Notes under the pieces: generated by a model
The model's database searches: none
The model's input: the letters and a program-made list of their open reading frames with translations, nothing else
Told to the model about the DNA's origin: nothing
In this document: piece by piece, positions 1 to 64,000 of the stretch
How positions within the stretch are numbered: position 1 is the first letter of the stretch
How the letters are laid out: each line of letters opens with the position of its first letter
Position numbers and translations under genes: made by a program
IMG/VR virus record: IMGVR_UViG_3300030330_004305
Source: an uncultured virus (IMG/VR IMGVR_UViG_3300030330_004305)
Taxonomy: Duplodnaviria > Heunggongvirae > Uroviricota > Caudoviricetes
Length of the DNA stretch: 64,000 nt
Direction: 5' to 3' (one strand)

Positions 1-82
1 CGATACTTAATATAGAATGGAATGAGTTGCTCGCCTTGGTGTTCTTGGCGATATTGACTATAAATGCTATTGATACTATGAT

Positions 83-277
83 TTGGAGAAGAAAATGAAT
101 AAAGTAGTAATTGAGCTAGAATTTGATGCAGAAAATGGAAACAAGGTCTTGAACTGCGATGTATACGATTATCTACAAGATTTAATTGAAGATGAGAGTT
201 TAGACTATACGGTTTATGACCCTGATGGTAAAAGTTATGGAGTAATTGATTACCGATCTATTGAAAAGGATACATAA
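83..277 (+). CDS. small acidic hypothetical phage protein (probable start ATG 95)
   Basis: ORF track; GGAGAAG RBS-like sequence before ATG 95. Confidence 0.55.
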   Translation: MEKKMNKVVIELEFDAENGNKVLNCDVYDYLQDLIEDESLDYTVYDPDGKSYGVIDYRSIEKDT

Positions 278-460
278 ATTGGAAGATGAAGAATTTTTGA
301 CAAGAAAAGAAGTAATAGAATTGATTAGTGAAAGAGTCAATGACAAATTATGGTGTTCAGATGAGAAACTTATTCTGGAAACTGCTGAACTTGTTGGTAT
401 TGATTTTATTAGTCATTACTGTGATTGTGGATTATTTGTCAAAAAAACCTCAAGTACCAC

Positions 461-488
461 TTGACAATCAGCCGATAGATGTTATAAT
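461..488 (+). promoter_or_regulatory. sigma70-type early promoter
   Basis: TTGACA-16 nt (contains CCGATA)-TATAAT. Confidence 0.75.
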
Positions 489-684
489 GAATGGAGAGTG
501 GAAACGATTTGGACAACTAAACTTTGATGACAAGGTTTGGGTAACTAATGAAAGATGATTATGTTAGCTTGTATTCAATGTGCATTTAGTGTGGCACAAC
601 TGATAGGTATTTTCTCTATTTGCATAGCCCCACTATTATTTACTTTTAAACAAATTTTTAGTATCAAAAACCAAGGAATCTCTG

Positions 685-930
685 ATGAATAATAAGCAAA
701 AAGTTTTGTTTAATAAAGAAGAAACTGAAAAGGTATCTTACGATTTTTCTCTTGATAGCATTATCAGTGTCGAGGCTCCTATAGGTACAGACCCCGATGT
801 TTTGTGGGAACAAGCATTTAATCAGCTATATGATAGAGTCATGCAGCGTGATTTAAATTTTAGATTTGAAGAAATTTTTGACAAAGAAACTGGTGCTTAT
901 GATAAAGACTGGGAAGGATACAGTCGATGA
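685..930 (+). CDS. hypothetical protein
   Basis: ORF with AAGGA RBS, overlaps next start (ATGA). Confidence 0.6.
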   Translation: MNNKQKVLFNKEETEKVSYDFSLDSIISVEAPIGTDPDVLWEQAFNQLYDRVMQRDLNFRFEEIFDKETGAYDKDWEGYSR

Positions 931-1232
931 GTAAATATAGAGTAGAACATAGAGATGATAGATGGTGGATCATTTCAAATGAAAATAACCGACAAGCATC
1001 ATATTCTAGCAAACAAGGTGCTGAATACGCTCTCGACATGATGGAACTTGCCCAACAACAAAAGAAGAAAAGAATGAATAAACTTAATGATTACGTTGTC
1101 TGCTTGGATAGTATGCGTGTGGTTACGGCAGAATCAGAAGAAGAAGCAGAAAAACTAGCAAGACAAGAATTTATCGAAATGTTACAACGTGGTGAAGGAA
1201 TATTAGATGTGATGGAGGAATTTGATGTATAG
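927..1232 (+). CDS. hypothetical protein
   Basis: ORF track; VTAESEEEAEKLA is a common small phage protein motif. Confidence 0.6.
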   Translation: MSKYRVEHRDDRWWIISNENNRQASYSSKQGAEYALDMMELAQQQKKKRMNKLNDYVVCLDSMRVVTAESEEEAEKLARQEFIEMLQRGEGILDVMEEFDV

Positions 1233-1392
1233 GTCAATTACTATTGATGACCACACAGAGGTGGTTGTTGATAAATATTTTATCGAAGATATTTGGGAGC
1301 TTGCATTTGGTACAGGTGCTTATGAACTAGATTATACAGCAGAAGAAGTTTTAGATAAATTAAGAGTGCTATTGGAAGATAAGGATGAATAA
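1225..1392 (+). CDS. hypothetical 55-aa protein (not in ORF track)
   Basis: MYRSITIDDH...LLEDKDE*, GGAGG RBS, fills the gap between neighbouring ORFs. Confidence 0.6.
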   Translation: MYRSITIDDHTEVVVDKYFIEDIWELAFGTGAYELDYTAEEVLDKLRVLLEDKDE

Positions 1393-1870
1393 AGCATTTG
1401 TTTTTGATTTCGATGACACTTTAGCAAAAACTAAAGCTACTGTCATAGTGAAGCAAGCATTTGGTCGTTCATTTAGACTAAGTGCTTCTGAATTTAATCA
1501 ATATAAATTAAGCGTAGGCGAATCATTTGATTTTTCTGAATTTAGAATACCTGAGTTAGTCAAAGATGGTAAACCAACCTACTTGGTTAGTCTGGCAAAA
1601 GAAGTGTATGATGAGAATCATTCTGTTTATATATTAACTGCAAGAGAGCATGATGTTTCAGATGCAATTCACTCTTGGCTAGAAAATTATGGAATAAAAC
1701 CTAAAACAATATTTTGCGTAGGAGGTACAAGTAAAACTATTTCAAAAAATAAAAGAAAAGTTCTTTTGAGTATCATGGAGCAATATGACAAAGTATACTT
1801 TTATGACGACTGTTCAAAGAACATTCAAAACGCTCCGAACGGATTTAACTTTAGAAAATACAAGGTATAA
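1385..1870 (+). CDS. HAD-superfamily hydrolase
   Basis: FVFDFDDTL (DxD motif I), ILTAR (motif II), FYDD (motif IV). Confidence 0.8.
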   Translation: MNKAFVFDFDDTLAKTKATVIVKQAFGRSFRLSASEFNQYKLSVGESFDFSEFRIPELVKDGKPTYLVSLAKEVYDENHSVYILTAREHDVSDAIHSWLENYGIKPKTIFCVGGTSKTISKNKRKVLLSIMEQYDKVYFYDDCSKNIQNAPNGFNFRKYKV

Positions 1871-1880
1871 GGATAACAAA

Positions 1881-2297
1881 ATGAAAAATATTTTTTTGAG
1901 TGTAATTTTAGTTTTTTTGATGAGCAATTCTGGTAATTGCCAAGATTTTAAATTTAAAGCTGTAAAACCATGCTCAGTATTAAAAGGCTCTGCTGTTTAT
2001 GTAGGCGAAACAAGTTGTAAAATTTTGAAAGGTGCAAAAGATATTGTTACAGCACCGTTTACAACTCCCGTTCCGATGCCAGAGGTAAAATATTACAAAT
2101 ATACTTTCCCTAAGTTTAAATTTGAATTTAAGAAAGGTAGACTACAAGAATTGAAAAAGGTTCCCTTTTGGAAAAAGCAATTAGATCAAGAACAACAAAT
2201 TCCAGAATTAGAAATTTACGATGGAGAGGAATACCATTATCCACTACATTACGATAATCCTTCTGGTTTGAATGAAATTGTTTTATTTAAATGGTAA
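1881..2297 (+). CDS. secreted hypothetical protein
   Basis: AAGGA RBS before ATG 1881; N-terminal signal-peptide-like MKNIFLSVILVFLM. Confidence 0.6.
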   Translation: MKNIFLSVILVFLMSNSGNCQDFKFKAVKPCSVLKGSAVYVGETSCKILKGAKDIVTAPFTTPVPMPEVKYYKYTFPKFKFEFKKGRLQELKKVPFWKKQLDQEQQIPELEIYDGEEYHYPLHYDNPSGLNEIVLFKW

Positions 2298-2304
2298 AAC
2301 AAAT

Positions 2305-2375
2305 GGTGCGGTGGATCGGTTATCCAAGCGAGTCTTATATACTCGCCTCCGTGGGTTCAACTCCTACCCGCACTA
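2305..2375 (+). tRNA. tRNA-Ile (anticodon UAU)
   Basis: Acceptor GGTGCGG/CCGCACT, short D arm GGAT-CGGTT-ATCC, anticodon arm GCGAGT-CTTATAT-ACTCGC, T arm GTGGG-TTCAACT-CCTAC; CCA not encoded. Confidence 0.8.
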
Positions 2376-2400
2376 CTTGGAGGACTAGCTATCCTCCATC

Positions 2401-2551
2401 GGAAGGTGGCTGAAAATACGGGAGCAAGAACAGCACGCGAGGCTTAACCGGACGGGCAAGTGCTATACATGGTTAAGATAGTGGTTAAAGTAGGAACAAT
2501 GCCATAACTGGCTCCGAAATTTGTGGGTAAAATGTAAATCCCACCCTTCCA
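2401..2551 (+). ncRNA. tRNA-like structured RNA with internal pseudoknot
   Basis: GGAAGG/CCTTCC termini, GTGGG/CCCAC T-like arm, GGAGC/GCTCC helix, crossing helices AGCAC/GTGCT and CTTAACCG/TGGTTAAG; located inside the tRNA cluster. Confidence 0.65.
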
Positions 2552-2563
2552 TTTTTATTTTAC

Positions 2564-2637
2564 GGACTCGTAGCTCAGTTGGTCAGAGCAGGAAACTCAT
2601 AATTTCTTGGTCGGGGGTTCAAGTCCCTCCGAGTCTA
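2564..2637 (+). tRNA. tRNA with CAU anticodon, probably tRNA-Ile2 (lysidine type) rather than Met
   Basis: Canonical cloverleaf GGACTCG/CGAGTCT, loop CTCATAA; AGCAGG..ACTCATAAT..CTTGGTC resembles bacterial Ile2 tRNAs. Confidence 0.85.
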
Positions 2638-2641
2638 CTAC

Positions 2642-2714
2642 GCTCGCATAGCTCAATGGATAGAGCAACAGACTTCTAATCTGTAGGTTGTAGGTTCGAG
2701 TCCTACTGCGAGTG
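2642..2714 (+). tRNA. tRNA-Arg (UCU)
   Basis: GCTCGCA/TGCGAGT acceptor, ACAGA-CTTCTAA-TCTGT anticodon arm, GTAGG-TTCGAGT-CCTAC T arm. Confidence 0.92.
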
Positions 2715-2716
2715 CT

Positions 2717-2872
2717 ATGAAAAAGTTTTGGAGAATCTGGGCAAAAGCCCTTGGTGAAAAAGTCGGTAATAACAGAGAAGCGGATACAATCGCTTTGATT
2801 AGAACCGTTATAGTTTTACAGGCAATAATCTGTAATATTTTAATCATGTGGAATATTTTAAGGAAATGGTAG
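2717..2872 (+). CDS. small membrane protein of the WRIWAKALGEK type seen in aquatic phages (not in ORF track)
   Basis: MKKFWRIWAKALGEKVGNNREADTIALIRT...; hydrophobic C-terminus. Confidence 0.7.
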   Translation: MKKFWRIWAKALGEKVGNNREADTIALIRTVIVLQAIICNILIMWNILRKW

Positions 2873-2921
2873 CTTTTTAATAGGCTACTTTTTTTAGTGT
2901 ATTTATTAAAGGGTAAAACAA

Positions 2922-3101
2922 ATGCCAATATTTAAATTAAGAGATTTAATTGACGAAATTAGAGATGGTATTACAATTTCTGTTGAACTTGAGGATGATT
3001 TTTATTCTAAATTAGGACATATTATTTCTAATGGAAAAGGAGAATTGCCAGTAAAAATCAAAATAAATCTGGACGAACCAGTTGACAATGACGATAAGTA
3101 A
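2922..3101 (+). CDS. hypothetical 59-aa protein (not in ORF track)
   Basis: MPIFKLRDLIDEIRDG...DNDDK*; AAGGG RBS; GTGTAT motif upstream. Confidence 0.55.
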   Translation: MPIFKLRDLIDEIRDGITISVELEDDFYSKLGHIISNGKGELPVKIKINLDEPVDNDDK

Positions 3102-3109
3102 TGTATAAT
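3082..3109 (+). promoter_or_regulatory. sigma70-type early promoter upstream of sigma factor gene
   Basis: TTGACA-ATGACGATAAGTAATG-TATAAT. Confidence 0.8.
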
Positions 3110-3156
3110 CAAAGCGTGACACTTGTAAACCAATCTCTACTTAACAAGGAAATTAA

Positions 3157-3930
3157 ATGAGCGTAGAATATAGAAATAACATCAGAAAGAACTACAAGTC
3201 TTTACCAAAAGAAAAGCAACAAGAACTATTCAATAAGATTGCAAACGGAGACTTTTCTGCTAGAGATGAGGTTATTCATTCATGCTTGCCCTTGGTTTAC
3301 GATTTGGCAAAAAAGTTTCATTACAACAACAGGCATGTTGACTTGGAGGATTTGATTCAACATGGAAATATCGCTCTGATTAAGGCTGTTGATAATTGGG
3401 ATATTAAAAAAGCAACAATAACTACGGTTGCTACCTATTATATCAGAAACTCTTTGATTGATATGATTAAAGATAGTAAATATAATATTAAATCAAAATA
3501 TGATATGACTCGACAAGCCGCAGAAGATATTTCAAAAATCAAATCTTGTGGAAGCGTAGACCCAGAAGAAATTGTTAGACTAACAGGACTAACTAACAAA
3601 AGAGTAAAGTTATTGCTTGGTATTATGAATGGTAAGCGTATAGACTATACGCTAATGAATACCTCACTTCATAATAAAGATAACTATGAGAATATAGGAG
3701 ATTCTAATTTAGATGGATGTCTTGCTGATGTAATTTCTATGATTGAAGATAACATAGAATCACAAAGAGACAAAGATATATTTTTTACTTGGATTAAGTA
3801 TATCAATAAAAACAATAAAACTAGAATCGTTGCAGAAAAAGTAAACGCAAGCATTAACGAAGTTGCTGAGAGCGTAAAGAAAACAAAAACAACATTAAAA
3901 AGTTTAGCAAGAGAAATGCAAAATGCCTAA
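3157..3930 (+). CDS. phage-encoded sigma70-family RNA polymerase sigma factor
   Basis: Region 1.2/2 motifs GDFSARDEVIHSCLPLVYDLAKKF, DLEDLIQHGNIALIKAVDNWD, TVATYYIR; divergent C-terminal HTH. Confidence 0.85.
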   Translation: MSVEYRNNIRKNYKSLPKEKQQELFNKIANGDFSARDEVIHSCLPLVYDLAKKFHYNNRHVDLEDLIQHGNIALIKAVDNWDIKKATITTVATYYIRNSLIDMIKDSKYNIKSKYDMTRQAAEDISKIKSCGSVDPEEIVRLTGLTNKRVKLLLGIMNGKRIDYTLMNTSLHNKDNYENIGDSNLDGCLADVISMIEDNIESQRDKDIFFTWIKYINKNNKTRIVAEKVNASINEVAESVKKTKTTLKSLAREMQNA

Positions 3931-4201
3931 GTATTATATAAGAGATGGTGAAGAACAAGCGATTATAGACTCTCACAACGCTTTGTCTGCTTGCATGATT
4001 GCTGTTCTTAAAAAATTTAATAGTATTCAAGTAAATGGATATTATTGGGTTTCTGAGAGAGGTTTTAGTCCTCATCCAGATAATGTTAAGATTGATTCTA
4101 ATATAGTTAATATGCTAATATCAAAATCATTAGGATTTAATTTAGAAGATTTTGTTGACTATATGGATGAAAATGAAGAAAAATTTGAAGATGACCCTTG
4201 A
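3923..4201 (+). CDS. hypothetical protein
   Basis: ORF overlapping the sigma factor stop. Confidence 0.6.
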   Translation: MPKYYIRDGEEQAIIDSHNALSACMIAVLKKFNSIQVNGYYWVSERGFSPHPDNVKIDSNIVNMLISKSLGFNLEDFVDYMDENEEKFEDDP

Positions 4202-4225
4202 CAATGCCGATACCTATGGTATAAT
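4198..4225 (+). promoter_or_regulatory. sigma70-type early promoter for rIIA-like gene
   Basis: TTGACA-ATGCCGATACCTATGG-TATAAT. Confidence 0.85.
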
Positions 4226-4263
4226 AGAGACATCAACCAACCAACCACTTTGAGGACAATTAG

Positions 4264-6192
4264 ATGAAACTGGAAACTGCACCACAAGACGTTACCATCA
4301 ATGGCGATTTTGAGCAGCGTGATGTTGCTATCGGTGACGTAGCTTTTATTCTTGATATGTTTGCAGACAAGGTGTACTCGCACAAGGAACGTGCAGTTAT
4401 CCGAGAGTTAGCGTGTAATGCACATGACTCTCACGTTATGGCAGGTACTACGGACGTACCATTTGAAGTACACTTGCCTACTCAGCTTGAGCCTTGGTTT
4501 TCCTTGCGTGACTACGGTACAGGTCTGCCAGACGATGACATCGCTAACATCTACGGTGCTATTGGGGTCAGCACCAAGCGTGACTCCAATGAAGTCATTG
4601 GTTGCTTTGGTATTGGTAGTCTGTCTCCATACTCTTTGTGTGATAGTTTTACTGTTAAAAGTTATCTTGATGGCATAGTTCGCACATACCAATGTATGCG
4701 TGATGCAAAGCGTCAACCAAAGGTCATACCTCTTGGGTCAGCACCTACGAACGAGGCTAATGGTTTGGAAGTCAAGCTCACTGTTGACGGTAAAATTTCA
4801 GAGTTTGAAAAAGAGGCAGCAAAGGTATTCATGTTCTGGGAAGGTACACTGCCAGAAATCAACAGTCAACAAGTGTCTCGCAAATGTCAAGACATGCGTG
4901 ATAGATATGTTTTTAAAGATGATGACTTTGGACTCACTCCATCATGGGGCGATATGTATGCTCTCATGGGCAATATCGCATACAAGATTCCGAGCGAGCT
5001 TGATGAATTTGACTGTGATGGTTATTTGAAGTTTGATCTCGGAGAACTAGAGTTTGATACTGCTCGCGAGAACCTGTCTATGACCGACAAGACCAAGGCA
5101 GCACTCAAGGCTAAGTTTGCGTCAGTAAAAGATAAGCTCACTGAGATTGCCATTGAGCAGATCGAAGCAGAGGATACTCCGTTCAAAAAAGCAGCACTCG
5201 CAGAGACTTTGAGTAAGGGTCAGATAGGCAGATTCGTAGGTCGCAAGAACCTAGAGGATTATGCACTACCCGAACCAGCAGAATCGGTGACGTACTGGCA
5301 GTCTAAATATCGTGGCAGCGAGAAGTATAATACCCATCAAATTGCTGCTATCGGAGATGTTAAATATTACTTACATAAAGATCGGATGACTACTCGTATC
5401 AGGTCATACCTAAAAGATATGAGTAATGGTCATACCATGTATATCTTCAAGGACTTGGCACAGGCACAGGAATGTAACATTCCAGTAGATATGCTAGAGG
5501 ACTTGGATGATCTGCCAAAAGTTCAGCGTGTGTCCTATGGAACAGTTAGCAAGTGTAAAACTTTAAGTTTCAACTCTAATGCTAGAGGTTGGGGTTACAA
5601 TGATGCTGATTATTGGTCTGAGACAGAGATCGAGCTTGATGGTTCAGAGATCGTCTATGTTGAGGTCAATCGTAACAAGCCTGTTTATACCGGAACGGAT
5701 GGTAGAGATGGCTGTAAATATACCCACAGTAATGGTCAGATCAATTCTACGCTTGCAACTGCCAAGGATCATATCGGTGAGATCGAATTGGTTGGACTCA
5801 AGACTGCTTTCCTAAAGACCGCAGCATTTCGTAAGGGTAACTTTATCCATCTGGATGATTACCTCAAGCGAGAGTACGCAAAGAAAGCACCTAAAACTTA
5901 CTTTGAGTATGAAGATGGTGATTTGGATACGTTTAAAACGATCAACGAATACATTGACAATGATGAGGTTCGTGAGATTGTTGAACTTGCAGACTCTTGC
6001 AAGAACGATGAGATTGCAGGCATCTGTCAGCGTCTTGGCGTTACTGTTGAGATAACCAAAGATACCATGCTGCAAGAGATGATGGACGAATGGAATGATC
6101 GTCATAAGATGTTGACGTTTGTTTCTGACTGGGATATCAGTAGGAATACACAGATCATCGCAGAATATATTTCAGGAAAAGTTAAAGATTAG
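4264..6192 (+). CDS. rIIA: rIIA-like protein with N-terminal GHKL (HSP90-like) ATPase
   Basis: VYSHKERAVIRELACNAHDSH, RDYGTGL, STKRDSNEVIGCFGIGS, ELEFDTARENLS; rIIB-like gene nearby. Confidence 0.85.
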   Translation: MKLETAPQDVTINGDFEQRDVAIGDVAFILDMFADKVYSHKERAVIRELACNAHDSHVMAGTTDVPFEVHLPTQLEPWFSLRDYGTGLPDDDIANIYGAIGVSTKRDSNEVIGCFGIGSLSPYSLCDSFTVKSYLDGIVRTYQCMRDAKRQPKVIPLGSAPTNEANGLEVKLTVDGKISEFEKEAAKVFMFWEGTLPEINSQQVSRKCQDMRDRYVFKDDDFGLTPSWGDMYALMGNIAYKIPSELDEFDCDGYLKFDLGELEFDTARENLSMTDKTKAALKAKFASVKDKLTEIAIEQIEAEDTPFKKAALAETLSKGQIGRFVGRKNLEDYALPEPAESVTYWQSKYRGSEKYNTHQIAAIGDVKYYLHKDRMTTRIRSYLKDMSNGHTMYIFKDLAQAQECNIPVDMLEDLDDLPKVQRVSYGTVSKCKTLSFNSNARGWGYNDADYWSETEIELDGSEIVYVEVNRNKPVYTGTDGRDGCKYTHSNGQINSTLATAKDHIGEIELVGLKTAFLKTAAFRKGNFIHLDDYLKREYAKKAPKTYFEYEDGDLDTFKTINEYIDNDEVREIVELADSCKNDEIAGICQRLGVTVEITKDTMLQEMMDEWNDRHKMLTFVSDWDISRNTQIIAEYISGKVKD

Positions 6193-6195
6193 GAC

Positions 6196-6223
6196 TTGAC
6201 TTTACCGATAAGTATGTTAAAAT
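6196..6223 (+). promoter_or_regulatory. early promoter
   Basis: TTGACT-TTACCGATAAGTATGT-TAAAAT. Confidence 0.7.
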
Positions 6224-6255
6224 CAAATAAATAACCAACCAAAATGGAGATTAGT

Positions 6256-6600
6256 ATGACTATGACTGCTAGTAAACCAAGAAAAAAAATAGAGAAAGCA
6301 CCTGTGCATGTAAAAGAAAAAAAGCCAACTATTCCAAATGATATTTTAAAAGTGTTTCTTGACCGAAATATTAACAAAGAAGATAATAAAAAAATCAATA
6401 TGGTAGTTGATGGATTTCTATGGCAACTAGGAAATATTCAACGATATAGAATAAATGTCTGGATGAAAGAACCAATAGACGGTATGTTTTGTGAAAGACA
6501 TTGGATAGGTTATAGTTGGTTTGTCCACTACGATGTAACCAATAAAACTTTAACTGATAAAAGTATTGCACCTAAACCAAAAAAAGAAAAGATTTTTTAG
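6256..6600 (+). CDS. hypothetical protein
   Basis: GGAG RBS; RYRINVW motif. Confidence 0.6.
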   Translation: MTMTASKPRKKIEKAPVHVKEKKPTIPNDILKVFLDRNINKEDNKKINMVVDGFLWQLGNIQRYRINVWMKEPIDGMFCERHWIGYSWFVHYDVTNKTLTDKSIAPKPKKEKIF

Positions 6601-6610
6601 CGTTTACCCC

Positions 6611-6638
6611 TTGACAATGGCAACTTTTAGGGTATAAT
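6611..6638 (+). promoter_or_regulatory. early promoter
   Basis: TTGACA-16 nt-TATAAT. Confidence 0.8.
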
Positions 6639-6670
6639 AAAGTAACCAATCACTTTTTAGGAGAATTAGG

Positions 6671-6856
6671 ATGAAGAATGTAGTTGTGGAAGTTCAAGAT
6701 GGTATTGTCACGGCAGTTTACTGTCCAGACGAAACTTATAATGTACACATCTTGGATTTAGATGATATGGAAGTAGAGCATGATCTTAATGTTCAACAAT
6801 ATTATCAAGATGTAGAACAAATTACCAATGAACTCGTTGACTGTACTTCACTTTGA
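6671..6856 (+). CDS. small acidic hypothetical protein
   Basis: AGGAG RBS; VVVEVQDGIVTAVY. Confidence 0.65.
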   Translation: MKNVVVEVQDGIVTAVYCPDETYNVHILDLDDMEVEHDLNVQQYYQDVEQITNELVDCTSL

Positions 6857-6871
6857 ATAAGGAACTCTAAT

Positions 6872-7714
6872 ATGCTTACGCACACAAAATCTAATGACAA
6901 TCACTGGACAGTTGTTCTTGATGGTCAACCGCATCAATTTGACCACACACACCCGCACTATTCAAGTCTTGTGGAATGTGTACACGCTGGAAATGCAACG
7001 GAATTTATTACAATTCTAAATACTGGTAGTGTTGTAGAGGACTGGTCAGAAGGTGACTTTGAGTTTCGGGACGGTTATCTGTATTTTGAAGAGGAGCAGG
7101 TTGCTAATGATCCTACAAGCCGTATTATTCAATGTATCCAGCAGGGTTTTCCTCACAAGCCTATGCTGAACTACCTGACTAATCTTTATGATAATGTCAG
7201 TGAGCGTGCGGTTCAGGAGTCTTATACTTGGTCTAGCCACAAAGGTTTGCCAATTACTGAAGATGGAATGATGGTTGGTTACAAAGGTGTTCGTCCTCAT
7301 GTTGGGGATACAATCAAAGTCAAGAATGGTGAGCTTGCAGAGGGTGATCTCGTTGACATTTACACTGGCAACACGTTTCGGAACAATGTGGGAGACAAGT
7401 GCAGCATGAAGCGTAGGCAAGTCTGTGATGACCATACGCAAGGGTGTTCCTCCGGTCTGCATGTGGGTACTTATGAGTACGCTTGTAATTGGGCAGGTAA
7501 CTCTGGAGTTGTTGTTCTTGTAAAGTTCAATCCAAAAGATATTGTTAGTGTTCCATCTGATTGTGAACATCAGAAATTGCGAGTTAGCGAATATGAAGTC
7601 ATCAATATCGCTCGTGAGCAACTAGAGGAAGCAGTATACTCAGATGAGGATGAAGATTCTTTAGAGTATTGGATGGATGTTGAAGATGATTATGAGTCAG
7701 AAGTAGATTTCTAA
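6872..7714 (+). CDS. rIIB: rIIB-like protein
   Basis: LPITEDGMMVGYKGVR, CSMKRRQVCDD, CSSGLHVG, VKFNPKDIVSVPSD are typical rIIB motifs. Confidence 0.85.
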   Translation: MLTHTKSNDNHWTVVLDGQPHQFDHTHPHYSSLVECVHAGNATEFITILNTGSVVEDWSEGDFEFRDGYLYFEEEQVANDPTSRIIQCIQQGFPHKPMLNYLTNLYDNVSERAVQESYTWSSHKGLPITEDGMMVGYKGVRPHVGDTIKVKNGELAEGDLVDIYTGNTFRNNVGDKCSMKRRQVCDDHTQGCSSGLHVGTYEYACNWAGNSGVVVLVKFNPKDIVSVPSDCEHQKLRVSEYEVINIAREQLEEAVYSDEDEDSLEYWMDVEDDYESEVDF

Positions 7715-7734
7715 TCGTGGTTGGTTAGATGATA

Positions 7735-7771
7735 TGGGTTGTGGGTCGATTGTGGCCCCAACCCTATTTTA
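7735..7771 (+). terminator. intrinsic terminator
   Basis: GGGTTG-TGGGTC...GGCCC-CAACCC hairpin followed by T run. Confidence 0.6.
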
Positions 7772-7790
7772 ATTATTATTGGAGAAAATT

Positions 7791-8210
7791 ATGAGTAAAA
7801 TTAAGTATAAGGTTGTCCTTCCTGCTGTAGATATTCCAGATTCTTGGACTAATTATCACAGAGATGTTATTATTCAAACTGAGGTTCCTGCTGGAGATTC
7901 TAGGAATGTTTTATTTTCAGATAAAGTTGATGAAAATGAGTTTGAATTTGAATTTGAAGCCATTGAGAACCAAGAGGATATTGTAATCAGAGTTGATCTA
8001 AACAACAATAAACCCGCAGATAGATTCCATGCTACAGCAGGTTTTGATACAAAGATTTATGATACCTTTTCTGTTATAAATATGTCTGGTAAACCAGAGC
8101 CAGTAGTCGAGCCTGATCCTGAGCCAGCGGTAGAACCTGAGCCAGAAGTTGATGACGACGAAGATAGTGATGATGGGGATAATAAGCGTTCTTGGAAATC
8201 ATTTATTTAA
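7791..8210 (+). CDS. hypothetical protein with PEP-rich acidic tail
   Basis: GGAG RBS before ATG 7791; KPEPVVEPDPEPAVEPEPE. Confidence 0.6.
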   Translation: MSKIKYKVVLPAVDIPDSWTNYHRDVIIQTEVPAGDSRNVLFSDKVDENEFEFEFEAIENQEDIVIRVDLNNNKPADRFHATAGFDTKIYDTFSVINMSGKPEPVVEPDPEPAVEPEPEVDDDEDSDDGDNKRSWKSFI

Positions 8211-8220
8211 CAACTTTGAC

Positions 8221-8250
8221 GGGGGTTGAAACACACCCCCCTTTATTTTT
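8221..8250 (+). terminator. intrinsic terminator
   Basis: GGGGGT...ACCCCC hairpin then TTTATTTTT. Confidence 0.65.
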
Positions 8251-8253
8251 CAT

Positions 8254-8604
8254 ATGAAAGCAAAACCAAAAAGCTACGAAATAACTGTCAACTATATTTG
8301 CGACCACTGCAATAACGGTTTTAGTTTATATAACAGAGACATACCAACAATAAAAACTGAAAAAGTTAGATGTCCTGACTGTAGTGAAATGGTTTATATT
8401 GAACCTCTTGATATATTTATAGAGCCTAAAGCACCTGTAAAGTCTTGTAAAAAAATATTTCTTAAAACACTTAGGAATTATGGCTACTCATCTGAAGAAA
8501 TCAAGAGTATGCTTGTAAAAGCTAAGATAAATGATTTTCCAGAAGAAAAGTTATCTGTACTACTAAAACTAGCTTTGGCACAAGCAGGAGATTCAAATGA
8601 ATGA
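8254..8604 (+). CDS. Zn-ribbon protein fused to RuvA C-terminal (domain III)-like helical domain
   Basis: CDHC...CPDC; C-terminal LRNYGYSSEEIKSML...LSVLLKLALAQ resembles the RuvA-III pattern L..LGY...EA......LIR.AL; overlaps ruvB start. Confidence 0.6.
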   Translation: MKAKPKSYEITVNYICDHCNNGFSLYNRDIPTIKTEKVRCPDCSEMVYIEPLDIFIEPKAPVKSCKKIFLKTLRNYGYSSEEIKSMLVKAKINDFPEEKLSVLLKLALAQAGDSNE

Positions 8605-9490
8605 ATTAAGACCTTCTAATTTTGCTAATTTAATAGGTCAAGATAAATTAGTAAACTCACTTAATATCTCTGTGTTGTCTGCTAATAAAAGAAACGACTC
8701 ATTGAATCATTGTTTGTTTTCTGGCCCAGCAGGATTGGGAAAGACGACATTATCAAATGCACTAGCCAATGAGCTTGGTTCAGATATTCAAGTTGCCAAT
8801 GGTGCTAATCTTAGATCAATTAAAAATGTTATTCCATATCTAATGAGAGTAAATAATCGCTCTGTATTATTTATTGATGAAATACACAGGATGACAAAGT
8901 TAGTAGAAGAATTTTTATATCCTGTTATGGAAGATTTTAAAATAGATATGTCTGACGGAGAAGAGGTAATATCTGTCCAAATACCAAAGTTCACTCTGGT
9001 GGGTGCGACTACAGAGGCAGGTGTTTTATCTGCACCGCTTCGTGATAGATTCAAATTAAAATTTACTCTTGAATTATACGACGAGCTATCTTTGGCTACA
9101 CTGATTGAAAGTAATTCTAAAAAGTTAAAAATTGAAATGTCTGATGATGCTGTTTTTTCTCTTGCAAAAGCAAGCAGAGGAACTCCTAGAATTGCTAATG
9201 GGCTTTTGGAATGGGTACGCGACTACAGAATCGCAAAAGGTTTAAAAGTCATCACACAGAGCGATCTGGTAGCCTCACTATCTATGAGAGGCATACATAC
9301 GGATGGCTCAACCGAACAGGATCGTAAATATCTTAATTTCTTAAAAACTCAAAAAAATCCTGTTGGTCTTGATACAATAGTTTCTAGTATAAATGTAAAC
9401 AAAGATACAGTTCTTAATGTTATAGAACCTTTCCTGCTACAGTCAGGTAAAATTTTAAAAACTTCAAAAGGGAGAATGTCAAATGACTGA
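8597..9490 (+). CDS. ruvB: Holliday junction branch migration helicase RuvB
   Basis: LRPSNF..LIGQ, GPAGLGKTTL, FIDEIHR, FTLVGATT, LSAPLRDRF, SRGTPRIAN, IEPFLLQ. Confidence 0.95.
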   Translation: MNELRPSNFANLIGQDKLVNSLNISVLSANKRNDSLNHCLFSGPAGLGKTTLSNALANELGSDIQVANGANLRSIKNVIPYLMRVNNRSVLFIDEIHRMTKLVEEFLYPVMEDFKIDMSDGEEVISVQIPKFTLVGATTEAGVLSAPLRDRFKLKFTLELYDELSLATLIESNSKKLKIEMSDDAVFSLAKASRGTPRIANGLLEWVRDYRIAKGLKVITQSDLVASLSMRGIHTDGSTEQDRKYLNFLKTQKNPVGLDTIVSSINVNKDTVLNVIEPFLLQSGKILKTSKGRMSND

Positions 9491-9611
9491 GATTTTAGTT
9501 GAATTAAAAGATTACTATGTTATTGGTGAGGTAGTTACTCTTGACAACGATAATTATGAAGTGATAGAAATTGATTATGTAAATCAACTGGCAGTTCTAG
9601 AAAAACTTTAA
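9483..9611 (+). CDS. small hypothetical protein (not in ORF track)
   Basis: MTEILVELKDYYVIGEVV...EKL*; GGGAG RBS. Confidence 0.5.
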   Translation: MTEILVELKDYYVIGEVVTLDNDNYEVIEIDYVNQLAVLEKL

Positions 9612-9628
9612 AAAAACTGAACTACCCG

Positions 9629-9657
9629 TTGACAAATGACGACAAGTATGTTATACT
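9629..9657 (+). promoter_or_regulatory. early promoter for uvsE
   Basis: TTGACA-AATGACGACAAGTATGT-TATACT. Confidence 0.75.
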
Positions 9658-9691
9658 AGGATAGTCAATTCAAACCAAATAAGGATTTTGC

Positions 9692-10645
9692 ATGTACAAT
9701 CTATGCTGTATCAGTAACGAACTCAAAGAGCAAGGCTACAAGTTTCAGACTATGACTTGGAAGCGTTTTAATCAACTGTGTGACGAGCATGGTGCAGAGT
9801 ACGCACTAGACCAGCTAGGACAGCGTTGGCTCAACAATGTAGAGGTAACTCGTTTGTGTATAGAACACTGCTCAGACAACGGTTGGGGTTATCGTGTATC
9901 GTCTGCATTGTTTCCATGTCTTACGCACCCAGAGTTTGAGTATCGTATCGAGAATGTACCTCAGTACGATCAGATTATGGAGGAGTTTCGTGACATCGTA
10001 TACTACAATGAGACTTGGAATGTGCGTCTATCTACCCATCCAGACCAGTTCAATGTCCTTGCATCAGAGAACCAGTCAGCAGTAGACAAGACCATCCGAG
10101 AACTCAACCATCACGGTTGGGTCATGGATATGTTAGGGTGCGAGCGTAGCTATTACAATCCGATCAACATTCATGTCAACTGCACCAAGGGCGAGCTATC
10201 AGATATTGCTGATCGCTTTATGTCCAACCTTGCCAAGTGCGATGAGTCAGTTACAAGTCGTCTTGTTATCGAGAACGAGGATAAAGGTTGCTGGAACGTA
10301 GACAACTTGCTTACACACTTCCGTCTGCCTATTACCTTTGACAACCTGCACGACAAGTGCAACCCGTCAGATACAGACTCAGACGCTTGTATGTACCAAT
10401 GTGCTGCTACTTGGAATGTCAGACCCCTGTTTCATTACAGCGAGAGTCACCCAGACAAGACTAACCAGCGTTCCCATGCAGACATGCCTACAGACTGTCC
10501 TGCTAGTGACGCATACGATTGGGACATCGAACTCAAGTCTAAAGATGCAGCGATTCGTGCTTGTGCTGAATTAGCTATTGCTAGTAAATTACAAATGCCA
10601 GCAATCCGAAAACAAGACGGGTCTTGGGAAATTATGGAGGTTTGA
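9692..10645 (+). CDS. uvsE: UV-damage endonuclease
   Basis: YRVSSALFP, RLSTHPDQFNVLAS, RLVIENED, TFDNLHD, HYSES, HAD, DIELKSKD. Confidence 0.92.
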   Translation: MYNLCCISNELKEQGYKFQTMTWKRFNQLCDEHGAEYALDQLGQRWLNNVEVTRLCIEHCSDNGWGYRVSSALFPCLTHPEFEYRIENVPQYDQIMEEFRDIVYYNETWNVRLSTHPDQFNVLASENQSAVDKTIRELNHHGWVMDMLGCERSYYNPINIHVNCTKGELSDIADRFMSNLAKCDESVTSRLVIENEDKGCWNVDNLLTHFRLPITFDNLHDKCNPSDTDSDACMYQCAATWNVRPLFHYSESHPDKTNQRSHADMPTDCPASDAYDWDIELKSKDAAIRACAELAIASKLQMPAIRKQDGSWEIMEV

Positions 10646-10648
10646 CAA

Positions 10649-10768
10649 ATGAGCAACGGAAAAGGTGATCGTCAGCGACCAGTTGACAAAGAAGTTTACG
10701 ATAAGAACTACCAACAAATTAAATGGGACAAAGATGAATCCGTATCAACCTCCAAAAAATCAAAATAA
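10649..10768 (+). CDS. 39-aa GKGDxxRP-type small phage peptide (not in ORF track)
   Basis: MSNGKGDRQRPVDKEVYDKNYQQIKWDK...; GGAGG RBS. Confidence 0.7.
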   Translation: MSNGKGDRQRPVDKEVYDKNYQQIKWDKDESVSTSKKSK

Positions 10769-10883
10769 TGAGAATCCTAGCTGGAAAACTTTAGTTTTGG
10801 GGTTGTTAGTAATGGTTGCTATGGTTCATGTTTTACTTATATACCTTTTTGTTGTGGGATCAGTAGTCAGATGGTTAAATTAA
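10734..10883 (+). CDS. small membrane protein with NPYQPP motif
   Basis: MNPYQPP followed by a long hydrophobic segment. Confidence 0.6.
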   Translation: MNPYQPPKNQNNENPSWKTLVLGLLVMVAMVHVLLIYLFVVGSVVRWLN

Positions 10884-11455
10884 TTTTACTTTTATTGCTT
10901 TTTAGGATTGACAATAGTTCAACTGTGGTCGATACTTTTGATAGGATTGAGGTTAATCATCACTACAACGAGTGGGGTGCAGAAATTTGGACTCAACTTA
11001 TATGTTGGGACTGGAATCCAAGAAAAGGTGTTTTTCGCGTAGAACACTATATAATGATGAAAGATGCCTACAAAGAAACCGAAGAAGGTAAAAAGAAATG
11101 GGATAAAAAGGTAAGAGATATTGCAGATAAAATCAAAGATTGGATGACAAGGGTTGACTTTCTAAGTAGTTGCCGCTATCGTGGAGACTTTGTTGGTGGC
11201 AAATACTACCCATTTAAGAATTTTAGAACAAGATACTGGGAGGTAAAGTTCTTTGACCAAGGTTTTCGTAGAATTATAAAAGCAAAGATATTCACAGAAA
11301 CTCATACCCAATACGATCCAGAGGTAGCAGACAGGGAGTTTTTTCACAGTAAACTCAGGAGAGGTCTTACAAAACTACCGATAGATAAGTCTGCTGTTAT
11401 AAATAATCCAGAATGGCAAGACTTTGTAGAAAGATTAGTTCCACAATTTAATTAG
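10871..11455 (+). CDS. secreted hypothetical protein
   Basis: Short signal peptide; DRIEVNHHY...TQLICWDW; ETHTQYDPEVADR. Confidence 0.65.
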   Translation: MVKLILLLLLFRIDNSSTVVDTFDRIEVNHHYNEWGAEIWTQLICWDWNPRKGVFRVEHYIMMKDAYKETEEGKKKWDKKVRDIADKIKDWMTRVDFLSSCRYRGDFVGGKYYPFKNFRTRYWEVKFFDQGFRRIIKAKIFTETHTQYDPEVADREFFHSKLRRGLTKLPIDKSAVINNPEWQDFVERLVPQFN

Positions 11456-11463
11456 GAAAACAA

Positions 11464-11931
11464 ATGAAAAATCAAATGATTGGATGGAGTATTATTATTT
11501 TATGTATTGTTGGTGGTTGCAGATACGGTCAATACCGCTCTGATTCACAAACAAAAGAACAACTGCAAAAAGTAATTAACTGGAATACAAAACAGATTCA
11601 CAGTCTGGGTGTTGCGGCAGCCACAGACAAACACAATGGAGAGTTGTTAATCCAGATACTTAATAAGATAGAGGGCAACCCAGTCAAGCCTGTACCTAAA
11701 TTTATACCGTTGGGAGACATAGTAAGCTCAGACCCAACCATTGAAGATGATGATGTGCCTATTACATTTGAGCAAGTATTTAAAGATCAGCGTGAAGTAG
11801 ATCAGTCGATCAGGGCTTTTGCTAGTAACAACCTTTTCCAAGCAGAGTCATTGCATAATATTTTAGAAAAAATAAAATCTGATCAACTTGATACTCTGCT
11901 CTATTCTATAAAGGAAAATAATTATGAGTAA
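11464..11931 (+). CDS. putative lipoprotein / membrane-anchored protein
   Basis: N-terminal hydrophobic stretch ending VGGC. Confidence 0.55.
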   Translation: MKNQMIGWSIIILCIVGGCRYGQYRSDSQTKEQLQKVINWNTKQIHSLGVAAATDKHNGELLIQILNKIEGNPVKPVPKFIPLGDIVSSDPTIEDDDVPITFEQVFKDQREVDQSIRAFASNNLFQAESLHNILEKIKSDQLDTLLYSIKENNYE

Positions 11932-11952
11932 TGGTAAAGGCGAAGTATAATT

Positions 11953-12327
11953 GTGATAGTCAAAGTGCTAAAGAAGCACCTGAAAATGGGGCATCCTTCT
12001 TTAAATAAATGCCCACTCAGTTTGGCTTTTCAAGAGAAATTTGGATTCACTTCTAAATATGATACAAGATTGGTTCAAGTAAGTAGAAAATGTCTAACTT
12101 TACTGAACTATAATGGATCGTATGTTTATACAGTTAAACTTCCGCCTATAGCAGAGCAATTTAATGATGCCTATTGGAAACATTATGAAGACGCTAGTAA
12201 ATTTTCAAAATTACCAAAACCTTGTGAATTTGAAATAGGAGTAGTTGATGGACATGATGTGTTGCACAAAGTTATATTTGACATAAAAAACTGGCATGGA
12301 GATATGGAATATGAGTACCCAAGTTAA
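11953..12327 (+). CDS. hypothetical protein
   Basis: ORF track; CPLSLA motif. Confidence 0.55.
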   Translation: MIVKVLKKHLKMGHPSLNKCPLSLAFQEKFGFTSKYDTRLVQVSRKCLTLLNYNGSYVYTVKLPPIAEQFNDAYWKHYEDASKFSKLPKPCEFEIGVVDGHDVLHKVIFDIKNWHGDMEYEYPS

Positions 12328-12754
12328 ATTGAAGCGTGGTCAAAAGTTATGTACCGAGTGTGGTTCTGTAAATGCAGCACGACAAAGAGTGTGCAAACAA
12401 TGTGGTCATCAGTTTATTTCTAAGAATACACCCATAGCTGGTGAAGTAAAGGATTGGAAGTCGTTGCAAAAGGGAACTTTAATTAAGGTAATCCAAGGAA
12501 CTGGGCCTTATTTTATAAGCAAAAAAGACTCTGACGAAGCTCTTGCTGGTGAAAAAATTTGCATGGGTAATACTGGTGTATATAAGGTAGTAGGAGTTGA
12601 TGATAAGGGGATAATGGCCTATGGAGCATCTCCAAAAAATGCAGGCTTTACTTATCTTTACATGGGAAATGCTAGACTATCGCAGACTACCGGAACTTAC
12701 CTAGAACCATATAGAATAAAATTTGTAAAAAAATCAAAAAGGAAGAATAAATGA
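12311..12754 (+). CDS. Zn-ribbon protein
   Basis: RGQKLCTECGSVNAARQRVCKQCGHQF; GGAG RBS before ATG 12311. Confidence 0.7.
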   Translation: MSTQVKLKRGQKLCTECGSVNAARQRVCKQCGHQFISKNTPIAGEVKDWKSLQKGTLIKVIQGTGPYFISKKDSDEALAGEKICMGNTGVYKVVGVDDKGIMAYGASPKNAGFTYLYMGNARLSQTTGTYLEPYRIKFVKKSKRKNK

Positions 12755-13278
12755 GCGATTTAACAGTAACGGCAACCATATCAAATGATATATCATACAC
12801 GATAGTAAAACTTGGCTCAAATACACAAAGCGAGTCTGCATCTTTAGCTTATAGTCAGGCATTGACCTCACCAACTGGCACTTATTCTGCTTCAGGGCTT
12901 CAAATAAACTATGGTGTTTTACAAAGCGGTAGCGTTCCTGCTTCTGGAAAAGTGTCTTTTGATTTAAAAGCATTTGAAAAAGAATCGTTTGGTGCTTCTG
13001 CAAACATTTCCTTTACTAAAATTAAATCAATACTTGTGGAAAATAGAAATACAAGTTATGGAGAAGATTTAATTATTGGTGCTACGGGAACAAAAGCATT
13101 TACAGAGCCTTGGAACAATTCAGGCGGTGGCTCAATCAAGCCTTATGCGGTTTGGAGTTACTCTGATCCAATATCCGGTGCTGTTGTAGACGCTACAAAT
13201 AAAGAGTTTGTTATACAAAATAATAACACAGGAACCCCAATTCTGTACACTACAATAGCAGTTGGGGTAACGGGATAA
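12751..13278 (+). CDS. probable virion structural protein (S/T/G-rich, beta-strand-like)
   Basis: Composition; FTKIKSILVEN; heads the glycosyltransferase cluster. Confidence 0.5.
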   Translation: MSDLTVTATISNDISYTIVKLGSNTQSESASLAYSQALTSPTGTYSASGLQINYGVLQSGSVPASGKVSFDLKAFEKESFGASANISFTKIKSILVENRNTSYGEDLIIGATGTKAFTEPWNNSGGGSIKPYAVWSYSDPISGAVVDATNKEFVIQNNNTGTPILYTTIAVGVTG

Positions 13279-13280
13279 AT

Positions 13281-14120
13281 ATGAAGGTTTTATGGATTGC
13301 AGATTTTGGACTCCAGCATAATATAGGTGGGGCACAAAGGACAGACTCATTTGTAATACAAGAAGGCATTAACAGAGGTCATGAGATAGTTTTTCTAAAC
13401 TATGACACTCCAAGCGATGTCTTGAATGATACATATGATTTAGTAGTTACTGGAAACTTAGAAATAATTAGTCAGAGAAGACCTGATGTTTTTCAGTATT
13501 TATTAAATCATCCTAATCATGTAAGGTTTGAGCATGACTCAAATTCTTATTTGTCTCAAGATGCAAGAAAAGCATTATTTAATTCTACAAAAAAAACTAT
13601 CTTTCTGTCTGAATTTCATCATCAAACATTCGTACAGCTATATGGAAACATATTCAAAAATGTCGAGATAGTCAGACCTTTTATTGATTCAAAAGTATTT
13701 TATGATTTCCAACAGGAAAGAGAAGAAAAAACTTTATATGTTGGGTTTTTTCATTTCCTGAAAGGTACTGTAAAATTTTTGGACTTTGTTATCAACAATC
13801 CAGATAAGAAGTTCATAGTCGCCGGATGGGGCAACAAAGGGTTTGAAAACCATATAAAGTATTTGCACAATGTCGAGTACATAGGCAAAGTAGATCATGG
13901 TGAAATGCCAAAATTATTCAATAAATACAAAACCATGTATTATCATCCAGAAAAATTTGAGCCATTCTGTAGATCAGTAGGAGAAGCAATAATGTGTGGG
14001 ATGCAATTAGACGTAAGTGATAATATTGGTGCTTTTCATGATCTTCAAAAGTATGGCATAGAAGAATTAAGACAGATGTGTTCTGATTCTCCTAAGATTT
14101 GGTGGGACAAAGTTGAATAA
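13281..14120 (+). CDS. GT-B (GT4-like) glycosyltransferase
   Basis: IGGAQRT N-terminal motif; EPFCRSVGEAIMCG (E-X7-E). Confidence 0.85.
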   Translation: MKVLWIADFGLQHNIGGAQRTDSFVIQEGINRGHEIVFLNYDTPSDVLNDTYDLVVTGNLEIISQRRPDVFQYLLNHPNHVRFEHDSNSYLSQDARKALFNSTKKTIFLSEFHHQTFVQLYGNIFKNVEIVRPFIDSKVFYDFQQEREEKTLYVGFFHFLKGTVKFLDFVINNPDKKFIVAGWGNKGFENHIKYLHNVEYIGKVDHGEMPKLFNKYKTMYYHPEKFEPFCRSVGEAIMCGMQLDVSDNIGAFHDLQKYGIEELRQMCSDSPKIWWDKVE

Positions 14121-14169
14121 TACCGAGTATAATTTTATATGACGTGTTGTTTTATACCACTAAAAGGAT

Positions 14170-15045
14170 GTGAATATGAATGTTGGAGTTATTGGAAGAG
14201 GCTTTGTAGGCGGCTCAATAGAAAAGTTTTTGAAAACAAGAAGTAAATATTCTGTAAAATCTTATGATTTAAAAGATGATACAGATATGAATAATGCCTA
14301 CAGCAACATTGTAAACCGCAGCGATCTTATCTATGTCTGCGTTCCAACACCGATGGACTATCAAGGAAATTGTTATACTGATATAGTCAGAGGTTGTGTG
14401 CAACTCCTGAATTTCTATGCAGATGCACATAAAAAAAGACCTGTCGTTTTGTTAAAATCAACGATGGTTCCAAAGACCACAGAATCTTTTAAAAAAGAAT
14501 TTAAAAATCTAATCTTTGTAACTAATCCAGAATTTCTAACAGAAAGAACCGCATATGATGATTTGTGCAATAGTAAGTTTCATGTTATAGGTATTGATGA
14601 TTCTGAAACTGAGGCTAAAAAACTACTGCTTGATTATCATAACTCGATGTGGCCTGATTCTAAATCTATCTTTGTAACTAATACTCAGGCAGAGATGATA
14701 AAGTATCTTACCAATACTTATTTTTCTGTAAAAGTTTCTTTTGCCAATCACATCTATCAGCTTTGTCAAGCTATGGGAATGGATTACAAAACATTCATTG
14801 ACGCAGCTATAGAGTCAGACCCTAGACTTGGAGAGCTACACTGGAATGTTCCCGGCCCCGATGGTCTTATGGGGTTTGGTGGAAAATGTTTTCCAAAAGA
14901 CTTTAATGGAATGATTAAACTATTTGATGAAAATAATGTTAATTGTGAAATTTTAAAGATGATTTGGAAGTATAATGTAGATGTTAGGGGAGAAAATGAC
15001 TGGCAAAAAATTGAAGGTGCGGTGTGTCAAGAACAGGATCAATAG
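14170..15045 (+). CDS. UDP-glucose/GDP-mannose dehydrogenase family (short form lacking C-terminal domain)
   Basis: GVIGRGFVG, VCVPTP, KSTM, NPEFL, AEMIKY..NTY, GFGGKCFPKD. Confidence 0.9.
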   Translation: MNMNVGVIGRGFVGGSIEKFLKTRSKYSVKSYDLKDDTDMNNAYSNIVNRSDLIYVCVPTPMDYQGNCYTDIVRGCVQLLNFYADAHKKRPVVLLKSTMVPKTTESFKKEFKNLIFVTNPEFLTERTAYDDLCNSKFHVIGIDDSETEAKKLLLDYHNSMWPDSKSIFVTNTQAEMIKYLTNTYFSVKVSFANHIYQLCQAMGMDYKTFIDAAIESDPRLGELHWNVPGPDGLMGFGGKCFPKDFNGMIKLFDENNVNCEILKMIWKYNVDVRGENDWQKIEGAVCQEQDQ

Positions 15046-16031
15046 TATTTGCAACTAAATCTGGACTAGGCATACTAGCTAAAAATTTATATGAATCAAA
15101 AATAATAGATAAAGTCTTTATAGCTGGTCATCCTAAATTTGAATCTCATCCAGAATGGTACGACAGAAAAGATGTAGTTCTTTCCGAGAAGGAGCTTATT
15201 GATTCTGTCGATACCCTTTTTATATTGGAGGCTCCACTACCAGACCCATTCGATTGGTCTATAGTTGAGTTAGCACAATCTATGGGCAAGCGTGTTGTTC
15301 TTATGCCAATGTATGAGTCAACACCACGATCTCATCTTGTGTTTATGGATAAGATTATATGTCCATCTCTTCTTGATCTTGAATATTATGAAGATTATGA
15401 CTCATGCTTTATTCCCGTTCCATCGCCAACAGATGTAGAATGGAAATTAAGAGAGCGTGCAAATGTATTTGTTCACAATGTTGGGCATGGTGGAATATAC
15501 TCAAGGAATGGCACTGCTGAAATAATCAAAGCTCTGCCGTTGATAAAATCTCAAGATATAAAAATTATCATAAGAGTACAACCTGATGCCAACCCAGATA
15601 TAGCACAACTACTAGATAGTATATCGGATCACAGGGTTTCTATAGAAAAAAGACACGTTCCTTTTAAAGAACTGTGGTCTACGGGTGATGTGTTTTTATT
15701 TCCAGAGAAGTTCAATGGACTTTCTCTGCCTCTGCAAGAAGCCCATGCTGCTGGTATGCTCGTTATGGCAGGAGATCGCTCTCCAGTTAATACTTGGCTA
15801 CCAAAAGAACCACTAATACCTGTGTCTGGTTATTTTAATACAGAGCTTCCTTGGATTGGAATAAAAGTAAGAAATGCAATCATGTCTCCAGAAGATATAG
15901 CAAAGACTATTGACCAATGGGCTGGTAAAGATATTTCAGAATATTCAAAAATCGGACAGTCATGGGCATCTCAGAACACTGGAGATTTACTAAGAGAAAA
16001 ATATTTGGAGCAATTATATGTCAGAAAATGA
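15024..16031 (+). CDS. GT-B glycosyltransferase
   Basis: DVFLFPEKFNGLSLPLQEAHAAG. Confidence 0.8.
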   Translation: MSRTGSIVFATKSGLGILAKNLYESKIIDKVFIAGHPKFESHPEWYDRKDVVLSEKELIDSVDTLFILEAPLPDPFDWSIVELAQSMGKRVVLMPMYESTPRSHLVFMDKIICPSLLDLEYYEDYDSCFIPVPSPTDVEWKLRERANVFVHNVGHGGIYSRNGTAEIIKALPLIKSQDIKIIIRVQPDANPDIAQLLDSISDHRVSIEKRHVPFKELWSTGDVFLFPEKFNGLSLPLQEAHAAGMLVMAGDRSPVNTWLPKEPLIPVSGYFNTELPWIGIKVRNAIMSPEDIAKTIDQWAGKDISEYSKIGQSWASQNTGDLLREKYLEQLYVRK

Positions 16032-16599
16032 ATTTTGGACAGATCCATCAGAGCAAGAATTTCTTATGAGCTATGTAAATTCAGAAACAGATCTTCTTGA
16101 ATATGGTTCGGGAAGTTCAACTCTTGTTTTACAAGATAAAGTAAAAAAACTTGTATCTGTAGAACACCATGAAGGTTGGTACAATGAACTTAAACCAAAA
16201 CTTAATTCAAATGTATTGTATATTTACGCACCACCAGATAATTTAGACTGGGAAAATCAATACTCTATAGTAAACAATGATAGTATTCGGAAAAATACAG
16301 CAGGCGATGATGGAACATTTGAAGATTTTAATACTTATGTAATGTCACCAAATGGTTGGGGTAAATTTGATATTGTTTTCGTAGACGGTAGAGCTAGAGC
16401 AGCGTGTGCTTGGTTCGCTACATCCCTTTTGAAAGATGAAAACAGTAGAATATTTATACATGATTTTGGTCCTGAGACAAAGCACCCACACCTACCATAT
16501 AGAACATACTATGACATTGTAAATAATTTCCTAGAAGAAGAAGATCATGTGAAAACAATGTATTGCTTTAAGGCAAAAAATGAAAATATATATAATTGA
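16018..16599 (+). CDS. class I SAM-dependent methyltransferase (polysaccharide O-methyltransferase-like)
   Basis: LLEYGSGSST, SVEHH, FDIVFVDGRAR, IFIHDF. Confidence 0.85.
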   Translation: MSENEFWTDPSEQEFLMSYVNSETDLLEYGSGSSTLVLQDKVKKLVSVEHHEGWYNELKPKLNSNVLYIYAPPDNLDWENQYSIVNNDSIRKNTAGDDGTFEDFNTYVMSPNGWGKFDIVFVDGRARAACAWFATSLLKDENSRIFIHDFGPETKHPHLPYRTYYDIVNNFLEEEDHVKTMYCFKAKNENIYN

Positions 16600-17563
16600 T
16601 GCTTTTTTTTATAAAAATAGCAACCCTAATGATAAACAATATTGCATACAAAATTCAGGATATCAATGGATTTCTGGTTTATTTGATAGTTTTGAAAAAT
16701 TTTTTGAGGTTACTTCTAACCCATCAGAAGCTGATATAATAATACAACTATGTCATGAAGAATATGCAAAACATATGTACTGTCCTGATCCGAATTGTTC
16801 TGGCGGCTGCGGTAATCCAAAAGTTCCAACTTTTTTCAAAATGGAATACTTTATGAAAGTTTATGGCTCAACAAAAAAGTATGCATTTTACATATGGGAT
16901 TTATATTCTTGGGCCTTTCGTAGCAATTCATTAGGACATGCAAATGGAGGCAGTTGGTTTTGGGAAAGATTAAAACAAGTTTGTAAAAATTGTGATTATG
17001 TATTTGTTCCTAACTATGGAACTAAGGTTAGTGTTGATCAATATTGTAACATAAAATCTAAAGTATTAAAACCATTCACAAGATTTTTTGAAGAGAAAAA
17101 TATCCAAGATAATAATTATGTTGCTATAGCACAACGTAGATACGTTTTAGATCATACTGAAAAATGGCTTGTGTCAGCACTTAAAGAGTTGAATATACCT
17201 TACATAGCTAGTTATGATCATGAAACATTTTTTAAAGATTCAAATAATTTTAAAAAACTTTTGACTGATTGCTCGTTTATTGTATCTGCAAAGTTTGAGG
17301 TATCGACTGGTGGAATCTCTTTGCTTGAAGCATACAATTGCGGAAAGCCTGTTTTAATTTCAGATTCAAAATTTAATGGTGCAAACGATATATTCGGAGA
17401 TAGGGCTTTTAAATTTAAATATTATTCATATGAACATCTTAAAGAATGTTTAAATTATTTATGGAAAACTCGCCCAAAACTTGATATGGAAGAGTGTAAA
17501 AACTTTTGTAAACAATTCACATCCGATGCTATGGTAAAAAGAATTTATGAGGTCGTAAAATGA
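16580..17563 (+). CDS. GT-B glycosyltransferase
   Basis: EVSTGGISLLEAYNCGKPVLISD; paralog of 19878..20744. Confidence 0.8.
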   Translation: MKIYIIDAFFYKNSNPNDKQYCIQNSGYQWISGLFDSFEKFFEVTSNPSEADIIIQLCHEEYAKHMYCPDPNCSGGCGNPKVPTFFKMEYFMKVYGSTKKYAFYIWDLYSWAFRSNSLGHANGGSWFWERLKQVCKNCDYVFVPNYGTKVSVDQYCNIKSKVLKPFTRFFEEKNIQDNNYVAIAQRRYVLDHTEKWLVSALKELNIPYIASYDHETFFKDSNNFKKLLTDCSFIVSAKFEVSTGGISLLEAYNCGKPVLISDSKFNGANDIFGDRAFKFKYYSYEHLKECLNYLWKTRPKLDMEECKNFCKQFTSDAMVKRIYEVVK

Positions 17564-18450
17564 AGATATTATACATAGCTAAACATGGCCAACAAAATAA
17601 TGATGATGAAGGTTCAATATATAAATCATTGACTTTATTGGGACATAAAGTTGATAGATTTCAGTTAAATTATTTCAAAACAGATAAGCCGATATTAGAT
17701 AATATCAGTAAGCATTATGATTTTGCTTTGTTTCATAAACTTCCAGATGCAGATTATGTAGAATATGTCTGTAATAAATGGAAGGGTATATGTTGGTATT
17801 TTGATGCTGTTGGTAAGGGATTTGATAGTAATGACGACTATGTTAATTTAGTTAAAGATTATTTTTACATCGGATTTTTTACGGATGGTGATTTTGTTAA
17901 TAGTCAGAACAAAAATAATGTAAAACTTTTGAGACAAGGTTTAGACTTAGTTGATGATAACAATGTATTTGTTCCTAATGTAGCATACAGATTAGGTGCT
18001 AAACCAATACCTTTTATTTTTATTGGAACTATTGGTCATGGTGGATATTTAGAGCGAGAACAATATCTTGAGAAACTTCAAAATGATTTTATAGGATGGA
18101 GACCACACAACAAGTATGATATTTTTAAAGAACACCTATCCTCTGTTTGCCGACAAACTAAAATTATGCTTGCAATGCCACCAGCTACTGATCACTACTG
18201 GTCTAATCGTGTTTACTTACTAGGAGGAAGAAGTGCTTTTGTTCTTCATCCATATTCTTCTGAATTACAAAAACAATTTGGGGATAGTATGGCTTTTTAT
18301 AAAGACTATGAAGAGCTAAAAGAAAAGATAGATTATTTTTTAGTAAACCATGAAGAAAGGCAAAGTATGTCACAAAAAGCACACAGTATCATAATCAATG
18401 AACATTCCTATTTAAATAGATGTTCTGATTTAATTAAGGAGATACAATGA
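17560..18450 (+). CDS. CgeB-like glycosyltransferase
   Basis: YWSNRVYLLGGRSAFVLHP; ELKEKIDYFL...HSYLNR. Confidence 0.8.
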   Translation: MKILYIAKHGQQNNDDEGSIYKSLTLLGHKVDRFQLNYFKTDKPILDNISKHYDFALFHKLPDADYVEYVCNKWKGICWYFDAVGKGFDSNDDYVNLVKDYFYIGFFTDGDFVNSQNKNNVKLLRQGLDLVDDNNVFVPNVAYRLGAKPIPFIFIGTIGHGGYLEREQYLEKLQNDFIGWRPHNKYDIFKEHLSSVCRQTKIMLAMPPATDHYWSNRVYLLGGRSAFVLHPYSSELQKQFGDSMAFYKDYEELKEKIDYFLVNHEERQSMSQKAHSIIINEHSYLNRCSDLIKEIQ

Positions 18451-19337
18451 AAATACTATATATTGCAAAACATGGCCAGTCAAATAACGACGATGAAGGT
18501 TCAATATACAAAGGTCTTACTCTTCATGATTGTAGTGTTGATAAATTTGATTTAGTATCATTTGAAGACGATAAAAAACATCTTGATAAAATAGATGAAG
18601 CATATGATTATGTTTTATTTCATAAACTTCCATGTGAAGATTACGTAGAATATGTCTGCAATAAGTGGGATGGTATTTGCTGGTACTTTGATCCAATAAA
18701 TAAAGGTTTTCCATTAAACGATAAATATGTATCCATGATAAAGGATAATATTAAAATTGGTTTTTTTACAGATGGCGATTTTGTAAAAAAAGAAAACAAA
18801 GAAAACCTAAGAATACTAAGGCAAGGTCTCGATGATTGTGTGCCAACATGGTCAGATTCAAACAGAGTAAAAGATTTTTCTTTTATTGGAACAACATGCC
18901 CTAAGAAAAATTGTAGTTGTGGATATAGCACAAGATCAAATTACATAACAAGGCTGCAATCTGATTTTAAAAACTGGAAACCAGACATTACAAATATATA
19001 CTGGAAAGAATCTCTTACCAAGGTTTGCCATTTAAATAAAATCATGCTTGCGATGCCGCCAGCCACTGATCTTTACTGGTCAAATAGACTTTATGTTTTG
19101 GCGGGCAGGGGTGCTTTTGTATTACACCCAGAGTCTTACGAGTTAAAAAAACAGTTTGGTGAAAATTTAGCAATGTATAAAAATTATGAAGAACTAAAAG
19201 ATAAAATAAATTATTACATCAATAACCATGAAAAAAGAAATAATATGGCTAAAAAATGTCAAAGTATAATTGTAAATGAACATTCTTATTTCCATAGATG
19301 CAAAGAATTGTCGGAGATTTTAAATGAATACAGATAG
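18447..19337 (+). CDS. CgeB-like glycosyltransferase, tandem paralog of previous gene
   Basis: Same MKILYIAKHGQ.NNDDEGSIYK start and YWSNR motif; same length. Confidence 0.8.
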   Translation: MKILYIAKHGQSNNDDEGSIYKGLTLHDCSVDKFDLVSFEDDKKHLDKIDEAYDYVLFHKLPCEDYVEYVCNKWDGICWYFDPINKGFPLNDKYVSMIKDNIKIGFFTDGDFVKKENKENLRILRQGLDDCVPTWSDSNRVKDFSFIGTTCPKKNCSCGYSTRSNYITRLQSDFKNWKPDITNIYWKESLTKVCHLNKIMLAMPPATDLYWSNRLYVLAGRGAFVLHPESYELKKQFGENLAMYKNYEELKDKINYYINNHEKRNNMAKKCQSIIVNEHSYFHRCKELSEILNEYR

Positions 19338-19881
19338 AAATAAATTAGTAGATACATCTGAATTTTGGAAACAAAGAATAGATGATTCTAAAACAAGCGG
19401 AGATATAAGACACTCTGTTTTTAAAGCACCAGAACAAGAATGGCAAAAGGTTTGTAAAGATCATAAAGATATAATTAAAAAAACATTAAAGAAAAAATTT
19501 TTTAAAGGAAGAGTATATGACATACTAGATGCTGGGTGTGCATACGGAAGAGGTATTGATTTACTTCCAAAAGACTGGTCTGGCAGATACGTTGGAATAG
19601 ACCAATCTCAAGATTTTATAAATTTAGCAGAATCTAAATATCCAGATTATGAATTTTATTGTGAAAACCTAAAATATTTGCCGTTTGAAGACAATGAGTT
19701 TGATGTGGCAATATGTACCAGTGTTATGATTATGGTCGTTCAAAATTTAGGGTGGTTTGAATGGGAAAAAATACAAAACGAATTGCTTAGAGTTTCTAAA
19801 TGTATTCTATGCCTTGAATATGGAACAACAGATACAGCTACCGCATCATCTACATTTTATACAATAGGCGATCTATCATGA
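19324..19881 (+). CDS. class I SAM-dependent methyltransferase
   Basis: ILDAGCAYGRG, YVGIDQS, LPFEDNEFDVAI. Confidence 0.88.
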   Translation: MNTDRNKLVDTSEFWKQRIDDSKTSGDIRHSVFKAPEQEWQKVCKDHKDIIKKTLKKKFFKGRVYDILDAGCAYGRGIDLLPKDWSGRYVGIDQSQDFINLAESKYPDYEFYCENLKYLPFEDNEFDVAICTSVMIMVVQNLGWFEWEKIQNELLRVSKCILCLEYGTTDTATASSTFYTIGDLS

Positions 19882-20744
19882 AAATATTTGCATTTTGGAC
19901 AGGTGCTCCTTACATGAAAAGCATCTTAGAAGAGTTTGACAAACAAGGCCATGAAATAACAGATAGGCCATCAGAAGATTGTGATCTACATATATGTTTG
20001 CAGATGGGCGATCAAAATACACACAATGCACTTATTGACATCAAAAAAAGATTTCCAGACGTTCCATTTTTTACTTATGTATGGGACTGTTATGAATGGA
20101 TTACGAACCCTAGACATGATAGAGGTTATGATTGGTCTGGACTCGGCAGAGTTTGCAATATAAGTGAAAAAGTATTTGTTCCTTCTGAGGGGCAACGATA
20201 CAGATGTTTACAACATTGGGGAGTTGGTTTGGAAAAAACAAAATCAATACCCGCATACGCACCATTTTTTGAGCACCAAGCGTCAGACCTTGATTATGTT
20301 TGCGATCCACTTAGGGCGATCCCAGATAGACATGCTGGATGGGCAGAACGTGCTTGTTCAGAACTAAACATTCCGTATCAGCATGGAGGAAGAGGCAAAG
20401 ATAAAACCATAAAAGATTGGGATGAGTATAAACAATGGATTGCTAACTCTTCATTTGTAATATGTCCGTGGTATGAAGCTTCAACAGGAGGAATGTCTCT
20501 GGTCGAGGCGTATTACATAGGCAAAGAGGTTTTAATATGCAATTCTCCGTATATGGGTGCAAAAGATTACTTTGGAGATCGTGCAAACTATTTTGAGCCA
20601 ACATATGAATCAATGAAAGAATCACTGCAAAAAATGTGGGAAGAAAGACCATCAAGATATTCTTTAAAAGATAGAAGGAAATTTTGTGAAAGATTTAGCC
20701 TAGAAAATTTTTGCAAGAATATAATAAAGGAAATTGACAAGTGA
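19878..20744 (+). CDS. GT-B glycosyltransferase
   Basis: EASTGGMSLVEAYYIGKEVLI. Confidence 0.8.
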   Translation: MKIFAFWTGAPYMKSILEEFDKQGHEITDRPSEDCDLHICLQMGDQNTHNALIDIKKRFPDVPFFTYVWDCYEWITNPRHDRGYDWSGLGRVCNISEKVFVPSEGQRYRCLQHWGVGLEKTKSIPAYAPFFEHQASDLDYVCDPLRAIPDRHAGWAERACSELNIPYQHGGRGKDKTIKDWDEYKQWIANSSFVICPWYEASTGGMSLVEAYYIGKEVLICNSPYMGAKDYFGDRANYFEPTYESMKESLQKMWEERPSRYSLKDRRKFCERFSLENFCKNIIKEIDK

Positions 20745-21334
20745 AAAAGGTATGCATTGCATCATCCAGAGAGATAGGATCTAGATGTACAGAATGGGCT
20801 AAGTCAAACATGCCTGATGGGTTTGAGTTAGGATCTATAGAAGATTGTGAAATATTCATATCAACTCTTTACGATACTCTGATAGATAAAAAGTTCATTG
20901 AATCTAAAGAAAGATGTGTAAACTTTCATCCGGGTATTCTTCCAGACTATAGAGGGGCAGGAGCATATAGCTGGTCATTAATAAATAAAGAAAAACATAC
21001 AGGCGTAAGTCTTCATGTCATAGATCACAACATTGATAGTGGTCCTATAATTCAAATAAGAAAAACATTGATATATCCAAGCGATACATCTCAATCTTTG
21101 TATGAAAGATGTATGGATTTATTGTTTGATATGTTCAAGAAAAACTTTAATAAGATACTAAAAGGTACATATAAAACAAAGCCTAACAATGGTGGTAACA
21201 TCTATTTTAGAAAAGACCTTGAGGATGCAAAAGATATATCGCATATAATAAAAGCATTTACTTTTGACAATAAAGAATCTGCCTACTACTACAATAAAAG
21301 TGGCAAAAAAATATATATAGAATACGGAGAATAA
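20741..21334 (+). CDS. sugar N-formyltransferase
   Basis: NFHPGILPDYRG, GVSLHVIDHNIDSGPII. Confidence 0.88.
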   Translation: MKKVCIASSREIGSRCTEWAKSNMPDGFELGSIEDCEIFISTLYDTLIDKKFIESKERCVNFHPGILPDYRGAGAYSWSLINKEKHTGVSLHVIDHNIDSGPIIQIRKTLIYPSDTSQSLYERCMDLLFDMFKKNFNKILKGTYKTKPNNGGNIYFRKDLEDAKDISHIIKAFTFDNKESAYYYNKSGKKIYIEYGE

Positions 21335-21335
21335 C

Positions 21336-22466
21336 ATGGACCCCACACTAAATAAATCAGCAGAAAAATTGATTTGGGTTGCCGAGCCACAAATCGGAAA
21401 AGAAGAAGAAGCGGCATTAACAAGATGTATAACAAATGACTGGATTTCTCAAGGTCCAAGAGTAGCTGAATTTGAAGATGCAGTAGCTAAAACTTGTGGC
21501 AAAAAATACGGATCTGCTTGTAATTCAGGAACTACAGCATTGCATCTGGCACTTCATGTTGCTGATGTGAAAGAGGGTGACGATGTTGTTATACCTAATC
21601 TGACTATGGTTGCTTTGGGAAACTCTGTTCTGCTCGCTGGTGCTAATCCAGTTTACTGTGACTCAGATCCTGAATCTGATGTTGGAAATATTTCTTTAAA
21701 TAAAATTAAAGAAGTGATCACTCCTAAAACTAAAGCAGTAATTGTTGTTCATACTTATGGAGAACCCGTTACTGATATACAAGATATTGTAGATTACTGT
21801 GATTCGTTCAACATCAAAGTAATCGAAGATTGTGCTGAGTCACACTTTGCTACATTAGATGGTAAACCCGTAGGATCTTTCGCTGAACTTGCCATATTTA
21901 GTTTTTATTCTAACAAGAATATTACAACTGGCGAAGGCGGTATGATTGTAACAGATTGCAAAGAAGTCAAAGATAGACTTGACAGAGTAAGAATGCACGC
22001 ATTTACTCCCGGAAAACATTTTTGCCATACCGAAAGAGCGTTTGGCTATAGAATGACAGACATGCAGGCCAGCATCGGTCTTGAACAACTTAAAAAGGCA
22101 GATGCATTTATGGAGAAAAGAAGAAAAATTAGGACATTTTATGAATGGATGCTTAAAAATTCTCACATGAATATTGCAAGAAGAAGTGTCCCAACAGAAA
22201 ATTCTGGAGTTTGGGTTATGCCTATACTTACAGACTCTGAACAAAAAAGAGACGATATTAGACAGCACATAGCAAATTATGGAATTGATTCAAGAACATA
22301 TTTTCAGCCCATGAGTGAGCAATCTTTTTTGAGGTCTTATGCCACCTCTGACTATCCTATATCTGCTAGTCTTGCTAGATGCGGTTTCTACGTTCCTCTG
22401 TATCCTAAACTATCAGAATCTGACGTAGAATATATTGTGGACAAACTGAACTCGTATGGAGATTAA
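21336..22466 (+). CDS. DegT/DnrJ/EryC1/StrS aminotransferase (perosamine synthase-like)
   Basis: NSGTTALHLAL, IEDCAES, FSFYSNKNITTGEGGM, GYRMTDMQASIG. Confidence 0.93.
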   Translation: MDPTLNKSAEKLIWVAEPQIGKEEEAALTRCITNDWISQGPRVAEFEDAVAKTCGKKYGSACNSGTTALHLALHVADVKEGDDVVIPNLTMVALGNSVLLAGANPVYCDSDPESDVGNISLNKIKEVITPKTKAVIVVHTYGEPVTDIQDIVDYCDSFNIKVIEDCAESHFATLDGKPVGSFAELAIFSFYSNKNITTGEGGMIVTDCKEVKDRLDRVRMHAFTPGKHFCHTERAFGYRMTDMQASIGLEQLKKADAFMEKRRKIRTFYEWMLKNSHMNIARRSVPTENSGVWVMPILTDSEQKRDDIRQHIANYGIDSRTYFQPMSEQSFLRSYATSDYPISASLARCGFYVPLYPKLSESDVEYIVDKLNSYGD

Positions 22467-22467
22467 A

Positions 22468-23145
22468 ATGAAATATGTATTCTGTATAGATAATGAATAT
22501 GAAGATTTAAAAAAAATACAAATCGGAGAGATTGAAAAATTTACTGAAAATGAAAATGTATTAATCATTGCATTAGATAAAACTAAACAAAAAGAAACAA
22601 TTCTAAATTATTTATCTGAACTTGATGATGAATATATAGTGTTCGTTCCTAACAATAATTTGTTAGTAGAAAAAATAGATGATAGTAAAGTAAATTACTT
22701 AAAACAAGATTGTATTAAAAATCAATTGTCATATTGCAGATTAACTGAAATGGGAAATATTAATTCCGTTGCTGATAAAAACTCTGAGATACATCCAGAT
22801 AAAAGTTCTATATTCTTTAAATGCCCCTACATATTTAAAACAGATAAGTTAAAACAAATTATATCAACATCTTTAGATGGGGAAATGTTTTGGATTAGTA
22901 TGGATCTTTCAGAAGCCGCTGGATCATTTGTATATAAAAACAAACTAGATGAAGATACACCGCAATCTTTGTACTCTTGTGTGCCCACATTGATTAATGT
23001 TATAGATCAAAATAAAAAATGGGCAGTAAATTTTATAGATTTCAACAAAAAAGTATTGCGTGACAAGATTGCAGAGTATAATATTGATATAGAGCAAAGA
23101 AATGGTAAACCGCTTTCAGGAGAGTTTGCAAATGATATGGGTTAA
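22468..23145 (+). CDS. hypothetical protein, possibly degenerate GT-A-like
   Basis: GGAG RBS; located in the sugar cluster. Confidence 0.45.
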   Translation: MKYVFCIDNEYEDLKKIQIGEIEKFTENENVLIIALDKTKQKETILNYLSELDDEYIVFVPNNNLLVEKIDDSKVNYLKQDCIKNQLSYCRLTEMGNINSVADKNSEIHPDKSSIFFKCPYIFKTDKLKQIISTSLDGEMFWISMDLSEAAGSFVYKNKLDEDTPQSLYSCVPTLINVIDQNKKWAVNFIDFNKKVLRDKIAEYNIDIEQRNGKPLSGEFANDMG

Positions 23146-23470
23146 TTTTGCAAAAAAATATTTGTCAGCTTTTGCTGCAAAGGATCTAAACCAATTAAAA
23201 GAAACGTATTCAGATTCTATAATTTTTTCAAATTCTAATGGTGTTATATCGGGTAAAAATCAATTACTATTGTATAATGAGAGCATATTTAAAGAATACG
23301 ACATGATCAGTATCAGTATTCAAGAGGTTGCCTATAAGAACAAAGTTATTTTTATAAACTATGTAATCACAAAAACAAAAGAAGGCATTTCAACATCTAG
23401 AGATGTAGTGGATATAATCCAGATAGATAATACTAGAATCAAATCAATTAAAACTTTTTATAACAAGTGA
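23132..23470 (+). CDS. SnoaL/NTF2-like protein
   Basis: YLSAFAAKDLNQL..YSDSI, VVDIIQI...IKSIKTF. Confidence 0.7.
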   Translation: MIWVNFAKKYLSAFAAKDLNQLKETYSDSIIFSNSNGVISGKNQLLLYNESIFKEYDMISISIQEVAYKNKVIFINYVITKTKEGISTSRDVVDIIQIDNTRIKSIKTFYNK

Positions 23471-23481
23471 GGAATAATAAA

Positions 23482-23736
23482 ATGGCAGTAACGCTAAATC
23501 AAATGGCAGAAGCATACGTAGCACAAGTAGAAGAACAATTGGAAGCAGCTAAAGCACAGGCGGTTCAGGCTACACAATATGCACAGCAACTAGAGCAACA
23601 CCTTGCTGAGTGCAAAAGTTCTGTACAGGAACAAACCCAAGTAACACCTTTTGCACCAGAACCAGTAGCAAATACTGAGACGACACAAGTTGCTTTGCCG
23701 AATCCATTTGAATCAACGACAAAATCAGAAGATTAA
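23482..23736 (+). CDS. small coiled-coil protein
   Basis: GAGG RBS; A/Q-rich heptads. Confidence 0.65.
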   Translation: MAVTLNQMAEAYVAQVEEQLEAAKAQAVQATQYAQQLEQHLAECKSSVQEQTQVTPFAPEPVANTETTQVALPNPFESTTKSED

Positions 23737-23818
23737 TTTTTATATGTGGAAACCACAGTATAATTGTATTGTATAACAAGAGTGAACAACTTTAACTTTT
23801 TTATAGAAAGGATTTTCA

Positions 23819-24049
23819 ATGAAGACTATTGAATCTGTTAATTGGGGACTTTTGCTTGAATCAGATCGTCAGGTTAGCAAAATGATCTCCAATTGGAGCA
23901 CTGGATCTCTTACGACAAGAGAGGTAATTGGTAGACTAGCACACACTCAGTTTGCTGGTGAATTTAGAAGGTTGATTCGTAACAATGGAACAACCTATGC
24001 AAGACGCTTGGCACGTAAAGCTTTGCGTTATCGCGGAACTAGTATTTAA
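23819..24049 (+). CDS. small basic protein, possibly nucleic-acid binding
   Basis: GAAAGGA RBS; Arg-rich C-terminus; AGTATAATT motif upstream. Confidence 0.65.
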   Translation: MKTIESVNWGLLLESDRQVSKMISNWSTGSLTTREVIGRLAHTQFAGEFRRLIRNNGTTYARRLARKALRYRGTSI

Positions 24050-24072
24050 CTTAATTTGTGGAGAATATGTAA

Positions 24073-24471
24073 ATGAGTGATCTTAATAAGTGGGTCGGTT
24101 CAGGTAGAGTTACTAGAGACACTGAACTCAGGTATACGCCCAATGGTACAGCAGTAGCAGATGTAGGGCTATGCTCAAATCGTCAATGGTCTAAGGATGG
24201 AGAGCGTCAAGAAGAGCCTACATTTCTAGACATTACACTCTGGGGTAAGCAAGCGGAAGCTTTGTCTGAATACCTTACAAAAGGAACTTTTGTTATGGTT
24301 GAAGGAAGATTGAGTCTTGATACTTGGAAAACAGAAGAAGGTGTCAATAGATCTAAGTTGCGTGTAGTCGCAGAAAAGGTCAACCTTGGTCCAAGGTCTA
24401 GTGGTTCTTCTGGCTCCACAAAAAGTAAAAGCAATCAGACAGAAGAAATTCAGGAAGAAGTCCCATTCTAA
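24073..24471 (+). CDS. ssb: single-stranded DNA-binding protein
   Basis: LNKWVGSGRVTRDTELRYTPNG, WGKQAE, VEGRL, acidic EEVPF tail. Confidence 0.95.
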   Translation: MSDLNKWVGSGRVTRDTELRYTPNGTAVADVGLCSNRQWSKDGERQEEPTFLDITLWGKQAEALSEYLTKGTFVMVEGRLSLDTWKTEEGVNRSKLRVVAEKVNLGPRSSGSSGSTKSKSNQTEEIQEEVPF

Positions 24472-24473
24472 TA

Positions 24474-24580
24474 GGACCGACTGGTGTCTCTCTATGATAA
24501 AGTTAGATTTTAATTCCTTTCATTACTATCTTTCATGCACTAACTCATAGAGGCTTTGGGTTCAATTCCCAATAGGTCCA
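24474..24580 (+). ncRNA. tRNA-scaffold RNA lacking a D stem, with a long anticodon-arm replacement
   Basis: GGACCGA/TAGGTCC-A acceptor, perfect T arm TTGGG-TTCAATT-CCCAA, 13-bp helix CTCTATG(ATAA)AGTTAG/CTAACTCATAGAG closing a 33-nt loop; terminator follows. Confidence 0.75.
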
Positions 24581-24587
24581 CAAAATA

Positions 24588-24629
24588 AAGGAGTCGATAA
24601 TTGTATTTTTACATTATCGGCTCTTTTTT
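24588..24629 (+). terminator. intrinsic terminator
   Basis: GGAGTCGATAAT-TGTA-TTTT-TACA-TTATCGGCTCT then T run. Confidence 0.8.
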
Positions 24630-24693
24630 ATTAACTTAAAAGGTGTATATAACATATAGAATACCGTTTTTAATTAGATGAAAGGGTAACTTT

Positions 24694-24987
24694 ATGTTCA
24701 AATATTCCACAATTTACCGATTAACAAATAAAGACAAGTATAGATCAGCCAACCCCTTCTACTACCACATAAGAACAGAAGAAAACGACAGTGATTATCT
24801 ATTCACTGAAGCAGATATGAAAGACGCAAGATTGCGTGCTTTGAACAATAAAGAAGATTTACCAAATAAACAGTTTGTTGCTGTTAAAGAGCATGATAAT
24901 TCTTTTTTATATGGTTTATTTTTAGGATTTTTAACAGCAGCATTTATTTACTGGTTAGGAAAAATATGCGTGGAGACTCTAATTTAA
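24694..24987 (+). CDS. hypothetical protein with C-terminal TM helix
   Basis: GAAAGGG RBS; hydrophobic C-terminus. Confidence 0.6.
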   Translation: MFKYSTIYRLTNKDKYRSANPFYYHIRTEENDSDYLFTEADMKDARLRALNNKEDLPNKQFVAVKEHDNSFLYGLFLGFLTAAFIYWLGKICVETLI

Positions 24988-25134
24988 GCGATAGTGATTT
25001 TTTTAAATCTCAAAACATGTATAGGCAAAAGGCTAAAAAAATATACAATTTTGATAAAAAATTTAAGCTCAAGAAACCAGAATCAAAAAAGAACTTTTTT
25101 ACAAAGTTTATAAATTTTATAAGGGGAAAATAAA

Positions 25135-26892
25135 ATGCCTTTGAAAAAATGTAGTGAAAACGGATGGAAGTGGGGAGATGAAGGAAAATGCTATACAGGA
25201 AGAGATGCTAAAAAGCAAGCAATCAAGCAAGGAATAGCAATAGAGGGGCCAAAAAAGTTTTCTCAAATGGCATATGACCAAGGGTTTGAGCTTTCTGAAG
25301 CTGAGATAGAATATGTGCTAGAATGTGGATATCAACAAGGCATGAGCTTTTCAGACGGAATGGCCTGTGGTGCAATGCTTGCATTGACTGATGGTTTTAC
25401 AGAAGAAATTAATGAATCAAATTTTTATATTCCTAAAGACTCAGAGTATTTAGAGTCTGATTGTAATTGCGATGATGACGAAGAATGGGATTGGGCTAAC
25501 AACCGTCCGGGTCTTTGGGAAAACATTAGAAGAAAAAAGCTACGCGAAGGTAAAAACTACAAGCCTGCAAAAACTGTCAAAGAAGGCAGACCTACTCAAG
25601 AACAATTAAAAAGAGCACAGTCTAAAGAGCTTCAAAGAGATGTTTATGATAATCCCGGAGAAGCAATGAAGCGTGCTAAAGAGCTTGGGCTTGATGGTAT
25701 CCATGATCACCCTAGCAAAAAAGATCCTGAAAAGAAAGTATATATGCCCGGAAAAACTCATGATGCGTATGAAAAAAAGCTAAGAGAAGAAATGAGTAAG
25801 GCTGAAGTGGAATGTTATGCAGACCATGCAGAGGCTCTTCAAAGGGGTAAACCGGGACCAAATGATCCACGCAAAACACCAGCACCTAAAAAAGATCAGA
25901 AAAAAGGCTCTAAGAAAAATAAACCAGATAGTGCTAAAGATGACAAGGGTAAAATAACTTTTAGTCAAAAGACAATTGACAGATTAAAAAGTAAGATGGC
26001 AGAACACAACAAAAAAGGCAAGGGAAGCAAAGCATCCTTGGGTGCTTTAAAAGCCGTTTATAGAAGGGGTGCAGGTGCTTACAGCACAAGCCATGCACCT
26101 AAAATGAGCAGAGATGGATGGGCTATGGCAAGGGTGAATGCATTTTTATATTTGCTTAGAAATGGAAGACCAAGCAATCCTAATTACAAACAAGACAACG
26201 ATCTTTTACCATCTTCTCATCCCAGATCATCAAAAGCAGCGATGACGGAAAAGCAAAAAGAAGCTCTTGATAAAAATAAAGACGGTAAAATTACCAAAGA
26301 AGATTTTGAACTTTTACGTAAAACAAAAGGATCTTATGCTTATAAAGATCCATTTACTGGTGAGACATATTATTTTGAAAGACGAGGTGTTTACACCAAG
26401 AATGGAAGAAGACTGGTCAGAGCAGAGGAACACTCAGAGGGTTATGGCTTGCCAAAAAAGATTGTAGAAAAAGAGCTTAAAAAACAACATGCAGATTGGC
26501 ATAAACCCGGAGCATCACCACCTAGCAAATTCAAAGCTAAAAAGAAAAAAGATGAGAAAGAGCACACTTCTTTTGTTAGAAAGAATCAGGTTACTGCTCC
26601 ACCTACAATGACATGGCAAGACGCTGCCGTGAAAGATGGTAAAAAAGTTAAACTAAATAAACCATTCAGAACTCCAGATGGTCCCAAGAAATTTTCTGTC
26701 TACGTTAAAAATGAAAAAGGTAATGTAGTAAAAGTAAACTTTGGCGACCCTAACATGGAAATAAAAAGAGACGACCCAAAAAGAAGAAAAAGTTTTAGAG
26801 CAAGACATAATTGTTCTAATCCCGGACCAAAATGGAAAGCAAGATATTGGAGTTGCTGGCAATGGCGTGCATCTTCACCGGTAAAAGGTTAA
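25135..26892 (+). CDS. modular Lys-rich protein (probable internal head polyprotein)
   Basis: Series of short phage modules including LKAVYRRGAGAY...WAMARVNAF, EF-hand-like DKNKDGKITKEDF, and C-terminal KVNFGDPNM...SFRARHNC...ARYWSC. Confidence 0.65.
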   Translation: MPLKKCSENGWKWGDEGKCYTGRDAKKQAIKQGIAIEGPKKFSQMAYDQGFELSEAEIEYVLECGYQQGMSFSDGMACGAMLALTDGFTEEINESNFYIPKDSEYLESDCNCDDDEEWDWANNRPGLWENIRRKKLREGKNYKPAKTVKEGRPTQEQLKRAQSKELQRDVYDNPGEAMKRAKELGLDGIHDHPSKKDPEKKVYMPGKTHDAYEKKLREEMSKAEVECYADHAEALQRGKPGPNDPRKTPAPKKDQKKGSKKNKPDSAKDDKGKITFSQKTIDRLKSKMAEHNKKGKGSKASLGALKAVYRRGAGAYSTSHAPKMSRDGWAMARVNAFLYLLRNGRPSNPNYKQDNDLLPSSHPRSSKAAMTEKQKEALDKNKDGKITKEDFELLRKTKGSYAYKDPFTGETYYFERRGVYTKNGRRLVRAEEHSEGYGLPKKIVEKELKKQHADWHKPGASPPSKFKAKKKKDEKEHTSFVRKNQVTAPPTMTWQDAAVKDGKKVKLNKPFRTPDGPKKFSVYVKNEKGNVVKVNFGDPNMEIKRDDPKRRKSFRARHNCSNPGPKWKARYWSCWQWRASSPVKG

Positions 26893-26918
26893 ATTAAAAA
26901 CTTATATAAGGAAAAAAA

Positions 26919-27185
26919 ATGAGCCATAGTAATTATGATCATAGACATTACGTGATAATTTCAGTTAGTGATTTAGGTTTGATAGACTTTGATCAGGTTT
27001 TAGAAACGTCTATTTCAACTGTACGCAAAAGCGTAGATGAGACATTGACATTTGTAAAATATGAAGGTGACATGCCTTCAAGTGTAGCCGCCTGCACTAC
27101 CAAGAGTCAAGAGTATTCTCATAGTGAGATTCTGGCGATTCTTAATGCTAATGATGGAGTTTGGTGGGTAGAGGAGTCGGAGTAA
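26919..27185 (+). CDS. conserved small phage protein
   Basis: IDFDQVLETS..TVRKSVD..TFVKYEG.MP, typical of aquatic myoviruses. Confidence 0.65.
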   Translation: MSHSNYDHRHYVIISVSDLGLIDFDQVLETSISTVRKSVDETLTFVKYEGDMPSSVAACTTKSQEYSHSEILAILNANDGVWWVEESE

Positions 27186-27985
27186 TGGGATTAGCACATT
27201 CTCCCTCAATTTCTCAAGATGGCCTTTTGTTTGCTTTAGATGCAGCCAATCCTCGCTGTTATTCAGGGGCCGGTACATCTGCGAATGATCTGTTGTTGTT
27301 CGGACCACTTCCTGTAAATCAGCCTGTTAAGCTTAGGCCAAATAGTGTTACTACAGATAACAATCAACCTCAAGATCCAGTTGCTGGAACTTTAACAAAT
27401 GGGGTAGGATTTACGAGCGAGAATGGTGGTGCATTTACATTTGATGGCACTGATGACTATATTGAGTTTAGATCAGAGACACTCAATCCGGGCTTTCCCA
27501 CTAGCATGTTGTGCTGGTTTAAGATTGATCAAAATACATCAGGACAAGGTGTGTTCTCATTGCGTTGGCACGGCAGTAGATATTATGGATTCTTTGTTAA
27601 TGTCAATGCTTCAGCAAAATTGTCCATGCACATTGGTGATGGAGGTAGTGCTGGCTCCGGTGCTAGAAGAACTGGCTCTCGTGACACCACACTGGATACC
27701 GATAGATGGTATCACGGGGCTTTTGTTTGGAACGCTTTGGTTGAAGACATGTTAATGTACATTGATGGTGAACTCCAAAGTATAACTTATAGCGGAACAG
27801 GAGATAAGTTGTTTTATGGGGCAGGATCAACTGCTACCGATCCGGAAACATGGTGGCAAAGAGTAGGTGTGCTTAATGCCAAGTATTTAGATGGTGCTGT
27901 GGCACAGCTTCTTTTTTACGGAAGAGTATTAACAGAAAAAGAAATATTAAATCATTATGAAGCTACCAAGAAGAGGTTTATCTGA
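27185..27985 (+). CDS. LamG/concanavalin-A-like domain protein (virion accessory)
   Basis: GLLFALDAANPRCYSG, FTFDGTDDYI, WYHGAFVW, MYIDG, LTEKEILNHYEA. Confidence 0.8.
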   Translation: MGLAHSPSISQDGLLFALDAANPRCYSGAGTSANDLLLFGPLPVNQPVKLRPNSVTTDNNQPQDPVAGTLTNGVGFTSENGGAFTFDGTDDYIEFRSETLNPGFPTSMLCWFKIDQNTSGQGVFSLRWHGSRYYGFFVNVNASAKLSMHIGDGGSAGSGARRTGSRDTTLDTDRWYHGAFVWNALVEDMLMYIDGELQSITYSGTGDKLFYGAGSTATDPETWWQRVGVLNAKYLDGAVAQLLFYGRVLTEKEILNHYEATKKRFI

Positions 27986-28674
27986 TGGGGACTAGTTATA
28001 ATCCTTCCATAATAACTGACGGGCTGGTACTCTGCTTGGATGCTGCTAATAAAAGAAGTTATCCGGGTGCGGGTACTGTGTGGACTGACTTGAAGGAAAG
28101 TAATAATGGAACGCTAACCAATGGTCCCACTTTCAGTTCTGATAATGGTGGAAGTATAGTTTTTGATGGAACTGATGATTATGTAGACTTGGGTAGTAGT
28201 CTTTCTATAAGTACATCTTCTCCCTTTTCTGTAGAATTTTGGAGTAACTTGAGTTCATACGCTGGTTATTATCCTACTATTTTACAATTAAAAACCAATA
28301 CAAGTCAGGGATGGAATATATCGTTTAGTCAACAAAGTAATTATAACGGTATAGTATTTGGTTCTGCAAGTACTTGGAGTAGAATAAAAACTGATAATCC
28401 TCCATCTGTAAATGTCTGGAATCATGTATGCGTTACTTATGATACATCTAATTATTTTATTTATTTGAATCTTGCCCTGCAAAATCAGTCTTCTGCTGGG
28501 AATTTTCAAGTCACTACTCAAAATAATTATATCGGAAGTGCTAATGCTGCTTCAAGGGGTGCAATGGATACTTGGGATGGTTATATATCTAATGTTAAAG
28601 TTTACAATAAGTTACTTACATTTGAACAAATAAGACAAAACTACAACGCAACAAGAGGGAGGTATCAACTATGA
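27985..28674 (+). CDS. LamG/concanavalin-A-like domain protein
   Basis: GLVLCLDAANKRSYPG, FDGTDDYV, WNHVCVTYD, QIRQNYNA. Confidence 0.82.
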   Translation: MGTSYNPSIITDGLVLCLDAANKRSYPGAGTVWTDLKESNNGTLTNGPTFSSDNGGSIVFDGTDDYVDLGSSLSISTSSPFSVEFWSNLSSYAGYYPTILQLKTNTSQGWNISFSQQSNYNGIVFGSASTWSRIKTDNPPSVNVWNHVCVTYDTSNYFIYLNLALQNQSSAGNFQVTTQNNYIGSANAASRGAMDTWDGYISNVKVYNKLLTFEQIRQNYNATRGRYQL

Positions 28675-29903
28675 AAAGAAGAGATTTTATAAAGTTAGGA
28701 GTAGGTACATATGCATTCGGAAATGTTACAGCGACTATCGCAGACGATAAGCAGACTGACGATCCAGCAGTATTGTTCCTTTTTCTTGGTGGTGGGGCTA
28801 GTCATATTGAGACTTTTAATCCTATACCTCTTGCTCCTGCTGACAGGAGATCTGTAACTGGCGATATAAAAACAAATGTTGCTGGAATAGAATTGGGTGG
28901 CCTTTTTAAAGAGCTTTCAAAACGCACAAATAAAATAGTTATACCTAGAGCTTTTGGTCACAGAGATCAAAATCACGCATCTGCCGTTCATTGGGTTGTA
29001 ACTGGAGAAGCAAATTTTGGTGCTGGAACAAGTTCTAAATGGCCTAGCTATGGATCTATGATGAGCAAACATCATGGTGTAAATACAGACGATGGACTTC
29101 CTACATATGTAAAACTAGGAAAGTATGATCATAATGGTGCAGCTTGGTTAGGCGGTAAATATACTGGGTTCGATGCAACCAAAGAGGGTAGAAAAGACCT
29201 ACAACTGATGCGTAAAAGTGAAGATTTTAAAACAAGAATTAATGTTTTAAATGTCATAGACAATAGTTTTAAAGCAAAAGATCAACAATTAGCTAAGGAC
29301 TGGAGAGATTTACGTAATCAATCAGTAGATATTATTCTTGGAAATGGATCAAAGGCATTCAGGGTAGAAGAAGATAAAGATTACAATAAATTTAAAGAAG
29401 CTACGCTTGGACAAGATGCACTTACTGCAATTAGATTGCTAGAAGCTGGCTCTAAATTTGTATCATTAAGCTATGGAGGCTGGGATATGCACCAAAATAT
29501 TGGCCAGTCACTCCAGACAAAACAAGCAGAGTTAGACCATTACTTAGCAAAAATAATGGATACTTTAGAATCAAGAGGTCTATATGAAAGAGTTATGCTA
29601 ATTGTAACATCTGAATTTGGAAGAACCCCCAAAGTAAACCAAAATCAAGGTCGTGATCATTTTGGCAAACTAGCACCCCTCATGATTAGTTGTGGATCAT
29701 ATGAAATGGGAAGAACGATTGGATCGTCAAGTCCAAATGCAGACGATGTTGAAGATGGTCGCTGCACTCCAGAAGATTTAGCTTGGACTATATACGATCA
29801 TCTTAATATGAATAGAACATCTAGATATACAGCTACAGATGGTAGACCCCACAATATAGTGAAAGATGATGCTAAGAATATATTGAAAGATATTCAAGCA
29901 TAA
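28671..29903 (+). CDS. DUF1501 family protein with Tat signal
   Basis: MKRRDFIK; FLFLGGGASHIETF, GWDMH, SEFGRTP, GRDH. Confidence 0.88.
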   Translation: MKRRDFIKLGVGTYAFGNVTATIADDKQTDDPAVLFLFLGGGASHIETFNPIPLAPADRRSVTGDIKTNVAGIELGGLFKELSKRTNKIVIPRAFGHRDQNHASAVHWVVTGEANFGAGTSSKWPSYGSMMSKHHGVNTDDGLPTYVKLGKYDHNGAAWLGGKYTGFDATKEGRKDLQLMRKSEDFKTRINVLNVIDNSFKAKDQQLAKDWRDLRNQSVDIILGNGSKAFRVEEDKDYNKFKEATLGQDALTAIRLLEAGSKFVSLSYGGWDMHQNIGQSLQTKQAELDHYLAKIMDTLESRGLYERVMLIVTSEFGRTPKVNQNQGRDHFGKLAPLMISCGSYEMGRTIGSSSPNADDVEDGRCTPEDLAWTIYDHLNMNRTSRYTATDGRPHNIVKDDAKNILKDIQA

Positions 29904-29961
29904 TTGATACTTGCAAGCATTGTGCAAGCAAGCCTTATATTATCTTAAAGGAGGTTTTAAA

Positions 29962-30118
29962 ATGCCATTATTTAACGGACGTTTAGCTCAGTTCATCAGA
30001 AAGCACAAATTGATTAGACGAACCGCATTCTTTGGCGGCTTGGCAGTCGGTGTATACTTTATTGGTGTTGNNNNNNNNNNCTGCTGGTTGGTGGCCAAAT
30101 GTATTAGCTGGAGGCTAA
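29962..30118 (+). CDS. small membrane protein interrupted by scaffold gap
   Basis: AAGGAGG RBS; MPLFNGRLAQ...GV[gap]AGWWPNVLAGG*; hairpin plus T run follows. Confidence 0.55.
30071..30080. other. assembly gap (10 N)
   Basis: run of n. Confidence 1.
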
Positions 30119-30200
30119 TGATCACGGGGAGATGGATTCTCCCCATTTTTTTAATAGTTGTATTAGCTTAATTAGCTTTGTCAACTAGAATGGGGTTGAA

Positions 30201-30764
30201 ATGCTTGTGATAAAAATATTTATGTGTGTTATACTGGCAGACTTTATAACTGGCTTAGTACACTGGATAGAAGATACATATGGCGTACCTGACTGGCCTT
30301 TTGGGTTAGGAAAGAATGTAGTAGAACCTAATATTATTCATCATCAACATCCTAATTGGATGATAACAATGAGTAATGCAATACAAAGAAACTACATTAC
30401 AGCTATCCCAGCATCCATAGCAATTTTTATTGCTTACTATTTTTATGGATGGTCATGTTGGCCTTTTGCAACAACAATTTTAATCGCTGGTTTTCTAGGC
30501 AATGAAATTCATGGTTGGAATCATACGCCTATCTCAAAACTCAACTGGTTTATAAAATTTTTGCAAGATACTGCTATAGTACAAACTAGACATCAACATG
30601 CACTTCATCATAAAAAGCCATACAATAAATATTATTGTACAATAACAAATTTAACAAATCCAGTGCTAGAGCTTATCTATTTTTGGAGAACACTTGAATT
30701 TTTACTATTAAAAATATTTGGATTAAAAACAAAAAGATGTACGGAGGTTAGGAACGGTTATTAA
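30201..30764 (+). CDS. CarF/TMEM189(PEDS1)/FAD4-like membrane lipid desaturase
   Basis: ADFITGLVHWIEDTYG, HHQHP, NEIHGWNH, HQHALHH, YCTITNLTNPVL. Confidence 0.85.
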   Translation: MLVIKIFMCVILADFITGLVHWIEDTYGVPDWPFGLGKNVVEPNIIHHQHPNWMITMSNAIQRNYITAIPASIAIFIAYYFYGWSCWPFATTILIAGFLGNEIHGWNHTPISKLNWFIKFLQDTAIVQTRHQHALHHKKPYNKYYCTITNLTNPVLELIYFWRTLEFLLLKIFGLKTKRCTEVRNGY

Positions 30765-30790
30765 ACACTAAAACACGAAAGGGGTTTAAG

Positions 30791-31282
30791 ATGTCGTTAA
30801 TTATCAGACTAATTATTTTGGGAGTTGTCATAATGGGTTGTTGTGGAGGTTCATGTCATGGTGACAGAAATCTAGATGAATATATTTCACTTTCTGGAAA
30901 ATCTGCATTATTGTCAAAACAAGAGGACGATAGTGAAGATAAGGAAGTAAAATATAAAGAGGGGGACGTAATTGTTATGCAGTTTAGTGCTGTATGGTGT
31001 GGTCCCTGTAGAGCGTTAAAAGCATCAATTAAATCAGATGCAGAAATACAAAATTATTTTAAAAAAGAAACTAAGGGTTATTTTATAGTAGATGTTGATG
31101 ATAAGGACAAAACATCTGCTGCTTGGGTAAAAAAAGCAAAACCTAGTTCCATACCTCTTGTTGTTTTATATAAAAGAGAAAAAGATTCATGGAATGAAGT
31201 TAGCAGATTTACTGGATCAAAACCACCAAGTGCAGTACTAAAATGGCTTAAAGAAAAGAACAAGAAGTCACCAGTAAAATAG
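30791..31282 (+). CDS. exported thioredoxin-like protein
   Basis: N-terminal hydrophobic segment; FSAVWCGPCR, SIP. Confidence 0.85.
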   Translation: MSLIIRLIILGVVIMGCCGGSCHGDRNLDEYISLSGKSALLSKQEDDSEDKEVKYKEGDVIVMQFSAVWCGPCRALKASIKSDAEIQNYFKKETKGYFIVDVDDKDKTSAAWVKKAKPSSIPLVVLYKREKDSWNEVSRFTGSKPPSAVLKWLKEKNKKSPVK

Positions 31283-31319
31283 TTTTATTGGTTTTTATAT
31301 TTTTTACAAGGAGAAATAA

Positions 31320-31583
31320 ATGAAGTATGTAGTTGGATTTTGCTTGGCCGTTTCTATCATGTTCGGCTCTTCTAATGCAAATGCACACGATGCGTGTCAA
31401 CCCGTTAGAGACTTTGCCAATGCTACCGTTTGTGCATCAGCACAGATTATTAAAAATACAGTATGTATGCCAGTCAATGTATTTAAAAAGTTTAAAGCAG
31501 AAAAGCCTTTGCGTTCAGCATTCGCTAAAAAGCCTGCTCGTTCAAGACTAGCTAAGTTTACAAAACGGTCTTGTTGCGAATAG
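31320..31583 (+). CDS. small secreted Cys-containing protein
   Basis: AAGGAG RBS; signal peptide ending ANA. Confidence 0.65.
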   Translation: MKYVVGFCLAVSIMFGSSNANAHDACQPVRDFANATVCASAQIIKNTVCMPVNVFKKFKAEKPLRSAFAKKPARSRLAKFTKRSCCE

Positions 31584-31587
31584 TTAT

Positions 31588-31779
31588 ATGAGATGTTCAG
31601 AATGTGATGAAGAAATAAGTTGTGAAGAAAGCTTTAGATGTAGAATATGTTTTCTTTGGTTTTGTAAAAGCTGTTCTTTAAAACATTTTGGACTAAAAGA
31701 AAAGGATGGTAAAATCTACCACAAGAGTATTATTAAAAGCTTTTGGTGGATTTTGCAAAAAAGATTTTTCGGTAAATGA
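31588..31779 (+). CDS. small Zn-finger protein
   Basis: CSEC...CRIC...CKSC..KH. Confidence 0.6.
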   Translation: MRCSECDEEISCEESFRCRICFLWFCKSCSLKHFGLKEKDGKIYHKSIIKSFWWILQKRFFGK

Positions 31780-32090
31780 AATATTCAAGGAAGAGATTTA
31801 TGATTAAAACACTAAGCTTAATGTTTTGTTTGGTACTTCCCACGCTAGATAACTCTATATGGGGAGATGCTATAACAGACCAAGAAAAATGCCAAGCGGA
31901 AGCAGACTATATGATTAAGTATCATAAAAACTGTCATGTTGGTCCGTGTATCGGAAGATTTGAAGGTATGGGGTATAGTGTTAATGGAAAAATTCCAAAC
32001 ACCTGTGTGCCAAATCGTAAAATGAAACTTACAGGCGATGCTACTGCCAGAGATGGCAATAGAGTAGCTAGAGTAAGAAGCTGGAGGTAA
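31776..32090 (+). CDS. small secreted protein
   Basis: Signal-like segment; HVG..IGRFEGMG...TCVP. Confidence 0.6.
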   Translation: MKYSRKRFMIKTLSLMFCLVLPTLDNSIWGDAITDQEKCQAEADYMIKYHKNCHVGPCIGRFEGMGYSVNGKIPNTCVPNRKMKLTGDATARDGNRVARVRSWR

Positions 32091-32091
32091 A

Positions 32092-32337
32092 GCATGTATA
32101 AAGATTATTATTGATGTTGTAGGAGACTGCGGGGCAGTACCGCACACCTCCACTTGCCAAACTAAGGGGGTGAAATAGATTCGATCCACAATATGATGTA
32201 GTATATCTCATGCACTGGTTGATAGAAGGGCCAGTATAAAAATCTATCAAACTTTTAATTGCAGATGAAAATCTTGCTTTGGCAGCGTAAGCTGTCTGGG
32301 GTTTGCCAGTACCTTATTATCCAAACTGGCATTTTTT
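32092..32337 (+). ncRNA. ssrA: circularly permuted (two-piece) tmRNA
   Basis: T arm TGCGG-GGCAGTA-CCGCA and CACCTCC-A (32128-32152) precede GGGGGTG-AAATAGATTCGA (32166 onward); G3-U70 pair; pk1 ACTGG/CCAGT and TTGATAGA/TCTATCAA; tag GCA GAT GAA AAT CTT GCT TTG GCA GCG TAA = ADENLALAA* at 32261-32290; terminator hairpin 32304-32337. Confidence 0.92.
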
Positions 32338-32361
32338 ATGCAATATATATGGTTTTAAAAT

Positions 32362-32598
32362 ATGTTAAAAAAAATATTATATTTATGTTTAATAATTTTT
32401 ACATTTACAATAGTTATTTGCATCATGCCACGCACCCATAAGTGTCTTCATTGCAACCAAACGTGTTTTTCAGAACCAAATATAGCCTTTTGGATTTCAG
32501 GAGACCCAAGTTGTATTCATGACCATTGCTTAAAAGAATGGGATGGATTTGATTGGAGAATTCCTATGGAATGGCCCCACGGGATTTACATAGAATGA
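32362..32598 (+). CDS. small membrane-anchored Cys/His protein
   Basis: N-terminal TM; CLHC...CIHDHC. Confidence 0.5.
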   Translation: MLKKILYLCLIIFTFTIVICIMPRTHKCLHCNQTCFSEPNIAFWISGDPSCIHDHCLKEWDGFDWRIPMEWPHGIYIE

Positions 32599-32780
32599 AA
32601 CATTTAAAAGAAACCGGCATGAGCTACTTTCAGCACATGTTACATGCACTTTATATAGGGGCTTTTTTAGTTATAGCTGGATTTTGCTGCATAACACATT
32701 CGTTTGCACCGTTTATATTTAAAAACACAGCATCTAAAATTATCACACACCTTAATGATGATGTAATCAAAAAAACTTAA
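32595..32780 (+). CDS. DUF6356-like small membrane protein
   Basis: HLKETGMSYFQHM..AL...HSFAPFIF..TAS. Confidence 0.7.
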   Translation: MKHLKETGMSYFQHMLHALYIGAFLVIAGFCCITHSFAPFIFKNTASKIITHLNDDVIKKT

Positions 32781-32929
32781 TATACATACTTTTGCCAAAC
32801 CTTTTTTAGTTTGCAAGAGTATAATTGCCATAGAGTAGTATCTATGGCTTTTTATTTGGAGTAAAATCATGTTAATAGAACTTGGAATAGCTTTATTTTT
32901 TTCATCTTATTTTTTAGAGGATCAATCAG

Positions 32930-34018
32930 TTGAAGAAGATTAATTTGAATGTCCCCATAAATTCTTTAGGATATGGAGTTGTGGGGTATAATGTATGGAA
33001 AGAATTGAATGGCTTAAATGATAAGCTTGATGTAACACTCTGGCCAATACCAGACGTTCAAAATATAGTTCCTCCTGTAGAATTGAGTGAAGAAGAAACA
33101 TATCAGCTACGAATTGATATTAATAAACAATCGAACTTACAACACGATGCAACATGTCTAAAAATATGGCATGAAAACCAACTAGAATATAGGGTTGGTA
33201 AAGGAAAGTTTATTGCTTGGCCTTTCTTTGAGGTAAACAAACTAGACAACAGAAGGTTGACACATCTTAAATCAGCAGATGAAATTATTGTATCGTCCGA
33301 GTGGGCTAAAGATATCCTATATAATGTGCCCGATTGGACATCACCGGCTGTTCATGTGGTAGAATGTGGTGTTGACAGAGAAATATTTAATGAAACAGGC
33401 TCTTTAAACAATACAGAAAAATGTATATTTTTTAATTGTGGAAAATGGGAAGTAAGAAAAGGGCATGATGTTTTACACAAAGCATTCAAGGACGCTTTTT
33501 CTTCAAATGAAAATGTAGAACTTTGGATGATGACCCATAATCCATTTTTAAACGAACAAGAGAAAGCTTATTGGGAGTCTCTTTATGAAGACAGCAGAAT
33601 CAAAAATATTCAAAGGGTTCAATATCAGCATCAGCTTTCTGAGATAATGAAACAAACTTATTGTGGTGTTTTTCCGGCAAAATCAGAAGGCTGGAATCTT
33701 GAAGCACTTGAGATGATGGCTTGTGGCAAACAAGTTATAATAACAGATTATTCAGCACATACTCAGTTTTGCAATGTACAAAATTCTAAATTGATAGATA
33801 TAACAGAAGAGGAGCCTGCTTATGATGCAAAATGGTTCACCGGGGATAATGGAACTTGGGCATCCTTAGAAGGAAGCTCATATGAACAGCTTGTTCAACA
33901 TCTAAGAGATGTTTACGAGCAATGGAAAACAAAACCAGAAATAAATCAATCTGGAATTGAAACTAGTAAAAATTTAACTTGGCAAAAAACTGCCGAAAAG
34001 CTATTAGAAATTATTTGA
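32930..34018 (+). CDS. GT4-like glycosyltransferase
   Basis: CGKWEVRKGHD, SEGWNLEALEMMACG, TWQKTAEKL. Confidence 0.88.
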   Translation: MKKINLNVPINSLGYGVVGYNVWKELNGLNDKLDVTLWPIPDVQNIVPPVELSEEETYQLRIDINKQSNLQHDATCLKIWHENQLEYRVGKGKFIAWPFFEVNKLDNRRLTHLKSADEIIVSSEWAKDILYNVPDWTSPAVHVVECGVDREIFNETGSLNNTEKCIFFNCGKWEVRKGHDVLHKAFKDAFSSNENVELWMMTHNPFLNEQEKAYWESLYEDSRIKNIQRVQYQHQLSEIMKQTYCGVFPAKSEGWNLEALEMMACGKQVIITDYSAHTQFCNVQNSKLIDITEEEPAYDAKWFTGDNGTWASLEGSSYEQLVQHLRDVYEQWKTKPEINQSGIETSKNLTWQKTAEKLLEII

Positions 34019-34027
34019 GGTAATTGT

Positions 34028-34585
34028 ATGAGTCACAAAGATCATGAGTCTAGAATGAATATGCTTGTAAACCATCAGAGAGCATCTACACTTTTAAATA
34101 AACTTAAAGATATTGAATCTGTACATATAGATGGTATAAAAGTTAGAGTAAAAATTGTAGATCAAGATGCCAAAATCCCCACAAAAGCAAATCAATTTGA
34201 TGCGGGTTGGGATTTATATTCTACGCACGATTGTACAATACAGGCTGGTCAAAGAAAAACAATTAAAACTGGTGTGTCTTTACAAATTCCAGAAGGATGG
34301 GTTGGGCTAATTTGGCCAAGATCTGGTTTGTCTGTTAAAAATGGTGCAGACATTCTAGCAGGAGTTATTGACTCTGGATATCGTGGAGAAGTCTTGGTCT
34401 GCTTACATAATACTAATCATGGAATACCTCTTTTGTCAGATGATAATTTAAATATTCAAATTAAAAAAGGAGATAGAATTGCACAAATACTATTTCAGCA
34501 AGTGCCAGAAGTTAGTATGGTCGAGGTAGACGATCTTTCATCAAGTGAACGTGGAGATAAGGGGTTTGGCAGTAGTGGCAAATAG
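34028..34585 (+). CDS. dut: trimeric dUTPase
   Basis: AGWDL, PRSGL, GVIDSGYRGE, RIAQI, RGDKGFGSSG. Confidence 0.96.
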   Translation: MSHKDHESRMNMLVNHQRASTLLNKLKDIESVHIDGIKVRVKIVDQDAKIPTKANQFDAGWDLYSTHDCTIQAGQRKTIKTGVSLQIPEGWVGLIWPRSGLSVKNGADILAGVIDSGYRGEVLVCLHNTNHGIPLLSDDNLNIQIKKGDRIAQILFQQVPEVSMVEVDDLSSSERGDKGFGSSGK

Positions 34586-35189
34586 ATTTGATTATAGAGA
34601 CAGTAACACTTTTAAAAAAGATATAAAATTTTCTACAATGTTAGAAAAATACTTTTTTCATGAGTGGCTAGATAGAGTAGAAAGCAGAGATTTGCTTGAT
34701 GTTTCATCTTGGGACAATAATGGGTGTGATAATAATGGAGAATTTATAGCTAAAGGAAATACAGCCGGTGCAGACTATAAAATTTCTGGATCAATAAAGG
34801 GTCAAGGTTTAGATGCTAAACTTGTAGATGAACCTCTAGAAATAAAATGGGTTCCTACTTCTGGTAAATTTACACTAAAACAGAATGACTTGAAGGCTTA
34901 TGTAAAAGAGTCTGCAAGTATATTGTTTATTTACAATTCAGTTAAATGTGGAACTAATATGAAAAAACCAAAAGATTATGATCTTGAGAAACATATTAAG
35001 CTAATTGAATCTAAAAAAGATCAAATCAAATGGGGAATCATGTGGTCGCCAAGAGTAAAAAAATTGTATAACCATTCGGTTCAAAATAATCTGTTTAAAC
35101 CAATATACTATATGGGTGGAAAACAAGCCATTGTATTAAAACAATCAGATTTTAGCAAATGGTTTACTTCTTACGATTGGGAGGAATGA
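34575..35189 (+). CDS. putative PD-(D/E)xK nuclease-fold protein
   Basis: GADY...LEIK pattern; probable GTG start. Confidence 0.45.
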   Translation: MANRFDYRDSNTFKKDIKFSTMLEKYFFHEWLDRVESRDLLDVSSWDNNGCDNNGEFIAKGNTAGADYKISGSIKGQGLDAKLVDEPLEIKWVPTSGKFTLKQNDLKAYVKESASILFIYNSVKCGTNMKKPKDYDLEKHIKLIESKKDQIKWGIMWSPRVKKLYNHSVQNNLFKPIYYMGGKQAIVLKQSDFSKWFTSYDWEE

Positions 35190-35190
35190 T

Positions 35191-36261
35191 ATGAAAATAG
35201 TTGATGAAACTAAATTAGATTTTGACGATATACTATTAGTTCCAGCGAGGTCGCCTGCTGCTAGTAGAAAAGAAGTTGAATTAAAGAGAACATTTAAATT
35301 CTTTCATTCCACAAAAGAATGGACAGGGCTTCCGATTATGGCTGCAAACATGGACACTACTGGAAGTTTCAAAATGGGGACCGCACTAAACAAGCACGAT
35401 GCAGTAACGTGTTTGCACAAACATTATGATGCAGAAACAATAGACGAGTATTTTGCCTACTACAATATTGAAAGAAATGTTTGGATCAGTGTAGGCATGG
35501 GTGATCATGAACTTGATAGGTTGTTAAAAATAAAATCATTGATTCATCACTCACCTAATATTTGTATTGATATTGCAAACGGTTACACTGAAAAATTTGT
35601 TGAATGGTGTTCTAAGATTAGACATTATTTTAATGATTCAATTATAATGGCTGGTAATGTTTGTACTCCTGAAATGGTACAAGAACTAATCCTTCATGGT
35701 GGAGTAGATATAGTAAAAATCGGAATTGGTCCGGGAAGTGCTTGTACAACTCGACTTAAAACAGGTGTCGGGTATCCACAGTTATCGGCTATTATTGAAT
35801 GTAGTCATGCTGCTCATGGTCTTAAAAATGGCGAACGCAGAATGGGTCTAATTTGTGCTGACGGTGGATGTAGAATACCTGCTGATGTATGTAAGGCTTT
35901 CGCGGCTAATGCTGACTTTGTGATGCTGGGCGGTATGCTGGCGGGAACACACGAGTGTGAGGGTGATTGGGAATATGAAATTGACGATGATGGAGAATAC
36001 CAAAAATCACACTTGAGTTTTTATGGAATGTCATCAGAAAAAGCTCAAAAAAAATATAATGGTGGAATGAGTTCTTATGCATCTAGTGAGGGTAGAATTA
36101 AAATCATACCATATAAAGGTTTCGCAGACTCTGTTATGAATGATATTGAAGGTGGATTAAGAAGTTGCTGTGCTTATGTGGGTGCGACATCATTGAAAGA
36201 TCTTCCTAAATGTGCAAAAGCAGTAAAAGTAAATAGAGTTCATTTTGATGGTAGCGTTTAA
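35191..36261 (+). CDS. guaC: GMP reductase
   Basis: [60 protein letters not shown]. Confidence 0.93.
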
Positions 36262-36435
36262 ATGAAGTTACAATTATTGATAAACTTTTTGCCTGTGATA
36301 GTATTTTTCCTATACGCGATTGTAGGAATTTGCTATATATTAAAAAAAGATTATGCTTGGGCTTTAGTGTGGATTTCTTATGCCTTGGCTAACATTGGAC
36401 TTATATGGGTAGGAATGAGAGGAGAAACCTTTTGA
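36262..36435 (+). CDS. 57-aa two-TM membrane protein (not in ORF track)
   Basis: MKLQLLINFLPVIVFFLYAIVG...WISYALANIGL. Confidence 0.65.
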   Translation: MKLQLLINFLPVIVFFLYAIVGICYILKKDYAWALVWISYALANIGLIWVGMRGETF

Positions 36436-36869
36436 AAAAATTAATTAAAAAAGTCATCAATGCTTTAAAAAGAGAAAAAATTGATTTGGATTCTATAGAA
36501 AAGGTTGATTTTGAATCTTTAGAAGAAAGCATCAAACCGCCTTCGTCTGGCAGAATAGTAATAGACTATGATTCACAAACTGGAGATTTTCAGGTTGAGT
36601 CTCAAATAGATGATCTATCTAATGATTCAGTTGAAATATTAGCACTATTGATATTTCATATAACAAAAGGAGATTTGGAGTCATTTATATTTGAATCTCT
36701 AAGGATTTGGGCAGACGATGAAGATGAGAAAATAGAGTTTAATGTTAAAGTAGCGTTGCAGACTCAAAAATTAGATAGCATGATAATTGACGAAACAAAA
36801 GTAAAAGAAAAAAATAAAGTTGCCGTAAGTGCTTCGCAAGTTTTTAATTTTAGAGAGAATTTAAAATGA
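36432..36869 (+). CDS. hypothetical acidic protein
   Basis: GAGGAG RBS before TTG 36432. Confidence 0.55.
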   Translation: MKKLIKKVINALKREKIDLDSIEKVDFESLEESIKPPSSGRIVIDYDSQTGDFQVESQIDDLSNDSVEILALLIFHITKGDLESFIFESLRIWADDEDEKIEFNVKVALQTQKLDSMIIDETKVKEKNKVAVSASQVFNFRENLK

Positions 36870-37756
36870 GATCATATTTAGATATAGTGGAAAATGTTTT
36901 ATCTGTAGGACGACAAAAAGAAAATAGAACAGGTATAAAGTCATACACTACATTTTGTGAAATTTTTAGACATAATATGTCTGATGGATTTCCACTTTTG
37001 ACAACAAAAAAAATGCCTTATAGAACAATAGCCATTGAATTGGAGGGTTTTATTAAAGGAATCACAGATAAGGGATGGTTTCAAGAAAGGGGGTGTAAAA
37101 TTTGGAACGAGTGGGCAAATCCCAAAGCTGTTGAATTTTCCCACGGTGGTGTTATTGAGATGCTATCTAACGAAGAATTTAGAAAAAAGGCACAGTTATA
37201 TGAAAATGATCTAGGTCCAATTTATGGGTATCAATGGAGAGCTTGGAATCAAGATTATGGGGATATGGTGGGTGAAAGACAGGGTATAGACCAATTAAGA
37301 AATGTTATTGAAACATTAAAAAATAATCCAGATGACAGAAGAATGGTCGTATCTGCATGGAATCCTAGCCAAATGCACCTTATGGCACTTCCTCCATGTC
37401 ATTATGCTTTTACATTGGTTCATATTGATGGTGTATTAAATTTATGTTGGAAGCAAAGATCGGCAGACTTAATGCTTGGAGTTCCTTTCAATATAGCAAG
37501 CTATGGGCTACTTTTAGAGCTTATATGTAAAGAAGTAGGCATGATCGCTGGTGAATTGGTAGGAATATTGGAAGACTGCCACATATATGAAAACCATATG
37601 GAGGGTGCAAAAAAACAATTAGAAAGAAAACCAGAAAAATTACCCTCTTTATTGCTGTCTGAGCCATATAATATTTATGAATGGACATATGAGGATTTTG
37701 ATATTGTAGATTACAATTCAGATAAAAGGATAGACTTTGGACAGGTGGCAGTATGA
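36866..37756 (+). CDS. thyA: thymidylate synthase
   Basis: NRTG, FPLLTTKK, LGPIYGYQWR, MALPPCH, QRSADLMLGVPFNIASY, DCHIYENH. Confidence 0.97.
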   Translation: MRSYLDIVENVLSVGRQKENRTGIKSYTTFCEIFRHNMSDGFPLLTTKKMPYRTIAIELEGFIKGITDKGWFQERGCKIWNEWANPKAVEFSHGGVIEMLSNEEFRKKAQLYENDLGPIYGYQWRAWNQDYGDMVGERQGIDQLRNVIETLKNNPDDRRMVVSAWNPSQMHLMALPPCHYAFTLVHIDGVLNLCWKQRSADLMLGVPFNIASYGLLLELICKEVGMIAGELVGILEDCHIYENHMEGAKKQLERKPEKLPSLLLSEPYNIYEWTYEDFDIVDYNSDKRIDFGQVAV

Positions 37757-38262
37757 AACACAACTTTTTCCCACTGAAAGGTGTCGATATGAGCAATTTA
37801 AGCGACCTTCCTATCCCCAGCGGTAATGATATATATTGGGAACCTTGGATAGATGCATATGATAATGAAGAGGTTTCTAATGCAAAAGCGATGTTTGAAG
37901 AAGAAATTAAAAATATAGATGAAATTAATAGTGAAGAAGAATTGCTTGAAGATCAAGAGCTATATGATGAATTCGCTATGTTCCAAAAGCCCGTTAAGAC
38001 TATCATAACACCCTATGGTGTTTTACCTCTGACAGAAACTTCTTTAGCAAGCTCTCATTTTAAATTTTGGGTAGGTCATTCAAACTTTAAACTAATGGAG
38101 AGCTTTTATAGTATAATAGAAGACTGTGCTGGCGTAGAATCATTAGATATCTTAACGCCATATAGGTTTAGGATAGCAGTTGGAAAAATGTTTCTAGATC
38201 GCGATGTTATGCATCAAGTAAGAAATACTCTCTTGGGAGTAATAGATGAGTCTAAAAAATAG
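37753..38262 (+). CDS. hypothetical protein
   Basis: FWVGHSNF; GVESLDILTPYRFRIAVGKMF. Confidence 0.65.
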   Translation: MKHNFFPLKGVDMSNLSDLPIPSGNDIYWEPWIDAYDNEEVSNAKAMFEEEIKNIDEINSEEELLEDQELYDEFAMFQKPVKTIITPYGVLPLTETSLASSHFKFWVGHSNFKLMESFYSIIEDCAGVESLDILTPYRFRIAVGKMFLDRDVMHQVRNTLLGVIDESKK

Positions 38263-38929
38263 AGATAGAGTTTCTAAAGGATATATTGTAGATGAAATGC
38301 ATAGATACAATATATTACTGGAATCTAGAGAAATATTTCTTCATGGATATATAGATTCTAATGAAGAAGATCCCGGTGTTGAATACAGAATGTCAAATAA
38401 CTTTTTGAAAAACATTAAGTTACTTGAACATATGGATTCATCAAAACCTATAACCGTTCATCAACACTCTATTGGAGGTGAATGGAGTGAAGGAATGATG
38501 ATGTATGATGCCATAAAGCTATGCAAAGCTCCTGTAGTATTTATATGTCATGGTATTGCAGCATCTATGGGGTCGATAATACCCCAATCAGCAGATTTAA
38601 GGATCACAATGCCAAATTGTTGGTGGTTGATACACGATGGAACTACTGCTGTATCTGGTCACACAATAAGACAAGCTAAATCTTGGCATGAATGGGAGGG
38701 TAAATTAGAATCTCAAATGATGGAAATCTATAGTACAGTTTGCATGGAATCAGATTTTTTTGAAGATAAAAGTATCATTCAAGTAAAAAATTATATAAAA
38801 AAACAGTTGGATAAAAAAGAAGATTGGTGGCTGTCTGGAGAAGAAGCTGTAGAGCGTGGATTTGCAGACGCTATATTTGGTTCTGAAGACTATGAAGATT
38901 TAGAAAAGATAAAATCACATGTATATTGA
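38246..38929 (+). CDS. clpP: ClpP-like serine protease
   Basis: SREIFL, SIGG, MYDAI, GIAASMGS (catalytic Ser), MPN..LIH, DWWLSGEEAVERGFAD. Confidence 0.85.
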   Translation: MSLKNRDRVSKGYIVDEMHRYNILLESREIFLHGYIDSNEEDPGVEYRMSNNFLKNIKLLEHMDSSKPITVHQHSIGGEWSEGMMMYDAIKLCKAPVVFICHGIAASMGSIIPQSADLRITMPNCWWLIHDGTTAVSGHTIRQAKSWHEWEGKLESQMMEIYSTVCMESDFFEDKSIIQVKNYIKKQLDKKEDWWLSGEEAVERGFADAIFGSEDYEDLEKIKSHVY

Positions 38930-39542
38930 ATACTGTAACTATAATAAATATATAGATGATTATACTAAAGAAATAAAAAACGTCTTCCAAGCAATTGCAA
39001 ATGGTATAGATGGCATTTCCTTACCGATACACATGATAAGAGAAATGCGAGAGTATCTTCCTTCTAACTTGGTAATATCTGCACCGGTAGACTATCCTTG
39101 TGGTTTATCTTCTTCAAAAGTTAGATACCACATGGCTTTAAATAGCATAAAATCTGGTGCTAACACACTTGATTATGTACCAAACCATTATTTCTTAAAG
39201 CATAAGTTTTCAGAACTAAAGAAGGAAATAAAAACATTGCTTGCTATTTGTGATGATTATAAAGCAACTCTTAGAGTATTTTTAGATTACAGAAGATCTA
39301 CTACAAATGTATTAACAATAGCAGAAATCATAAATTCTACAGGCGTGGATTTAGTGTTTCCAACAATCGGATATCACCATGATGACTATTTTGATAATAT
39401 TATAAATGCAAAGATGATAGAGAGACATACCAATTGTTCCGTAATTTTTAATGGATACATGTGGAAGAAAGATCAGTTTGACTTTGCCAAGGAATGTGAC
39501 ATATTTGGCCTTAGATTGTACAATTTAGAGCTTTTGGTGTAA
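38919..39542 (+). CDS. degenerate DeoC-like (deoxyribose-phosphate aldolase fold) protein
   Basis: APVDYPCGLSSSKVR and GANTLDYV match DeoC; catalytic KTSTG replaced by FPTIG. Confidence 0.65.
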   Translation: MYIEYCNYNKYIDDYTKEIKNVFQAIANGIDGISLPIHMIREMREYLPSNLVISAPVDYPCGLSSSKVRYHMALNSIKSGANTLDYVPNHYFLKHKFSELKKEIKTLLAICDDYKATLRVFLDYRRSTTNVLTIAEIINSTGVDLVFPTIGYHHDDYFDNIINAKMIERHTNCSVIFNGYMWKKDQFDFAKECDIFGLRLYNLELLV

Positions 39543-39624
39543 TATCCTATATAAATAGGACAGGATTTTAAATGTTGGATTTGTAAGGATTTTTCCAAGC
39601 TTATGTATATTTTGGAGAATTAAA

Positions 39625-40230
39625 ATGACTGCTTGGAGTATTGGCGGCAATAAAAATGCCGTAACTATTAATGGCGTTCCTAGTGGAATGGCAAATGATG
39701 TTGGAACAGTTCGTGCAGGTGGAACAGTTGCTGGATCTAGATTTATCGCAGACGCTGTAAACTTGGGTAATGGCAATATTACTTACATTACTGTACCATC
39801 TGGAGTAAGTGGAATAGCTTCACCATTGGCTGCTGGTGCATTTAACGCTGGAGATCAAGTGATTGTTAGAGTCACAAATGATCTGGCTGGCGTATCTAAC
39901 ACCTATTTGATTGGCGGTGCTTCTAATTCTGCTGGCCCCGGAGGTCAATCTATCAAACAGAAAGCAACAGTCTCTACTTTCTATTACAAGACCGCAGTTC
40001 GCACGAATGGCTGGAACGCATACTCAGGTGTGTTTGATCCTGCTGTTACGGTAGCCAGTAGTGGTGCTTGGGATATTGGAAAAACTGGTGACGTTGCAAG
40101 CACGATGGTTGCAAGCGGAACTGATAATGCAGCTAACCCAACACAAACCATTCCGGGTGAACTGGTTTATCGTGATGGAAGTCCAAACCCAGTACAAGAC
40201 GAATACAAGCCTAAGACAAATTGGGGCTAA
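39625..40230 (+). CDS. probable virion structural protein
   Basis: G/A/S/T-rich; DNAANPTQTIPGELVYRDG; own RBS and terminator. Confidence 0.6.
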   Translation: MTAWSIGGNKNAVTINGVPSGMANDVGTVRAGGTVAGSRFIADAVNLGNGNITYITVPSGVSGIASPLAAGAFNAGDQVIVRVTNDLAGVSNTYLIGGASNSAGPGGQSIKQKATVSTFYYKTAVRTNGWNAYSGVFDPAVTVASSGAWDIGKTGDVASTMVASGTDNAANPTQTIPGELVYRDGSPNPVQDEYKPKTNWG

Positions 40231-40238
40231 AACATTGG

Positions 40239-40272
40239 TGTGGTCGTTTTTAATGCGGCCACATTTTATTTT
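40239..40272 (+). terminator. intrinsic terminator
   Basis: TGTGGTCGT...GCGGCCACA then TTTTATTTT. Confidence 0.7.
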
Positions 40273-40287
40273 CCTTTATAGGGGGCG

Positions 40288-40614
40288 GTGTTTATGTTCT
40301 CAAGCGATTTACTAGAAACAATCAAAGTATTACTTGAAATAACTGCAATAATATTTGTACCAATTGTTGCCTACACACTAAGAAGTGTAGTTCTTCATGG
40401 TAGAAAACTAGAAGTATTGGAAGAAAAAGTGAATTCTGAGATACATCGCAGACTTGAAGTTATGGAAAGGAAAATAGATACTTTTGATAACAAGATCGAA
40501 TTAAAGATTGATAGGCTAGAAAACAATCTTAATGCTAAGATCGACATCATGACGGGCGTATTGACATCTTTTACTAATACATTTGTATCAGAACAAAACA
40601 AAAAACCCGAATAG
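40288..40614 (+). CDS. TM plus coiled-coil protein
   Basis: N-terminal TM; KID/KIE heptads. Confidence 0.6.
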   Translation: MFMFSSDLLETIKVLLEITAIIFVPIVAYTLRSVVLHGRKLEVLEEKVNSEIHRRLEVMERKIDTFDNKIELKIDRLENNLNAKIDIMTGVLTSFTNTFVSEQNKKPE

Positions 40615-40692
40615 TTTAGACTAAAACGATTAAGGCAGAGTATAATTTCTTAACGGAAACTATGCTCTGTCTTTTTTTTTGGAGATATTGAA

Positions 40693-40926
40693 TTGAAAGA
40701 AATGAATTTTGGACACAAACCAGACTTGCAATCTTATACAACGTCTGTAGATCCAGATGTGGTTAGCTTGTATGCACAAGAGGGTTGTAAAGATTGTTAT
40801 GGCAGGGGATATGTTATAACACAAATTGGAACTGGTCGTAGTATAACAATCAGAAACGATAGACCAATCCAAACATTTATGAACAGATGCCATTGTACAT
40901 TTAAAGCAATGAAAAAATATGGCTGA
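40693..40926 (+). CDS. small Zn-binding protein
   Basis: CKDCYGRG...CHC; GGAG RBS. Confidence 0.6.
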   Translation: MKEMNFGHKPDLQSYTTSVDPDVVSLYAQEGCKDCYGRGYVITQIGTGRSITIRNDRPIQTFMNRCHCTFKAMKKYG

Positions 40927-41398
40927 AATAAAAACATCATCAATAGACTGGGATGGTAGATTTTTAAATCTTGCACAGTTGGTGTCGTCTTGGAGTAAAG
41001 ACCCCAGTACAAAAGTTGGTAGTGTTATAGTGGATGAATCGAGAAGGGTAATCTCTGTTGGATACAATGGATTTCCCAAAGGAGTAAGAGATTCTCAACA
41101 CAGACTAGATGATAGAGAATTAAAATATAATTTTATGGTACATGCTGAAAGAAATGCCATTATCTTTTCTAGAGGTTCACTAGAAAATAGTACAATATAT
41201 ACTTACCCTTTCATGCCGTGTAGTCATTGTGCTGGTATGATAATACAATCTGGAATAAAGCGAGTGGTAACTTTTTATGATAGGAATCCAAGATGGGCTA
41301 AATCATTTGATATTTCTAAAAAAATGTTTTTAGAAGCAGCAGTAGATTTAACAGAATATAATAAAAATTTTTTTTTAAAAGTTGATAATAACTTTTAG
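40919..41398 (+). CDS. dCMP deaminase
   Basis: SKDPSTKVG, GYNGFP, HAERNAI, PCSHC. Confidence 0.93.
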   Translation: MAEIKTSSIDWDGRFLNLAQLVSSWSKDPSTKVGSVIVDESRRVISVGYNGFPKGVRDSQHRLDDRELKYNFMVHAERNAIIFSRGSLENSTIYTYPFMPCSHCAGMIIQSGIKRVVTFYDRNPRWAKSFDISKKMFLEAAVDLTEYNKNFFLKVDNNF

Positions 41399-41425
41399 GC
41401 GTGTTTATAAGGTGTATACTAATAT

Positions 41426-41662
41426 AGCTGGACCATAAAGAGCGTTGAAAATCTTTTTAGATTTGAAATCACCGTTAAAGTGACACGTCCTCCAGCTTTA
41501 TTTAAAATCATTGCGGAGACCCACCGATTACAAATGGGTTGACTTAACTTTAAATTTTTTTACAACAAATACAATTTAATTTGGGTCTTTAAAATGATTA
41601 TCACATAGTGTCACTTATGAAAATTACAACCCGTCTTGTTGTTACAGCAAGATGGGTTTTTT
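41426..41662 (+). promoter_or_regulatory. structured leader/ncRNA with terminator upstream of nrdA
   Basis: AGCTGGA/TCCAGCT-closed multiloop, AGACCCA/TGGGTCT helix, 14-bp hairpin AACCCGTCTTGTTG/CAGCAAGATGGGTT plus T run. Confidence 0.55.
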
Positions 41663-41697
41663 AATTAATAATGTATTAGAGATAAATAGGGATAATA

Positions 41698-43926
41698 ATG
41701 CAAGTCACTAAAAGAGATGGCAAGAAGGAAAGTTTTTCTGTAGAGAAAATTCATAAAGTGGTTGAGTGGGCAACTAAAGGTATAAATGGCGTTAGTTTTT
41801 CTGATATAGAAATGAACGCAAATCTTTCCCTATATGATGGTATTTCAACAACAGAAATACATAAAATTTTAATAAAGTCGGCAAATGATTTAATATCAAC
41901 TAGCTCTCCTAATTATCAATACGTTGCTGCTAGACTTTTGAATATGGAGCTAAGAAAAGAAGTATGGGGCTATGGCGATCAACCTACTGATTTTTTGCTT
42001 TTCTTGCAAAGAAATACAGATAACGGACTGTACGATCCATTGATTTTAGAAAAATGGACTTCAAAAAAAATTGATCTACTAGGCAACTATATCAATCATT
42101 CCAGAGACGATTTATTTACATATGCTGGGTTGCAGCAAATGATTGACAAGTATCTTGTAAAAAATAGAAGCACTGGTCAAATTTATGAAACTCCGCAGTT
42201 TGCATATATGTGTATTGCTATGTGCCTATTTGACACTATAGACGAGGTAAAAAAAGCTTATGATTGCTACTCTACGTTTAAAATTAATCTTCCCACTCCT
42301 ATTATGGCTGGGGTTCGTACTAACATCCGTCAATTCGCAAGTTGTGTTTTGGTTGATGTTGACGATAACCTTGATGGTATATTTTCAAGTATTCATGCAG
42401 TTGGAAAGTATACGGCAAGAAGAGCAGGAATCGGACTCAACATCGGACGAATGAGACCAATAAACTCTCCGATTCGTGGGGGAGAAGTAATACATACCGG
42501 GGTAGTGCCATATTTGAAAAATTTTGAGTCTGCCGTAAAGTCAACATCTCAAAATGGACTTCGTGGTGGATCTGCAACTGTTCATGTTCCGTTTTGGCAC
42601 TATGAGATTGAAGACATAATGGTACTGAAAAATAATGCAGGAACGGATGACAACAGAGTAAGAAAATTAGATTATTCAATTCAATTTTGTAAGATTTTTT
42701 ATGACAGACTAATATCAAATGAAGATATAACATTATTCAGTCCACATGAAGCCAAAGGTTTATACGAAGCTTTCGGAGATAACGAAAAATTTGAAGAACT
42801 ATATATTAAATATGAAAATGCTAGGTCTTTGAAATTTAAAAAGAAAATACCAGCAAGAAAATTAGCTGAAATTTTTGCTAGAGAAAGACTGGAAACTGGA
42901 AGAATATATAGTATGAATATTGATTCTGCAAATGATAATGGTTCATGGGATGTTCCAGTGTATATGTCAAATCTATGCCAAGAAATCATTCATCCAACAA
43001 AGCCTATACAATCAATAAACGATGAAGAAGGTGAGATCGGAATTTGTATTCTTTCAGCTTTAAATCTTCTAGAACTTAGTAATGAAAAAGACATAGAAGA
43101 TGCTTGTAGAATGGCAGTAAGAACTCTAGAGTCTATAATTGATTATCAAGATTATCCAGTGATTGCTGGTGAAAATTTTACAAAAAATCGTCGCTCTCTT
43201 GGAATTGGTATTACTAACCTAGCTGGATTTTTAGCAAAGAATAAACTGACTTATGATAATCCAGCAGCATTAGAGTTAATTCATGAAACTATGGAACAGA
43301 TCCAATGGAATTTAATTAATGCTAGTTGTGAGCTTGCAGAGGAAAAAGGAGCCTGTCCTAAATTTGAAGAAACAAAATACTCAAAAGGTTTGTTGCCAAT
43401 CGACTGGTACAAAAAAACAGTAGATGAATTAATTAAACCTCAATATAATATGGACTGGGAGGTGCTACGTGAAAAGGTTAAGAAACATGGACTACGACAT
43501 TCTACTCTGTCTGCTATTATGCCTTGTGAATCTAGCAGTGTTATACAAAATAGCACAAACGGTATTGAACCAGTTCGTAGTCTTCTAATTCACAAAAAAG
43601 CAAAGAATGGAGTTTTGAAACAATTAGTACCGAATTACCACATGCGTAAAAATTATTACACTATGGCTTGGGATATGCCAGATAATAAAGGCATGATGAA
43701 CGTTGCTGCTGTTATACAAAAATTTGTAGACATGAGTATGAGCACTAACTTATACTACAACTACTCACACTATGACGATGGTAATATTCCGTTAAGTATG
43801 TTAATTAAAGACCAGATATATGGTTATAAATATGGATTGAAAAACTTTTATTATGCCAATACGCCGGATGGCGATGGTGAGACTGAAAAAGAAATGAATT
43901 GCGAATCTGGAGCGTGTGCAATATGA
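41698..43926 (+). CDS. nrdA: class Ia ribonucleotide reductase alpha subunit with ATP cone
   Basis: MQVTKRDG, PTPIMAG, FASC, SNLCQEI, CILSA, MPCESSS, C-terminal CESGACAI. Confidence 0.97.
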   Translation: MQVTKRDGKKESFSVEKIHKVVEWATKGINGVSFSDIEMNANLSLYDGISTTEIHKILIKSANDLISTSSPNYQYVAARLLNMELRKEVWGYGDQPTDFLLFLQRNTDNGLYDPLILEKWTSKKIDLLGNYINHSRDDLFTYAGLQQMIDKYLVKNRSTGQIYETPQFAYMCIAMCLFDTIDEVKKAYDCYSTFKINLPTPIMAGVRTNIRQFASCVLVDVDDNLDGIFSSIHAVGKYTARRAGIGLNIGRMRPINSPIRGGEVIHTGVVPYLKNFESAVKSTSQNGLRGGSATVHVPFWHYEIEDIMVLKNNAGTDDNRVRKLDYSIQFCKIFYDRLISNEDITLFSPHEAKGLYEAFGDNEKFEELYIKYENARSLKFKKKIPARKLAEIFARERLETGRIYSMNIDSANDNGSWDVPVYMSNLCQEIIHPTKPIQSINDEEGEIGICILSALNLLELSNEKDIEDACRMAVRTLESIIDYQDYPVIAGENFTKNRRSLGIGITNLAGFLAKNKLTYDNPAALELIHETMEQIQWNLINASCELAEEKGACPKFEETKYSKGLLPIDWYKKTVDELIKPQYNMDWEVLREKVKKHGLRHSTLSAIMPCESSSVIQNSTNGIEPVRSLLIHKKAKNGVLKQLVPNYHMRKNYYTMAWDMPDNKGMMNVAAVIQKFVDMSMSTNLYYNYSHYDDGNIPLSMLIKDQIYGYKYGLKNFYYANTPDGDGETEKEMNCESGACAI

Positions 43927-44993
43927 AAACTATTTTTAATACAAAAAACATAGACCCTATGAATCAGCCATTGTTTCTAGGCAAAGACTTAGGTGTTCAA
44001 AGATATGATGTAGTAAAATATCCGGTCTTCAAAAGCCTTGATAGCAAGCAGATGATGAACTTCTGGAGACCAGAGGAAATCGAACTAAAAAAAGATCGTG
44101 CAGATTTTCAGACATTGACCGATAATGAAAAGTTTATCTTTACTAGTAATCTAAAATATCAAACAATGCTAGACAGTGTTATCTGTAGAGGTGTTCCGAC
44201 TCTTCTTGAATTTGTTACAAACACAGAGCTTGAAGCGTGCATGATGACTTGGCAGTTTTTTGAAAAGATTCATTCGCAAAGCTATAGTTATGTTATTCAA
44301 AATGTATTCGCAGATAGCTCAGAAGTTTTTGGCGGGATCTATGAAGATAAAGAAATTATGAAACGTGCAAATAGTGCTATTGCAGACTACAATAATCTGA
44401 TGGGAATGGCTTGCTCCACCACTAAATTATCTGAGCTAAAAAAACAAATTTATATGACGATTGTAAGTATTAATATTCTAGAGGCCATACGATTTTATGT
44501 AAGCTTTGTTTGTAGTTTTGCTTTTGCAGAAAATAAAAAGATGGTAGGCAACGCCGACATAATAAAATTAATTAAACGTGACGAAGCACTACACCTTGCT
44601 AGTACTCAAAATATTCTTAAAATTCTACACACAGAAGAATCAGAGGGTTTTGTAAACACCGCAAAGCAATGTCAAAACGCATCAATAAAAATGTTTGAAC
44701 ATGCCGCAGCAGAAGAAAAAGAATGGGCTTCATACTTGTTTAAAGACGGATCAATCATTGGTCTAAACGAGGCTGTACTTCACCAGTACATTGACTGGCT
44801 ATGCATGAGCAGAAGGAAAGCGATTGGGCTACCATACGATAATGCTGGTAAAAATCCTATCGCTGGTTGGACTCAAGCTTGGATGCAAAGCGAGAGTGTA
44901 CAGGTAGCACCTCAAGAACATGAAATAACTAGCTACAAAATCGGTGCTAGTAAGAACGATTTAGAAGATATGGATTTAGGAGACTTACTTTGA
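43923..44993 (+). CDS. nrdB: ribonucleotide reductase beta subunit
   Basis: FWRPEE, QTMLDS, EKIHSQSY, EAIRFYVSF, RDEALH, VAPQE. Confidence 0.97.
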   Translation: MKTIFNTKNIDPMNQPLFLGKDLGVQRYDVVKYPVFKSLDSKQMMNFWRPEEIELKKDRADFQTLTDNEKFIFTSNLKYQTMLDSVICRGVPTLLEFVTNTELEACMMTWQFFEKIHSQSYSYVIQNVFADSSEVFGGIYEDKEIMKRANSAIADYNNLMGMACSTTKLSELKKQIYMTIVSINILEAIRFYVSFVCSFAFAENKKMVGNADIIKLIKRDEALHLASTQNILKILHTEESEGFVNTAKQCQNASIKMFEHAAAEEKEWASYLFKDGSIIGLNEAVLHQYIDWLCMSRRKAIGLPYDNAGKNPIAGWTQAWMQSESVQVAPQEHEITSYKIGASKNDLEDMDLGDLL

Positions 44994-45427
44994 GAATAGG
45001 AATTATATCAGGATATTTTAATCCGGTACACACAGGGCACTTGGATTATATAGAGGGTGCAAAAAGAGAATGTGATTTTTTGTACGTTATTGTAAATAAT
45101 GACGATCAGGTTAATTACAAAGGTTCTACAAAATTTATGGATGAAGAGTCTAGGGTAAGAATAGTTTCTGCATTCGGGTGTGTTGATAGGGCTATTATTT
45201 CTATAGACGATAATCCCACTGTAGTTAAAACTATATCACAAATTTACAAAATGCATCGAGATGATCCATTTATAGAAAGTTTTTCATTCATGAATGGTGG
45301 AGATAGAAAACAAGGAAACACGCCAGAATCTGATTTTTGCAAAAAAAATAATATAGATTTAATTTATAATGTTGGTGGTAATAAAACCGAGTCTTCTAGT
45401 ACATTGCTTAAAAATGTTAGAGGATAA
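44990..45427 (+). CDS. cytidylyltransferase-like (HxGH) nucleotidyltransferase
   Basis: SGYFNPVHTGH, NGGDR, KTESSS. Confidence 0.88.
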   Translation: MRIGIISGYFNPVHTGHLDYIEGAKRECDFLYVIVNNDDQVNYKGSTKFMDEESRVRIVSAFGCVDRAIISIDDNPTVVKTISQIYKMHRDDPFIESFSFMNGGDRKQGNTPESDFCKKNNIDLIYNVGGNKTESSSTLLKNVRG

Positions 45428-45431
45428 CCTT

Positions 45432-46109
45432 ATGAAATTTAGCTTTATCATATGTACAAACCTCTCGATATCTGCTAAAATGAGATTACAAGAAATTATT
45501 AAATCAATCCAAGATCAAAAAATACCCGATGACCATTATGAAATTATAATAATTGGAGGCAAAGGCACATTTAATACAAATTGTTTAAATGCCTACCATA
45601 TAGAATTTGATGAAGACATTCGTAAGGGCTGGATTACTAAGAAAAAAAATATAGCAGCTAAATCTGCACAGTATGAAAATCTTGTAATAATGCATGATTA
45701 TTTTGTGCTTGATGATGATTGGTATAGACAGTTTACGCTGTTTGGTAATGATTGGGACATTGCAATGAATGCAAGGATAATGATGGATGGAAGAAGACAA
45801 TGTACAGATTGGGCTATATACAAGCACCCCAAGTATTATAATGTGATAGGGATACCATATTGGGCAAAATCTAAGTATCAATATGTTGATGCATCATACT
45901 TCGTTGTAAAACGCAAATGGTTTTTAAACGATAGAATGTATGACGAAAATTTGGTTTGGGGTGACGCTGAAGACATCGAATGGTCTAAAAGAGTATTAAA
46001 TGATAGTGTTTCATTAGTAATGAACGAGAAGAGTATTGTTCGTCATAATAAAATCCATGACAACTGTGGTCGCTTATCTTATAAAATGGATGAGTGGTAT
46101 GGAGATTGA
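45432..46109 (+). CDS. GT2-like glycosyltransferase
   Basis: FSFII, YEIIIIG, WITKKKN, IMHDY, WGDAEDIEWS. Confidence 0.8.
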   Translation: MKFSFIICTNLSISAKMRLQEIIKSIQDQKIPDDHYEIIIIGGKGTFNTNCLNAYHIEFDEDIRKGWITKKKNIAAKSAQYENLVIMHDYFVLDDDWYRQFTLFGNDWDIAMNARIMMDGRRQCTDWAIYKHPKYYNVIGIPYWAKSKYQYVDASYFVVKRKWFLNDRMYDENLVWGDAEDIEWSKRVLNDSVSLVMNEKSIVRHNKIHDNCGRLSYKMDEWYGD

Positions 46110-46129
46110 AATTTATATTGGTGTGACCA

Positions 46130-46489
46130 ATGCAGAGAATTAAAACCTATATTATAGATTTAGACGGAACTGTTATAAAGCATCAACCGCCAGCGGAAAG
46201 ACATTTGCCTATGGAGGCTTTAAACAATAGTGTGGATTCCCTGCATACCATAGTAAAAGAGGGGCATAAAATTATTCTAATGACTGCAAGACCGCTATGT
46301 TGTTATGCTGATACTGTTGCCGGTCTGCATAGTCTTGGAATAGATGAAGTTTTTGATCAGATTATTTTTGGTGTTGGCAGCGGAGAGAGAGTTGTGGTGA
46401 ATGATTTAAAGCCAGAGTCTGACACCCCAACCGCAAAATGTGTAAACCTGAAAAGAAACAAGGGATTTAACGTTGGAGACTTAAAGTGA
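46130..46489 (+). CDS. HAD-family phosphatase (capsule-cluster type)
   Basis: IIDLDGT, LMTAR, VVNDLKP. Confidence 0.8.
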   Translation: MQRIKTYIIDLDGTVIKHQPPAERHLPMEALNNSVDSLHTIVKEGHKIILMTARPLCCYADTVAGLHSLGIDEVFDQIIFGVGSGERVVVNDLKPESDTPTAKCVNLKRNKGFNVGDLK

Positions 46490-47169
46490 AGATTTTTGGA
46501 GACGGATTTTCCGTTGACGATATTAAAAGGTATGATAAACTATTAGATGGATTTACTAGTAACCCCAGCCTAATGAAAAAGCTAGGTGTTACAAATTATT
46601 TAGAGTATTGCAAAGAGATGTTGCAGGCCACAGAGAAGCCCGTATCTTTGGAAATTTTGTCTGATGATTACGATGAGATTATTAGGGAGGCAACAGTACT
46701 TCAAGAGCTTGGCGACAATGTGTATGTAAAAGTTCCGATTACAAACTCTCTCGGACACTCAAATTTGCCTTCTATATCACACTTAGTGGAGGTTGGTGTG
46801 AATGTTAATGTAACAGCAGTGTTTTCCTGTAGGCAGATCGACGACATTGTTGAAAGTCTGCCCATAGACAAAGGGTATATAATTTCAGTATTTGCTGGTA
46901 GGATTGCGGATTCGGGGGTTGATCCGCAGTCATATATAAAACATGCTGTCGCCAGAACAGCATCATGCCAAGCCGAGGTATTATGGGCAAGCACTAGAGA
47001 GGTTCTCAATATATGCCAAGCTAATAAATGCTCATGCGATATTATTACTGTGTCATACGCACTGTATCAGAAGTATATACAGAATTATGGAAAGGATCTT
47101 GACGACTTCTCCTTAGAAACAGTGAAAATCTTTAAGAGAGATGGTGATGAAAGTGGATATTCAATCTAA
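46486..47169 (+). CDS. transaldolase-family protein
   Basis: GFTSNPSL, NVYVKVP, NVTAVF, SVFAGRIAD, LWASTRE. Confidence 0.9.
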   Translation: MKIFGDGFSVDDIKRYDKLLDGFTSNPSLMKKLGVTNYLEYCKEMLQATEKPVSLEILSDDYDEIIREATVLQELGDNVYVKVPITNSLGHSNLPSISHLVEVGVNVNVTAVFSCRQIDDIVESLPIDKGYIISVFAGRIADSGVDPQSYIKHAVARTASCQAEVLWASTREVLNICQANKCSCDIITVSYALYQKYIQNYGKDLDDFSLETVKIFKRDGDESGYSI

Positions 47170-48886
47170 AGTTACTTTGGTCTTTCCGATGGCGGGTCAG
47201 GGGTCAAGGTTTCAGTATAAATTTAAGCCATTCCTGCAATTCTGTGGAAAAACATTTATAGAAAATGCAGTTGAGCCTTTTATAAAGTATAAGAGCAAAA
47301 TAGAAAGAGTTGTTTTTATATTTACGCAGGAGCAAGAGAAAGACAACGCAGTGTCTGCGTTCTTGACGGAGACATTTGGGAATATATTTAAGGTTGATTG
47401 CGTCATACTTCCAAAACAAACTGATAATCAATACCAAACCGTATCGCAAGGTTTGCTGAATAGTAAGGTGTCTGGCGAAATCATAGTTTGTGACTGTGAC
47501 CATAGATTAAACGTGGACTGCTTTTTTAGAGGGGACTTGGTTTCAAAATCAGAGTGTGTCGTGCCGGTGTGGAAGATAGATCTGGATGAAGTAAAGCATT
47601 GGTCAGTTATAGGTCTGAATAGAAATATGCAGCCAATATCAATAGCAGAAAAATCTGTGCCCTCTGAGGGGGAGACCTATTTTGGTTGTATTGGATGTAC
47701 CTACTTTAGAAATGCATCCAGTATGCTTGACGTAGATGACGATACTACCGCAGTGTCACAAGTAATACGGAAGATGATAGAGAAACGATGCGTAAGAATA
47801 GTCGAAATATATGAGGGGTATTTCTTCGGAGACCAAGAGAAGCTAAATAATCTAGAGGAGGAACGAGAATCATTGCTACTGTCTGCTGAGAATGTCTTCG
47901 ATCTAGAAGGAGGATCTTTAGCGAAAACGAGTATTGTTAAGCTATCGGGTGGCAAGATGGTGGTTAGAAAATCTGCCAACAAGAACTTCAAGATTGATTT
48001 GGGATACACTAAATTAAAACAGCAATACAATAGAATGCGTTTTTTATATAAACTAATGCCTCAAAATGTAGCACAACCCATACATGAGTTTGAGAACGAT
48101 GAGGTTTACTTCTATGATTTGGACTACTTGGCTGGATACAAGGAGTTGCACAAATTTAAAAAAGAGGAAATATCTACTTGTCTTGATAAAGTTCTGAAAA
48201 CACTTAATGATAACTGCTACAGCGGAGTAAACAGGGTTAGTCTACCGACTGACAATAGCTGGTTAGAAAACCATCTGGAGATTAAAGTTACGCCAAAGCT
48301 TGAGCAGGTTTCAAGAATAGGGAACCCATTCAACTCTATCGTTAATGGTGATATATTCTATGTGAACGGGTACTCCTGTTATGGGTTGAGGCACTCACTT
48401 GAAATGATCAAAAAATACCACGATTTATTACGCCCAAGGTTCCTTTGTGCGGTACACGGAGATTTGACATTTTCAAATATAATGTACAATGAAGAAGATT
48501 TCTACATAATAGATTCCGATGGTGCAGATCAATTCGACAACCCCATGCTGGATTTTGGTAAGCTGTGTCAATCAATATTAGGTAGATACGAGAAGTGGTG
48601 TAACGAGGACATAGCCGTTATTGAAAACAGTTCATACGACTTTGAAGCTCCTACGATCAGGACTTATAAGGAATTAGAGAGTTTAAGTGGCTTGACTGAA
48701 TATTGGTCTGCCATACTAAACGTGTCTGACACCGAGCTTAAACCTATGGCATATTTTTACTGTGGTTTACACTTCATAAGAATGATACCGTTTAGATTAG
48801 AAGTCGGTCGTGAGCAAGCGTTGTATGCTTTAATTTTAGCTGGGTTTTATCTTTCAAAGGCATTCGATAAACTAGAAAGAGAATAA
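47141..48886 (+). CDS. sugar nucleotidyltransferase fused to APH/choline-kinase-like domain
   Basis: PMAGQGSRF..KPF and CDCD in the N-half; HGDLTFSNI, IID, DFGKL in the C-half. Confidence 0.82.
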   Translation: MVMKVDIQSKVTLVFPMAGQGSRFQYKFKPFLQFCGKTFIENAVEPFIKYKSKIERVVFIFTQEQEKDNAVSAFLTETFGNIFKVDCVILPKQTDNQYQTVSQGLLNSKVSGEIIVCDCDHRLNVDCFFRGDLVSKSECVVPVWKIDLDEVKHWSVIGLNRNMQPISIAEKSVPSEGETYFGCIGCTYFRNASSMLDVDDDTTAVSQVIRKMIEKRCVRIVEIYEGYFFGDQEKLNNLEEERESLLLSAENVFDLEGGSLAKTSIVKLSGGKMVVRKSANKNFKIDLGYTKLKQQYNRMRFLYKLMPQNVAQPIHEFENDEVYFYDLDYLAGYKELHKFKKEEISTCLDKVLKTLNDNCYSGVNRVSLPTDNSWLENHLEIKVTPKLEQVSRIGNPFNSIVNGDIFYVNGYSCYGLRHSLEMIKKYHDLLRPRFLCAVHGDLTFSNIMYNEEDFYIIDSDGADQFDNPMLDFGKLCQSILGRYEKWCNEDIAVIENSSYDFEAPTIRTYKELESLSGLTEYWSAILNVSDTELKPMAYFYCGLHFIRMIPFRLEVGREQALYALILAGFYLSKAFDKLERE

Positions 48887-48940
48887 ATAAGGTGTATATA
48901 TAAATGGTATAGTTCTTTAATTTAAAGAAAGGGGACAAGT

Positions 48941-49867
48941 ATGAGCGACTTTAACACTCCAGACGAGCTTATCAAAGCTTATGAGGATGGGTTTGTTGGT
49001 GGTGAATGTGACCCAGAAGATGTAATGGCATTGTTAGGAGAATTACCAATGCCTTTGTTCGGTGCTGCTGCGTGGGACTTAGATTCTTCAGGTGCTGGAA
49101 AATTAAGCACACCATTTAAATCTTTACTAAAATTTGTTAAAGATTTTGGACCTTCTGAAAGACAAACTACGGGAGACTGTGTTTCTCACTCAACAAGAAA
49201 TGCCGTGGATATTACAAGGGCAGTTGAGATAGACATAAAAGGAGAAGCCGAGTCTTTTGAAGCCCGTGGAGCCACTGAGGGGATATATCAGTCCAGAGGA
49301 CATATGGGGCAAGGTATGACATGTTCTGGTTCTGCTAGATATGTCAATAAAACAGGTGGAATATTGTTAAGAAAAAATTATGGAGATGTTGACTTATCAA
49401 AATATAATTCTACTCTAGGTGCTAAGAAAAGAATACCTAATGACATTTATGTTACAGAAGCTAAAAAGCATCAAGTAAAAACTATTTCTCTTGTAACTAC
49501 TATAGAAGAAGCAAGGGATGCCCTTGCTAACGGCTACGCTTTGTCGTGCTGTAGTCAAGTCGGATTTACTTCTATGAGAGATAAAAATGGAATATCCAAT
49601 AGAAAAGGATCTTGGGCACACGCTATGGCATGGATTGCGTGCGATGACACTCGTAAAGTATACGATGAAACCTTGTTCCTAATACAGAATAGCTGGGGCA
49701 AATGGAATAGTGGCCCCAAGGTTCATGGTCAACCAGACGGAAGCTTCTGGGTTAGAGAAAAAGATGCAAGGTCTATATTGAATGCAAGAGGTTCTTTTGT
49801 ATTTAGTGATGTTGATGGTTTTCCTGCAAGACAATTGCCTGATTATGGCTTAGGAGGGTGGGTATAA
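48941..49867 (+). CDS. papain-like (C1) cysteine peptidase
   Basis: QTTGDCVSH (Q/C), WAHAM (H), IQNSWG (N). Confidence 0.82.
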   Translation: MSDFNTPDELIKAYEDGFVGGECDPEDVMALLGELPMPLFGAAAWDLDSSGAGKLSTPFKSLLKFVKDFGPSERQTTGDCVSHSTRNAVDITRAVEIDIKGEAESFEARGATEGIYQSRGHMGQGMTCSGSARYVNKTGGILLRKNYGDVDLSKYNSTLGAKKRIPNDIYVTEAKKHQVKTISLVTTIEEARDALANGYALSCCSQVGFTSMRDKNGISNRKGSWAHAMAWIACDDTRKVYDETLFLIQNSWGKWNSGPKVHGQPDGSFWVREKDARSILNARGSFVFSDVDGFPARQLPDYGLGGWV

Positions 49868-50706
49868 TGAAAGATATTGATATAAGAATCTGGTTGGGGA
49901 TTATACTTCTTCTTGTAGGGTTATTCTACAAAGGTGGTTTCCCAATAAATATTCCAGTTGTAAAGCCTAAATTACCTGCACCAGAACAATCAATTATTGA
50001 TTTAGTTGATACCCTTCCGAATATAGGCGATCCTGTTGACGCAAATAAACTTGCGGGTACTTTTTACGCTATGTCGCAAAAAATTCCAGAAATGGAAATT
50101 AATTCCAACCTACAGGTTCAATATTTTTTGGATTATGTTGGTACAAATACCATAAAAGATGAATTATTTCAAGATGGTGAAAAAAAATATCCAGATTTTT
50201 CTCCTGCTGCTGCAAATTTGATAGAAAAAACTATTGGTCCTCAAACAGAAACTGAGGCTCTTACAGATGAAGAAAAACAAAATTTGTCAAAGTTGTTGTA
50301 CGGATTTGCTTGGAAAATGTATGATAAAAATCAAGATAATGTATTTGAATCTTATAAATCTAAAGCTCTTTCCTCAATCGCAGAGTATAATAAAGAAGAC
50401 GAAACACCTGATCCAGAACCAGACACAGACTGTCCGTGTGAAGGTAAAGGTTATATAATACATGGAGATGGTCATCGCACAGATTGTCCATGCATAGAGT
50501 CTGGAAAAAAGTGTGAATGTAATCCAAAATGTGGTAGCGTAAAGGCTTCAGACGAGATACAGTGCCAATGTGTTTCAAAAGAAAGAAAAACCAAATGTGG
50601 TTGCGTTAAAGCATATGGAAAATGTTCCTGTCCTAAGTCATCATCAGAAAATGTGAAAAATAAATGCTCTTTTGTTAGAGGTATATTTGGATGGAGAAAA
50701 ATATGA
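49867..50706 (+). CDS. membrane-anchored protein with Cys-rich C-terminal domain
   Basis: N-terminal TM; CPCEGKG..HGDGHRTDCPC and further CxC motifs. Confidence 0.65.
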   Translation: MKDIDIRIWLGIILLLVGLFYKGGFPINIPVVKPKLPAPEQSIIDLVDTLPNIGDPVDANKLAGTFYAMSQKIPEMEINSNLQVQYFLDYVGTNTIKDELFQDGEKKYPDFSPAAANLIEKTIGPQTETEALTDEEKQNLSKLLYGFAWKMYDKNQDNVFESYKSKALSSIAEYNKEDETPDPEPDTDCPCEGKGYIIHGDGHRTDCPCIESGKKCECNPKCGSVKASDEIQCQCVSKERKTKCGCVKAYGKCSCPKSSSENVKNKCSFVRGIFGWRKI

Positions 50707-51059
50707 AACTAGAAGAATATGTTTCGCAGTTAGCGTGGATGGTTCATAATGATGTAAAGATTAAAGCGAGAAAAGATGAATATAAAATTGATCCACTAAC
50801 GGTCATCACTATCATAAGTCTTATCTTGGAAGTAGTAAAATGGTTCATCAAAAATTATGGTGACAACCCTGAAAAATTAGCTGAATCATTTGGGAATATG
50901 AATTTAGTCCAGAAATGGATAGTCTGGAGATGTATAAGAAGGGAGTCTGACGATAGACAAGAGGCTCGTTATATTTATGATTCTTTGGTAAAACTATCAG
51001 AGAAAATGTCTCTAGAAGACCGTGTTAAACTTTTTACCCTAAAGGAGAGTGAACTATGA
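50703..51059 (+). CDS. hypothetical protein
   Basis: IDPLTVITIISLILEVVK; GGAG RBS. Confidence 0.6.
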   Translation: MKLEEYVSQLAWMVHNDVKIKARKDEYKIDPLTVITIISLILEVVKWFIKNYGDNPEKLAESFGNMNLVQKWIVWRCIRRESDDRQEARYIYDSLVKLSEKMSLEDRVKLFTLKESEL

Positions 51060-51232
51060 ACAAAGTTACTTCACTTTTGAAATCCAGACGTTTCTGGGTA
51101 GCCGCTGCTGGCCTTGCCGCTGTGTGCTCTCAAGAAGCATTTGGTGTGGAGCTTGATACCGATCAACTTGTTGCTGTCGCAACAATTGTAGTTGCTTGGA
51201 TTGTCGGTGACACTGTACGCGAAACTAAGTAA
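51056..51232 (+). CDS. 58-aa holin-like two-TM protein (not in ORF track)
   Basis: MNKVTSLLKSRRFWVAAAG...VAWIVGDTVRETK*; AAGGAG RBS; SRxFW motif. Confidence 0.7.
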   Translation: MNKVTSLLKSRRFWVAAAGLAAVCSQEAFGVELDTDQLVAVATIVVAWIVGDTVRETK

Positions 51233-51254
51233 TTATTGATCAAGGAGAAACGAT

Positions 51255-51572
51255 ATGGAAACAGTATTGAGTTTCTTTAGAGGGCTTGATGCTTTTCAAT
51301 GGGTTTTGATAGTTGCGGGTCTTGTTCTTTTGTGGCCAACCATTCAAGAACGACTTGTTAAATTGTTTACGAAAACAGAAAATGAAACAGAAGATGTTGA
51401 AGTTCCTGTTATCGACAATAAGACAATTAAAAAAGACGACCTTACATCTTTAGTTTATAAATGGGAAGTTCTATATGAATCTTGCCGTCAGCATGATCTT
51501 AACGATGCTTGCAATAAATTAAAAGAAGTGTTTCCAATGCTAATCAAGCCTTACGAAAAATATGATGCTTGA
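51255..51572 (+). CDS. membrane-anchored hypothetical protein
   Basis: AAGGAG RBS; N-terminal TM. Confidence 0.6.
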   Translation: METVLSFFRGLDAFQWVLIVAGLVLLWPTIQERLVKLFTKTENETEDVEVPVIDNKTIKKDDLTSLVYKWEVLYESCRQHDLNDACNKLKEVFPMLIKPYEKYDA

Positions 51573-51591
51573 TCAATTTTACACATAGAAT

Positions 51592-51635
51592 GAGCTATCA
51601 TGATATCTTTATGGTGTCGTGAATAGCTCTTTTTT
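51592..51635 (+). terminator. intrinsic terminator
   Basis: GAGCTAT-CATGATATC...GGTGTCGTG-ATAGCTC then T run. Confidence 0.75.
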
Positions 51636-51668
51636 ATTTATAACTCAAAAAATAAAATTAAATGCAAA

Positions 51669-52202
51669 ATGAATCACAAGCCATGTTTAATATTAAACCA
51701 AGACTACACACCACTGACTATAATAAACTGGAAAAGATCAATATGCTTAGAAATAATAGGAAATGAAATGCCCGGAGAGGGTGTCATTGTTTTAGAACAT
51801 TACGAAGATGATTTCGTAAAGTCTAGCGGTGGTATTAAATATTTTATACCTGCGGTGGCAGTAACATCAAGGTATATCAAAAGACAAAGGAACATTAAAT
51901 TAAAAAAAACAAATTTATTAATAAGAGACAATTCAACATGTCAGTATTGCAATTTAAAACTTTCTGCAAAAAATACAACGATAGACCATGTAAAGCCTAA
52001 AAGTCACTTTCAAACAAAAGAAGATGCTCATACTTGGGATAATGTAGTCATAGCTTGCTCCAGATGCAATACAAAGAAGGCAAATAAAACATTAGAACAA
52101 TCAGGCATGAAATTATTAAAACAGCCTAGAAAGCCAAACCCGAATAACTTTTTTTCATTCTTAAACTTTCCTATTCCAGAAGAATGGAGCATTTATGTTT
52201 GA
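51669..52202 (+). CDS. HNH endonuclease
   Basis: LILNQDY.P, RDNSTCQYC, TIDHVKP, WDNVVIACSRCN. Confidence 0.92.
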   Translation: MNHKPCLILNQDYTPLTIINWKRSICLEIIGNEMPGEGVIVLEHYEDDFVKSSGGIKYFIPAVAVTSRYIKRQRNIKLKKTNLLIRDNSTCQYCNLKLSAKNTTIDHVKPKSHFQTKEDAHTWDNVVIACSRCNTKKANKTLEQSGMKLLKQPRKPNPNNFFSFLNFPIPEEWSIYV

Positions 52203-52407
52203 GACTAGACGTTGTGATAATTGTAAACGTATGCTAGAGCATGGCCAAAAAGTGACAGTGATTATACCCGATGTGGAATTAGAAGGAAGATATATAAAAA
52301 ATCGTGAAGGATTTAATTTAAAACTATCCAACGATGGTGTTGAAATTAGAACCTCTAAGGTATATTGTAAGGAATGTTTAGACATTAAAAAACATTTCCC
52401 GGAATAA
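52195..52407 (+). CDS. small Zn-binding protein
   Basis: CDNC...YCKEC. Confidence 0.6.
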   Translation: MFETRRCDNCKRMLEHGQKVTVIIPDVELEGRYIKNREGFNLKLSNDGVEIRTSKVYCKECLDIKKHFPE

Positions 52408-52479
52408 AAGTGGAAATTTAATAACAAACGTCATATAAAATAAAAATATTAGTGTAAACAAGGATATTAAGGAGTAAAA

Positions 52480-52860
52480 ATGCCAGAATATAGTTTTAAT
52501 TGTTCAGAATGCGATTTAGCTTTTTCTGAGGTTTGGCCAATATCAGAGTATCATTGTAAAATAAACAAAGTGATTTGTCCAAAATGCCAAAGCAGCAATG
52601 TTTTTAGAGACTTTGCAGAAGATAGAGTGGTTGCAAATTATGTTAAAGGTCTTCATGAAGCCTCAACACTTGGAGAATACGCCGATAAACAAGTTAAAAA
52701 ATTAGGCAAGTCTAAGGTTGAGCAAATGAGAAGAGACCAAAAAACCAAAAAGAAGAAAACACTTGAGAGTAAACTTCCGAGTGGCATGAGCAAAACTTCT
52801 TATGAAAATACTGCAAGAATTTCAAAATCAGAAATGTTAAAAAGAAGGAATGGTAAATGA
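52480..52860 (+). CDS. FmdB-family Zn-ribbon protein
   Basis: MPEYSFNCSEC...CPKCQS. Confidence 0.75.
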   Translation: MPEYSFNCSECDLAFSEVWPISEYHCKINKVICPKCQSSNVFRDFAEDRVVANYVKGLHEASTLGEYADKQVKKLGKSKVEQMRRDQKTKKKKTLESKLPSGMSKTSYENTARISKSEMLKRRNGK

Positions 52861-53252
52861 CAACTTTTAAAATCAACAAAGAGCGTGAAGATGATGTTCT
52901 TCCCGATGCAGAAGTGTACACCTTTTCAGGTGAGCATGATATGATTAACGGTGAAGGGTATCCTGTCTTAGATTTGTCGTATGAAGATGATATATTTCAA
53001 GACCCAGATGCATACGCAGTCAAAATAACAAAAGGTCAAAAAATAAATTACTATGTAAAAAGAGGAAAGTATGGTAAGCTTTTCAATCCAATTGGAATGT
53101 ATTCTGAAGGCAGGAAGAGACAACAAATGCGTCACGCAGGAAGACCAGAATGGAGACTTGAGCATACGACAGAAAAAATATTTAACTACTACATCAATTT
53201 TCTAAAAACTAAAAATTTGGCATGGCTAAACAATGCAGAGAGGGAAGTATAA
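52857..53252 (+). CDS. hypothetical protein
   Basis: GKLFNPIG; FNYYINFLKTKN.AWL..AER. Confidence 0.65.
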   Translation: MTTFKINKEREDDVLPDAEVYTFSGEHDMINGEGYPVLDLSYEDDIFQDPDAYAVKITKGQKINYYVKRGKYGKLFNPIGMYSEGRKRQQMRHAGRPEWRLEHTTEKIFNYYINFLKTKNLAWLNNAEREV

Positions 53253-53596
53253 TGAGCAAAGGAAAAGTAACAGAACAAGAAGCTTGGGTTATGAAGGGTA
53301 TGTACAGCGATGGTATTTCAATTAAAGAAATATCTAAAAGGCTTTCACGTTCACAGTCTACAGTAGAAAAATATTTAGACATAAAAGAACAAGAGCAAGA
53401 AGAGCCAGTAAAAGAACATAACAAAAATGATACAACTATGTTTGTTCGCAGTTCAGCAGCAAAAAATAATAACGGTGTTACTATAATGACCGATGCAGAA
53501 TCTTCAAGATCAGATTTTATGAGAGGCAAAAGACCGAGTACAATTGGCAATAAGCTTCAAAGCAATATTCATAAAATCTCGGAAGAAGATGGCTAA
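53252..53596 (+). CDS. HTH DNA-binding protein
   Basis: GISIKEISKRLSRSQSTVEKYL. Confidence 0.75.
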   Translation: MSKGKVTEQEAWVMKGMYSDGISIKEISKRLSRSQSTVEKYLDIKEQEQEEPVKEHNKNDTTMFVRSSAAKNNNGVTIMTDAESSRSDFMRGKRPSTIGNKLQSNIHKISEEDG

Positions 53597-54023
53597 AAAA
53601 AGAACTGAAAAAAGTAAATACCCATCACGTTACTCTCCTAACGGGTGGGTACATGCTGCTCAATATATCACAGAACTGATCTGTGAGAAGAAAGCACAAA
53701 TTGATAAAAAAGAACTCCCACTAAAATTTTGGGAGTTAAAAGAGTGGCTAAAATTCTATAGATATCAAATCACATTGGCCAACAAACTCATAAAAGAGTA
53801 TGGAGAACATGTGATAATATCTGCTTTAAGAGACAAGAGAATGTGGAAGACATATTCTTTAAGAAGTCCTTTTTTAAAAAATGTAATCGAAGAGTATAAA
53901 AATAAACAGGAATTGGCTATGAAAATAGCTAAAGAAGTTGAATATGATTTCTCAGAGAAGAAAACATTTGAATCTAGTAACAAGAAAAAATCAATCATAT
54001 CAAAACTTAGGGATTTAGAATGA
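53589..54023 (+). CDS. hypothetical replication-module protein
   Basis: AAQYITELIC; YSLRSP; coupled to recA. Confidence 0.6.
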   Translation: MAKKRTEKSKYPSRYSPNGWVHAAQYITELICEKKAQIDKKELPLKFWELKEWLKFYRYQITLANKLIKEYGEHVIISALRDKRMWKTYSLRSPFLKNVIEEYKNKQELAMKIAKEVEYDFSEKKTFESSNKKKSIISKLRDLE

Positions 54024-55012
54024 GTGAAAAAGATATACTAAAAGAATATGGCCAAGTTTTACTGGAAGCGTCTTACATTGTAGATAATCCACCTCCTGTA
54101 ATATCTGTAACGCCAAAAATAGATATTGCTTTAGGTGGTGGCGTACCAGAGGGTTGCCTGTTTATTATGACAGGTCCAGAAAAAATCGGAAAAACGGTAC
54201 ATGCATTACAATTTTGTAAAAACGCTCAACAAGTAAAACTAGAAAACGACGAGAATAGAAAAGTATATTATGGAAACATTGAAGGAAGATTAAAGAAAAG
54301 AGATCTTGAAGGAATTAGGGGTCTTGATTTTTCTGAAGACATGCTGAAAATAGTGGGTTCTACAAAAGGCAATATATTGTCTGGTGAAAAGTATCTGGCT
54401 ATATTTGACAATATTATTCACAATGAACCACATGCTGTTTGTGTGATTGATTCATTCTCTGCATTAGCTGCTGAATCAGAACTTGTGGGCGATATTACAG
54501 ACCACCAAGTAGCTGCTATGAACCGCTACCTTAGTAAATTTACAAGGCGTTTTGCAAACGTACTTCCAATTAACAGGGTAACATTGGTTGGCATAACACA
54601 CTTGATGGCAAACATTCAAAAGTTTGGAGCGGGAAAAAGTAAAATAGAAAAGTCTGGCAACGCACTTAAATATGCACAAGATGTAAAGCTATGGGCTACT
54701 CATAAAGAACCTTTGAAACAAGGTGAAACTCAAATAGGACAAAAGGTTCACTGGATTGTGGAAAATTCTGCGATTGGTGCTCCGGGCCAAAAGGTTACGA
54801 GTATAATTAAATACGGTCATGGCATATGGAACGAATATGAACTAGCTGAATTAGCAAAAGACTTTGGAATTGTAGAAGGAAAAACTTGGATGACATTACC
54901 AAATGGTGAAAAAGTTCAAGGCATGTCAAACTTTGCTACTTACTTAGAAGAAAATCAAACTTACTATGAAGAACTTAGGCAGCAAGTTTTTGAAATGATA
55001 GGCATGGTATGA
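54020..55012 (+). CDS. recA: RecA/UvsX-like recombinase
   Basis: DIALGGGVPEG, GPEKIGKT, VIDSFSAL, SGNALKYA, IKYGHGI. Confidence 0.9.
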   Translation: MSEKDILKEYGQVLLEASYIVDNPPPVISVTPKIDIALGGGVPEGCLFIMTGPEKIGKTVHALQFCKNAQQVKLENDENRKVYYGNIEGRLKKRDLEGIRGLDFSEDMLKIVGSTKGNILSGEKYLAIFDNIIHNEPHAVCVIDSFSALAAESELVGDITDHQVAAMNRYLSKFTRRFANVLPINRVTLVGITHLMANIQKFGAGKSKIEKSGNALKYAQDVKLWATHKEPLKQGETQIGQKVHWIVENSAIGAPGQKVTSIIKYGHGIWNEYELAELAKDFGIVEGKTWMTLPNGEKVQGMSNFATYLEENQTYYEELRQQVFEMIGMV

Positions 55013-55419
55013 AAATAAAAGATTTGTATGGCAATATTTCTTCTTGGAAAATAAGTGGAGATATAGTTACTGCCAAAGATAATCGTTCTAGATCTAAGCT
55101 TCATACTCAAGCCAGAAAGATTTTATATGAGCTATTTCCAACTATGCAAATTCTGGAAGAAGTTTCAATTAAACCAAGAGGCTCTAAAACTCAGTATCTA
55201 GATTTTTATATTAATCAAATTAAATTAGCAGTAGAAGTTCATGGTCAACAGCATTATAAATTTAATACTATGTTTCATGCATCTGCACAAGATTTTTTAA
55301 ATCAAAGAAAAAATGATGCTGATAAAAAAGACTGGTGTGATTTAAATAATATAACATATGTCGAGCTTGCTTACAATGAAAAGGCAGAGGAATGGAAAAA
55401 GAAAATTCAGGACCGCTAG
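55009..55419 (+). CDS. Vsr/DUF559-like endonuclease
   Basis: YLDFYI..KLAVEVHGQQHY, D..KKDWC..NNI. Confidence 0.8.
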   Translation: MKIKDLYGNISSWKISGDIVTAKDNRSRSKLHTQARKILYELFPTMQILEEVSIKPRGSKTQYLDFYINQIKLAVEVHGQQHYKFNTMFHASAQDFLNQRKNDADKKDWCDLNNITYVELAYNEKAEEWKKKIQDR

Positions 55420-55880
55420 ACCAAATGAAAATTTTGGACAGTGCTTTAGATGAATACGAGAGTAAGATTGGATTGCCGCTGTTTGCAGAAAATTCTACTG
55501 ATGAAAGTGAAGTTCAAAAATACTTATCAATGTCTAGAGAACAAATGGAAAGATTAAGTCTTGAAGATTGTGCTCAAGCAGCAATTTTGCTTGGTTCTTT
55601 TTCTTTTCATATCCAAAGATGCCATAATAGAGAATCTGCTAGAGTTAAATGGGCTGACAATAGATTAAAGGCTTTGGTGTCTGGCAAAGAACAACAATAC
55701 AGAGGCTCTTGGGATAGCCAGTTTAATCAAGCTGTAAAGGATGATGATTTTGCCAGAGGGTTACTTAAACTTAAAAACTATGCACAACAACGTGCTGATA
55801 GACTAACATACTTATCGACATCTGTAAAAAATATTAGCGACTTGTTCGTTAATCTACAAAGAGCAAAGGTAATGAAATGA
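55392..55880 (+). CDS. helical protein, possible UvsY-like recombination mediator
   Basis: All-helical, near recA; inference from position only. Confidence 0.45.
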   Translation: MEKENSGPLDQMKILDSALDEYESKIGLPLFAENSTDESEVQKYLSMSREQMERLSLEDCAQAAILLGSFSFHIQRCHNRESARVKWADNRLKALVSGKEQQYRGSWDSQFNQAVKDDDFARGLLKLKNYAQQRADRLTYLSTSVKNISDLFVNLQRAKVMK

Positions 55881-56404
55881 GTAAAAAAGCATTGATAAAA
55901 AAACTATTAGAAAAGCTAAGTGAAGAAGATCTAGCTGAACTTTTAGGAGATGATGAAGAAAATTCAGAAGAAGAAGTACAGCAAGAAAAAGAAGATGTAG
56001 TAGAAGAACCTTCTCATATTCATACAACACAAAATAATAATCCTAGCAGTAGGAATAAAAATTTAGGTAAGAAGTCTGGAAAAAAATCTAAAAGAAGACA
56101 TAGCTCAAAAGGTAAGGCTTGCAGAGTTTTACCTATGAATATTGATAATCAAAGGCCAAATAAATTTGAAGAAATGATTTCTAAAGCGGGACTAGATCCA
56201 AGCGAACAAAGAGAGCTTGCCTCTGCGTCACAAATGGATGAAAATGCTAGAACAAATAGGACATCATTCAAAAAAACATCAAGAGGTTCTACGCTAGTTG
56301 ATGTAGAGTGTTCTGTTTGTGGTCAAGAAGAAACAATTTCTGCATCTTTAGTGGCAGATTTTAATCGTTGGAAATGTAACTCTTGTTGTTGTCAGGCTGG
56401 TTAA
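55877..56404 (+). CDS. protein with C-terminal Zn ribbon
   Basis: CSVCG...WKCNSC; acidic and basic low-complexity N-half. Confidence 0.6.
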   Translation: MSKKALIKKLLEKLSEEDLAELLGDDEENSEEEVQQEKEDVVEEPSHIHTTQNNNPSSRNKNLGKKSGKKSKRRHSSKGKACRVLPMNIDNQRPNKFEEMISKAGLDPSEQRELASASQMDENARTNRTSFKKTSRGSTLVDVECSVCGQEETISASLVADFNRWKCNSCCCQAG

Positions 56405-56405
56405 A

Positions 56406-57866
56406 ATGATATTATCTGATCCCGCTTCCGAAAGAGCAGTGCTTGCTGGTATTTGCAGACATGGCTCTGAAGCATATTTTGATGTTGCTGATATTGTAGA
56501 TGCAAATACTTTTACTGTTGAGTCTAATTCTATAATCTTTGCTTGTGTAAAAAGAATATTTGATAAAGATGACTCAATAAAAATTGATGTCCCCTCAATA
56601 CTATCTTCTGCAAAAGAGATAGGGCTGGCTGATTTTTTTAATAATAAAAATGAAATATCTCATTTAAATGCTGTGATGAAATTTCCAGTATTGTTTGAAA
56701 ATGTAAGGAGGTTCGCAGCTAAAGCTAGAAAGCTTCAAATAGCAAGGATGATGTATGACCAGCTAGAAGAAACCAAAGAAAAATATTTGGACATAAAGGG
56801 AGACGAGTCAGTATCTCATATATTGGGATTAGCTGAAGAATCAATATTTGATTTTACATCGCTTCTAAATGATCATGATGATGCACCAGAGTTATTGTTT
56901 GGAGATCTTGATGAATATTTAGAAGATAGGGCAGAAAATCAAGTTGATCAAATTGGTATTGCTACCGGATTTACTAAATATGATTTTGCAATCGGTGGTG
57001 GTTTAAGAAAAGGAACTGTGAATGTCATTGGGGCTAGAACCAAGGTTGGTAAAAGCTTGATTGGTCTAAATATGGGGGCGGATATAGCCAATCGTGACGT
57101 TCCAGTTCTTTATCTTGACACTGAGATGACCAAAAAAGATCAGCAGAATCGTGGCGGCTCTATGATATCCTATGGAACTAATGGAAAGTCAACGATCAAT
57201 GATATTGAAACTGGAAAGTTTGCAGATAATGACTACAGGAAAAACTCATTGATGGAGCTTGCACAAAATAAAAAGAACATACCCTTCTATCATAAGAATA
57301 TTGGAGGCAAAGCTTTTGAAGATCAACTATCAATCATGCGTAGATGGATAGCGAAAGTAGTTGGTTTAAATGACCAAGGAAAAGCCAACGATTGTGTTAT
57401 TATATATGATTATGTAAAGCTTATGGAAGCATCTGAGTTAGCAAAAAGCGATCTTAAAGAGTTTCAGCTTCTAGGTTTCATGATGACTGCTCTACATAAT
57501 TTTGCTTTAAGATATGAGGTTCCAGTTTTAGGTTTTATACAACTTAACAGAGATGGAATTAATAAAGAATCCACAGATGCCGCAAGTGGTTCTGATAGAA
57601 TCATGTGGTTGTGTTCAAACTTTACTATCTACAAACAAAAATCTGATGAGGAAATAGCAAAAGATGGTCCAGAAAATGGAAATCGCAAGTTAGTTCCAAT
57701 CATTGCAAGGCATGGCGAAGGTCTTGAAGATGGTGACTATATTAATGTACTTATGAAGGGTGCATACGCTAAATTAATAGAGGGCATGACCGCTTATGAA
57801 CTTGAGGATGGCGGTTCTTACACTGAGGATAATGATGAATACCAAGAAGAAGACGTGGCATTCTAA
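56406..57866 (+). CDS. dnaB: replicative DNA helicase
   Basis: SERAVLAG, GIATGF..YD..GGL, GARTKVGKS, DTEM, IYDYVKL, QLNR. Confidence 0.92.
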   Translation: MILSDPASERAVLAGICRHGSEAYFDVADIVDANTFTVESNSIIFACVKRIFDKDDSIKIDVPSILSSAKEIGLADFFNNKNEISHLNAVMKFPVLFENVRRFAAKARKLQIARMMYDQLEETKEKYLDIKGDESVSHILGLAEESIFDFTSLLNDHDDAPELLFGDLDEYLEDRAENQVDQIGIATGFTKYDFAIGGGLRKGTVNVIGARTKVGKSLIGLNMGADIANRDVPVLYLDTEMTKKDQQNRGGSMISYGTNGKSTINDIETGKFADNDYRKNSLMELAQNKKNIPFYHKNIGGKAFEDQLSIMRRWIAKVVGLNDQGKANDCVIIYDYVKLMEASELAKSDLKEFQLLGFMMTALHNFALRYEVPVLGFIQLNRDGINKESTDAASGSDRIMWLCSNFTIYKQKSDEEIAKDGPENGNRKLVPIIARHGEGLEDGDYINVLMKGAYAKLIEGMTAYELEDGGSYTEDNDEYQEEDVAF

Positions 57867-58986
57867 ATACAAGGATCAAGAAAAGCTAAATCAGCTTACT
57901 GAAATTGTTTTAGAAAATATAGAAGATATCTATGAATACTTTGATGTGCAATCACACAGAGGGCAAAAGGTATACTTTTCTGAATGCTTTATACACGGTG
58001 GAGATAACCGTTCTGCACTAAATTTATACTATGATGCAGACTATAGGGTGCATTATAAATGTAGAACTCATGGGTGTGAAGCACATTTTGGCACATCTTT
58101 ATTAAGTATGATAAGGGGCGGTCTATCAAATATAAAATATGGATGGTCTGTTCCGGGAGATAAAACTGTTAGCTTTGATGAAACAGTTGAATTTCTTCTT
58201 GATCGTTATAATCTAGACTTCAATGGCTTAAAAGGTCAAAAAATTGATGCCGGGAATCATGAGTTCAGTAAACTAGTCAACGGTCTTTCTGGCGATAAGG
58301 TACGTGGCGATATAACAAAAGATTTCTATAGAAGTAAGGTTGAAATACCTTCTCAATACTATCTGCAAAGAGGGTACAGCATTGAGGTTTTAGACGATTA
58401 TGACGTTGGAACCTGCAAAACATATGGTAAACCTATGTTCAATAGAGCAGTCGTTCCTGTATACGATGAGGTTGGTGAAACAATAATTGGTTTTACAGGA
58501 AGAAGCATTTTTGAACAATGTCCTAAATGCAAATCTTACCATGATCCTAGTAAAGACTGTTTTTATTTTCCAAAATGGAGACATACAAAAGGCTTTCAAA
58601 AAGAAAAAGCATTGTATAATTATCATAGAGCAAAAGAACATATTATATCCACTGGAGTAATTATATTAGTCGAATCTCCGGGAAACATTTGGCGACTAGA
58701 AGAATCAGGAATACATAATGCTGTTGGATTATTTGGAACGACACTTAATCCACCACAGAAGCAACTAATAGACGAGTCTGGTGCATTGACGGTAGTTATT
58801 ATAATGGATAATGACGATCATGGTGCTGGTCAAAAGGCAGCAGAAGAAATAAAAAAACAACTAGAGAGAACATATAGGGTTTATATAATCGACATCAAAA
58901 AAAACGATGTCGGAGAAATGAGCACTAATGAAGTAACAGATGATATATTACCTTGGATTAATCAAGCAAAGGAAGCATATTTATGA
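57832..58986 (+). CDS. dnaG: DNA primase (Zn finger + TOPRIM)
   Basis: CFIHGGDN...CRTHGC, IGFTGR, LYN, VESPG, MDNDD.AG; extra CPKC..H..C insertion. Confidence 0.88.
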   Translation: MMNTKKKTWHSKYKDQEKLNQLTEIVLENIEDIYEYFDVQSHRGQKVYFSECFIHGGDNRSALNLYYDADYRVHYKCRTHGCEAHFGTSLLSMIRGGLSNIKYGWSVPGDKTVSFDETVEFLLDRYNLDFNGLKGQKIDAGNHEFSKLVNGLSGDKVRGDITKDFYRSKVEIPSQYYLQRGYSIEVLDDYDVGTCKTYGKPMFNRAVVPVYDEVGETIIGFTGRSIFEQCPKCKSYHDPSKDCFYFPKWRHTKGFQKEKALYNYHRAKEHIISTGVIILVESPGNIWRLEESGIHNAVGLFGTTLNPPQKQLIDESGALTVVIIMDNDDHGAGQKAAEEIKKQLERTYRVYIIDIKKNDVGEMSTNEVTDDILPWINQAKEAYL

Positions 58987-59201
58987 TTGAAAAAGCAATG
59001 GCGTATCTTAAAAACAAAGCATTGTCAGACGTATCTCAGGCTGAAATGAGCTTTGACCTCCTGCTGCACAAGTCAGTTGGAATTGGAGATCATTCAACAG
59101 GCGACTTTACTAAAAATCTAGACGAGGCATTAGATCTTTTGGTCGATGCAAACGATAGACTAAAAATGGTTGAAAGACTTTCGGAGAAATATAGAGTATG
59201 A
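58983..59201 (+). CDS. small conserved phage protein
   Basis: SVGIGDHS motif typical of T4-like small proteins. Confidence 0.65.
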   Translation: MIEKAMAYLKNKALSDVSQAEMSFDLLLHKSVGIGDHSTGDFTKNLDEALDLLVDANDRLKMVERLSEKYRV

Positions 59202-59962
59202 CTCAAATAATTGGATTTGCAGGTAAAAAACAAAGCGGCAAAAATACATGCTGTAATTTTATTACCATGCTAAAAATGATAGAAAAAAATGTTTGTGAAG
59301 CCGCAAGACTCAACGATAATGGCGAGATAGAAGTATCTGACATATTTGGCGAGCGTGTTAGTGGGCAAGAATATTTTACTTTTAAAAAACCTAAAGTAAA
59401 TACAGATGTTGTAATTGAACAAATGAATTCTGTAAAGATATATGCATTAGCTGATCCACTCAAGCAGCTATGTATTGATTTTTTTGGACTTCCTGAAGCT
59501 AATGTCTATGGTACAGACAAAGATAAAAGTAAAATGACCGATATTAGATGGGAAAACATGCCATGTAAAGAACGATATTCAAATCAAAAGAAAAAGGGCA
59601 GAATGACTACTAGAGAAGTTTTGCAGCATCTTGGCACAGAAGTGTTTAGGATGATTGATAAAAACATCTGGGTCAATACATTATTGAGAAAGATAGATGA
59701 AGATAGACCTGAAATCGCCTTGATTTGTGACGTTAGATTTGATAATGAGATAAAATTATTGAAAGAAAATGGCGGCATTATACTTGGACTTAAAAGAGAT
59801 AAATTCAAGTCTAAAGATAAACATGCGAGCGAACAAGTAAATCTTTCGCTATGTGATAAAGTAATTGACAATTCGAGCTTGAGTATTGCAGAGCAAAACA
59901 AAGAAATATATTTTGCACTAAAAAAATTGAACTGCAAATATCTTACAGATTTAGGAGTTTAA
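59198..59962 (+). CDS. deoxynucleoside monophosphate kinase
   Basis: GFAGKKQSGKNT, ADPLK, REVLQHLGTEVFR, DVRFDNE, HASE. Confidence 0.9.
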   Translation: MTQIIGFAGKKQSGKNTCCNFITMLKMIEKNVCEAARLNDNGEIEVSDIFGERVSGQEYFTFKKPKVNTDVVIEQMNSVKIYALADPLKQLCIDFFGLPEANVYGTDKDKSKMTDIRWENMPCKERYSNQKKKGRMTTREVLQHLGTEVFRMIDKNIWVNTLLRKIDEDRPEIALICDVRFDNEIKLLKENGGIILGLKRDKFKSKDKHASEQVNLSLCDKVIDNSSLSIAEQNKEIYFALKKLNCKYLTDLGV

Positions 59963-61051
59963 ATGGGTATTCCAATAGTATACTTTAGAAGTAGTTCTTT
60001 TAATTGCCACAGAACTTGTCCTATGCAATTTTATACAGAGTATGTGCTGGGACTTAGGGGGTTAGGTAATAAGAAAGCAGATAAAGGTACAATAACCCAT
60101 AAAATACTTGAGATAACAGCACTTTGTAAAAAGGCATCCCAAGACGGTATTAAAGTTATTGATGATGAAGATATTGGTGAAGTTTTTACCGATAACTATG
60201 ACCCTGAATATTTAAATTCTATAGGTATTAGGGTTTATGAATACTACAAAAATATATTTAATTACCACAAAGGGAAAAATGCTTGGAGAGATAGAGACTT
60301 TGAAGACTGCATGGGCTGGGCTTGGAAGGCTCTGAAATACAAAGACGGCATGTACGACCCAAGAAAAAGAAATGTTGTGGATGCAGAGCCACATTTTGAT
60401 TTTGAAATACAAAAAGAATGGGCCAAATATGATTACCCAGAGTATGATTTAAAGGGCTACTTATCATTGAAGGGTACTATTGATTTAGTGGCAGATATTG
60501 GGGACGGTGTTTATGAAGTGATTGACTGGAAAACAGGACAAAGAAAAGACTGGGCCACAGGTAAAGAGTATAATCAAGGGAATTTATTTAATAATCCACA
60601 GCTTAGAATGTATCATTATGCATGTAAGAAACTTTACCCTCAAGCCCACACGTTTTTAATGACCATTTACTTTATAAATACTGGCGGCCCATTTACTGTA
60701 CATTTCCAAGACTCTGACTTAGAGCAGACAGAAGAGATTTTGAAAAAAAGATTTGAAGAGATAAGAAATACAGATCAGCCAAATATTCTACCAAGAATAA
60801 GACCTAAAGATAGTTGGAAATGCAGAACAATGTGTGATGCTGGAAAGACTACATTTCAAGGAACGAACATCGAGCCAATTAAAGAACATCGTCCCGGACA
60901 AAGAACAAAGTATGGGGAAGTCATGAGCAAATGCGAACAGGTCAGATACATGATAAAATTAAAAGGAATTGATTGGGTGACTAACAATTACATGTCACCG
61001 GGGCATACTATTGGAAGATACGGTTCTGGTGGGGGAAAGGTTCAGGATTGA
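59963..61051 (+). CDS. Cas4/RecB-like PD-(D/E)xK exonuclease
   Basis: SS...CP, GT..H, GTIDL, IDWKTG, QLRMY, C-terminal CRTMC...C. Confidence 0.85.
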   Translation: MGIPIVYFRSSSFNCHRTCPMQFYTEYVLGLRGLGNKKADKGTITHKILEITALCKKASQDGIKVIDDEDIGEVFTDNYDPEYLNSIGIRVYEYYKNIFNYHKGKNAWRDRDFEDCMGWAWKALKYKDGMYDPRKRNVVDAEPHFDFEIQKEWAKYDYPEYDLKGYLSLKGTIDLVADIGDGVYEVIDWKTGQRKDWATGKEYNQGNLFNNPQLRMYHYACKKLYPQAHTFLMTIYFINTGGPFTVHFQDSDLEQTEEILKKRFEEIRNTDQPNILPRIRPKDSWKCRTMCDAGKTTFQGTNIEPIKEHRPGQRTKYGEVMSKCEQVRYMIKLKGIDWVTNNYMSPGHTIGRYGSGGGKVQD

Positions 61052-62940
61052 TGAGATATACTCCGCTACACGTTCATTCAGAATATAGCCTTCTTGATGG
61101 CCTAAGCAAATGTGAAGATATAGCAAAAAGATTGGAAGTTATAGGTTCTAATGCTTGTGCATTGACAGATCATGGTTCAGTTTCTGGTGCTGTTGACTTT
61201 TCTAAACAAGCCAAATCTAATGGTATGCGTCCTCTATTGGGGTGTGAGCTTTATGTTTGTCCTGATGGGCAAGCAACAAACAGAACTAAAGAAAATAGCA
61301 AGCTCGTACATCAACCCATTATAGCAAAAAACTTTAAAGGATGGAAAGACCTACTAAAGATAGTTTCTTCATCAAACAAAAAAGAGCATTTTTATCATAA
61401 GCCCAGAATAGACATGGAAATTATGTCTGAGGTGGCAAGCAATAAAAATTTAATTTGTTTCAGTGGTCATCTAGGATCAGTGTTGTCAAATGCTATTTGT
61501 AATGGAGATGAGCTTGACCCAGATTGGATGAAAAAGGGAAAAGCTATGGCAGAAAGACTTAGGTCGATGTTTGGCAAGGAAAACTTTTTTATTGAAATAC
61601 AACTAATAGATTCTAGAATAAATACATTTGCAGCAACTGTCTCCGGTGCATTAAGAGATATTTCAAAGGCCACTAAGATACCCTGCGTAGCAACTCCAGA
61701 CGCACATTACTGCTCTAGGGAAGATGCAGAGGATCAACGTGTACTTTTATGTACGTACTTTAAAAAGAATATATCTCAGATACAAAGAGAAATAAAACAA
61801 GGAACTGCAAATCAATCATTAATAACATTTTTTAAATCAGATAATTACCACATACCTTCATATGAAGATATGAAAGAATTTCATACAGATGAAGAACTAC
61901 AAAACACAAATCTTATAGTTGATATGTGTGAAGATTATGATATTCTTAAATCACCAGAACCACCTCAATTTGTTTGTCCAGATGGGATGTCTCCAGAAGA
62001 GTATCTCAGGAAACTTAACAGAGATGGCTGGAATAGAAAAATGCGTCATGTTGAAAAAAATAGTGATGAGTTTATTGAATATGGTAAAAGGGTAAATAAT
62101 GAGCTTGATGTCTTTACTTCTATTGGGCTTTCTAGCTATTTTCTTATTGTCGATGACATTCTTAATTTCGTTAGAAGCAAGGGATATATTACCGGCCCCG
62201 GAAGAGGTTCTGCTGCTGGTTGTATGGTTTCTAATCTACTGGGCATTACTCAGGTAGATCCAGTACCTTATAATCTTATCTTTGAAAGATTTTACAATGC
62301 AGGCAGAAATGCTCCCGGTAAAATATCTTGGCCTGATATTGACTTTGATATACCAAAAGCTGCTAGAGAAGAAACAATCGAATACATTAAAAGTAAATAT
62401 GGAGAAGAGTGTGTTGCACAAATACAAACATTCCAAACACTAAAGGGAAAAGCTTCATTAACAAGAGTAATGGGTGCTCGTGGCAATATCTCATTTGACG
62501 AACAAAAAGCTATTACAAAGTGCTTGCAAGATGAAGCAAAGGTATCTGATGAACTTAAAGATATTGAAGAAGAATATGGATATTCATCTAGCATTTTATG
62601 GGCACTTGAAAATACACCCGATAAACTAAAACAGTGGTGTCATATAGGAAAAGAAGGAAAGCTAGAAGGAAGGCTTGCAAAAATATTTGAGCAAGCGATT
62701 AGGATTGAGCATACAAAAATTATTGCAGGCACACATGCTGCTGGTATTGTTATTTCAAGTAACCCTATTAGTGATTCATGCCCTATGGTATTAGACAGTA
62801 AAGGGAAAAGTTATCGTGCTGGATTTGACGGCCCTAGCTGCGAAGATTCAGGGCTACTTAAACTTGATTGTCTTGCAATTCGCGGATTAGATAAGGTAAT
62901 GGATGTGGTTAATATAGTTGGTGGTGAAGACCTATGCTAA
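61048..62940 (+). CDS. dnaE: DNA polymerase III alpha subunit, N-terminal part (split gene)
   Basis: LHVHSEYSLLDG, ALTDHG, GRGSAAG, FERF, PDIDFD, THAAG; stops just after LLKLDCL. Confidence 0.92.
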   Translation: MMRYTPLHVHSEYSLLDGLSKCEDIAKRLEVIGSNACALTDHGSVSGAVDFSKQAKSNGMRPLLGCELYVCPDGQATNRTKENSKLVHQPIIAKNFKGWKDLLKIVSSSNKKEHFYHKPRIDMEIMSEVASNKNLICFSGHLGSVLSNAICNGDELDPDWMKKGKAMAERLRSMFGKENFFIEIQLIDSRINTFAATVSGALRDISKATKIPCVATPDAHYCSREDAEDQRVLLCTYFKKNISQIQREIKQGTANQSLITFFKSDNYHIPSYEDMKEFHTDEELQNTNLIVDMCEDYDILKSPEPPQFVCPDGMSPEEYLRKLNRDGWNRKMRHVEKNSDEFIEYGKRVNNELDVFTSIGLSSYFLIVDDILNFVRSKGYITGPGRGSAAGCMVSNLLGITQVDPVPYNLIFERFYNAGRNAPGKISWPDIDFDIPKAAREETIEYIKSKYGEECVAQIQTFQTLKGKASLTRVMGARGNISFDEQKAITKCLQDEAKVSDELKDIEEEYGYSSSILWALENTPDKLKQWCHIGKEGKLEGRLAKIFEQAIRIEHTKIIAGTHAAGIVISSNPISDSCPMVLDSKGKSYRAGFDGPSCEDSGLLKLDCLAIRGLDKVMDVVNIVGGEDLC

Positions 62941-62959
62941 TAAACAAGGAGCAAATTAT

Positions 62960-63652
62960 ATGAAGAATAATCGTTGGATAATATGTTTTGATTTTGAAAC
63001 TGATCTTCCAGATAAGGACTTGTGCAACCCTGTCCAATTGGCAGCGGTTCCAATTGACCCAGAAACATTAGAAGTTAAAAAAGATCAAGCTTTTAATGCT
63101 ATGATAAAACCAGAAGGAATTGATAAACCAGAATACTTTGATGTTCCTAAAAGAGAGGCGACTATAAATTGGCACGCACAAAACTATGGAATTACATACG
63201 AGGAAGTCATTGAAAAATGGAAAACTGGTGTTTCTGAAAAGGTTGCTTGGAAAAACTTTGCAACCTATTGCAAAAAATACACCGTAGACAAAAAACCCGG
63301 ACAATGGTTTCCAGAACCGATACCTGCGGGGTATAATATCACTGGGTTTGATATTCCAATCGCTGAGAGGTTGTGCAAAAAGCATAAAATTAAAATGCCA
63401 TTCTCATCAGTAACAAAATTAGATGCTATGGATAATTTATTCTGGTGGTTTGAAAATCTAGAAGAACCATATGATTTTAAAATGGATACTTGGAGAAAGT
63501 TCTTTGGAATTAAAATGAAAGGTGGAATAGCACATGACGCACTGACTGATGTTTTTGAAGAGTCTGCTATTGTTACTAGATTTATGAAGTTTCATAGAAA
63601 ACAATCTTCTGTTGGTAAATTTAAAGGAAGCTTTGCGAATGTTTCGATATAG
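62960..63652 (+). CDS. DEDDh 3'-5' exonuclease (DnaQ-like)
   Basis: FDFET, AGYNITGFDI, AHDALTD; AGGAG RBS. Confidence 0.88.
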   Translation: MKNNRWIICFDFETDLPDKDLCNPVQLAAVPIDPETLEVKKDQAFNAMIKPEGIDKPEYFDVPKREATINWHAQNYGITYEEVIEKWKTGVSEKVAWKNFATYCKKYTVDKKPGQWFPEPIPAGYNITGFDIPIAERLCKKHKIKMPFSSVTKLDAMDNLFWWFENLEEPYDFKMDTWRKFFGIKMKGGIAHDALTDVFEESAIVTRFMKFHRKQSSVGKFKGSFANVSI

Positions 63653-63926
63653 ATTAGCATTGGCAATTATTTTTGTTTTGCTTTGTATAGTAGACAATAT
63701 ATTTACATATGAAGTAACAAGATGGCCTTTATACCAAGAAATAGCACCGGTCGCAGTCCTCATGCTTTCAATACCATACGGACTTTGGATTCAAAAGTTT
63801 TGTGTGTGTCTGGGTTTGTATTATTTTAGAGAGAAGATTAGTAATCAATTTTTGTGTGTTTTAAACGCAGCTATGCTGTTCATAGTTTGCAACAACGGCT
63901 ACTTATATTGTAGGGTAATATTTTAA
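63639..63926 (+). CDS. multi-TM membrane protein
   Basis: Three hydrophobic segments; D.IFT...E.AP. Confidence 0.55.
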   Translation: MFRYRLALAIIFVLLCIVDNIFTYEVTRWPLYQEIAPVAVLMLSIPYGLWIQKFCVCLGLYYFREKISNQFLCVLNAAMLFIVCNNGYLYCRVIF

Positions 63927-64000
63927 TGTATGAATATAATGCTAAAGTTGATCGTGTTGTTGATGGAGACACTGTAGACTTTATTGTTGATCTTGGATTT
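63926..64000 (+). CDS. thermonuclease (SNase)-like protein, truncated by window end
   Basis: MYEYNAKVDRVVDGDTVDFIVDLGF. Confidence 0.8.
   Translation, partial: MYEYNAKVDRVVDGDTVDFIVDLGF

What the first reader, a model, noticed from the sequence alone, without database searches (positions are those of the whole stretch)
2401..2551. 150-nt tRNA mimic with an H-type pseudoknot inside the tRNA cluster (possible mini-tmRNA)
Seen: tRNA-like ends (GGAAGG-TGGCTGA ... GTGGG-12-nt loop-CCCAC-CCTTCC-A), a GGAGC/GCTCC helix (2421/2511), and two crossing helices, AGCAC(2432)/GTGCT(2460) and CTTAACCG(2443)/TGGTTAAG(2470). After the pseudoknot comes TAGTG-GTT AAA GTA GGA ACA ATG CCA TAA. This resembles the E. 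coli resume context UAGUC-GCA followed by a short frame VKVGTMP*. The order (tRNA-like domain, helix, pseudoknot, short ORF, helix, T arm) is that of tmRNA in miniature. However, there is no G3-U70 and the T loop is non-canonical. Inference: a ribosome-rescue RNA adding a non-degron tag, an SmpB or anticodon-nuclease decoy, or an unrecognised structured RNA class.
Basis: partly seen in the sequence, partly recalled or inferred. Interest (0 to 1): 0.75.

Follow-up and report, generated by a model that had tools for sequence, protein, structure and literature searches.

The report
Shortened manA-type RNA among phage tRNAs
This folded RNA between a marine phage's tRNA genes is real but is not a miniature tmRNA: it is a divergent relative of the known manA RNA, laid out like a tRNA with enlarged arms, and this copy has lost the loop with which its relatives make a long-range pairing.

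Summary
It matches Rfam manA (RF01745) end to end below threshold (32.2 bits, cut-off 55.2). A model built from it and 21 close relatives finds above-threshold manA members at 84-90 bits.

The pseudoknot fails: AGCAC/GTGCT shows no compensatory change, and both strands have covarying partners elsewhere. The tag frame is shifted in 9 of 22 relatives. The window holds a true permuted tmRNA at 32092-32290, tag ADENLALAA*.

The tRNA likeness holds: 11 of 11 chosen core marks, against at most 9 in 1000 shuffles. Anticodon, elbow and CCA are absent.

In relatives, a hairpin loop pairs over 6 bp with the variable arm (5 of 6 pairs compensatory). This copy and one other of 22 lack those 11 nt.

Best reading: a free-standing, tRNA-shaped phage RNA whose family oligomerises through loop contacts (2026 preprint); this allele is probably assembly-impaired. 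Function is untested. The scan had already noted manA in tRNA clusters, and its tRNA core, on other DNA.

The parts
2305..2376 (+). tRNA-Ile(UAU), upstream neighbour; atypical (found by ARAGORN, no Rfam tRNA hit in the window)
2378..2554 (+). manA-type RNA, single-arm subtype, allele with an 11-nt deletion
   Evidence: Rfam RF01745 model positions 1-192 of 192, 32.2 bits, E 4.7e-7; alignments A1 and A2
2378..2398 (+). P1, 5' hairpin (7 bp); differs strongly between relatives
   Evidence: all 8 pairs show compensatory changes, 84.7% of cells paired
2401..2406 (+). P2 5' strand, acceptor-like stem of 6 bp with 2545-2550; no G3-U70
   Evidence: 100% paired, 2 compensatory pairs
2407..2414 (+). 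U8, G9, D-stem-like 5' strand 2409-2412 (pairs with 2431-2434), A14, A15 in tRNA numbering
   Evidence: G2409-C2434 changes to A-U in 6 of 22; helix 100% paired; numbering is my mapping
2417..2429 (+). Remnant of hairpin P3; the 11 nt missing between 2428 and 2429 carry the 3' arm and 5 of the 6 letters of the long-range pairing strand
   Evidence: gap in 2 of 22 rows (window, L039); remnant does not fold on its own
2430..2435 (+). A21, D-stem-like 3' strand (2431-2434), A26
   Evidence: A2430, G2433 and A2435 invariant in 54 of 54 rows and not part of the row filter
2436..2483 (+). Long arm in the anticodon position: 2436-2438/2481-2483, 2443-2449/2471-2477, 2455-2457/2462-2464 capped by a 4-nt loop; replaces the three-hairpin domain of the Rfam consensus
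   Evidence: three helices 100% paired, with 0, 5 and 2 compensatory pairs
2484..2522 (+). Variable-arm-like P8: stem 2493-2495/2513-2515, flanked by invariant AGUA (2489-2492) and GAA (2516-2518); 2507-2512 is the orphaned target of the deleted loop; U2522 = U48
   Evidence: the likeness of AGUA/GAA to a loop E motif is recalled, not tested
2523..2544 (+). P9, T-arm-like: 5-bp stem, 12-nt loop with U54 (2528) and A58 (2537), no TTC
   Evidence: 100% paired, 2 compensatory pairs; A58 in 54 of 54
2545..2561 (+). P2 3' strand, unpaired A2551 (discriminator position), then a T-rich tract; no encoded CCA behind the stem
2564..2638 (+). tRNA-Met(CAU), 13 nt behind the element
2642..2715 (+). tRNA-Arg(UCU)

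Best explanation
The stretch 2378-2554 is a free-standing phage RNA gene of the manA type. SHOWN by sequence comparison: its identity, its secondary structure, a tRNA-like order of arms with the core nucleotides kept, a 6-bp pairing between the hairpin inserted in the D-loop position and the variable arm in full-length relatives, and the loss of that hairpin in this copy. INFERRED: it is transcribed with tRNA-Ile, tRNA-Met and tRNA-Arg and freed when the host trims these tRNAs. It folds on a class II tRNA-like core that cannot decode and is probably not charged. Its enlarged loops join molecules to one another, as cryo-EM shows for other manA RNAs in vitro. I judge the most likely role to be a stable, multivalent tRNA-shaped particle that binds host tRNA-handling or RNA-decay proteins during infection. 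My odds: manA-type identity about 0.95; tRNA-like core in three dimensions about 0.75; free RNA and not a cis switch at this locus about 0.8; the protein-binding role about 0.3.
For: Rfam match over the whole model. Bridge: model R1 hits L136 at 89.9 and L511 at 84.0 bits, and both pass the manA cut-off (59.5, 56.7). RNAalifold finds the cloverleaf-like fold unaided, 25 of 44 pairs with compensatory changes. Long-range helix: 100% of filled cells paired, 5 of 6 pairs compensatory; across clades a run of 6 or more Watson-Crick pairs in 12 of 21 pairing types against 10 of 420 swapped partners. Core marks 11 of 11 in the window and in 49 of 54 rows; 0 of 1000 shuffles reach 10, and 0 of 1420 window tiles reach 11. 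The Rfam consensus, made without my patterns, has U8, G9, C11, G13, A14, A15, A21, G24, U48, G53, U54, A58, U60 and C61 in upper case. Varied neighbours: tRNA or tmRNA within 100 nt in 12 of 54 rows, HSP20, GMP reductase or rIIA-like genes in others, and a perfect sigma-70 promoter directly before P1 in 4 of 54. The annotated manA of phage S-CREM1 also lies between two tRNAs. Oligomers through L5-L7', L8-L9' and L3-L8' contacts: preprint 10.64898/2026.07.01.735769.
Against: The score is 23 bits below the Rfam cut-off. Eight close relatives gave no manA hit at E 0.05: L044 and L328, and L597, L599, L603, L605, L610, L359 (L328 scored 22.5 there). R1 matched 20 of 35 other loci over their length and missed S-CREM1 manA. 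Thirteen of the 19 invariant columns of A2 were imposed by my search patterns, and the 11 marks leave out the tRNA invariants that fail (G18, G19, U33, U55, C56, CCA). The stem has 4-6 pairs, not 7. Expression is not shown: only assembled contigs of relatives in two RNA libraries. No structure or binding data exist for this subtype. An ATG frame starts within 70 nt downstream in 18 of 54 rows, which fits a cis role there. The isolated window RNA does not favour the family fold in a nearest-neighbour model (D-stem probability 0.12).
Confidence: 0.6

Rival explanations
1. Same identity, but the window copy is a decaying allele: the 11-nt deletion destroyed P3 and the conserved long-range pairing, and the RNA is on its way out.
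For: The deletion removes a helix kept by compensatory changes in 20 of 22 relatives. The family fold lies 7.6 kcal/mol above the minimum-energy fold of the window copy, whereas full-length L013 and L339 fold into it spontaneously. One contig of run X1 joins 2379 to 2564, a variant without the element. The nearest virus record G001 (81% complete) has no match to 2290-2720.
Against: The same deletion junction stands in L039, on a different P1, T-loop and gene context, and a 98-nt contig of run X1 spans the site with 1 mismatch and 1 gap. All other helices of the window copy are intact. A scan aimed at the deletion found 4 matches, of which only L039's contig is a homologue, so the allele is rare.
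Confidence: 0.3
2. Cis-regulatory element or riboswitch, as proposed for manA in 2010: the fold controls termination at the T-tract or translation of the next gene.
For: PMC2864571 places manA in 5' UTRs of genes for sugar and nucleotide metabolism and of ibpA. Relatives here precede HSP20 and GMP reductase genes; 18 of 54 rows have an ATG frame within 70 nt. The end helix is followed by a T-tract.
Against: In the window the next gene is tRNA-Met, 13 nt away; near-identical elements precede tRNA, tmRNA, HSP20 or rIIA-like genes. The terminator scan does not list this site.
Confidence: 0.12
3. Processing punctuation: the tRNA-like core serves mainly as a substrate for RNase P and 3' trimming enzymes and so helps to cut and protect neighbouring RNAs.
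For: tRNA-like core; placed 1 nt behind tRNA-Ile and 13 nt before tRNA-Met; next to tmRNA in L599, L605, L610, L611.
Against: It does not explain the covarying long-range helix or the long arms. The elbow that these enzymes measure (recalled) is absent. Most relatives have no RNA gene beside them (42 of 54 by ARAGORN).
Confidence: 0.08
4. A chargeable tRNA-Leu-like decoy: after CCA addition it is aminoacylated by a synthetase that ignores the anticodon, and it binds EF-Tu or a defence protein.
For: That leucyl- and seryl-tRNA synthetases ignore the anticodon is recalled.
Against: Stem of 4-6 pairs, no G18G19, no TTC, no encoded CCA; the window clade has G13-C22, not G13.A22.
Confidence: 0.06
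5. Mini-tmRNA adding the tag VKVGTMP.
For: tRNA-like ends are real; 6 of 22 relatives encode VKVGTMP* and 11 of 22 keep 7 codons plus stop.
Against: Frameshift at codon 2 in 9 of 22; no G3-U70 in any of 22; pseudoknot without covariation; no Rfam tmRNA match on this strand; a true tmRNA lies elsewhere in the window and next to the element in relatives.
Confidence: 0.01

Closest known systems
manA RNA motif (Rfam RF01745; PMC2864571; cryo-EM in bioRxiv 10.64898/2026.07.01.735769)
   Same: Order of helices P1, P2, 2-4 bp junction helix, central arm, P8, P9; conserved UG-R-CUGAA and GGUA...AAUCC words; marine phage origin; HSP20 and nucleotide-metabolism neighbours in relatives; position between tRNAs as in S-CREM1. 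Single-arm members with the same C-AAGU-G loop stand in the 2010 alignment (2 of about 60 rows seen).
   Different: 32.2 bits against a cut-off of 55.2; one long arm instead of three hairpins, so no L5-L7 pairing; P3 and its loop deleted in this copy; the 2010 structure lines annotate no L3-P8 pairing.
Class II tRNA (Leu, Ser; Rfam RF00005)
   Same: Acceptor, 2-nt linker, D stem, 1 nt, anticodon-position arm, long variable arm, 1 nt, 5-bp T stem stacked on the acceptor; U8, G9, C11-G24, A14, A15-U48, A21, R26, G53-C61, U54, A58, U60.
   Different: 6-bp acceptor, no CCA, no G18G19, 12-nt T loop without TTC, no anticodon loop; neither ARAGORN nor the Rfam tRNA model detects it, and model R1 does not detect tRNAs.
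tmRNA (RF00023, RF04321)
   Same: tRNA-like ends enclosing a larger structured interior.
   Different: No G3-U70, no CCA, no conserved frame, no supported pseudoknot before the frame; a 4-bp D-like stem is present, which tmRNA lacks (recalled).

Membership tests
manA (RF01745) | Covariance-model score at or above 55.2 bits | tested here: not met
   32.2 bits, E 4.7e-7, full model length
manA (RF01745) | Homology to above-threshold members | tested here: met
   R1 hits L136 (89.9 bits), L511 (84.0), L023 (37.4), L065 (24.2), L011 (19.4), all above the manA cut-off; it misses S-CREM1 manA
manA (RF01745) | P1 hairpin, closing helix P2, junction helix, P4, P8, P9 in this order | tested here: met
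manA (RF01745) | P3 hairpin | tested here: not met
   deleted in the window and L039; present with 4 compensatory pairs in the other 20 of 22
manA (RF01745) | Three-hairpin domain with L5-L7 pairing | tested here: not met
   single arm in all 22 rows of A1; such single-arm rows also occur in the 2010 alignment
manA (RF01745) | Pairing between the P8 region and L9 (the uncertain pseudoknot of 2010; L8-L9' in the preprint) | tested here: inconclusive
   one register 72.7% paired with 1 compensatory pair, broken in the window; the neighbouring register 46.6%
manA (RF01745) | Location in a 5' UTR of a protein gene | tested here: not met
   tRNA-Met follows after 13 nt; first ATG frame after 165 nt
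manA (RF01745) | Oligomer formation in vitro | not testable with these tools
   shown for five other manA RNAs in the preprint
tmRNA | G3-U70 alanine identity pair | tested here: not met
   third pair A-U in 22 of 22
tmRNA | Conserved tag frame | tested here: not met
   frameshift in 9 of 22; lengths 5-19 codons
tmRNA | Pseudoknot pk1 before the resume codon | tested here: not met
   AGCAC/GTGCT 85.5% paired, 0 compensatory pairs; predicted probability 0.0 in the nested ensemble
tmRNA | SmpB binding and trans-translation | not testable with these tools
   bench test
tRNA (class II) | Core invariants U8, A14, A21, G53, U54, A58, C61 and semi-invariants R9, Y11-R24, R15-Y48, R26, Y60 | tested here: met
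   11 of 11 marks; shuffles reach at most 9; partly imposed by the search patterns in the homologue set
tRNA (class II) | 7-bp acceptor stem, G18G19, TTC loop of 7 nt, anticodon loop with U33 | tested here: not met
   stem 4-6 bp, T loop 10-15 nt, no TC at 55-56 in any of 54
tRNA (class II) | L-shaped tertiary fold | not testable with these tools

The most novel reading that the evidence does not exclude
manA RNAs are tRNA-derived building blocks: a class II tRNA core whose D loop, anticodon arm, variable arm and T loop were turned into exchangeable kissing modules, so that phages build RNA-only particles from a tRNA scaffold. The window allele is a naturally selected form without the L3 module, kept in at least two genetic backgrounds because a monomeric or chain-ending tRNA-shaped RNA has a use of its own, as a decoy for host tRNA-binding proteins or as a cap that limits assembly.
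Probability: 0.2. Interest if true: 0.8.

Novelty: new variant of a known kind. Interest (0 to 1): 0.42.

Why it matters
The function of manA has been open since 2010, and the 2026 preprint makes it the first natural RNA reported to form a 60-subunit cage. Three points here make it more testable. First, the core reads as a class II tRNA, which suggests an origin, a processing route and candidate protein partners; the papers I could search do not say so, though earlier notes of this scan do. Second, the single-arm subtype keeps one strongly covarying long-range helix, which predicts the assembly interface. Third, nature supplies matched alleles with and without that helix (L013 or L339 against the window), and apparently without the whole element, so contact, fold and function can be separated without designed mutants. 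If the allele is merely decaying, the finding is an ordinary divergent manA copy.

Tried and rejected
Mini-tmRNA: rejected. H-type pseudoknot: rejected; G2433 and C2434 pair with 2410 and 2409, and 2462-2464 pair with 2455-2457. My first guess that AGCAC pairs whole with 2481-2486 (the minimum-energy fold) was dropped for the same reason.

L8-L9 pairing: inconclusive. The structure string was one column off the register I meant; the intended register is the '-1' row (46.6% paired, no compensatory change) and the counted one gave 72.7%.

mis-parsed five rows and was redone, which still mis-parsed L022, L325 and L326; these stay in the 12-of-21 count as misses. My notebook figure of 10 of 22 frameshifts was wrong; it is 9 of 22.

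Most pattern hits were chance: 595 loci held gave 52 candidate rows (window included) after a closing-stem filter. A2 holds 53 hand-kept homologues plus S-CREM1 manA. I left out as chance or redundant L288, L334, L348, L360, L538, L446 and repeated copies of one contig; L290 (manA 54 bits) was left out of A2 for its length. L493 spans two tRNAs and was dropped from the context count.

No homologue in cultured phages, plasmids or GTDB genomes (7 hits: 2 tRNA-Ser, 5 chance by eye). The own assembly is not held. No promoter-like site directly before the element in the window. RNA runs X15 and X16 hold full-length relatives as contigs only: no start, strand or level can be read, and DNA carry-over is possible. 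The empty-site variant rests on one contig.

Literature: searches found no paper calling manA tRNA-like; the preprint's main text has 0 occurrences of 'tRNA'. Not readable: the preprint's supplement and four supplementary files of PMC2864571 (S1, S3, S6, S7). They may note tRNA adjacency or likeness.

Full report
Setting. The window is part of a large phage genome (rIIA, rIIB, DNA polymerase, sigma factor), and its best sequencing-run holders are mostly labelled marine metagenome. ARAGORN finds tRNA-Ile(UAU) 2305-2376, tRNA-Met 2564-2638 and tRNA-Arg 2642-2715. The flagged stretch fills the gap between the first two.

Observation. Folding energy alone is not exceptional (z -1.25). Rfam gives one convincing match: manA (RF01745), 2378-2554, model positions 1-192, 32.2 bits, E 4.7e-7, cut-off 55.2. 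The element thus begins 23 nt earlier than reported, with a hairpin.

Homologues. Pattern scans of viral and metagenome contigs and a closing-stem filter gave 21 close relatives (alignment A1 with the window) and 31 distant ones; with S-CREM1 manA they form A2 (54 rows). Of 19 homologue loci scanned, 7 pass the manA cut-off, 10 match below it and 2 give no hit; of 15 loci, 2 pass, 7 match below and 6 give none. A model built from A1 finds 20 of 35 other loci over their length, among them L136 (89.9 bits) and L511 (84.0), which pass the Rfam cut-off; it misses S-CREM1 manA and finds no tRNA. The 2010 alignment contains single-arm members with the same 4-nt loop. The element is therefore a sub-threshold manA relative of a subtype already sampled in 2010.

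Structure. RNAalifold on A1 gives, unaided, P1, a 6-bp closing helix, a 4-bp helix 2409-2412/2431-2434 enclosing a hairpin, a long central arm, a P8 stem and a terminal 5-bp hairpin; 25 of 44 pairs have compensatory changes. The alternative partners are 100% paired: G2409-C2434 becomes A-U in 6 rows and G2456-C2463 becomes C-G in 3. The pseudoknot is therefore not the conserved fold. Related rows inflate such counts, so they are not independent events.

Tag idea. The frame VKVGTMP* is identical in 6 of 22 rows and keeps 7 codons plus stop in 11; 9 rows carry one extra base at codon 2. The third pair is A-U in all 22. The same window encodes a permuted tmRNA at 32092-32290 (84.3 bits, cut-off 47) with the tag ADENLALAA*, which ARAGORN missed. 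In L599, L605, L610 and L611 an ordinary tmRNA follows the element as a separate gene.

A long-range helix, lost in this copy. Twenty of 22 rows have 11 more bases after 2428. They complete hairpin P3, whose loop pairs with the segment at 2507-2512 over 6 bp: all filled cells paired, 5 of 6 pairs compensatory. Across clades the loop and the P8 region share a run of 6 or more Watson-Crick pairs in 12 of 21 pairing types, against 10 of 420 when partners are swapped (three rows mis-parsed and counted as misses). The 2010 structure lines do not annotate this pairing; the preprint describes an intermolecular L3-L8' contact in one manA. Covariation cannot tell cis from trans. The window and L039 share the deletion junction on different P1, T-loop and gene backgrounds. 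A contig of run X1 spans the site with 1 mismatch and 1 gap, another carries the long form, and a third skips the element altogether.

tRNA-like core. Read in tRNA numbering, the helices come in the order acceptor, D, anticodon position, long variable arm, T, with tRNA spacing. The 19 invariant columns of A2 fall on positions 7, 8, 9, 11, 13, 14, 15, 17, 21, 24, 26, 44, 45, 48, 49, 53, 54, 58 and 61. Thirteen were imposed by my patterns; 21, 24, 26, 44, 45 and 58 were not imposed by the row filter (44 and 45 lay in the patterns). The Rfam consensus shows the same letters independently. A free parser scores the window 11 of 11 marks; 1000 shuffles reach at most 9 and 1420 window tiles at most 10. 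The marks omit the invariants that fail: G18, G19, U33, U55, C56, CCA. Descent from a tRNA is inferred, not shown.

Context. Of 54 rows, 12 have a tRNA or tmRNA within 100 nt by ARAGORN, 18 have an ATG frame within 70 nt, and 4 (two distinct upstream sequences) have TTGACA and TATAAT directly before P1. Downstream genes include HSP20 and GMP reductase, as reported for manA. Near-identical elements with unrelated neighbours fit a movable RNA gene better than a dedicated switch, but a cis role in some contexts is not excluded. Expression is not shown.

Mechanism. Shown: identity, secondary structure, core marks, long-range helix, deletion. Taken from the preprint: other manA RNAs form octamers, decamers and a 60-mer in vitro through loop contacts. 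Inferred: co-transcription with the tRNAs, release by tRNA processing, assembly of full-length relatives through the L3 contact, weak assembly of this allele, and binding of host proteins by the tRNA-shaped core. The main rival for this copy is plain decay.

Papers, as seen. 10.64898/2026.07.01.735769: parts 1-4 of 5 of the main text and a term search; supplement closed. PMC2864571: passages, a supplement term search and four parts of supplementary file 5; four files unreadable. PMC9964418, PMC7779021, PMC7657543 and its preprint: passages. PMC12990946: term search without hits. Nine searches found no statement that manA is tRNA-like; the library lacks most subscription papers. tRNA numbering, the list of invariants, loop E and synthetase identity rules are recalled.

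Earlier notes of the scan. I wrote down the tRNA-core reading. Later look-ups showed many manA copies noted in phage tRNA clusters and two notes with the same core reading; one is marked as partly fallen. They are not independent support.

Verdict. A real RNA; a new variant of a known kind; not a tmRNA. Interest 0.42: the family is known and has been seen often in this scan, but the tRNA core, the covarying helix and the natural deletion allele give direct tests of an open question.

Noticed in passing
window 32092-32330 (+): Permuted (two-piece) tmRNA missed by ARAGORN: RF04321 84.3 bits, tag ADENLALAA* at 32261-32290, with GCAGUA in place of the usual T-loop word and a hairpin behind the tag.
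   Followed up: partly
window 2305-2376: tRNA-Ile with a UAU anticodon, short D arm and long anticodon stem; no Rfam tRNA hit in the window, 31.2 bits in L013.
   Followed up: no
window 2379-2564, run X1: One contig (depth 29.6) joins tRNA-Ile directly to tRNA-Met: a possible presence/absence polymorphism of the whole element.
   Followed up: partly
window 2428, run X1 record 4: A short-form contig reads T at 2428; this would fit a second 11-nt deletion shifted by one base, or a later substitution (inference).
   Followed up: no
L599 1483-1825, L605 1082-1423, L610 1-332, L611 1036-1376, L499 1078-1281: Phage tmRNA genes close to the manA-type element: one-piece with tag ADTSVLALAA* in L599, L605, L611 (cut off in L610), permuted in L499.
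   Followed up: partly
window 2386-2390 and P1 of relatives: The P1 loop keeps U-(A/C)-G-C-U in all 22 rows of A1 while the stem is exchanged freely; the common form holds a palindrome, a possible further contact.
   Followed up: no
L613 1-90, L616 1062-1151: tRNA-Ser(UGA) genes whose acceptor and T stems read almost like the element's ends, with one more pair in the acceptor stem.
   Followed up: partly
window 28671-29903: DUF1501 protein (PF07394, 187 bits). I recall this family as typical of Planctomycetota, a hint at the host, not tested.
   Followed up: no
window 13281-22466: A long run of frames that read like glycosyltransferase and sugar-nucleotide genes (by eye, not scanned).
   Followed up: no
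L023, L070, L362, L371, L383, downstream of the element: A further conserved non-coding stretch with hairpins follows the element in this clade; no Rfam match in L023 or L070 besides manA and tRNA.
   Followed up: no
L290 130-330: A longer manA (54 bits) with a different interior, left out of the alignments.
   Followed up: no

Follow-up and report, generated by a model that had tools for sequence, protein, structure and literature searches.

The stretch of DNA analysed here (64,000 nt, hereafter the window) belongs to a large tailed-phage genome and carries an overlapping pair of genes on its plus strand. The first (8254-8604, +) encodes a protein of 116 aa, which we call mini-RuvA, made of a zinc ribbon and a RuvA domain III (D3); the second is ruvB (8597-9490, +), encoding an AAA+ motor of 297 aa. 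As read from the sequence, the two genes share 8 nt, and the segment holding the mini-ruvA stop and the ruvB start (8586..8604, +) includes a Shine-Dalgarno-like AGGAGA that lies within the mini-ruvA tail, 5 nt 5' of the ruvB ATG, an arrangement from which we infer translational coupling from mini-ruvA to ruvB. The initial annotation had described a small gene of this length with a CxxC...CxxC pattern overlapping the ruvB start, and the ORF bears this out: the overlap, the cysteine motif (C16-x2-C19 and C40-x2-C43) and the C-terminal helical motifs that had been quoted are all present. Immediately 5' of mini-ruvA, a consensus scan placed an intrinsic-terminator-like hairpin followed by a T run (8221..8250, +), which may separate the pair from the gene upstream; the signal is weak, with two such hairpins in the scan against 0.9 +/- 0.9 in shuffles. 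Further upstream lie an rIIA-like gene (4264-6192, +; PHROG 612, E 2e-100) and an rIIB-like gene (6872-7714, +; PHROG 609, E 5e-52), a recurring neighbourhood (4264..7714), with rIIB-like ORFs seen by eye upstream in related loci too. Just 3' of ruvB is a gene for a UvdE UV-damage endonuclease (9692-10645), preceded by a near-consensus sigma-70 promoter (9629-9657; 11/12, extended -10), and the window also has a sigma-70-like factor, a DUF1501 gene and replication genes recognised in the ORF list.

That the C-terminus of mini-RuvA is a homologue of RuvA domain III, as the initial annotation had proposed, is confirmed by sequence profile and predicted fold. This three-helix region, the RuvB-docking module, spans residues 61-116 (8434..8604, +) and follows a linker that is very short in this phage. 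Taken alone, the protein is not significant against Pfam RuvA_C (E 0.074, 14 bits versus a cut-off of 24); the match becomes significant once relatives are included, with RuvA_C (PF07499) matched at E<=0.1 by 8 of 18 family members and at 8e-6 by the best. A profile made from an 18-row alignment of these relatives found chain A of 1IXS, the D3 chain of a RuvA-RuvB complex, as its best natural match in the PDB (E 1.2e-4), followed by more RuvA chains lower down; designed repeat proteins heading the list were set aside, their scores being summed weak repeats. The alignment leaves out P0005, a 634-aa Cys-rich repeat protein that was dropped from the family as matching the zinc part only. An AlphaFold2 model of mini-RuvA (pLDDT 87) has RuvA D3 domains as its top three structural matches among 48,161 chains (VIA Z 6.1, 6.1 and 5.7), and with 7pbp_G (Z 6.1, rmsd 1.9) 48 of 48 residues are aligned. 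UBA domains, named beforehand as the generic alternative, rank under all three RuvA rows (Z 4.8-4.9). A Z of 6.1 lies within reach of helical bundles by common arrangement, and the margin over UBA is weak alone, but the sequence search also favours RuvA. With Foldseek, the full model had no match in the PDB at E<=0.001. Among 80 cellular ruvB loci, a profile of the phage D3 alone matched the end of an ORF in 14, 11 of these ORFs being 194-215 aa long and taken as full RuvA by size and position; a profile of the zinc part alone matched none of the 80.

Residues 1-60 (8254..8433, +) form a C4 zinc ribbon between two long beta-strands (about 3-15 and 46-58). As had been suggested, the ribbon stands in place of the junction-binding domains of RuvA: there is no RuvA_N OB domain, and 116 aa leave no room for the HhH domain II, of which Pfam gave no match. 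The four cysteines, together with G77, are unchanged in 66 of 66 aligned family members. After the cysteines, the best-conserved feature of the domain is the alternating pattern of hydrophobic residues on the two flanking strands (positions 8, 10, 12, 14, 47, 49, 52, 54 and 56, hydrophobic in 85-100% of 66 rows). Two copies of residues 1-60 modelled with zinc scored 0.68 (runs 0.72, 0.55 and 0.68) against 0.04 for the best control; in calibration, which is only roughly valid here, 20 of 30 true pairs reached the mark used to judge this score, as did 1 of 23 single chains. The models have 120-126 contacts, at least 95% of which agree between runs, and a pLDDT of at least 86. In them, strand 3-15 runs antiparallel to its twin around residue 10 and strand 52-58 pairs with its own twin, so that the predicted interface consists of the most conserved hydrophobic strands. 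Judging from these models, the N-terminal domain is probably a dimerisation module forming a strand-paired homodimer.

The ribbon resembles those of ZitP and GltJ (AgmX) (PDB 2NB9 and 7ZOK; Pfam Zn_ribbon_4) in its C4 two-knuckle build and similar spacing. The likeness is weak (7zok against the family profile, E 1.4e-4; ZitP against the model, Z 4.6), the Pfam match is under cut-off, and mini-RuvA differs in its extra flanking strands, which form the predicted dimer. An assignment to that family was not borne out by the isolated domain: neither ZitP nor GltJ appeared in the top 50 rows once it was folded alone, residues 1-60 then retrieved generic zinc ribbons only (best Z 4.2), and Foldseek against BFVD returned nothing at E<=0.001. 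Across the family, the net charge of the N-terminal domain ranges from -5 to +11, so universal DNA binding by it is unsupported. It is basic in most freshwater members, in which DNA binding is possible, and neutral to acidic in window-type proteins (-4 in P0001, the near-twin of the window's mini-RuvA, -4 in L005 and -3 in L057). The linker between ribbon and D3 varies too, at 0-62 residues.

The partner of mini-RuvA is, by its sequence, an intact RuvB. Pfam finds RuvB_N (E 1e-49), AAA_lid_4 and RuvB_C, all above cut-off, and in the PDB it matches 3pfi (E 2e-70). Residues K49, T50, D94, E95, T139, R151, R198 and R293 are unchanged in 58 of 58 phage rows; we take them to be those of Walker A/B, sensor I, the Arg finger and sensor II, motifs that the protein carries along with a winged helix. 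The hydrophobic helix 3 and the PS1 beta-hairpin are also kept, the latter with its hydrophobic positions 116, 118, 127 and 129, about 4 residues shorter than in bacterial RuvB and without the bacterial tip motif. In a midpoint-rooted FastTree of 100 rows, 20 phage RuvBs fall on one side of a branch with support 100 and 80 cellular ones on the other, planctomycete sampling being thin at two rows. These two rows, L197 and L200, are the nearest cellular RuvBs in the tree and, of the 80, they alone have the PYL signature that phage RuvB carries in helix 3. The L197/P0133 cluster is labelled Pirellulales/Planctomycetaceae; as the nearest sampled cellular RuvB it differs from the phage protein in its sequence (44% identity), its place in a ruvC-ruvA-ruvB run with a full RuvA, and its retention of the longer hairpin. 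No additional RuvB of the window clade came from a scan of viral contigs, and the lone match from a scan of genome contigs was a 29%-identical ATPase outside that clade. INPHARED held no close member either: 34 records matched, and the 30 listed reach at most 43% identity. We found no cultured member of these phages.

The mini-RuvA family is widespread. A word-index search with the single protein gave the near-twin as the only true match of 5 candidates, an exhaustive search gave 15 candidates, and a cut-off of E<=1e-5 adds at least 118 clusters. The Atlas look-alikes are viral clusters, and in one of these 50% of the members have RuvA_C. Mini-ruvA lies beside ruvB in 72 of 87 viral ruvB loci, so that the linkage to ruvB, whose absence the initial annotation had named as one ground for refutation, recurs in relatives; these loci include the best 80 of 176 from a second search, one contig counted twice and a few that helped to build the profile. 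Where the ruvB ORF is whole, in 69 related loci, the two genes are -46 to +4 nt apart, and overlap is retained in both clades of the family. The gene directly upstream differs between the two clades. In the freshwater clade this position is taken by a conserved gene (L004:3210-3626 and equivalents) for a protein of about 135 aa whose C-terminus is winged-helix-like (HTH_56, E 0.003); the gene remains where mini-ruvA has been lost, and the window clade has another gene there.

A full ruvA was not found in these phages. The mini-ruvA ORF is the sole D3 match among 724 six-frame segments of the window, exactly one D3 match occurs in 13 of 17 records, and full planctomycete RuvA had no true match in the 17, of which 6 are at least 90% complete; a weak match in G008 was an unrelated 537-aa coiled protein. 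RuvA_N (PF01330) and RuvC (PF02075) were each absent from 5 of 5 related records (3 of them at least 90% complete), against 10 of 14 and 8 of 14 controls recovered, and no RuvC was found among 150 of the 151 called ORFs of G007, a complete 131-kb relative with terminal repeats. The earlier statement that the window lacks ruvA and ruvC thus stands in part: for a second D3-bearing ORF it holds throughout the window, and for RuvA_N and RuvC it holds as far as the related records reach, among them the near-identical G001, which begins past ruvB and covers most of 11196-64000. G007 encodes, among the 150 ORFs scanned, a UvsX/RecA-like recombinase, DnaB, a primase, a split DNA polymerase, a terminase and an ERCC4-type nuclease adjoining the terminase. 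The window has a RecA-like ORF followed by a small PD-(D/E)XK-like nuclease at 54020-55419 (DUF559, E 0.015; compare L092:13639-14115). Both nucleases are candidate resolvases where RuvC is absent.

Mini-ruvA is a dispensable accessory, since 15 of 87 loci have no copy next to ruvB and the complete genome G002 has RuvB without D3. The best D3 match in G002 is partial (E 0.048), which makes the loss real in that phage. A quick IQ-TREE phylogeny of 58 phage RuvBs needs 10 gain/loss changes, 7 of them forced by strong branches, to account for the 13 that have no adjacent mini-ruvA; change counts as low as this were reached by 42-43 of 500 shuffles. We read the tree as repeated loss. By eye, the docking-surface residues of RuvB are the same with or without mini-ruvA and give no signal of covariation. 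This is compatible with RuvB relying on the RuvA of the host or acting free of RuvA, and it weakens the case for an obligate partnership.

Among the six rows of the window RuvB clade, four have the zinc form, and two (G003 and G004) have elsewhere a protein with a hydrophobic helix, a Pro-rich linker and a D3. In G003 this gene (L088:1498-1944, minus strand) lies directly 3' of rIIB, about 17 kb from ruvB, and matches RuvA_C above cut-off (29.5 bits). The G004 candidate (L120:10113-10565, minus strand), about 9 kb from ruvB beside SSB-like and glycosyltransferase-like genes, is weaker: it has no Pfam match and a hydropathy of only 1.54, although its 11.1 bits were equalled in 0 of 500 shuffles. 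From these sequences, one sister phage carries what appears to be a membrane-anchored D3, and the other probably does likewise. The G003 type has 9 relatives (P0195-P0203) and occurs in 3 viral loci; genes of this helix, Pro/Lys-rich linker and D3 family (L105:3995-4357 is another) directly follow rIIB. In 7 of the 8 membrane D3 proteins examined, a helix of hydropathy 2.5-3.0 is followed by 4-8 basic residues, a positive-inside topology. This family scores 27-37 bits on a profile of cellular D3 versus 19-30 bits on the zinc-form profile, and is thus nearer to cellular RuvA D3 than the zinc form, whose near-twin member P0001 is far from it (9.1 bits). All Atlas matches of the membrane form were below 0.9. 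Since both forms carry D3, the domain is modular in these phages.

What does a D3 without its RuvA do? The reading we prefer, and to which we give an even chance, is that mini-RuvA acts as a dimeric, bivalent clamp, loading phage RuvB and activating it with no platform to grip a junction. Two zinc-ribbon domains would pair through their long strands and display two D3 domains. Each D3 would engage one phage RuvB subunit at its helix 3 and PS1 hairpin, the two sites being adjacent in a single ring or lying one in each of two head-to-head rings. Such docking would promote the assembly of RuvB on phage DNA and a faster nucleotide cycle, and RuvB would then drive branch migration or fork remodelling in phage recombination and repair without the junction-specific platform; being accessory, mini-RuvA could be dispensed with, RuvB working alone or with host RuvA. 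We infer binding of D3 to RuvB from homology and linkage, and the activation and the DNA substrate are likewise presumed. PMC9477746 describes two D3 domains on the neighbouring RuvB subunits D and E, the second of these D3 domains acting as nucleotide exchange factor; the accessible part of PMC4677358 confirms the contact of D3 with the hairpin, and that of bioRxiv 2022.09.22.509074 describes RuvB alone on DNA as hexamers and head-to-head dodecamers. A dimer with two D3 domains fits both geometries, which is why we favour it. It also accords with the D3 homology in sequence and fold, the overlapping linkage to ruvB, the single D3 gene in most records with no full RuvA in the six near-complete ones, the dimer model on the most conserved strands, and the docking elements kept in phage RuvB. 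Against it, the tie of D3 to the junction-bound RuvA core forms the fulcrum of the lever (PMC9477746), so that a free dimer would be unanchored except by bridging rings or by binding something else. RuvBs without mini-ruvA also keep the same docking residues, and the D3 assignment has the limits in single-sequence score and Z given above.

The need of the lever for a fixed anchor (PMC9477746) speaks for a second reading, the adaptor that the initial annotation had proposed and in our view unlikely, in which the zinc-ribbon dimer binds DNA (junctions or forks) or a phage protein, and so replaces the RuvA platform or redirects RuvB. The basic N-terminal domain of most freshwater members would suit it, as would three positions (4, 34 and 37) at which 73-79% of 66 rows have Lys and the weak likeness to the ribbons of GltJ and ZitP, which bind proteins according to PMC11135422. 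But window-type domains are neutral to acidic, the isolated domain resembles generic ribbons only, no conserved partner gene accompanies it, the upstream gene differing between clades, and its best-conserved surface is the predicted homodimer interface. Rather less plausible is a competitor, which the initial annotation had also raised, or a switch: an unanchored D3 that sequesters RuvB from the RuvA of the host. It would either stop host RuvABC from acting on phage DNA or prevent phage RuvB from associating with host RuvA. The PYL signature common to planctomycete and phage RuvB makes cross-binding plausible, and the membrane form scores on the cellular D3 profile as a decoy might. However, mini-ruvA is apparently coupled to the phage's own intact ruvB, the window-type D3 is far from cellular D3, and the phage hairpin is without the bacterial tip motif. 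The bivalent clamp and these two readings are not fully exclusive of one another.

The membrane-helix proteins bring in the matter of anchoring more directly. It is quite unlikely, though conceivable, that D3 is a detachable handle for RuvB with an exchangeable tie (the zinc-ribbon dimer in most phages, a membrane helix in some) and that RuvB serves not as a Holliday-junction motor but as an anchored dsDNA pump that, inside planctomycete cells, reels in phage DNA or positions it against a membrane or a protein scaffold. To the proposal that D3 tethers RuvB to a cell structure and thereby makes it an anchored DNA pump, directly in the membrane-helix variants and via a membrane protein for the zinc ribbon, we accord little probability. 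Both window-clade phages without an adjacent zinc form carry the helix, linker and D3 protein (clear in G003, weak in G004), and the relatives and topology of the G003 type point the same way; yet just two fragmentary genomes link the membrane form to RuvB, at a distance of 9-17 kb, no membrane partner is known for the zinc form, and the complete G002 has RuvB and no D3. That mini-RuvA is a functionless, decaying leftover from a captured ruvAB operon is scarcely credible: the gain/loss changes that the RuvB tree forces, at least 7 in number, would suit it, but the invariant cysteines and G77, cores conserved at 16-41% identity in 66 sequences and the ruvB overlap kept in both clades largely refute it.

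RuvA is thought to hold the junction open and to operate the RuvB motor via domain III. With domains I and II absent, mini-RuvA would act like the motor-operating half and is no RuvA; the family naturally splits these two jobs. The phage system shares with bacterial RuvA-RuvB (PDB 1IXS/1IXR, 7PBL series and 7X7Q; PMC9477746) a RuvB whose catalytic motifs are complete, a three-helix D3 bundle attached by a linker and a small gene directly 5' of ruvB. It differs in that bacterial RuvA is a tetramer of about 200 aa per chain with OB and HhH junction-binding domains, whereas mini-RuvA has neither and is a predicted dimer of 116-aa chains; no RuvC was found, the PS1 hairpin is shorter and the partner gene has apparently been lost repeatedly. 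Junction processing by RuvC-, endo VII- and RusA-type resolvases of jumbo phages is similar in being a phage-encoded recombination function, and in the accessible text of PMC7824862 the jumbo-phage RuvC is not coupled to a RuvB-like ATPase. A term search of the available text of PMC9127768 and PMC6802176 found no discussion of phage RuvB. Our literature search, with subscription papers and supplements outside its scope, found no description of the module. Phage-encoded RuvB is, to our knowledge, unusual, and mini-RuvA with RuvB is a real, widespread and apparently undescribed variant of RuvAB. With a dimer of 116-residue chains one can ask directly if two tethered D3 domains suffice to drive the nucleotide cycle of RuvB, and if the lever model requires a fulcrum that is bound to a junction. 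The membrane-anchored variant hints at a possible reuse of the motor.

Genes with DUF1501 are enriched in Planctomycetota. Together with the affinity of the phage RuvB, this suggests that the host is probably a planctomycete. The DUF1501 gene of these phages has a Tat-like leader (28671-29903 in the window, L105:4421-5674 and L003:4992-6266), is often near rIIB or ruvB and is likely host-derived. In many freshwater relatives, ruvB is followed on its 3' side by a small membrane protein and an actin-like ORF (L013:2405-3728, L021:3882-5205 and L075:4261-5556). The complete relative G007 has an rIIB-like gene (L001:2107-3174) and no rIIA match among its 150 scanned ORFs. Lastly, a long series of ORFs in the window (13281-22466), by eye glycosyltransferase-, methyltransferase-, formyltransferase- and sugar-aminotransferase-like, possibly serves glycosylation of DNA or virion.

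Follow-up and report, generated by a model that had tools for sequence, protein, structure and literature searches.

The locus studied here raises the question of what an RNA shaped like a tRNA, but built without a D stem and with a long open loop in place of an anticodon arm, does directly behind the ssb gene of a tailed phage. The window, by which we mean the whole stretch of 64,000 nucleotides analysed, comes from an uncultured Caudoviricetes virus (IMG/VR IMGVR_UViG_3300030330_004305). A preliminary description of the window had proposed that the loop is antisense to helix 2 of tmRNA and constitutes an anti-tmRNA system, and had offered as an alternative that part of the loop resembles an anti-Shine-Dalgarno (anti-SD) sequence. 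Comparative evidence supports the idea of a tRNA scaffold and the anti-SD alternative, and does not support the anti-tmRNA headline. We tentatively favour, at a little under an even chance, a reading in which the RNA is a stable antisense RNA, released by RNase P and carried on a tRNA chassis, that masks ribosome-binding sites. The features on which the argument rests are as follows.

23819..24049, plus strand: gene for a 76-aa basic, arginine-rich protein of no known family, kept upstream of ssb across the phage group with or without the RNA
24073..24471, plus strand: ssb gene (PF00436); the RNA begins 2 nt past its stop codon
24474..24580, plus strand: tRNA-shaped non-coding RNA without a D stem, 107 nt, CCA not encoded (fold prediction and sequence)
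24474..24480, plus strand: 5′ strand of the acceptor stem, pairing with 24573-24579; A3-U70, G6-A67 mismatch
24481..24488, plus strand: 8-nt linker replacing the D arm, containing UGG, with a putative role in the tRNA elbow
24489..24553, plus strand: long stalk replacing the anticodon arm, predicted to fold as 9 bp, a 4-nt bulge and 5 bp
24507..24539, plus strand: open pyrimidine-rich loop, 33 nt with one G, carrying UCCUUUC and two CUUUCAU
24556..24572, plus strand: T arm, 5-bp stem and UUCAAUU loop
24587..24632, plus strand: intrinsic terminator hairpin, homologous to one directly 3′ of ssb in relatives that lack the RNA (L016, L019)
32092..32290, plus strand: permuted tmRNA with the tag ADENLALAA (RF04321), examined and not preferred as a partner of the loop
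47136..47158, plus strand: best loop match in the phage, at the start region of ORF 47141 (581 aa), with 18 contiguous pairs, three of them G-U; a weak candidate target

The tRNA-shaped structure of the 107-nt RNA is confirmed. Its acceptor stem forms six of seven pairs and ends in an A discriminator at 24580, its T arm forms all five, and most of the layout described earlier was found again: a position between ssb and a terminator hairpin (−19.6 kcal/mol), an acceptor stem, a perfect T arm, and a 33-nt pyrimidine-rich loop with a single G. The absence of a D stem likewise stood, with a linker that measures 8 nt rather than 9, as did the helix beneath the loop, which we count as 14 bp (9 plus 5, around the bulge) rather than 13. 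The succession of stemless D region, helix, T arm and acceptor stem also reproduces, as had been noted, the topology of the tRNA-like domain of tmRNA without its G3-U70 pair. The minimum free energy is −27.5 kcal/mol (z = −3.1), a stability equalled by none of 200 shuffles. With 221 nt of context included in the fold, probabilities are 0.96-1.0 for the pairs checked in the acceptor stem (the five outer ones) and in the T stem (three) and 0.5 for the single inner-helix pair checked, and the loop is 74% unpaired. None of the features of a decoding tRNA (D stem, 5-bp anticodon stem with 7-nt loop, tRNA model score) was found in the RNA, ARAGORN makes no call, and the sole tRNA-model signal is a 12.7-bit T-arm match in the near-identical record G002. 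A comparison with Rfam gave no family at gathering score and only an opposite-strand match (E 4.9).

The genomic setting suggests how such an RNA could be made. We found no promoter-like site on the plus strand between ssb and the RNA, which is probably cut from the ssb mRNA. Judging from known tRNA maturation, it would be co-transcribed with ssb, cut by RNase P at G1, and finished by host 3′ trimming and CCA addition; because these steps would mature the RNA, the acceptor/T-arm half would provide both processing and stability. The stalk would keep the loop open, and the loop may block 30S loading by pairing with the ribosome-binding region of a single mRNA or of a small number, which most likely belong to the host. 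The homologous terminator of L016 and L019 lies immediately behind ssb, which identifies the RNA as an inserted cassette. The stem-loop of the terminator in the window (24587-24627, unlisted by a simple terminator scan) accounts for the free energy given above, and pairing of the loop with its 5′ arm is weak (−7.7 kcal/mol). RNA contigs from three sequencing runs cover only about 23890-24078 and stop short of the RNA, an absence that is no evidence either way because contigs from ordinary libraries lose short structured RNAs. The gene for the 76-aa protein is the only part covered by all three of these contig sets.

The window belongs to a phage of 35% GC with sigma-70-type factors, RecA, DnaB and PolIII alpha, and the sequencing runs that hold it are recorded as marine. 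Its DUF1501 gene has its best GTDB relatives mostly in Planctomycetota and some in Verrucomicrobiota, and its tmRNA tag, ADENLALAA, is present in one of 75 Planctomycetota tmRNA loci; from these relatives and the tag we infer a Planctomycetota host as likely. Together with G002 (126 kb, 81% complete), which was used alongside the window, about 139 kb of an incomplete genome were scanned. The same phage has other structured RNAs. A second tRNA-shaped RNA, outside the window (G002:C1:119799-119935, equivalent to L041:19799-19935), has a 7-bp acceptor stem, a T arm and a long closed stalk, and a manA-like structured RNA (RF01745, 32.2 bits, E 4.8e-07, below gathering score) lies between tRNA-Ile and tRNA-Met at 2378-2554 on the plus strand of the window, with a counterpart 3′ of ssb in L336.

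The proposal that the loop invades helix 2 of the host tmRNA, or serves the two-piece phage tmRNA as a chaperone or regulator, starts from two observations that hold: the phage does encode a permuted tmRNA, confirmed by the RF04321 match, and a pairing of 5+6 bp with its acceptor piece exists. That pairing is worth −9.8 kcal/mol alone and is at chance level, the best phage-tmRNA tile (−15.4 kcal/mol) ranking 238th of 6388 window tiles, so that the phage tmRNA is not a preferred partner. Relatives such as L005, L016 and L004 keep the tmRNA sequence with the RNA absent. The tmRNAs of the presumed host phylum fared no better. Over 75 Planctomycetota tmRNA loci (5 from one search and 70 of 110 matches from another, including the extractions L147 and L153, which have wrong 3′ ends), the best loop duplex averaged −14.05 kcal/mol. 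Every third locus was compared with 100 shuffled loops, and at these 25 loci the real loop gave −14.2 kcal/mol against −14.7 ± 0.7 for the shuffles, 83% of which do as well as the real loop when means are compared and 71% when best cases are. The 3′ strands of helix 2, which the loop complement had been said to resemble, vary among the 75 loci and agree with it in few bases only. The anti-tmRNA reading is thus largely refuted, and we consider it highly improbable; a small probability remains because the host's own tmRNA may lie outside those tested.

The shared topology also invites the idea that the RNA mimics tmRNA with a tRNA-like domain (TLD) only and titrates SmpB, in the manner of mycobacteriophage DS6A. 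According to the available parts of two papers, DS6A-type TLD RNAs are known tmRNA inhibitors (PMC4131195; PMC11915505), and the DS6A RNA resembles ours in being phage-encoded and in combining an acceptor stem and T arm with a stemless D region. Our RNA differs in lacking G3-U70 and the tmRNA linker motifs (TTCGA in the linker and GGAC before the T stem), whereas the true TLD-only RNAs of L217, L222, L240 and L265 keep G3-U70, TTTCGAC and GGAC, and it has no RF00023 or RF04321 match. A phage SmpB gene was found in none of five records. We judge SmpB titration the least credible of the explanations named here. Related molecules occur elsewhere in the data: the four loci just named are DS6A-type TLD-only tmRNAs of other phages, L016:11700-11800 (G005, around 36134, minus strand) holds a tRNA-like RNA within the intervening segment of a relative's permuted tmRNA, and L014:6470-6535 holds a mini tRNA-like RNA of about 65 nt with G3-U70 and an encoded CCA.

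The sequence of the loop points instead to the ribosome-binding site, as the alternative in the preliminary description had suggested; the evidence in its favour is a heptamer shared with 16S rRNA and, as shown below, a recurring layout. The heptamer UCCUUUC is common to the 16S 3′ tail of Planctomycetota, where all four loci read contain CCTCCTTTC in the anti-SD tail, and its unpaired probability in the RNA is 0.99. The two copies of CUUUCAU are complementary to AUGAAAG, so that the complement of the loop reads as a translation start in two registers: in the first, a weak SD, 6 nt, AUG and five codons (−16 to +17), and in the second, GAAAGGA, 6 nt and AU, with the G of AUG unmatched. Among 20,000 dinucleotide shuffles of the loop, the GAAAGGA complement arises in 2.1%, the same with spacer and AT in 1.2%, and any 7-mer repeat in 5.3%. 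Of 31 Planctomycetota genomes, 11 have start-like sites that match the loop complement plus G, with an ATG frame of at least 100 codons at 12 of the 20 loci returned, a result that is partly built in because the search pattern contained ATG; these matches establish no more than that such a motif is usual for a start region in Planctomycetota.

Target searches speak against the antisense reading, in that no target was found in the phage, viral or host-candidate genomes searched. A wobble-tolerant 30-nt complement of the loop had no match among GTDB representatives, a 25-mer with three mismatches allowed had none in 401 Planctomycetota genomes, and further searches gave hits in one of five genomes and in one of 201 genomes of a single order, both of them G-rich and at chance level. 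Ten non-self loci in viral contigs, all within coding frames and identical at 21 of 33 positions, are chance matches. Among records of the wider class described below, five (G412 and G416-G419) contained no self-target, and four further records compared with shuffles (a set of five except G423) had none beyond the shuffles. Mean binding of the loop to the 163 start regions of the phage itself is reached by 81% of shuffles.

One site in the phage deserves separate treatment, as the loop might regulate genes of the phage itself by blocking a translation start, either that of ORF 47141 or that of gene 24694, which comes next after the RNA. No other non-self site in the window scores better than the ORF 47141 start (−28.3 kcal/mol), which also ranks first of the 163 start regions, a value that 3.3% of 150 shuffles reach, and the pairing spans SD, spacer and AUG. 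Yet 13% of 200 shuffles yield an 18-bp helix somewhere in the phage, the site doubles as the coding end of a transaldolase-like gene, gene 24694 ranks 35th of 163, and the island at 45417-48889 is missing from G002, which has an identical RNA. Regulation of the phage's own genes therefore seems very unlikely to us. The island itself is an accessory one, comprising the transaldolase-like gene and the 581-aa protein, which has no Pfam hit at 1e-5.

How widely the RNA occurs bears on whether its loop has any function. An exact search of viral contigs with the 3′-end pattern matched two near-identical contigs. Loci for comparison came from a search with SSB (7 loci) and one with the 76-aa protein (19 viral loci, and 80 of 207 metagenome loci examined, of which 2 lacked ssb and 6 ended at the slot behind it, leaving 72 usable). 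The RNA is present in three of these 72 metagenome loci with a visible ssb slot, all from one phage species, and in none of 17 other viral loci; a pattern for the scaffold only gave 60 matches, none of which has this loop outside the same species. Within the sequences searched, the RNA is confined to one phage species. Only two sequence variants of it exist in these data: strain L273 has two changes, A24497G, which turns an A-U pair of the stalk into G-U, and one at T-loop position 59, and its loop is unchanged. A24497G, which keeps the stalk pair, was also found in a second comparison. Selection is not demonstrable from as few as two changes.

In relatives, the ssb slot holds other, unrelated structured RNAs. 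That of L028 is a second tRNA-shaped RNA without a D stem, whose insert is a hairpin without an anti-SD, a further point against the antisense reading. Seven loci (L021, L024, L306, L308, L314, L317 and L324) carry, directly 3′ of ssb, a pair of long hairpins, both containing an internal loop of two-fold symmetry in which conserved flanks surround 6 variable bases, and by eye the stems appear to covary. Six others (L020, L297, L305, L312, L338 and L344) carry a multi-stem RNA in the same place, with a hairpin loop that, also by eye, looks complementary to the terminator loop and could form a loop-loop pair, and L315 and L319 carry arrays of repeated hairpins with variable inserts.

This restricted distribution is what one would expect if the element were either a cassette for processing or stability or the relic of a remodelled tRNA, its acceptor/T-arm half serving just to mark where RNase P cuts behind ssb and its loop being without function in trans. 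The start of the RNA 2 nt past the ssb stop codon, a scaffold closest to the tRNA-His of a relative (29 of 44 positions) and the lack of a transcript in the RNA-run contigs, whose libraries lose short structured RNAs, agree with it. It explains less well why the RNA stands before a terminator, as no downstream gene needs cutting off when one already follows, and why both strain changes, few as they are, keep the structure and spare the loop. A layout with the same type of loop also recurs in unrelated phages. On balance, a cassette or relic of this kind is unlikely.

That recurrence emerged from two pattern scans. The first looked for two copies of TTTCAT before a T loop, with no anti-SD required, and gave 70 loci with 48 distinct matches, of which 29 lacked a full T stem, 2 were plain tRNAs and 17 were others. 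It recovered three unrelated RNAs that combine acceptor stem, stalk, pyrimidine loop and T arm with an anti-SD that the pattern had not specified (the L466 family of five, L514 and L529), as well as L488, which has anti-AUG modules and no anti-SD. The second scan looked for TCCTTTC before a T loop and returned at least 120 rows, the first 80 loci of which comprise 21 distinct tRNA and 39 non-tRNA matches; among the matches listed, the layout of the window occurs in the families L562, L571, L563, L626, L586, L615, L583 and L637. The L562 family matches Bifidobacterium phage Bbif-1, in which the element is flanked by small genes and lies some 500 bp upstream of ssb. Two members, L535 and L262, were found without selection on the loop and have C-rich loops. 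Scans of class members against Rfam (8 and 19 loci) gave no family over the element beyond T-arm fragments. In 251 Planctomycetota genomes a search for the class gave matches in 47, and the 30 loci read are tRNAs, copies of tRNA or tmRNA ends, or chance. Beside these, L570, L572, L573 and L577 have anti-SD stretches next to bare acceptor/T-arm minihelices, and in L570 the complement of the stretch runs from a full SD through spacer and AUG into the first codons.

The stems of 13 representatives of the class (all but L408 of the 14 chosen) are wholly different in sequence, a divergence that does not amount to independent covariation because the representatives were picked for pairing, and within families the identity between copies is about 95% or higher and no useful covariation is seen. 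An anti-SD-type motif is found in 12 of the 13 and is at least 65% unpaired in 9 of those 12; in L478 and L653 it is predicted to be mostly paired. Most members of this candidate class were selected by the motif itself. Several carry the full 9-nt sequence of the 16S tail. Of 10 hand-picked families with the heptamer, 5 have a second anti-SD or anti-AUG 5-mer elsewhere in the loop, against 1.2 expected (P about 0.002, for a motif list chosen after looking). It is conceivable, if doubtful, that phages of several bacterial phyla have independently made a tRNA into a display scaffold whose loop copies the 16S 3′ tail, often with anti-start modules. Being stable, such an RNA would compete with the 30S subunit for host ribosome-binding sites, and our RNA would be one member of a hitherto undescribed class of host-takeover or anti-defence RNAs.

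The same loop motifs could, however, serve a protein rather than an mRNA. The G-poor loop with its CUUUCAU and UUCAUGC modules might bind or distract a host protein, as a decoy or tether, with the likeness to an anti-SD secondary; a defence nuclease that cuts tRNA anticodons, ribosomal protein S1, PNPase and Ro60 are examples of such proteins. The loop repeats its modules instead of offering a single long complement, with a 7-mer repeat at the shuffle frequency given above, the ssb slot of relatives holds other RNAs with repeated modules, and the searches for antisense targets ended without result. In many phage tRNA-Met genes, moreover, UUCAUGC forms the anticodon loop, which is what lends weight to a decoy, and CCUUUCA lies within tRNA-Glu anticodon arms. 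In our RNA, however, the modules are not set on a 5-bp anticodon stem, and the full 16S-tail sequence in several class members speaks against a decoy. A tether for Ro60 in particular found no counterpart. YrlA-type bacterial Y RNAs, described in the available part of PMC4201824 and in RF02553 as 80-130 nt long with a tRNA-like module and a large loop, resemble our RNA in these three respects, and its first 7 nt are one base off the vertebrate Ro60 site given in the same part of that paper (PMC4201824). Both the GNCGAAN0-1G motif and an RF02553 match are absent from the RNA, and no Ro60 (TROVE) gene was found within 4 kb in any of five records or among 88 Pfam-scanned proteins. We regard a protein decoy as unlikely while still taking it seriously, and leave only a very slight chance to all other explanations together.

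If the RNA masks ribosome-binding sites, as we favour, its nearest functional analogue would be the C4 RNA of phages P1 and P7. C4 uses single-stranded segments to act on a translation region and has a defined target in its own genome, and the CI RNA of phage P4 is a related known system. Our RNA would share with C4 its nature as a small phage RNA, release by RNase P and antisense action on a translation region; the title of a 1995 paper, as cited in PMC4919922, names the C4 precursor as an RNase P substrate (Hartmann, 1995). It differs in having no match to the Rfam C4 family in a search of all Rfam families with E values up to 10, in offering only ORF 47141 as a weak candidate target within the roughly 139 kb scanned, and in keeping a true acceptor stem and T arm while showing a generic anti-SD. 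We therefore liken it in probable mode of action to C4-type antisense RNAs, of which it is not a member. In construction it resembles the engineered tRNA scaffold for recombinant RNA, in which the anticodon arm is reportedly replaced by a cargo on a stalk; the phage RNA differs in being natural, in having also lost the D stem, and in displaying an anti-SD loop as its cargo.

Among tRNA-like phage RNAs without an assigned function, T4 RNA C (species 1) is the closest. The available parts of two papers give the function of RNA C and RNA D (species 2) as unknown (PMC3014915; PMC9697503), and both are, like ours, non-decoding, tRNA-like phage RNAs of stable-RNA size. T4 rnaC is predicted to fold with an acceptor-like stem and a T arm, but it carries two closed hairpins and lies in a tRNA cluster, whereas in our RNA, which is encoded behind ssb, a single stalk carries an open loop of 33 nt. 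A BLAST search of the RNA against named phage records gave 8 chance matches, none with E below 4, and no homology to T4 rnaC or rnaD. The available parts of PMC10690425 and PMC5737381 mention tRNA-like viral RNAs or tRNA-adjacent motifs and not this layout. The literature searched contains no description of the RNA class, although one may exist in supplements (for instance among the 10,006 candidate viral RNAs of PMC10690425) or in subscription papers.

Few phage RNAs that act in trans have a known job, and tRNA-like ones such as T4 RNA C stand without a function. If the favoured reading is true, the recurring layout of an anti-ribosome-site loop on a tRNA scaffold would give such RNAs a job that can be tested, and phages would have evolved the same scaffold trick that is used in RNA engineering. 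Genes of this layout are missed by ARAGORN and Rfam. With a member of the class in a Bifidobacterium prophage (GQ141189, near 30440-30580), the idea can be tested in a host that grows in culture.
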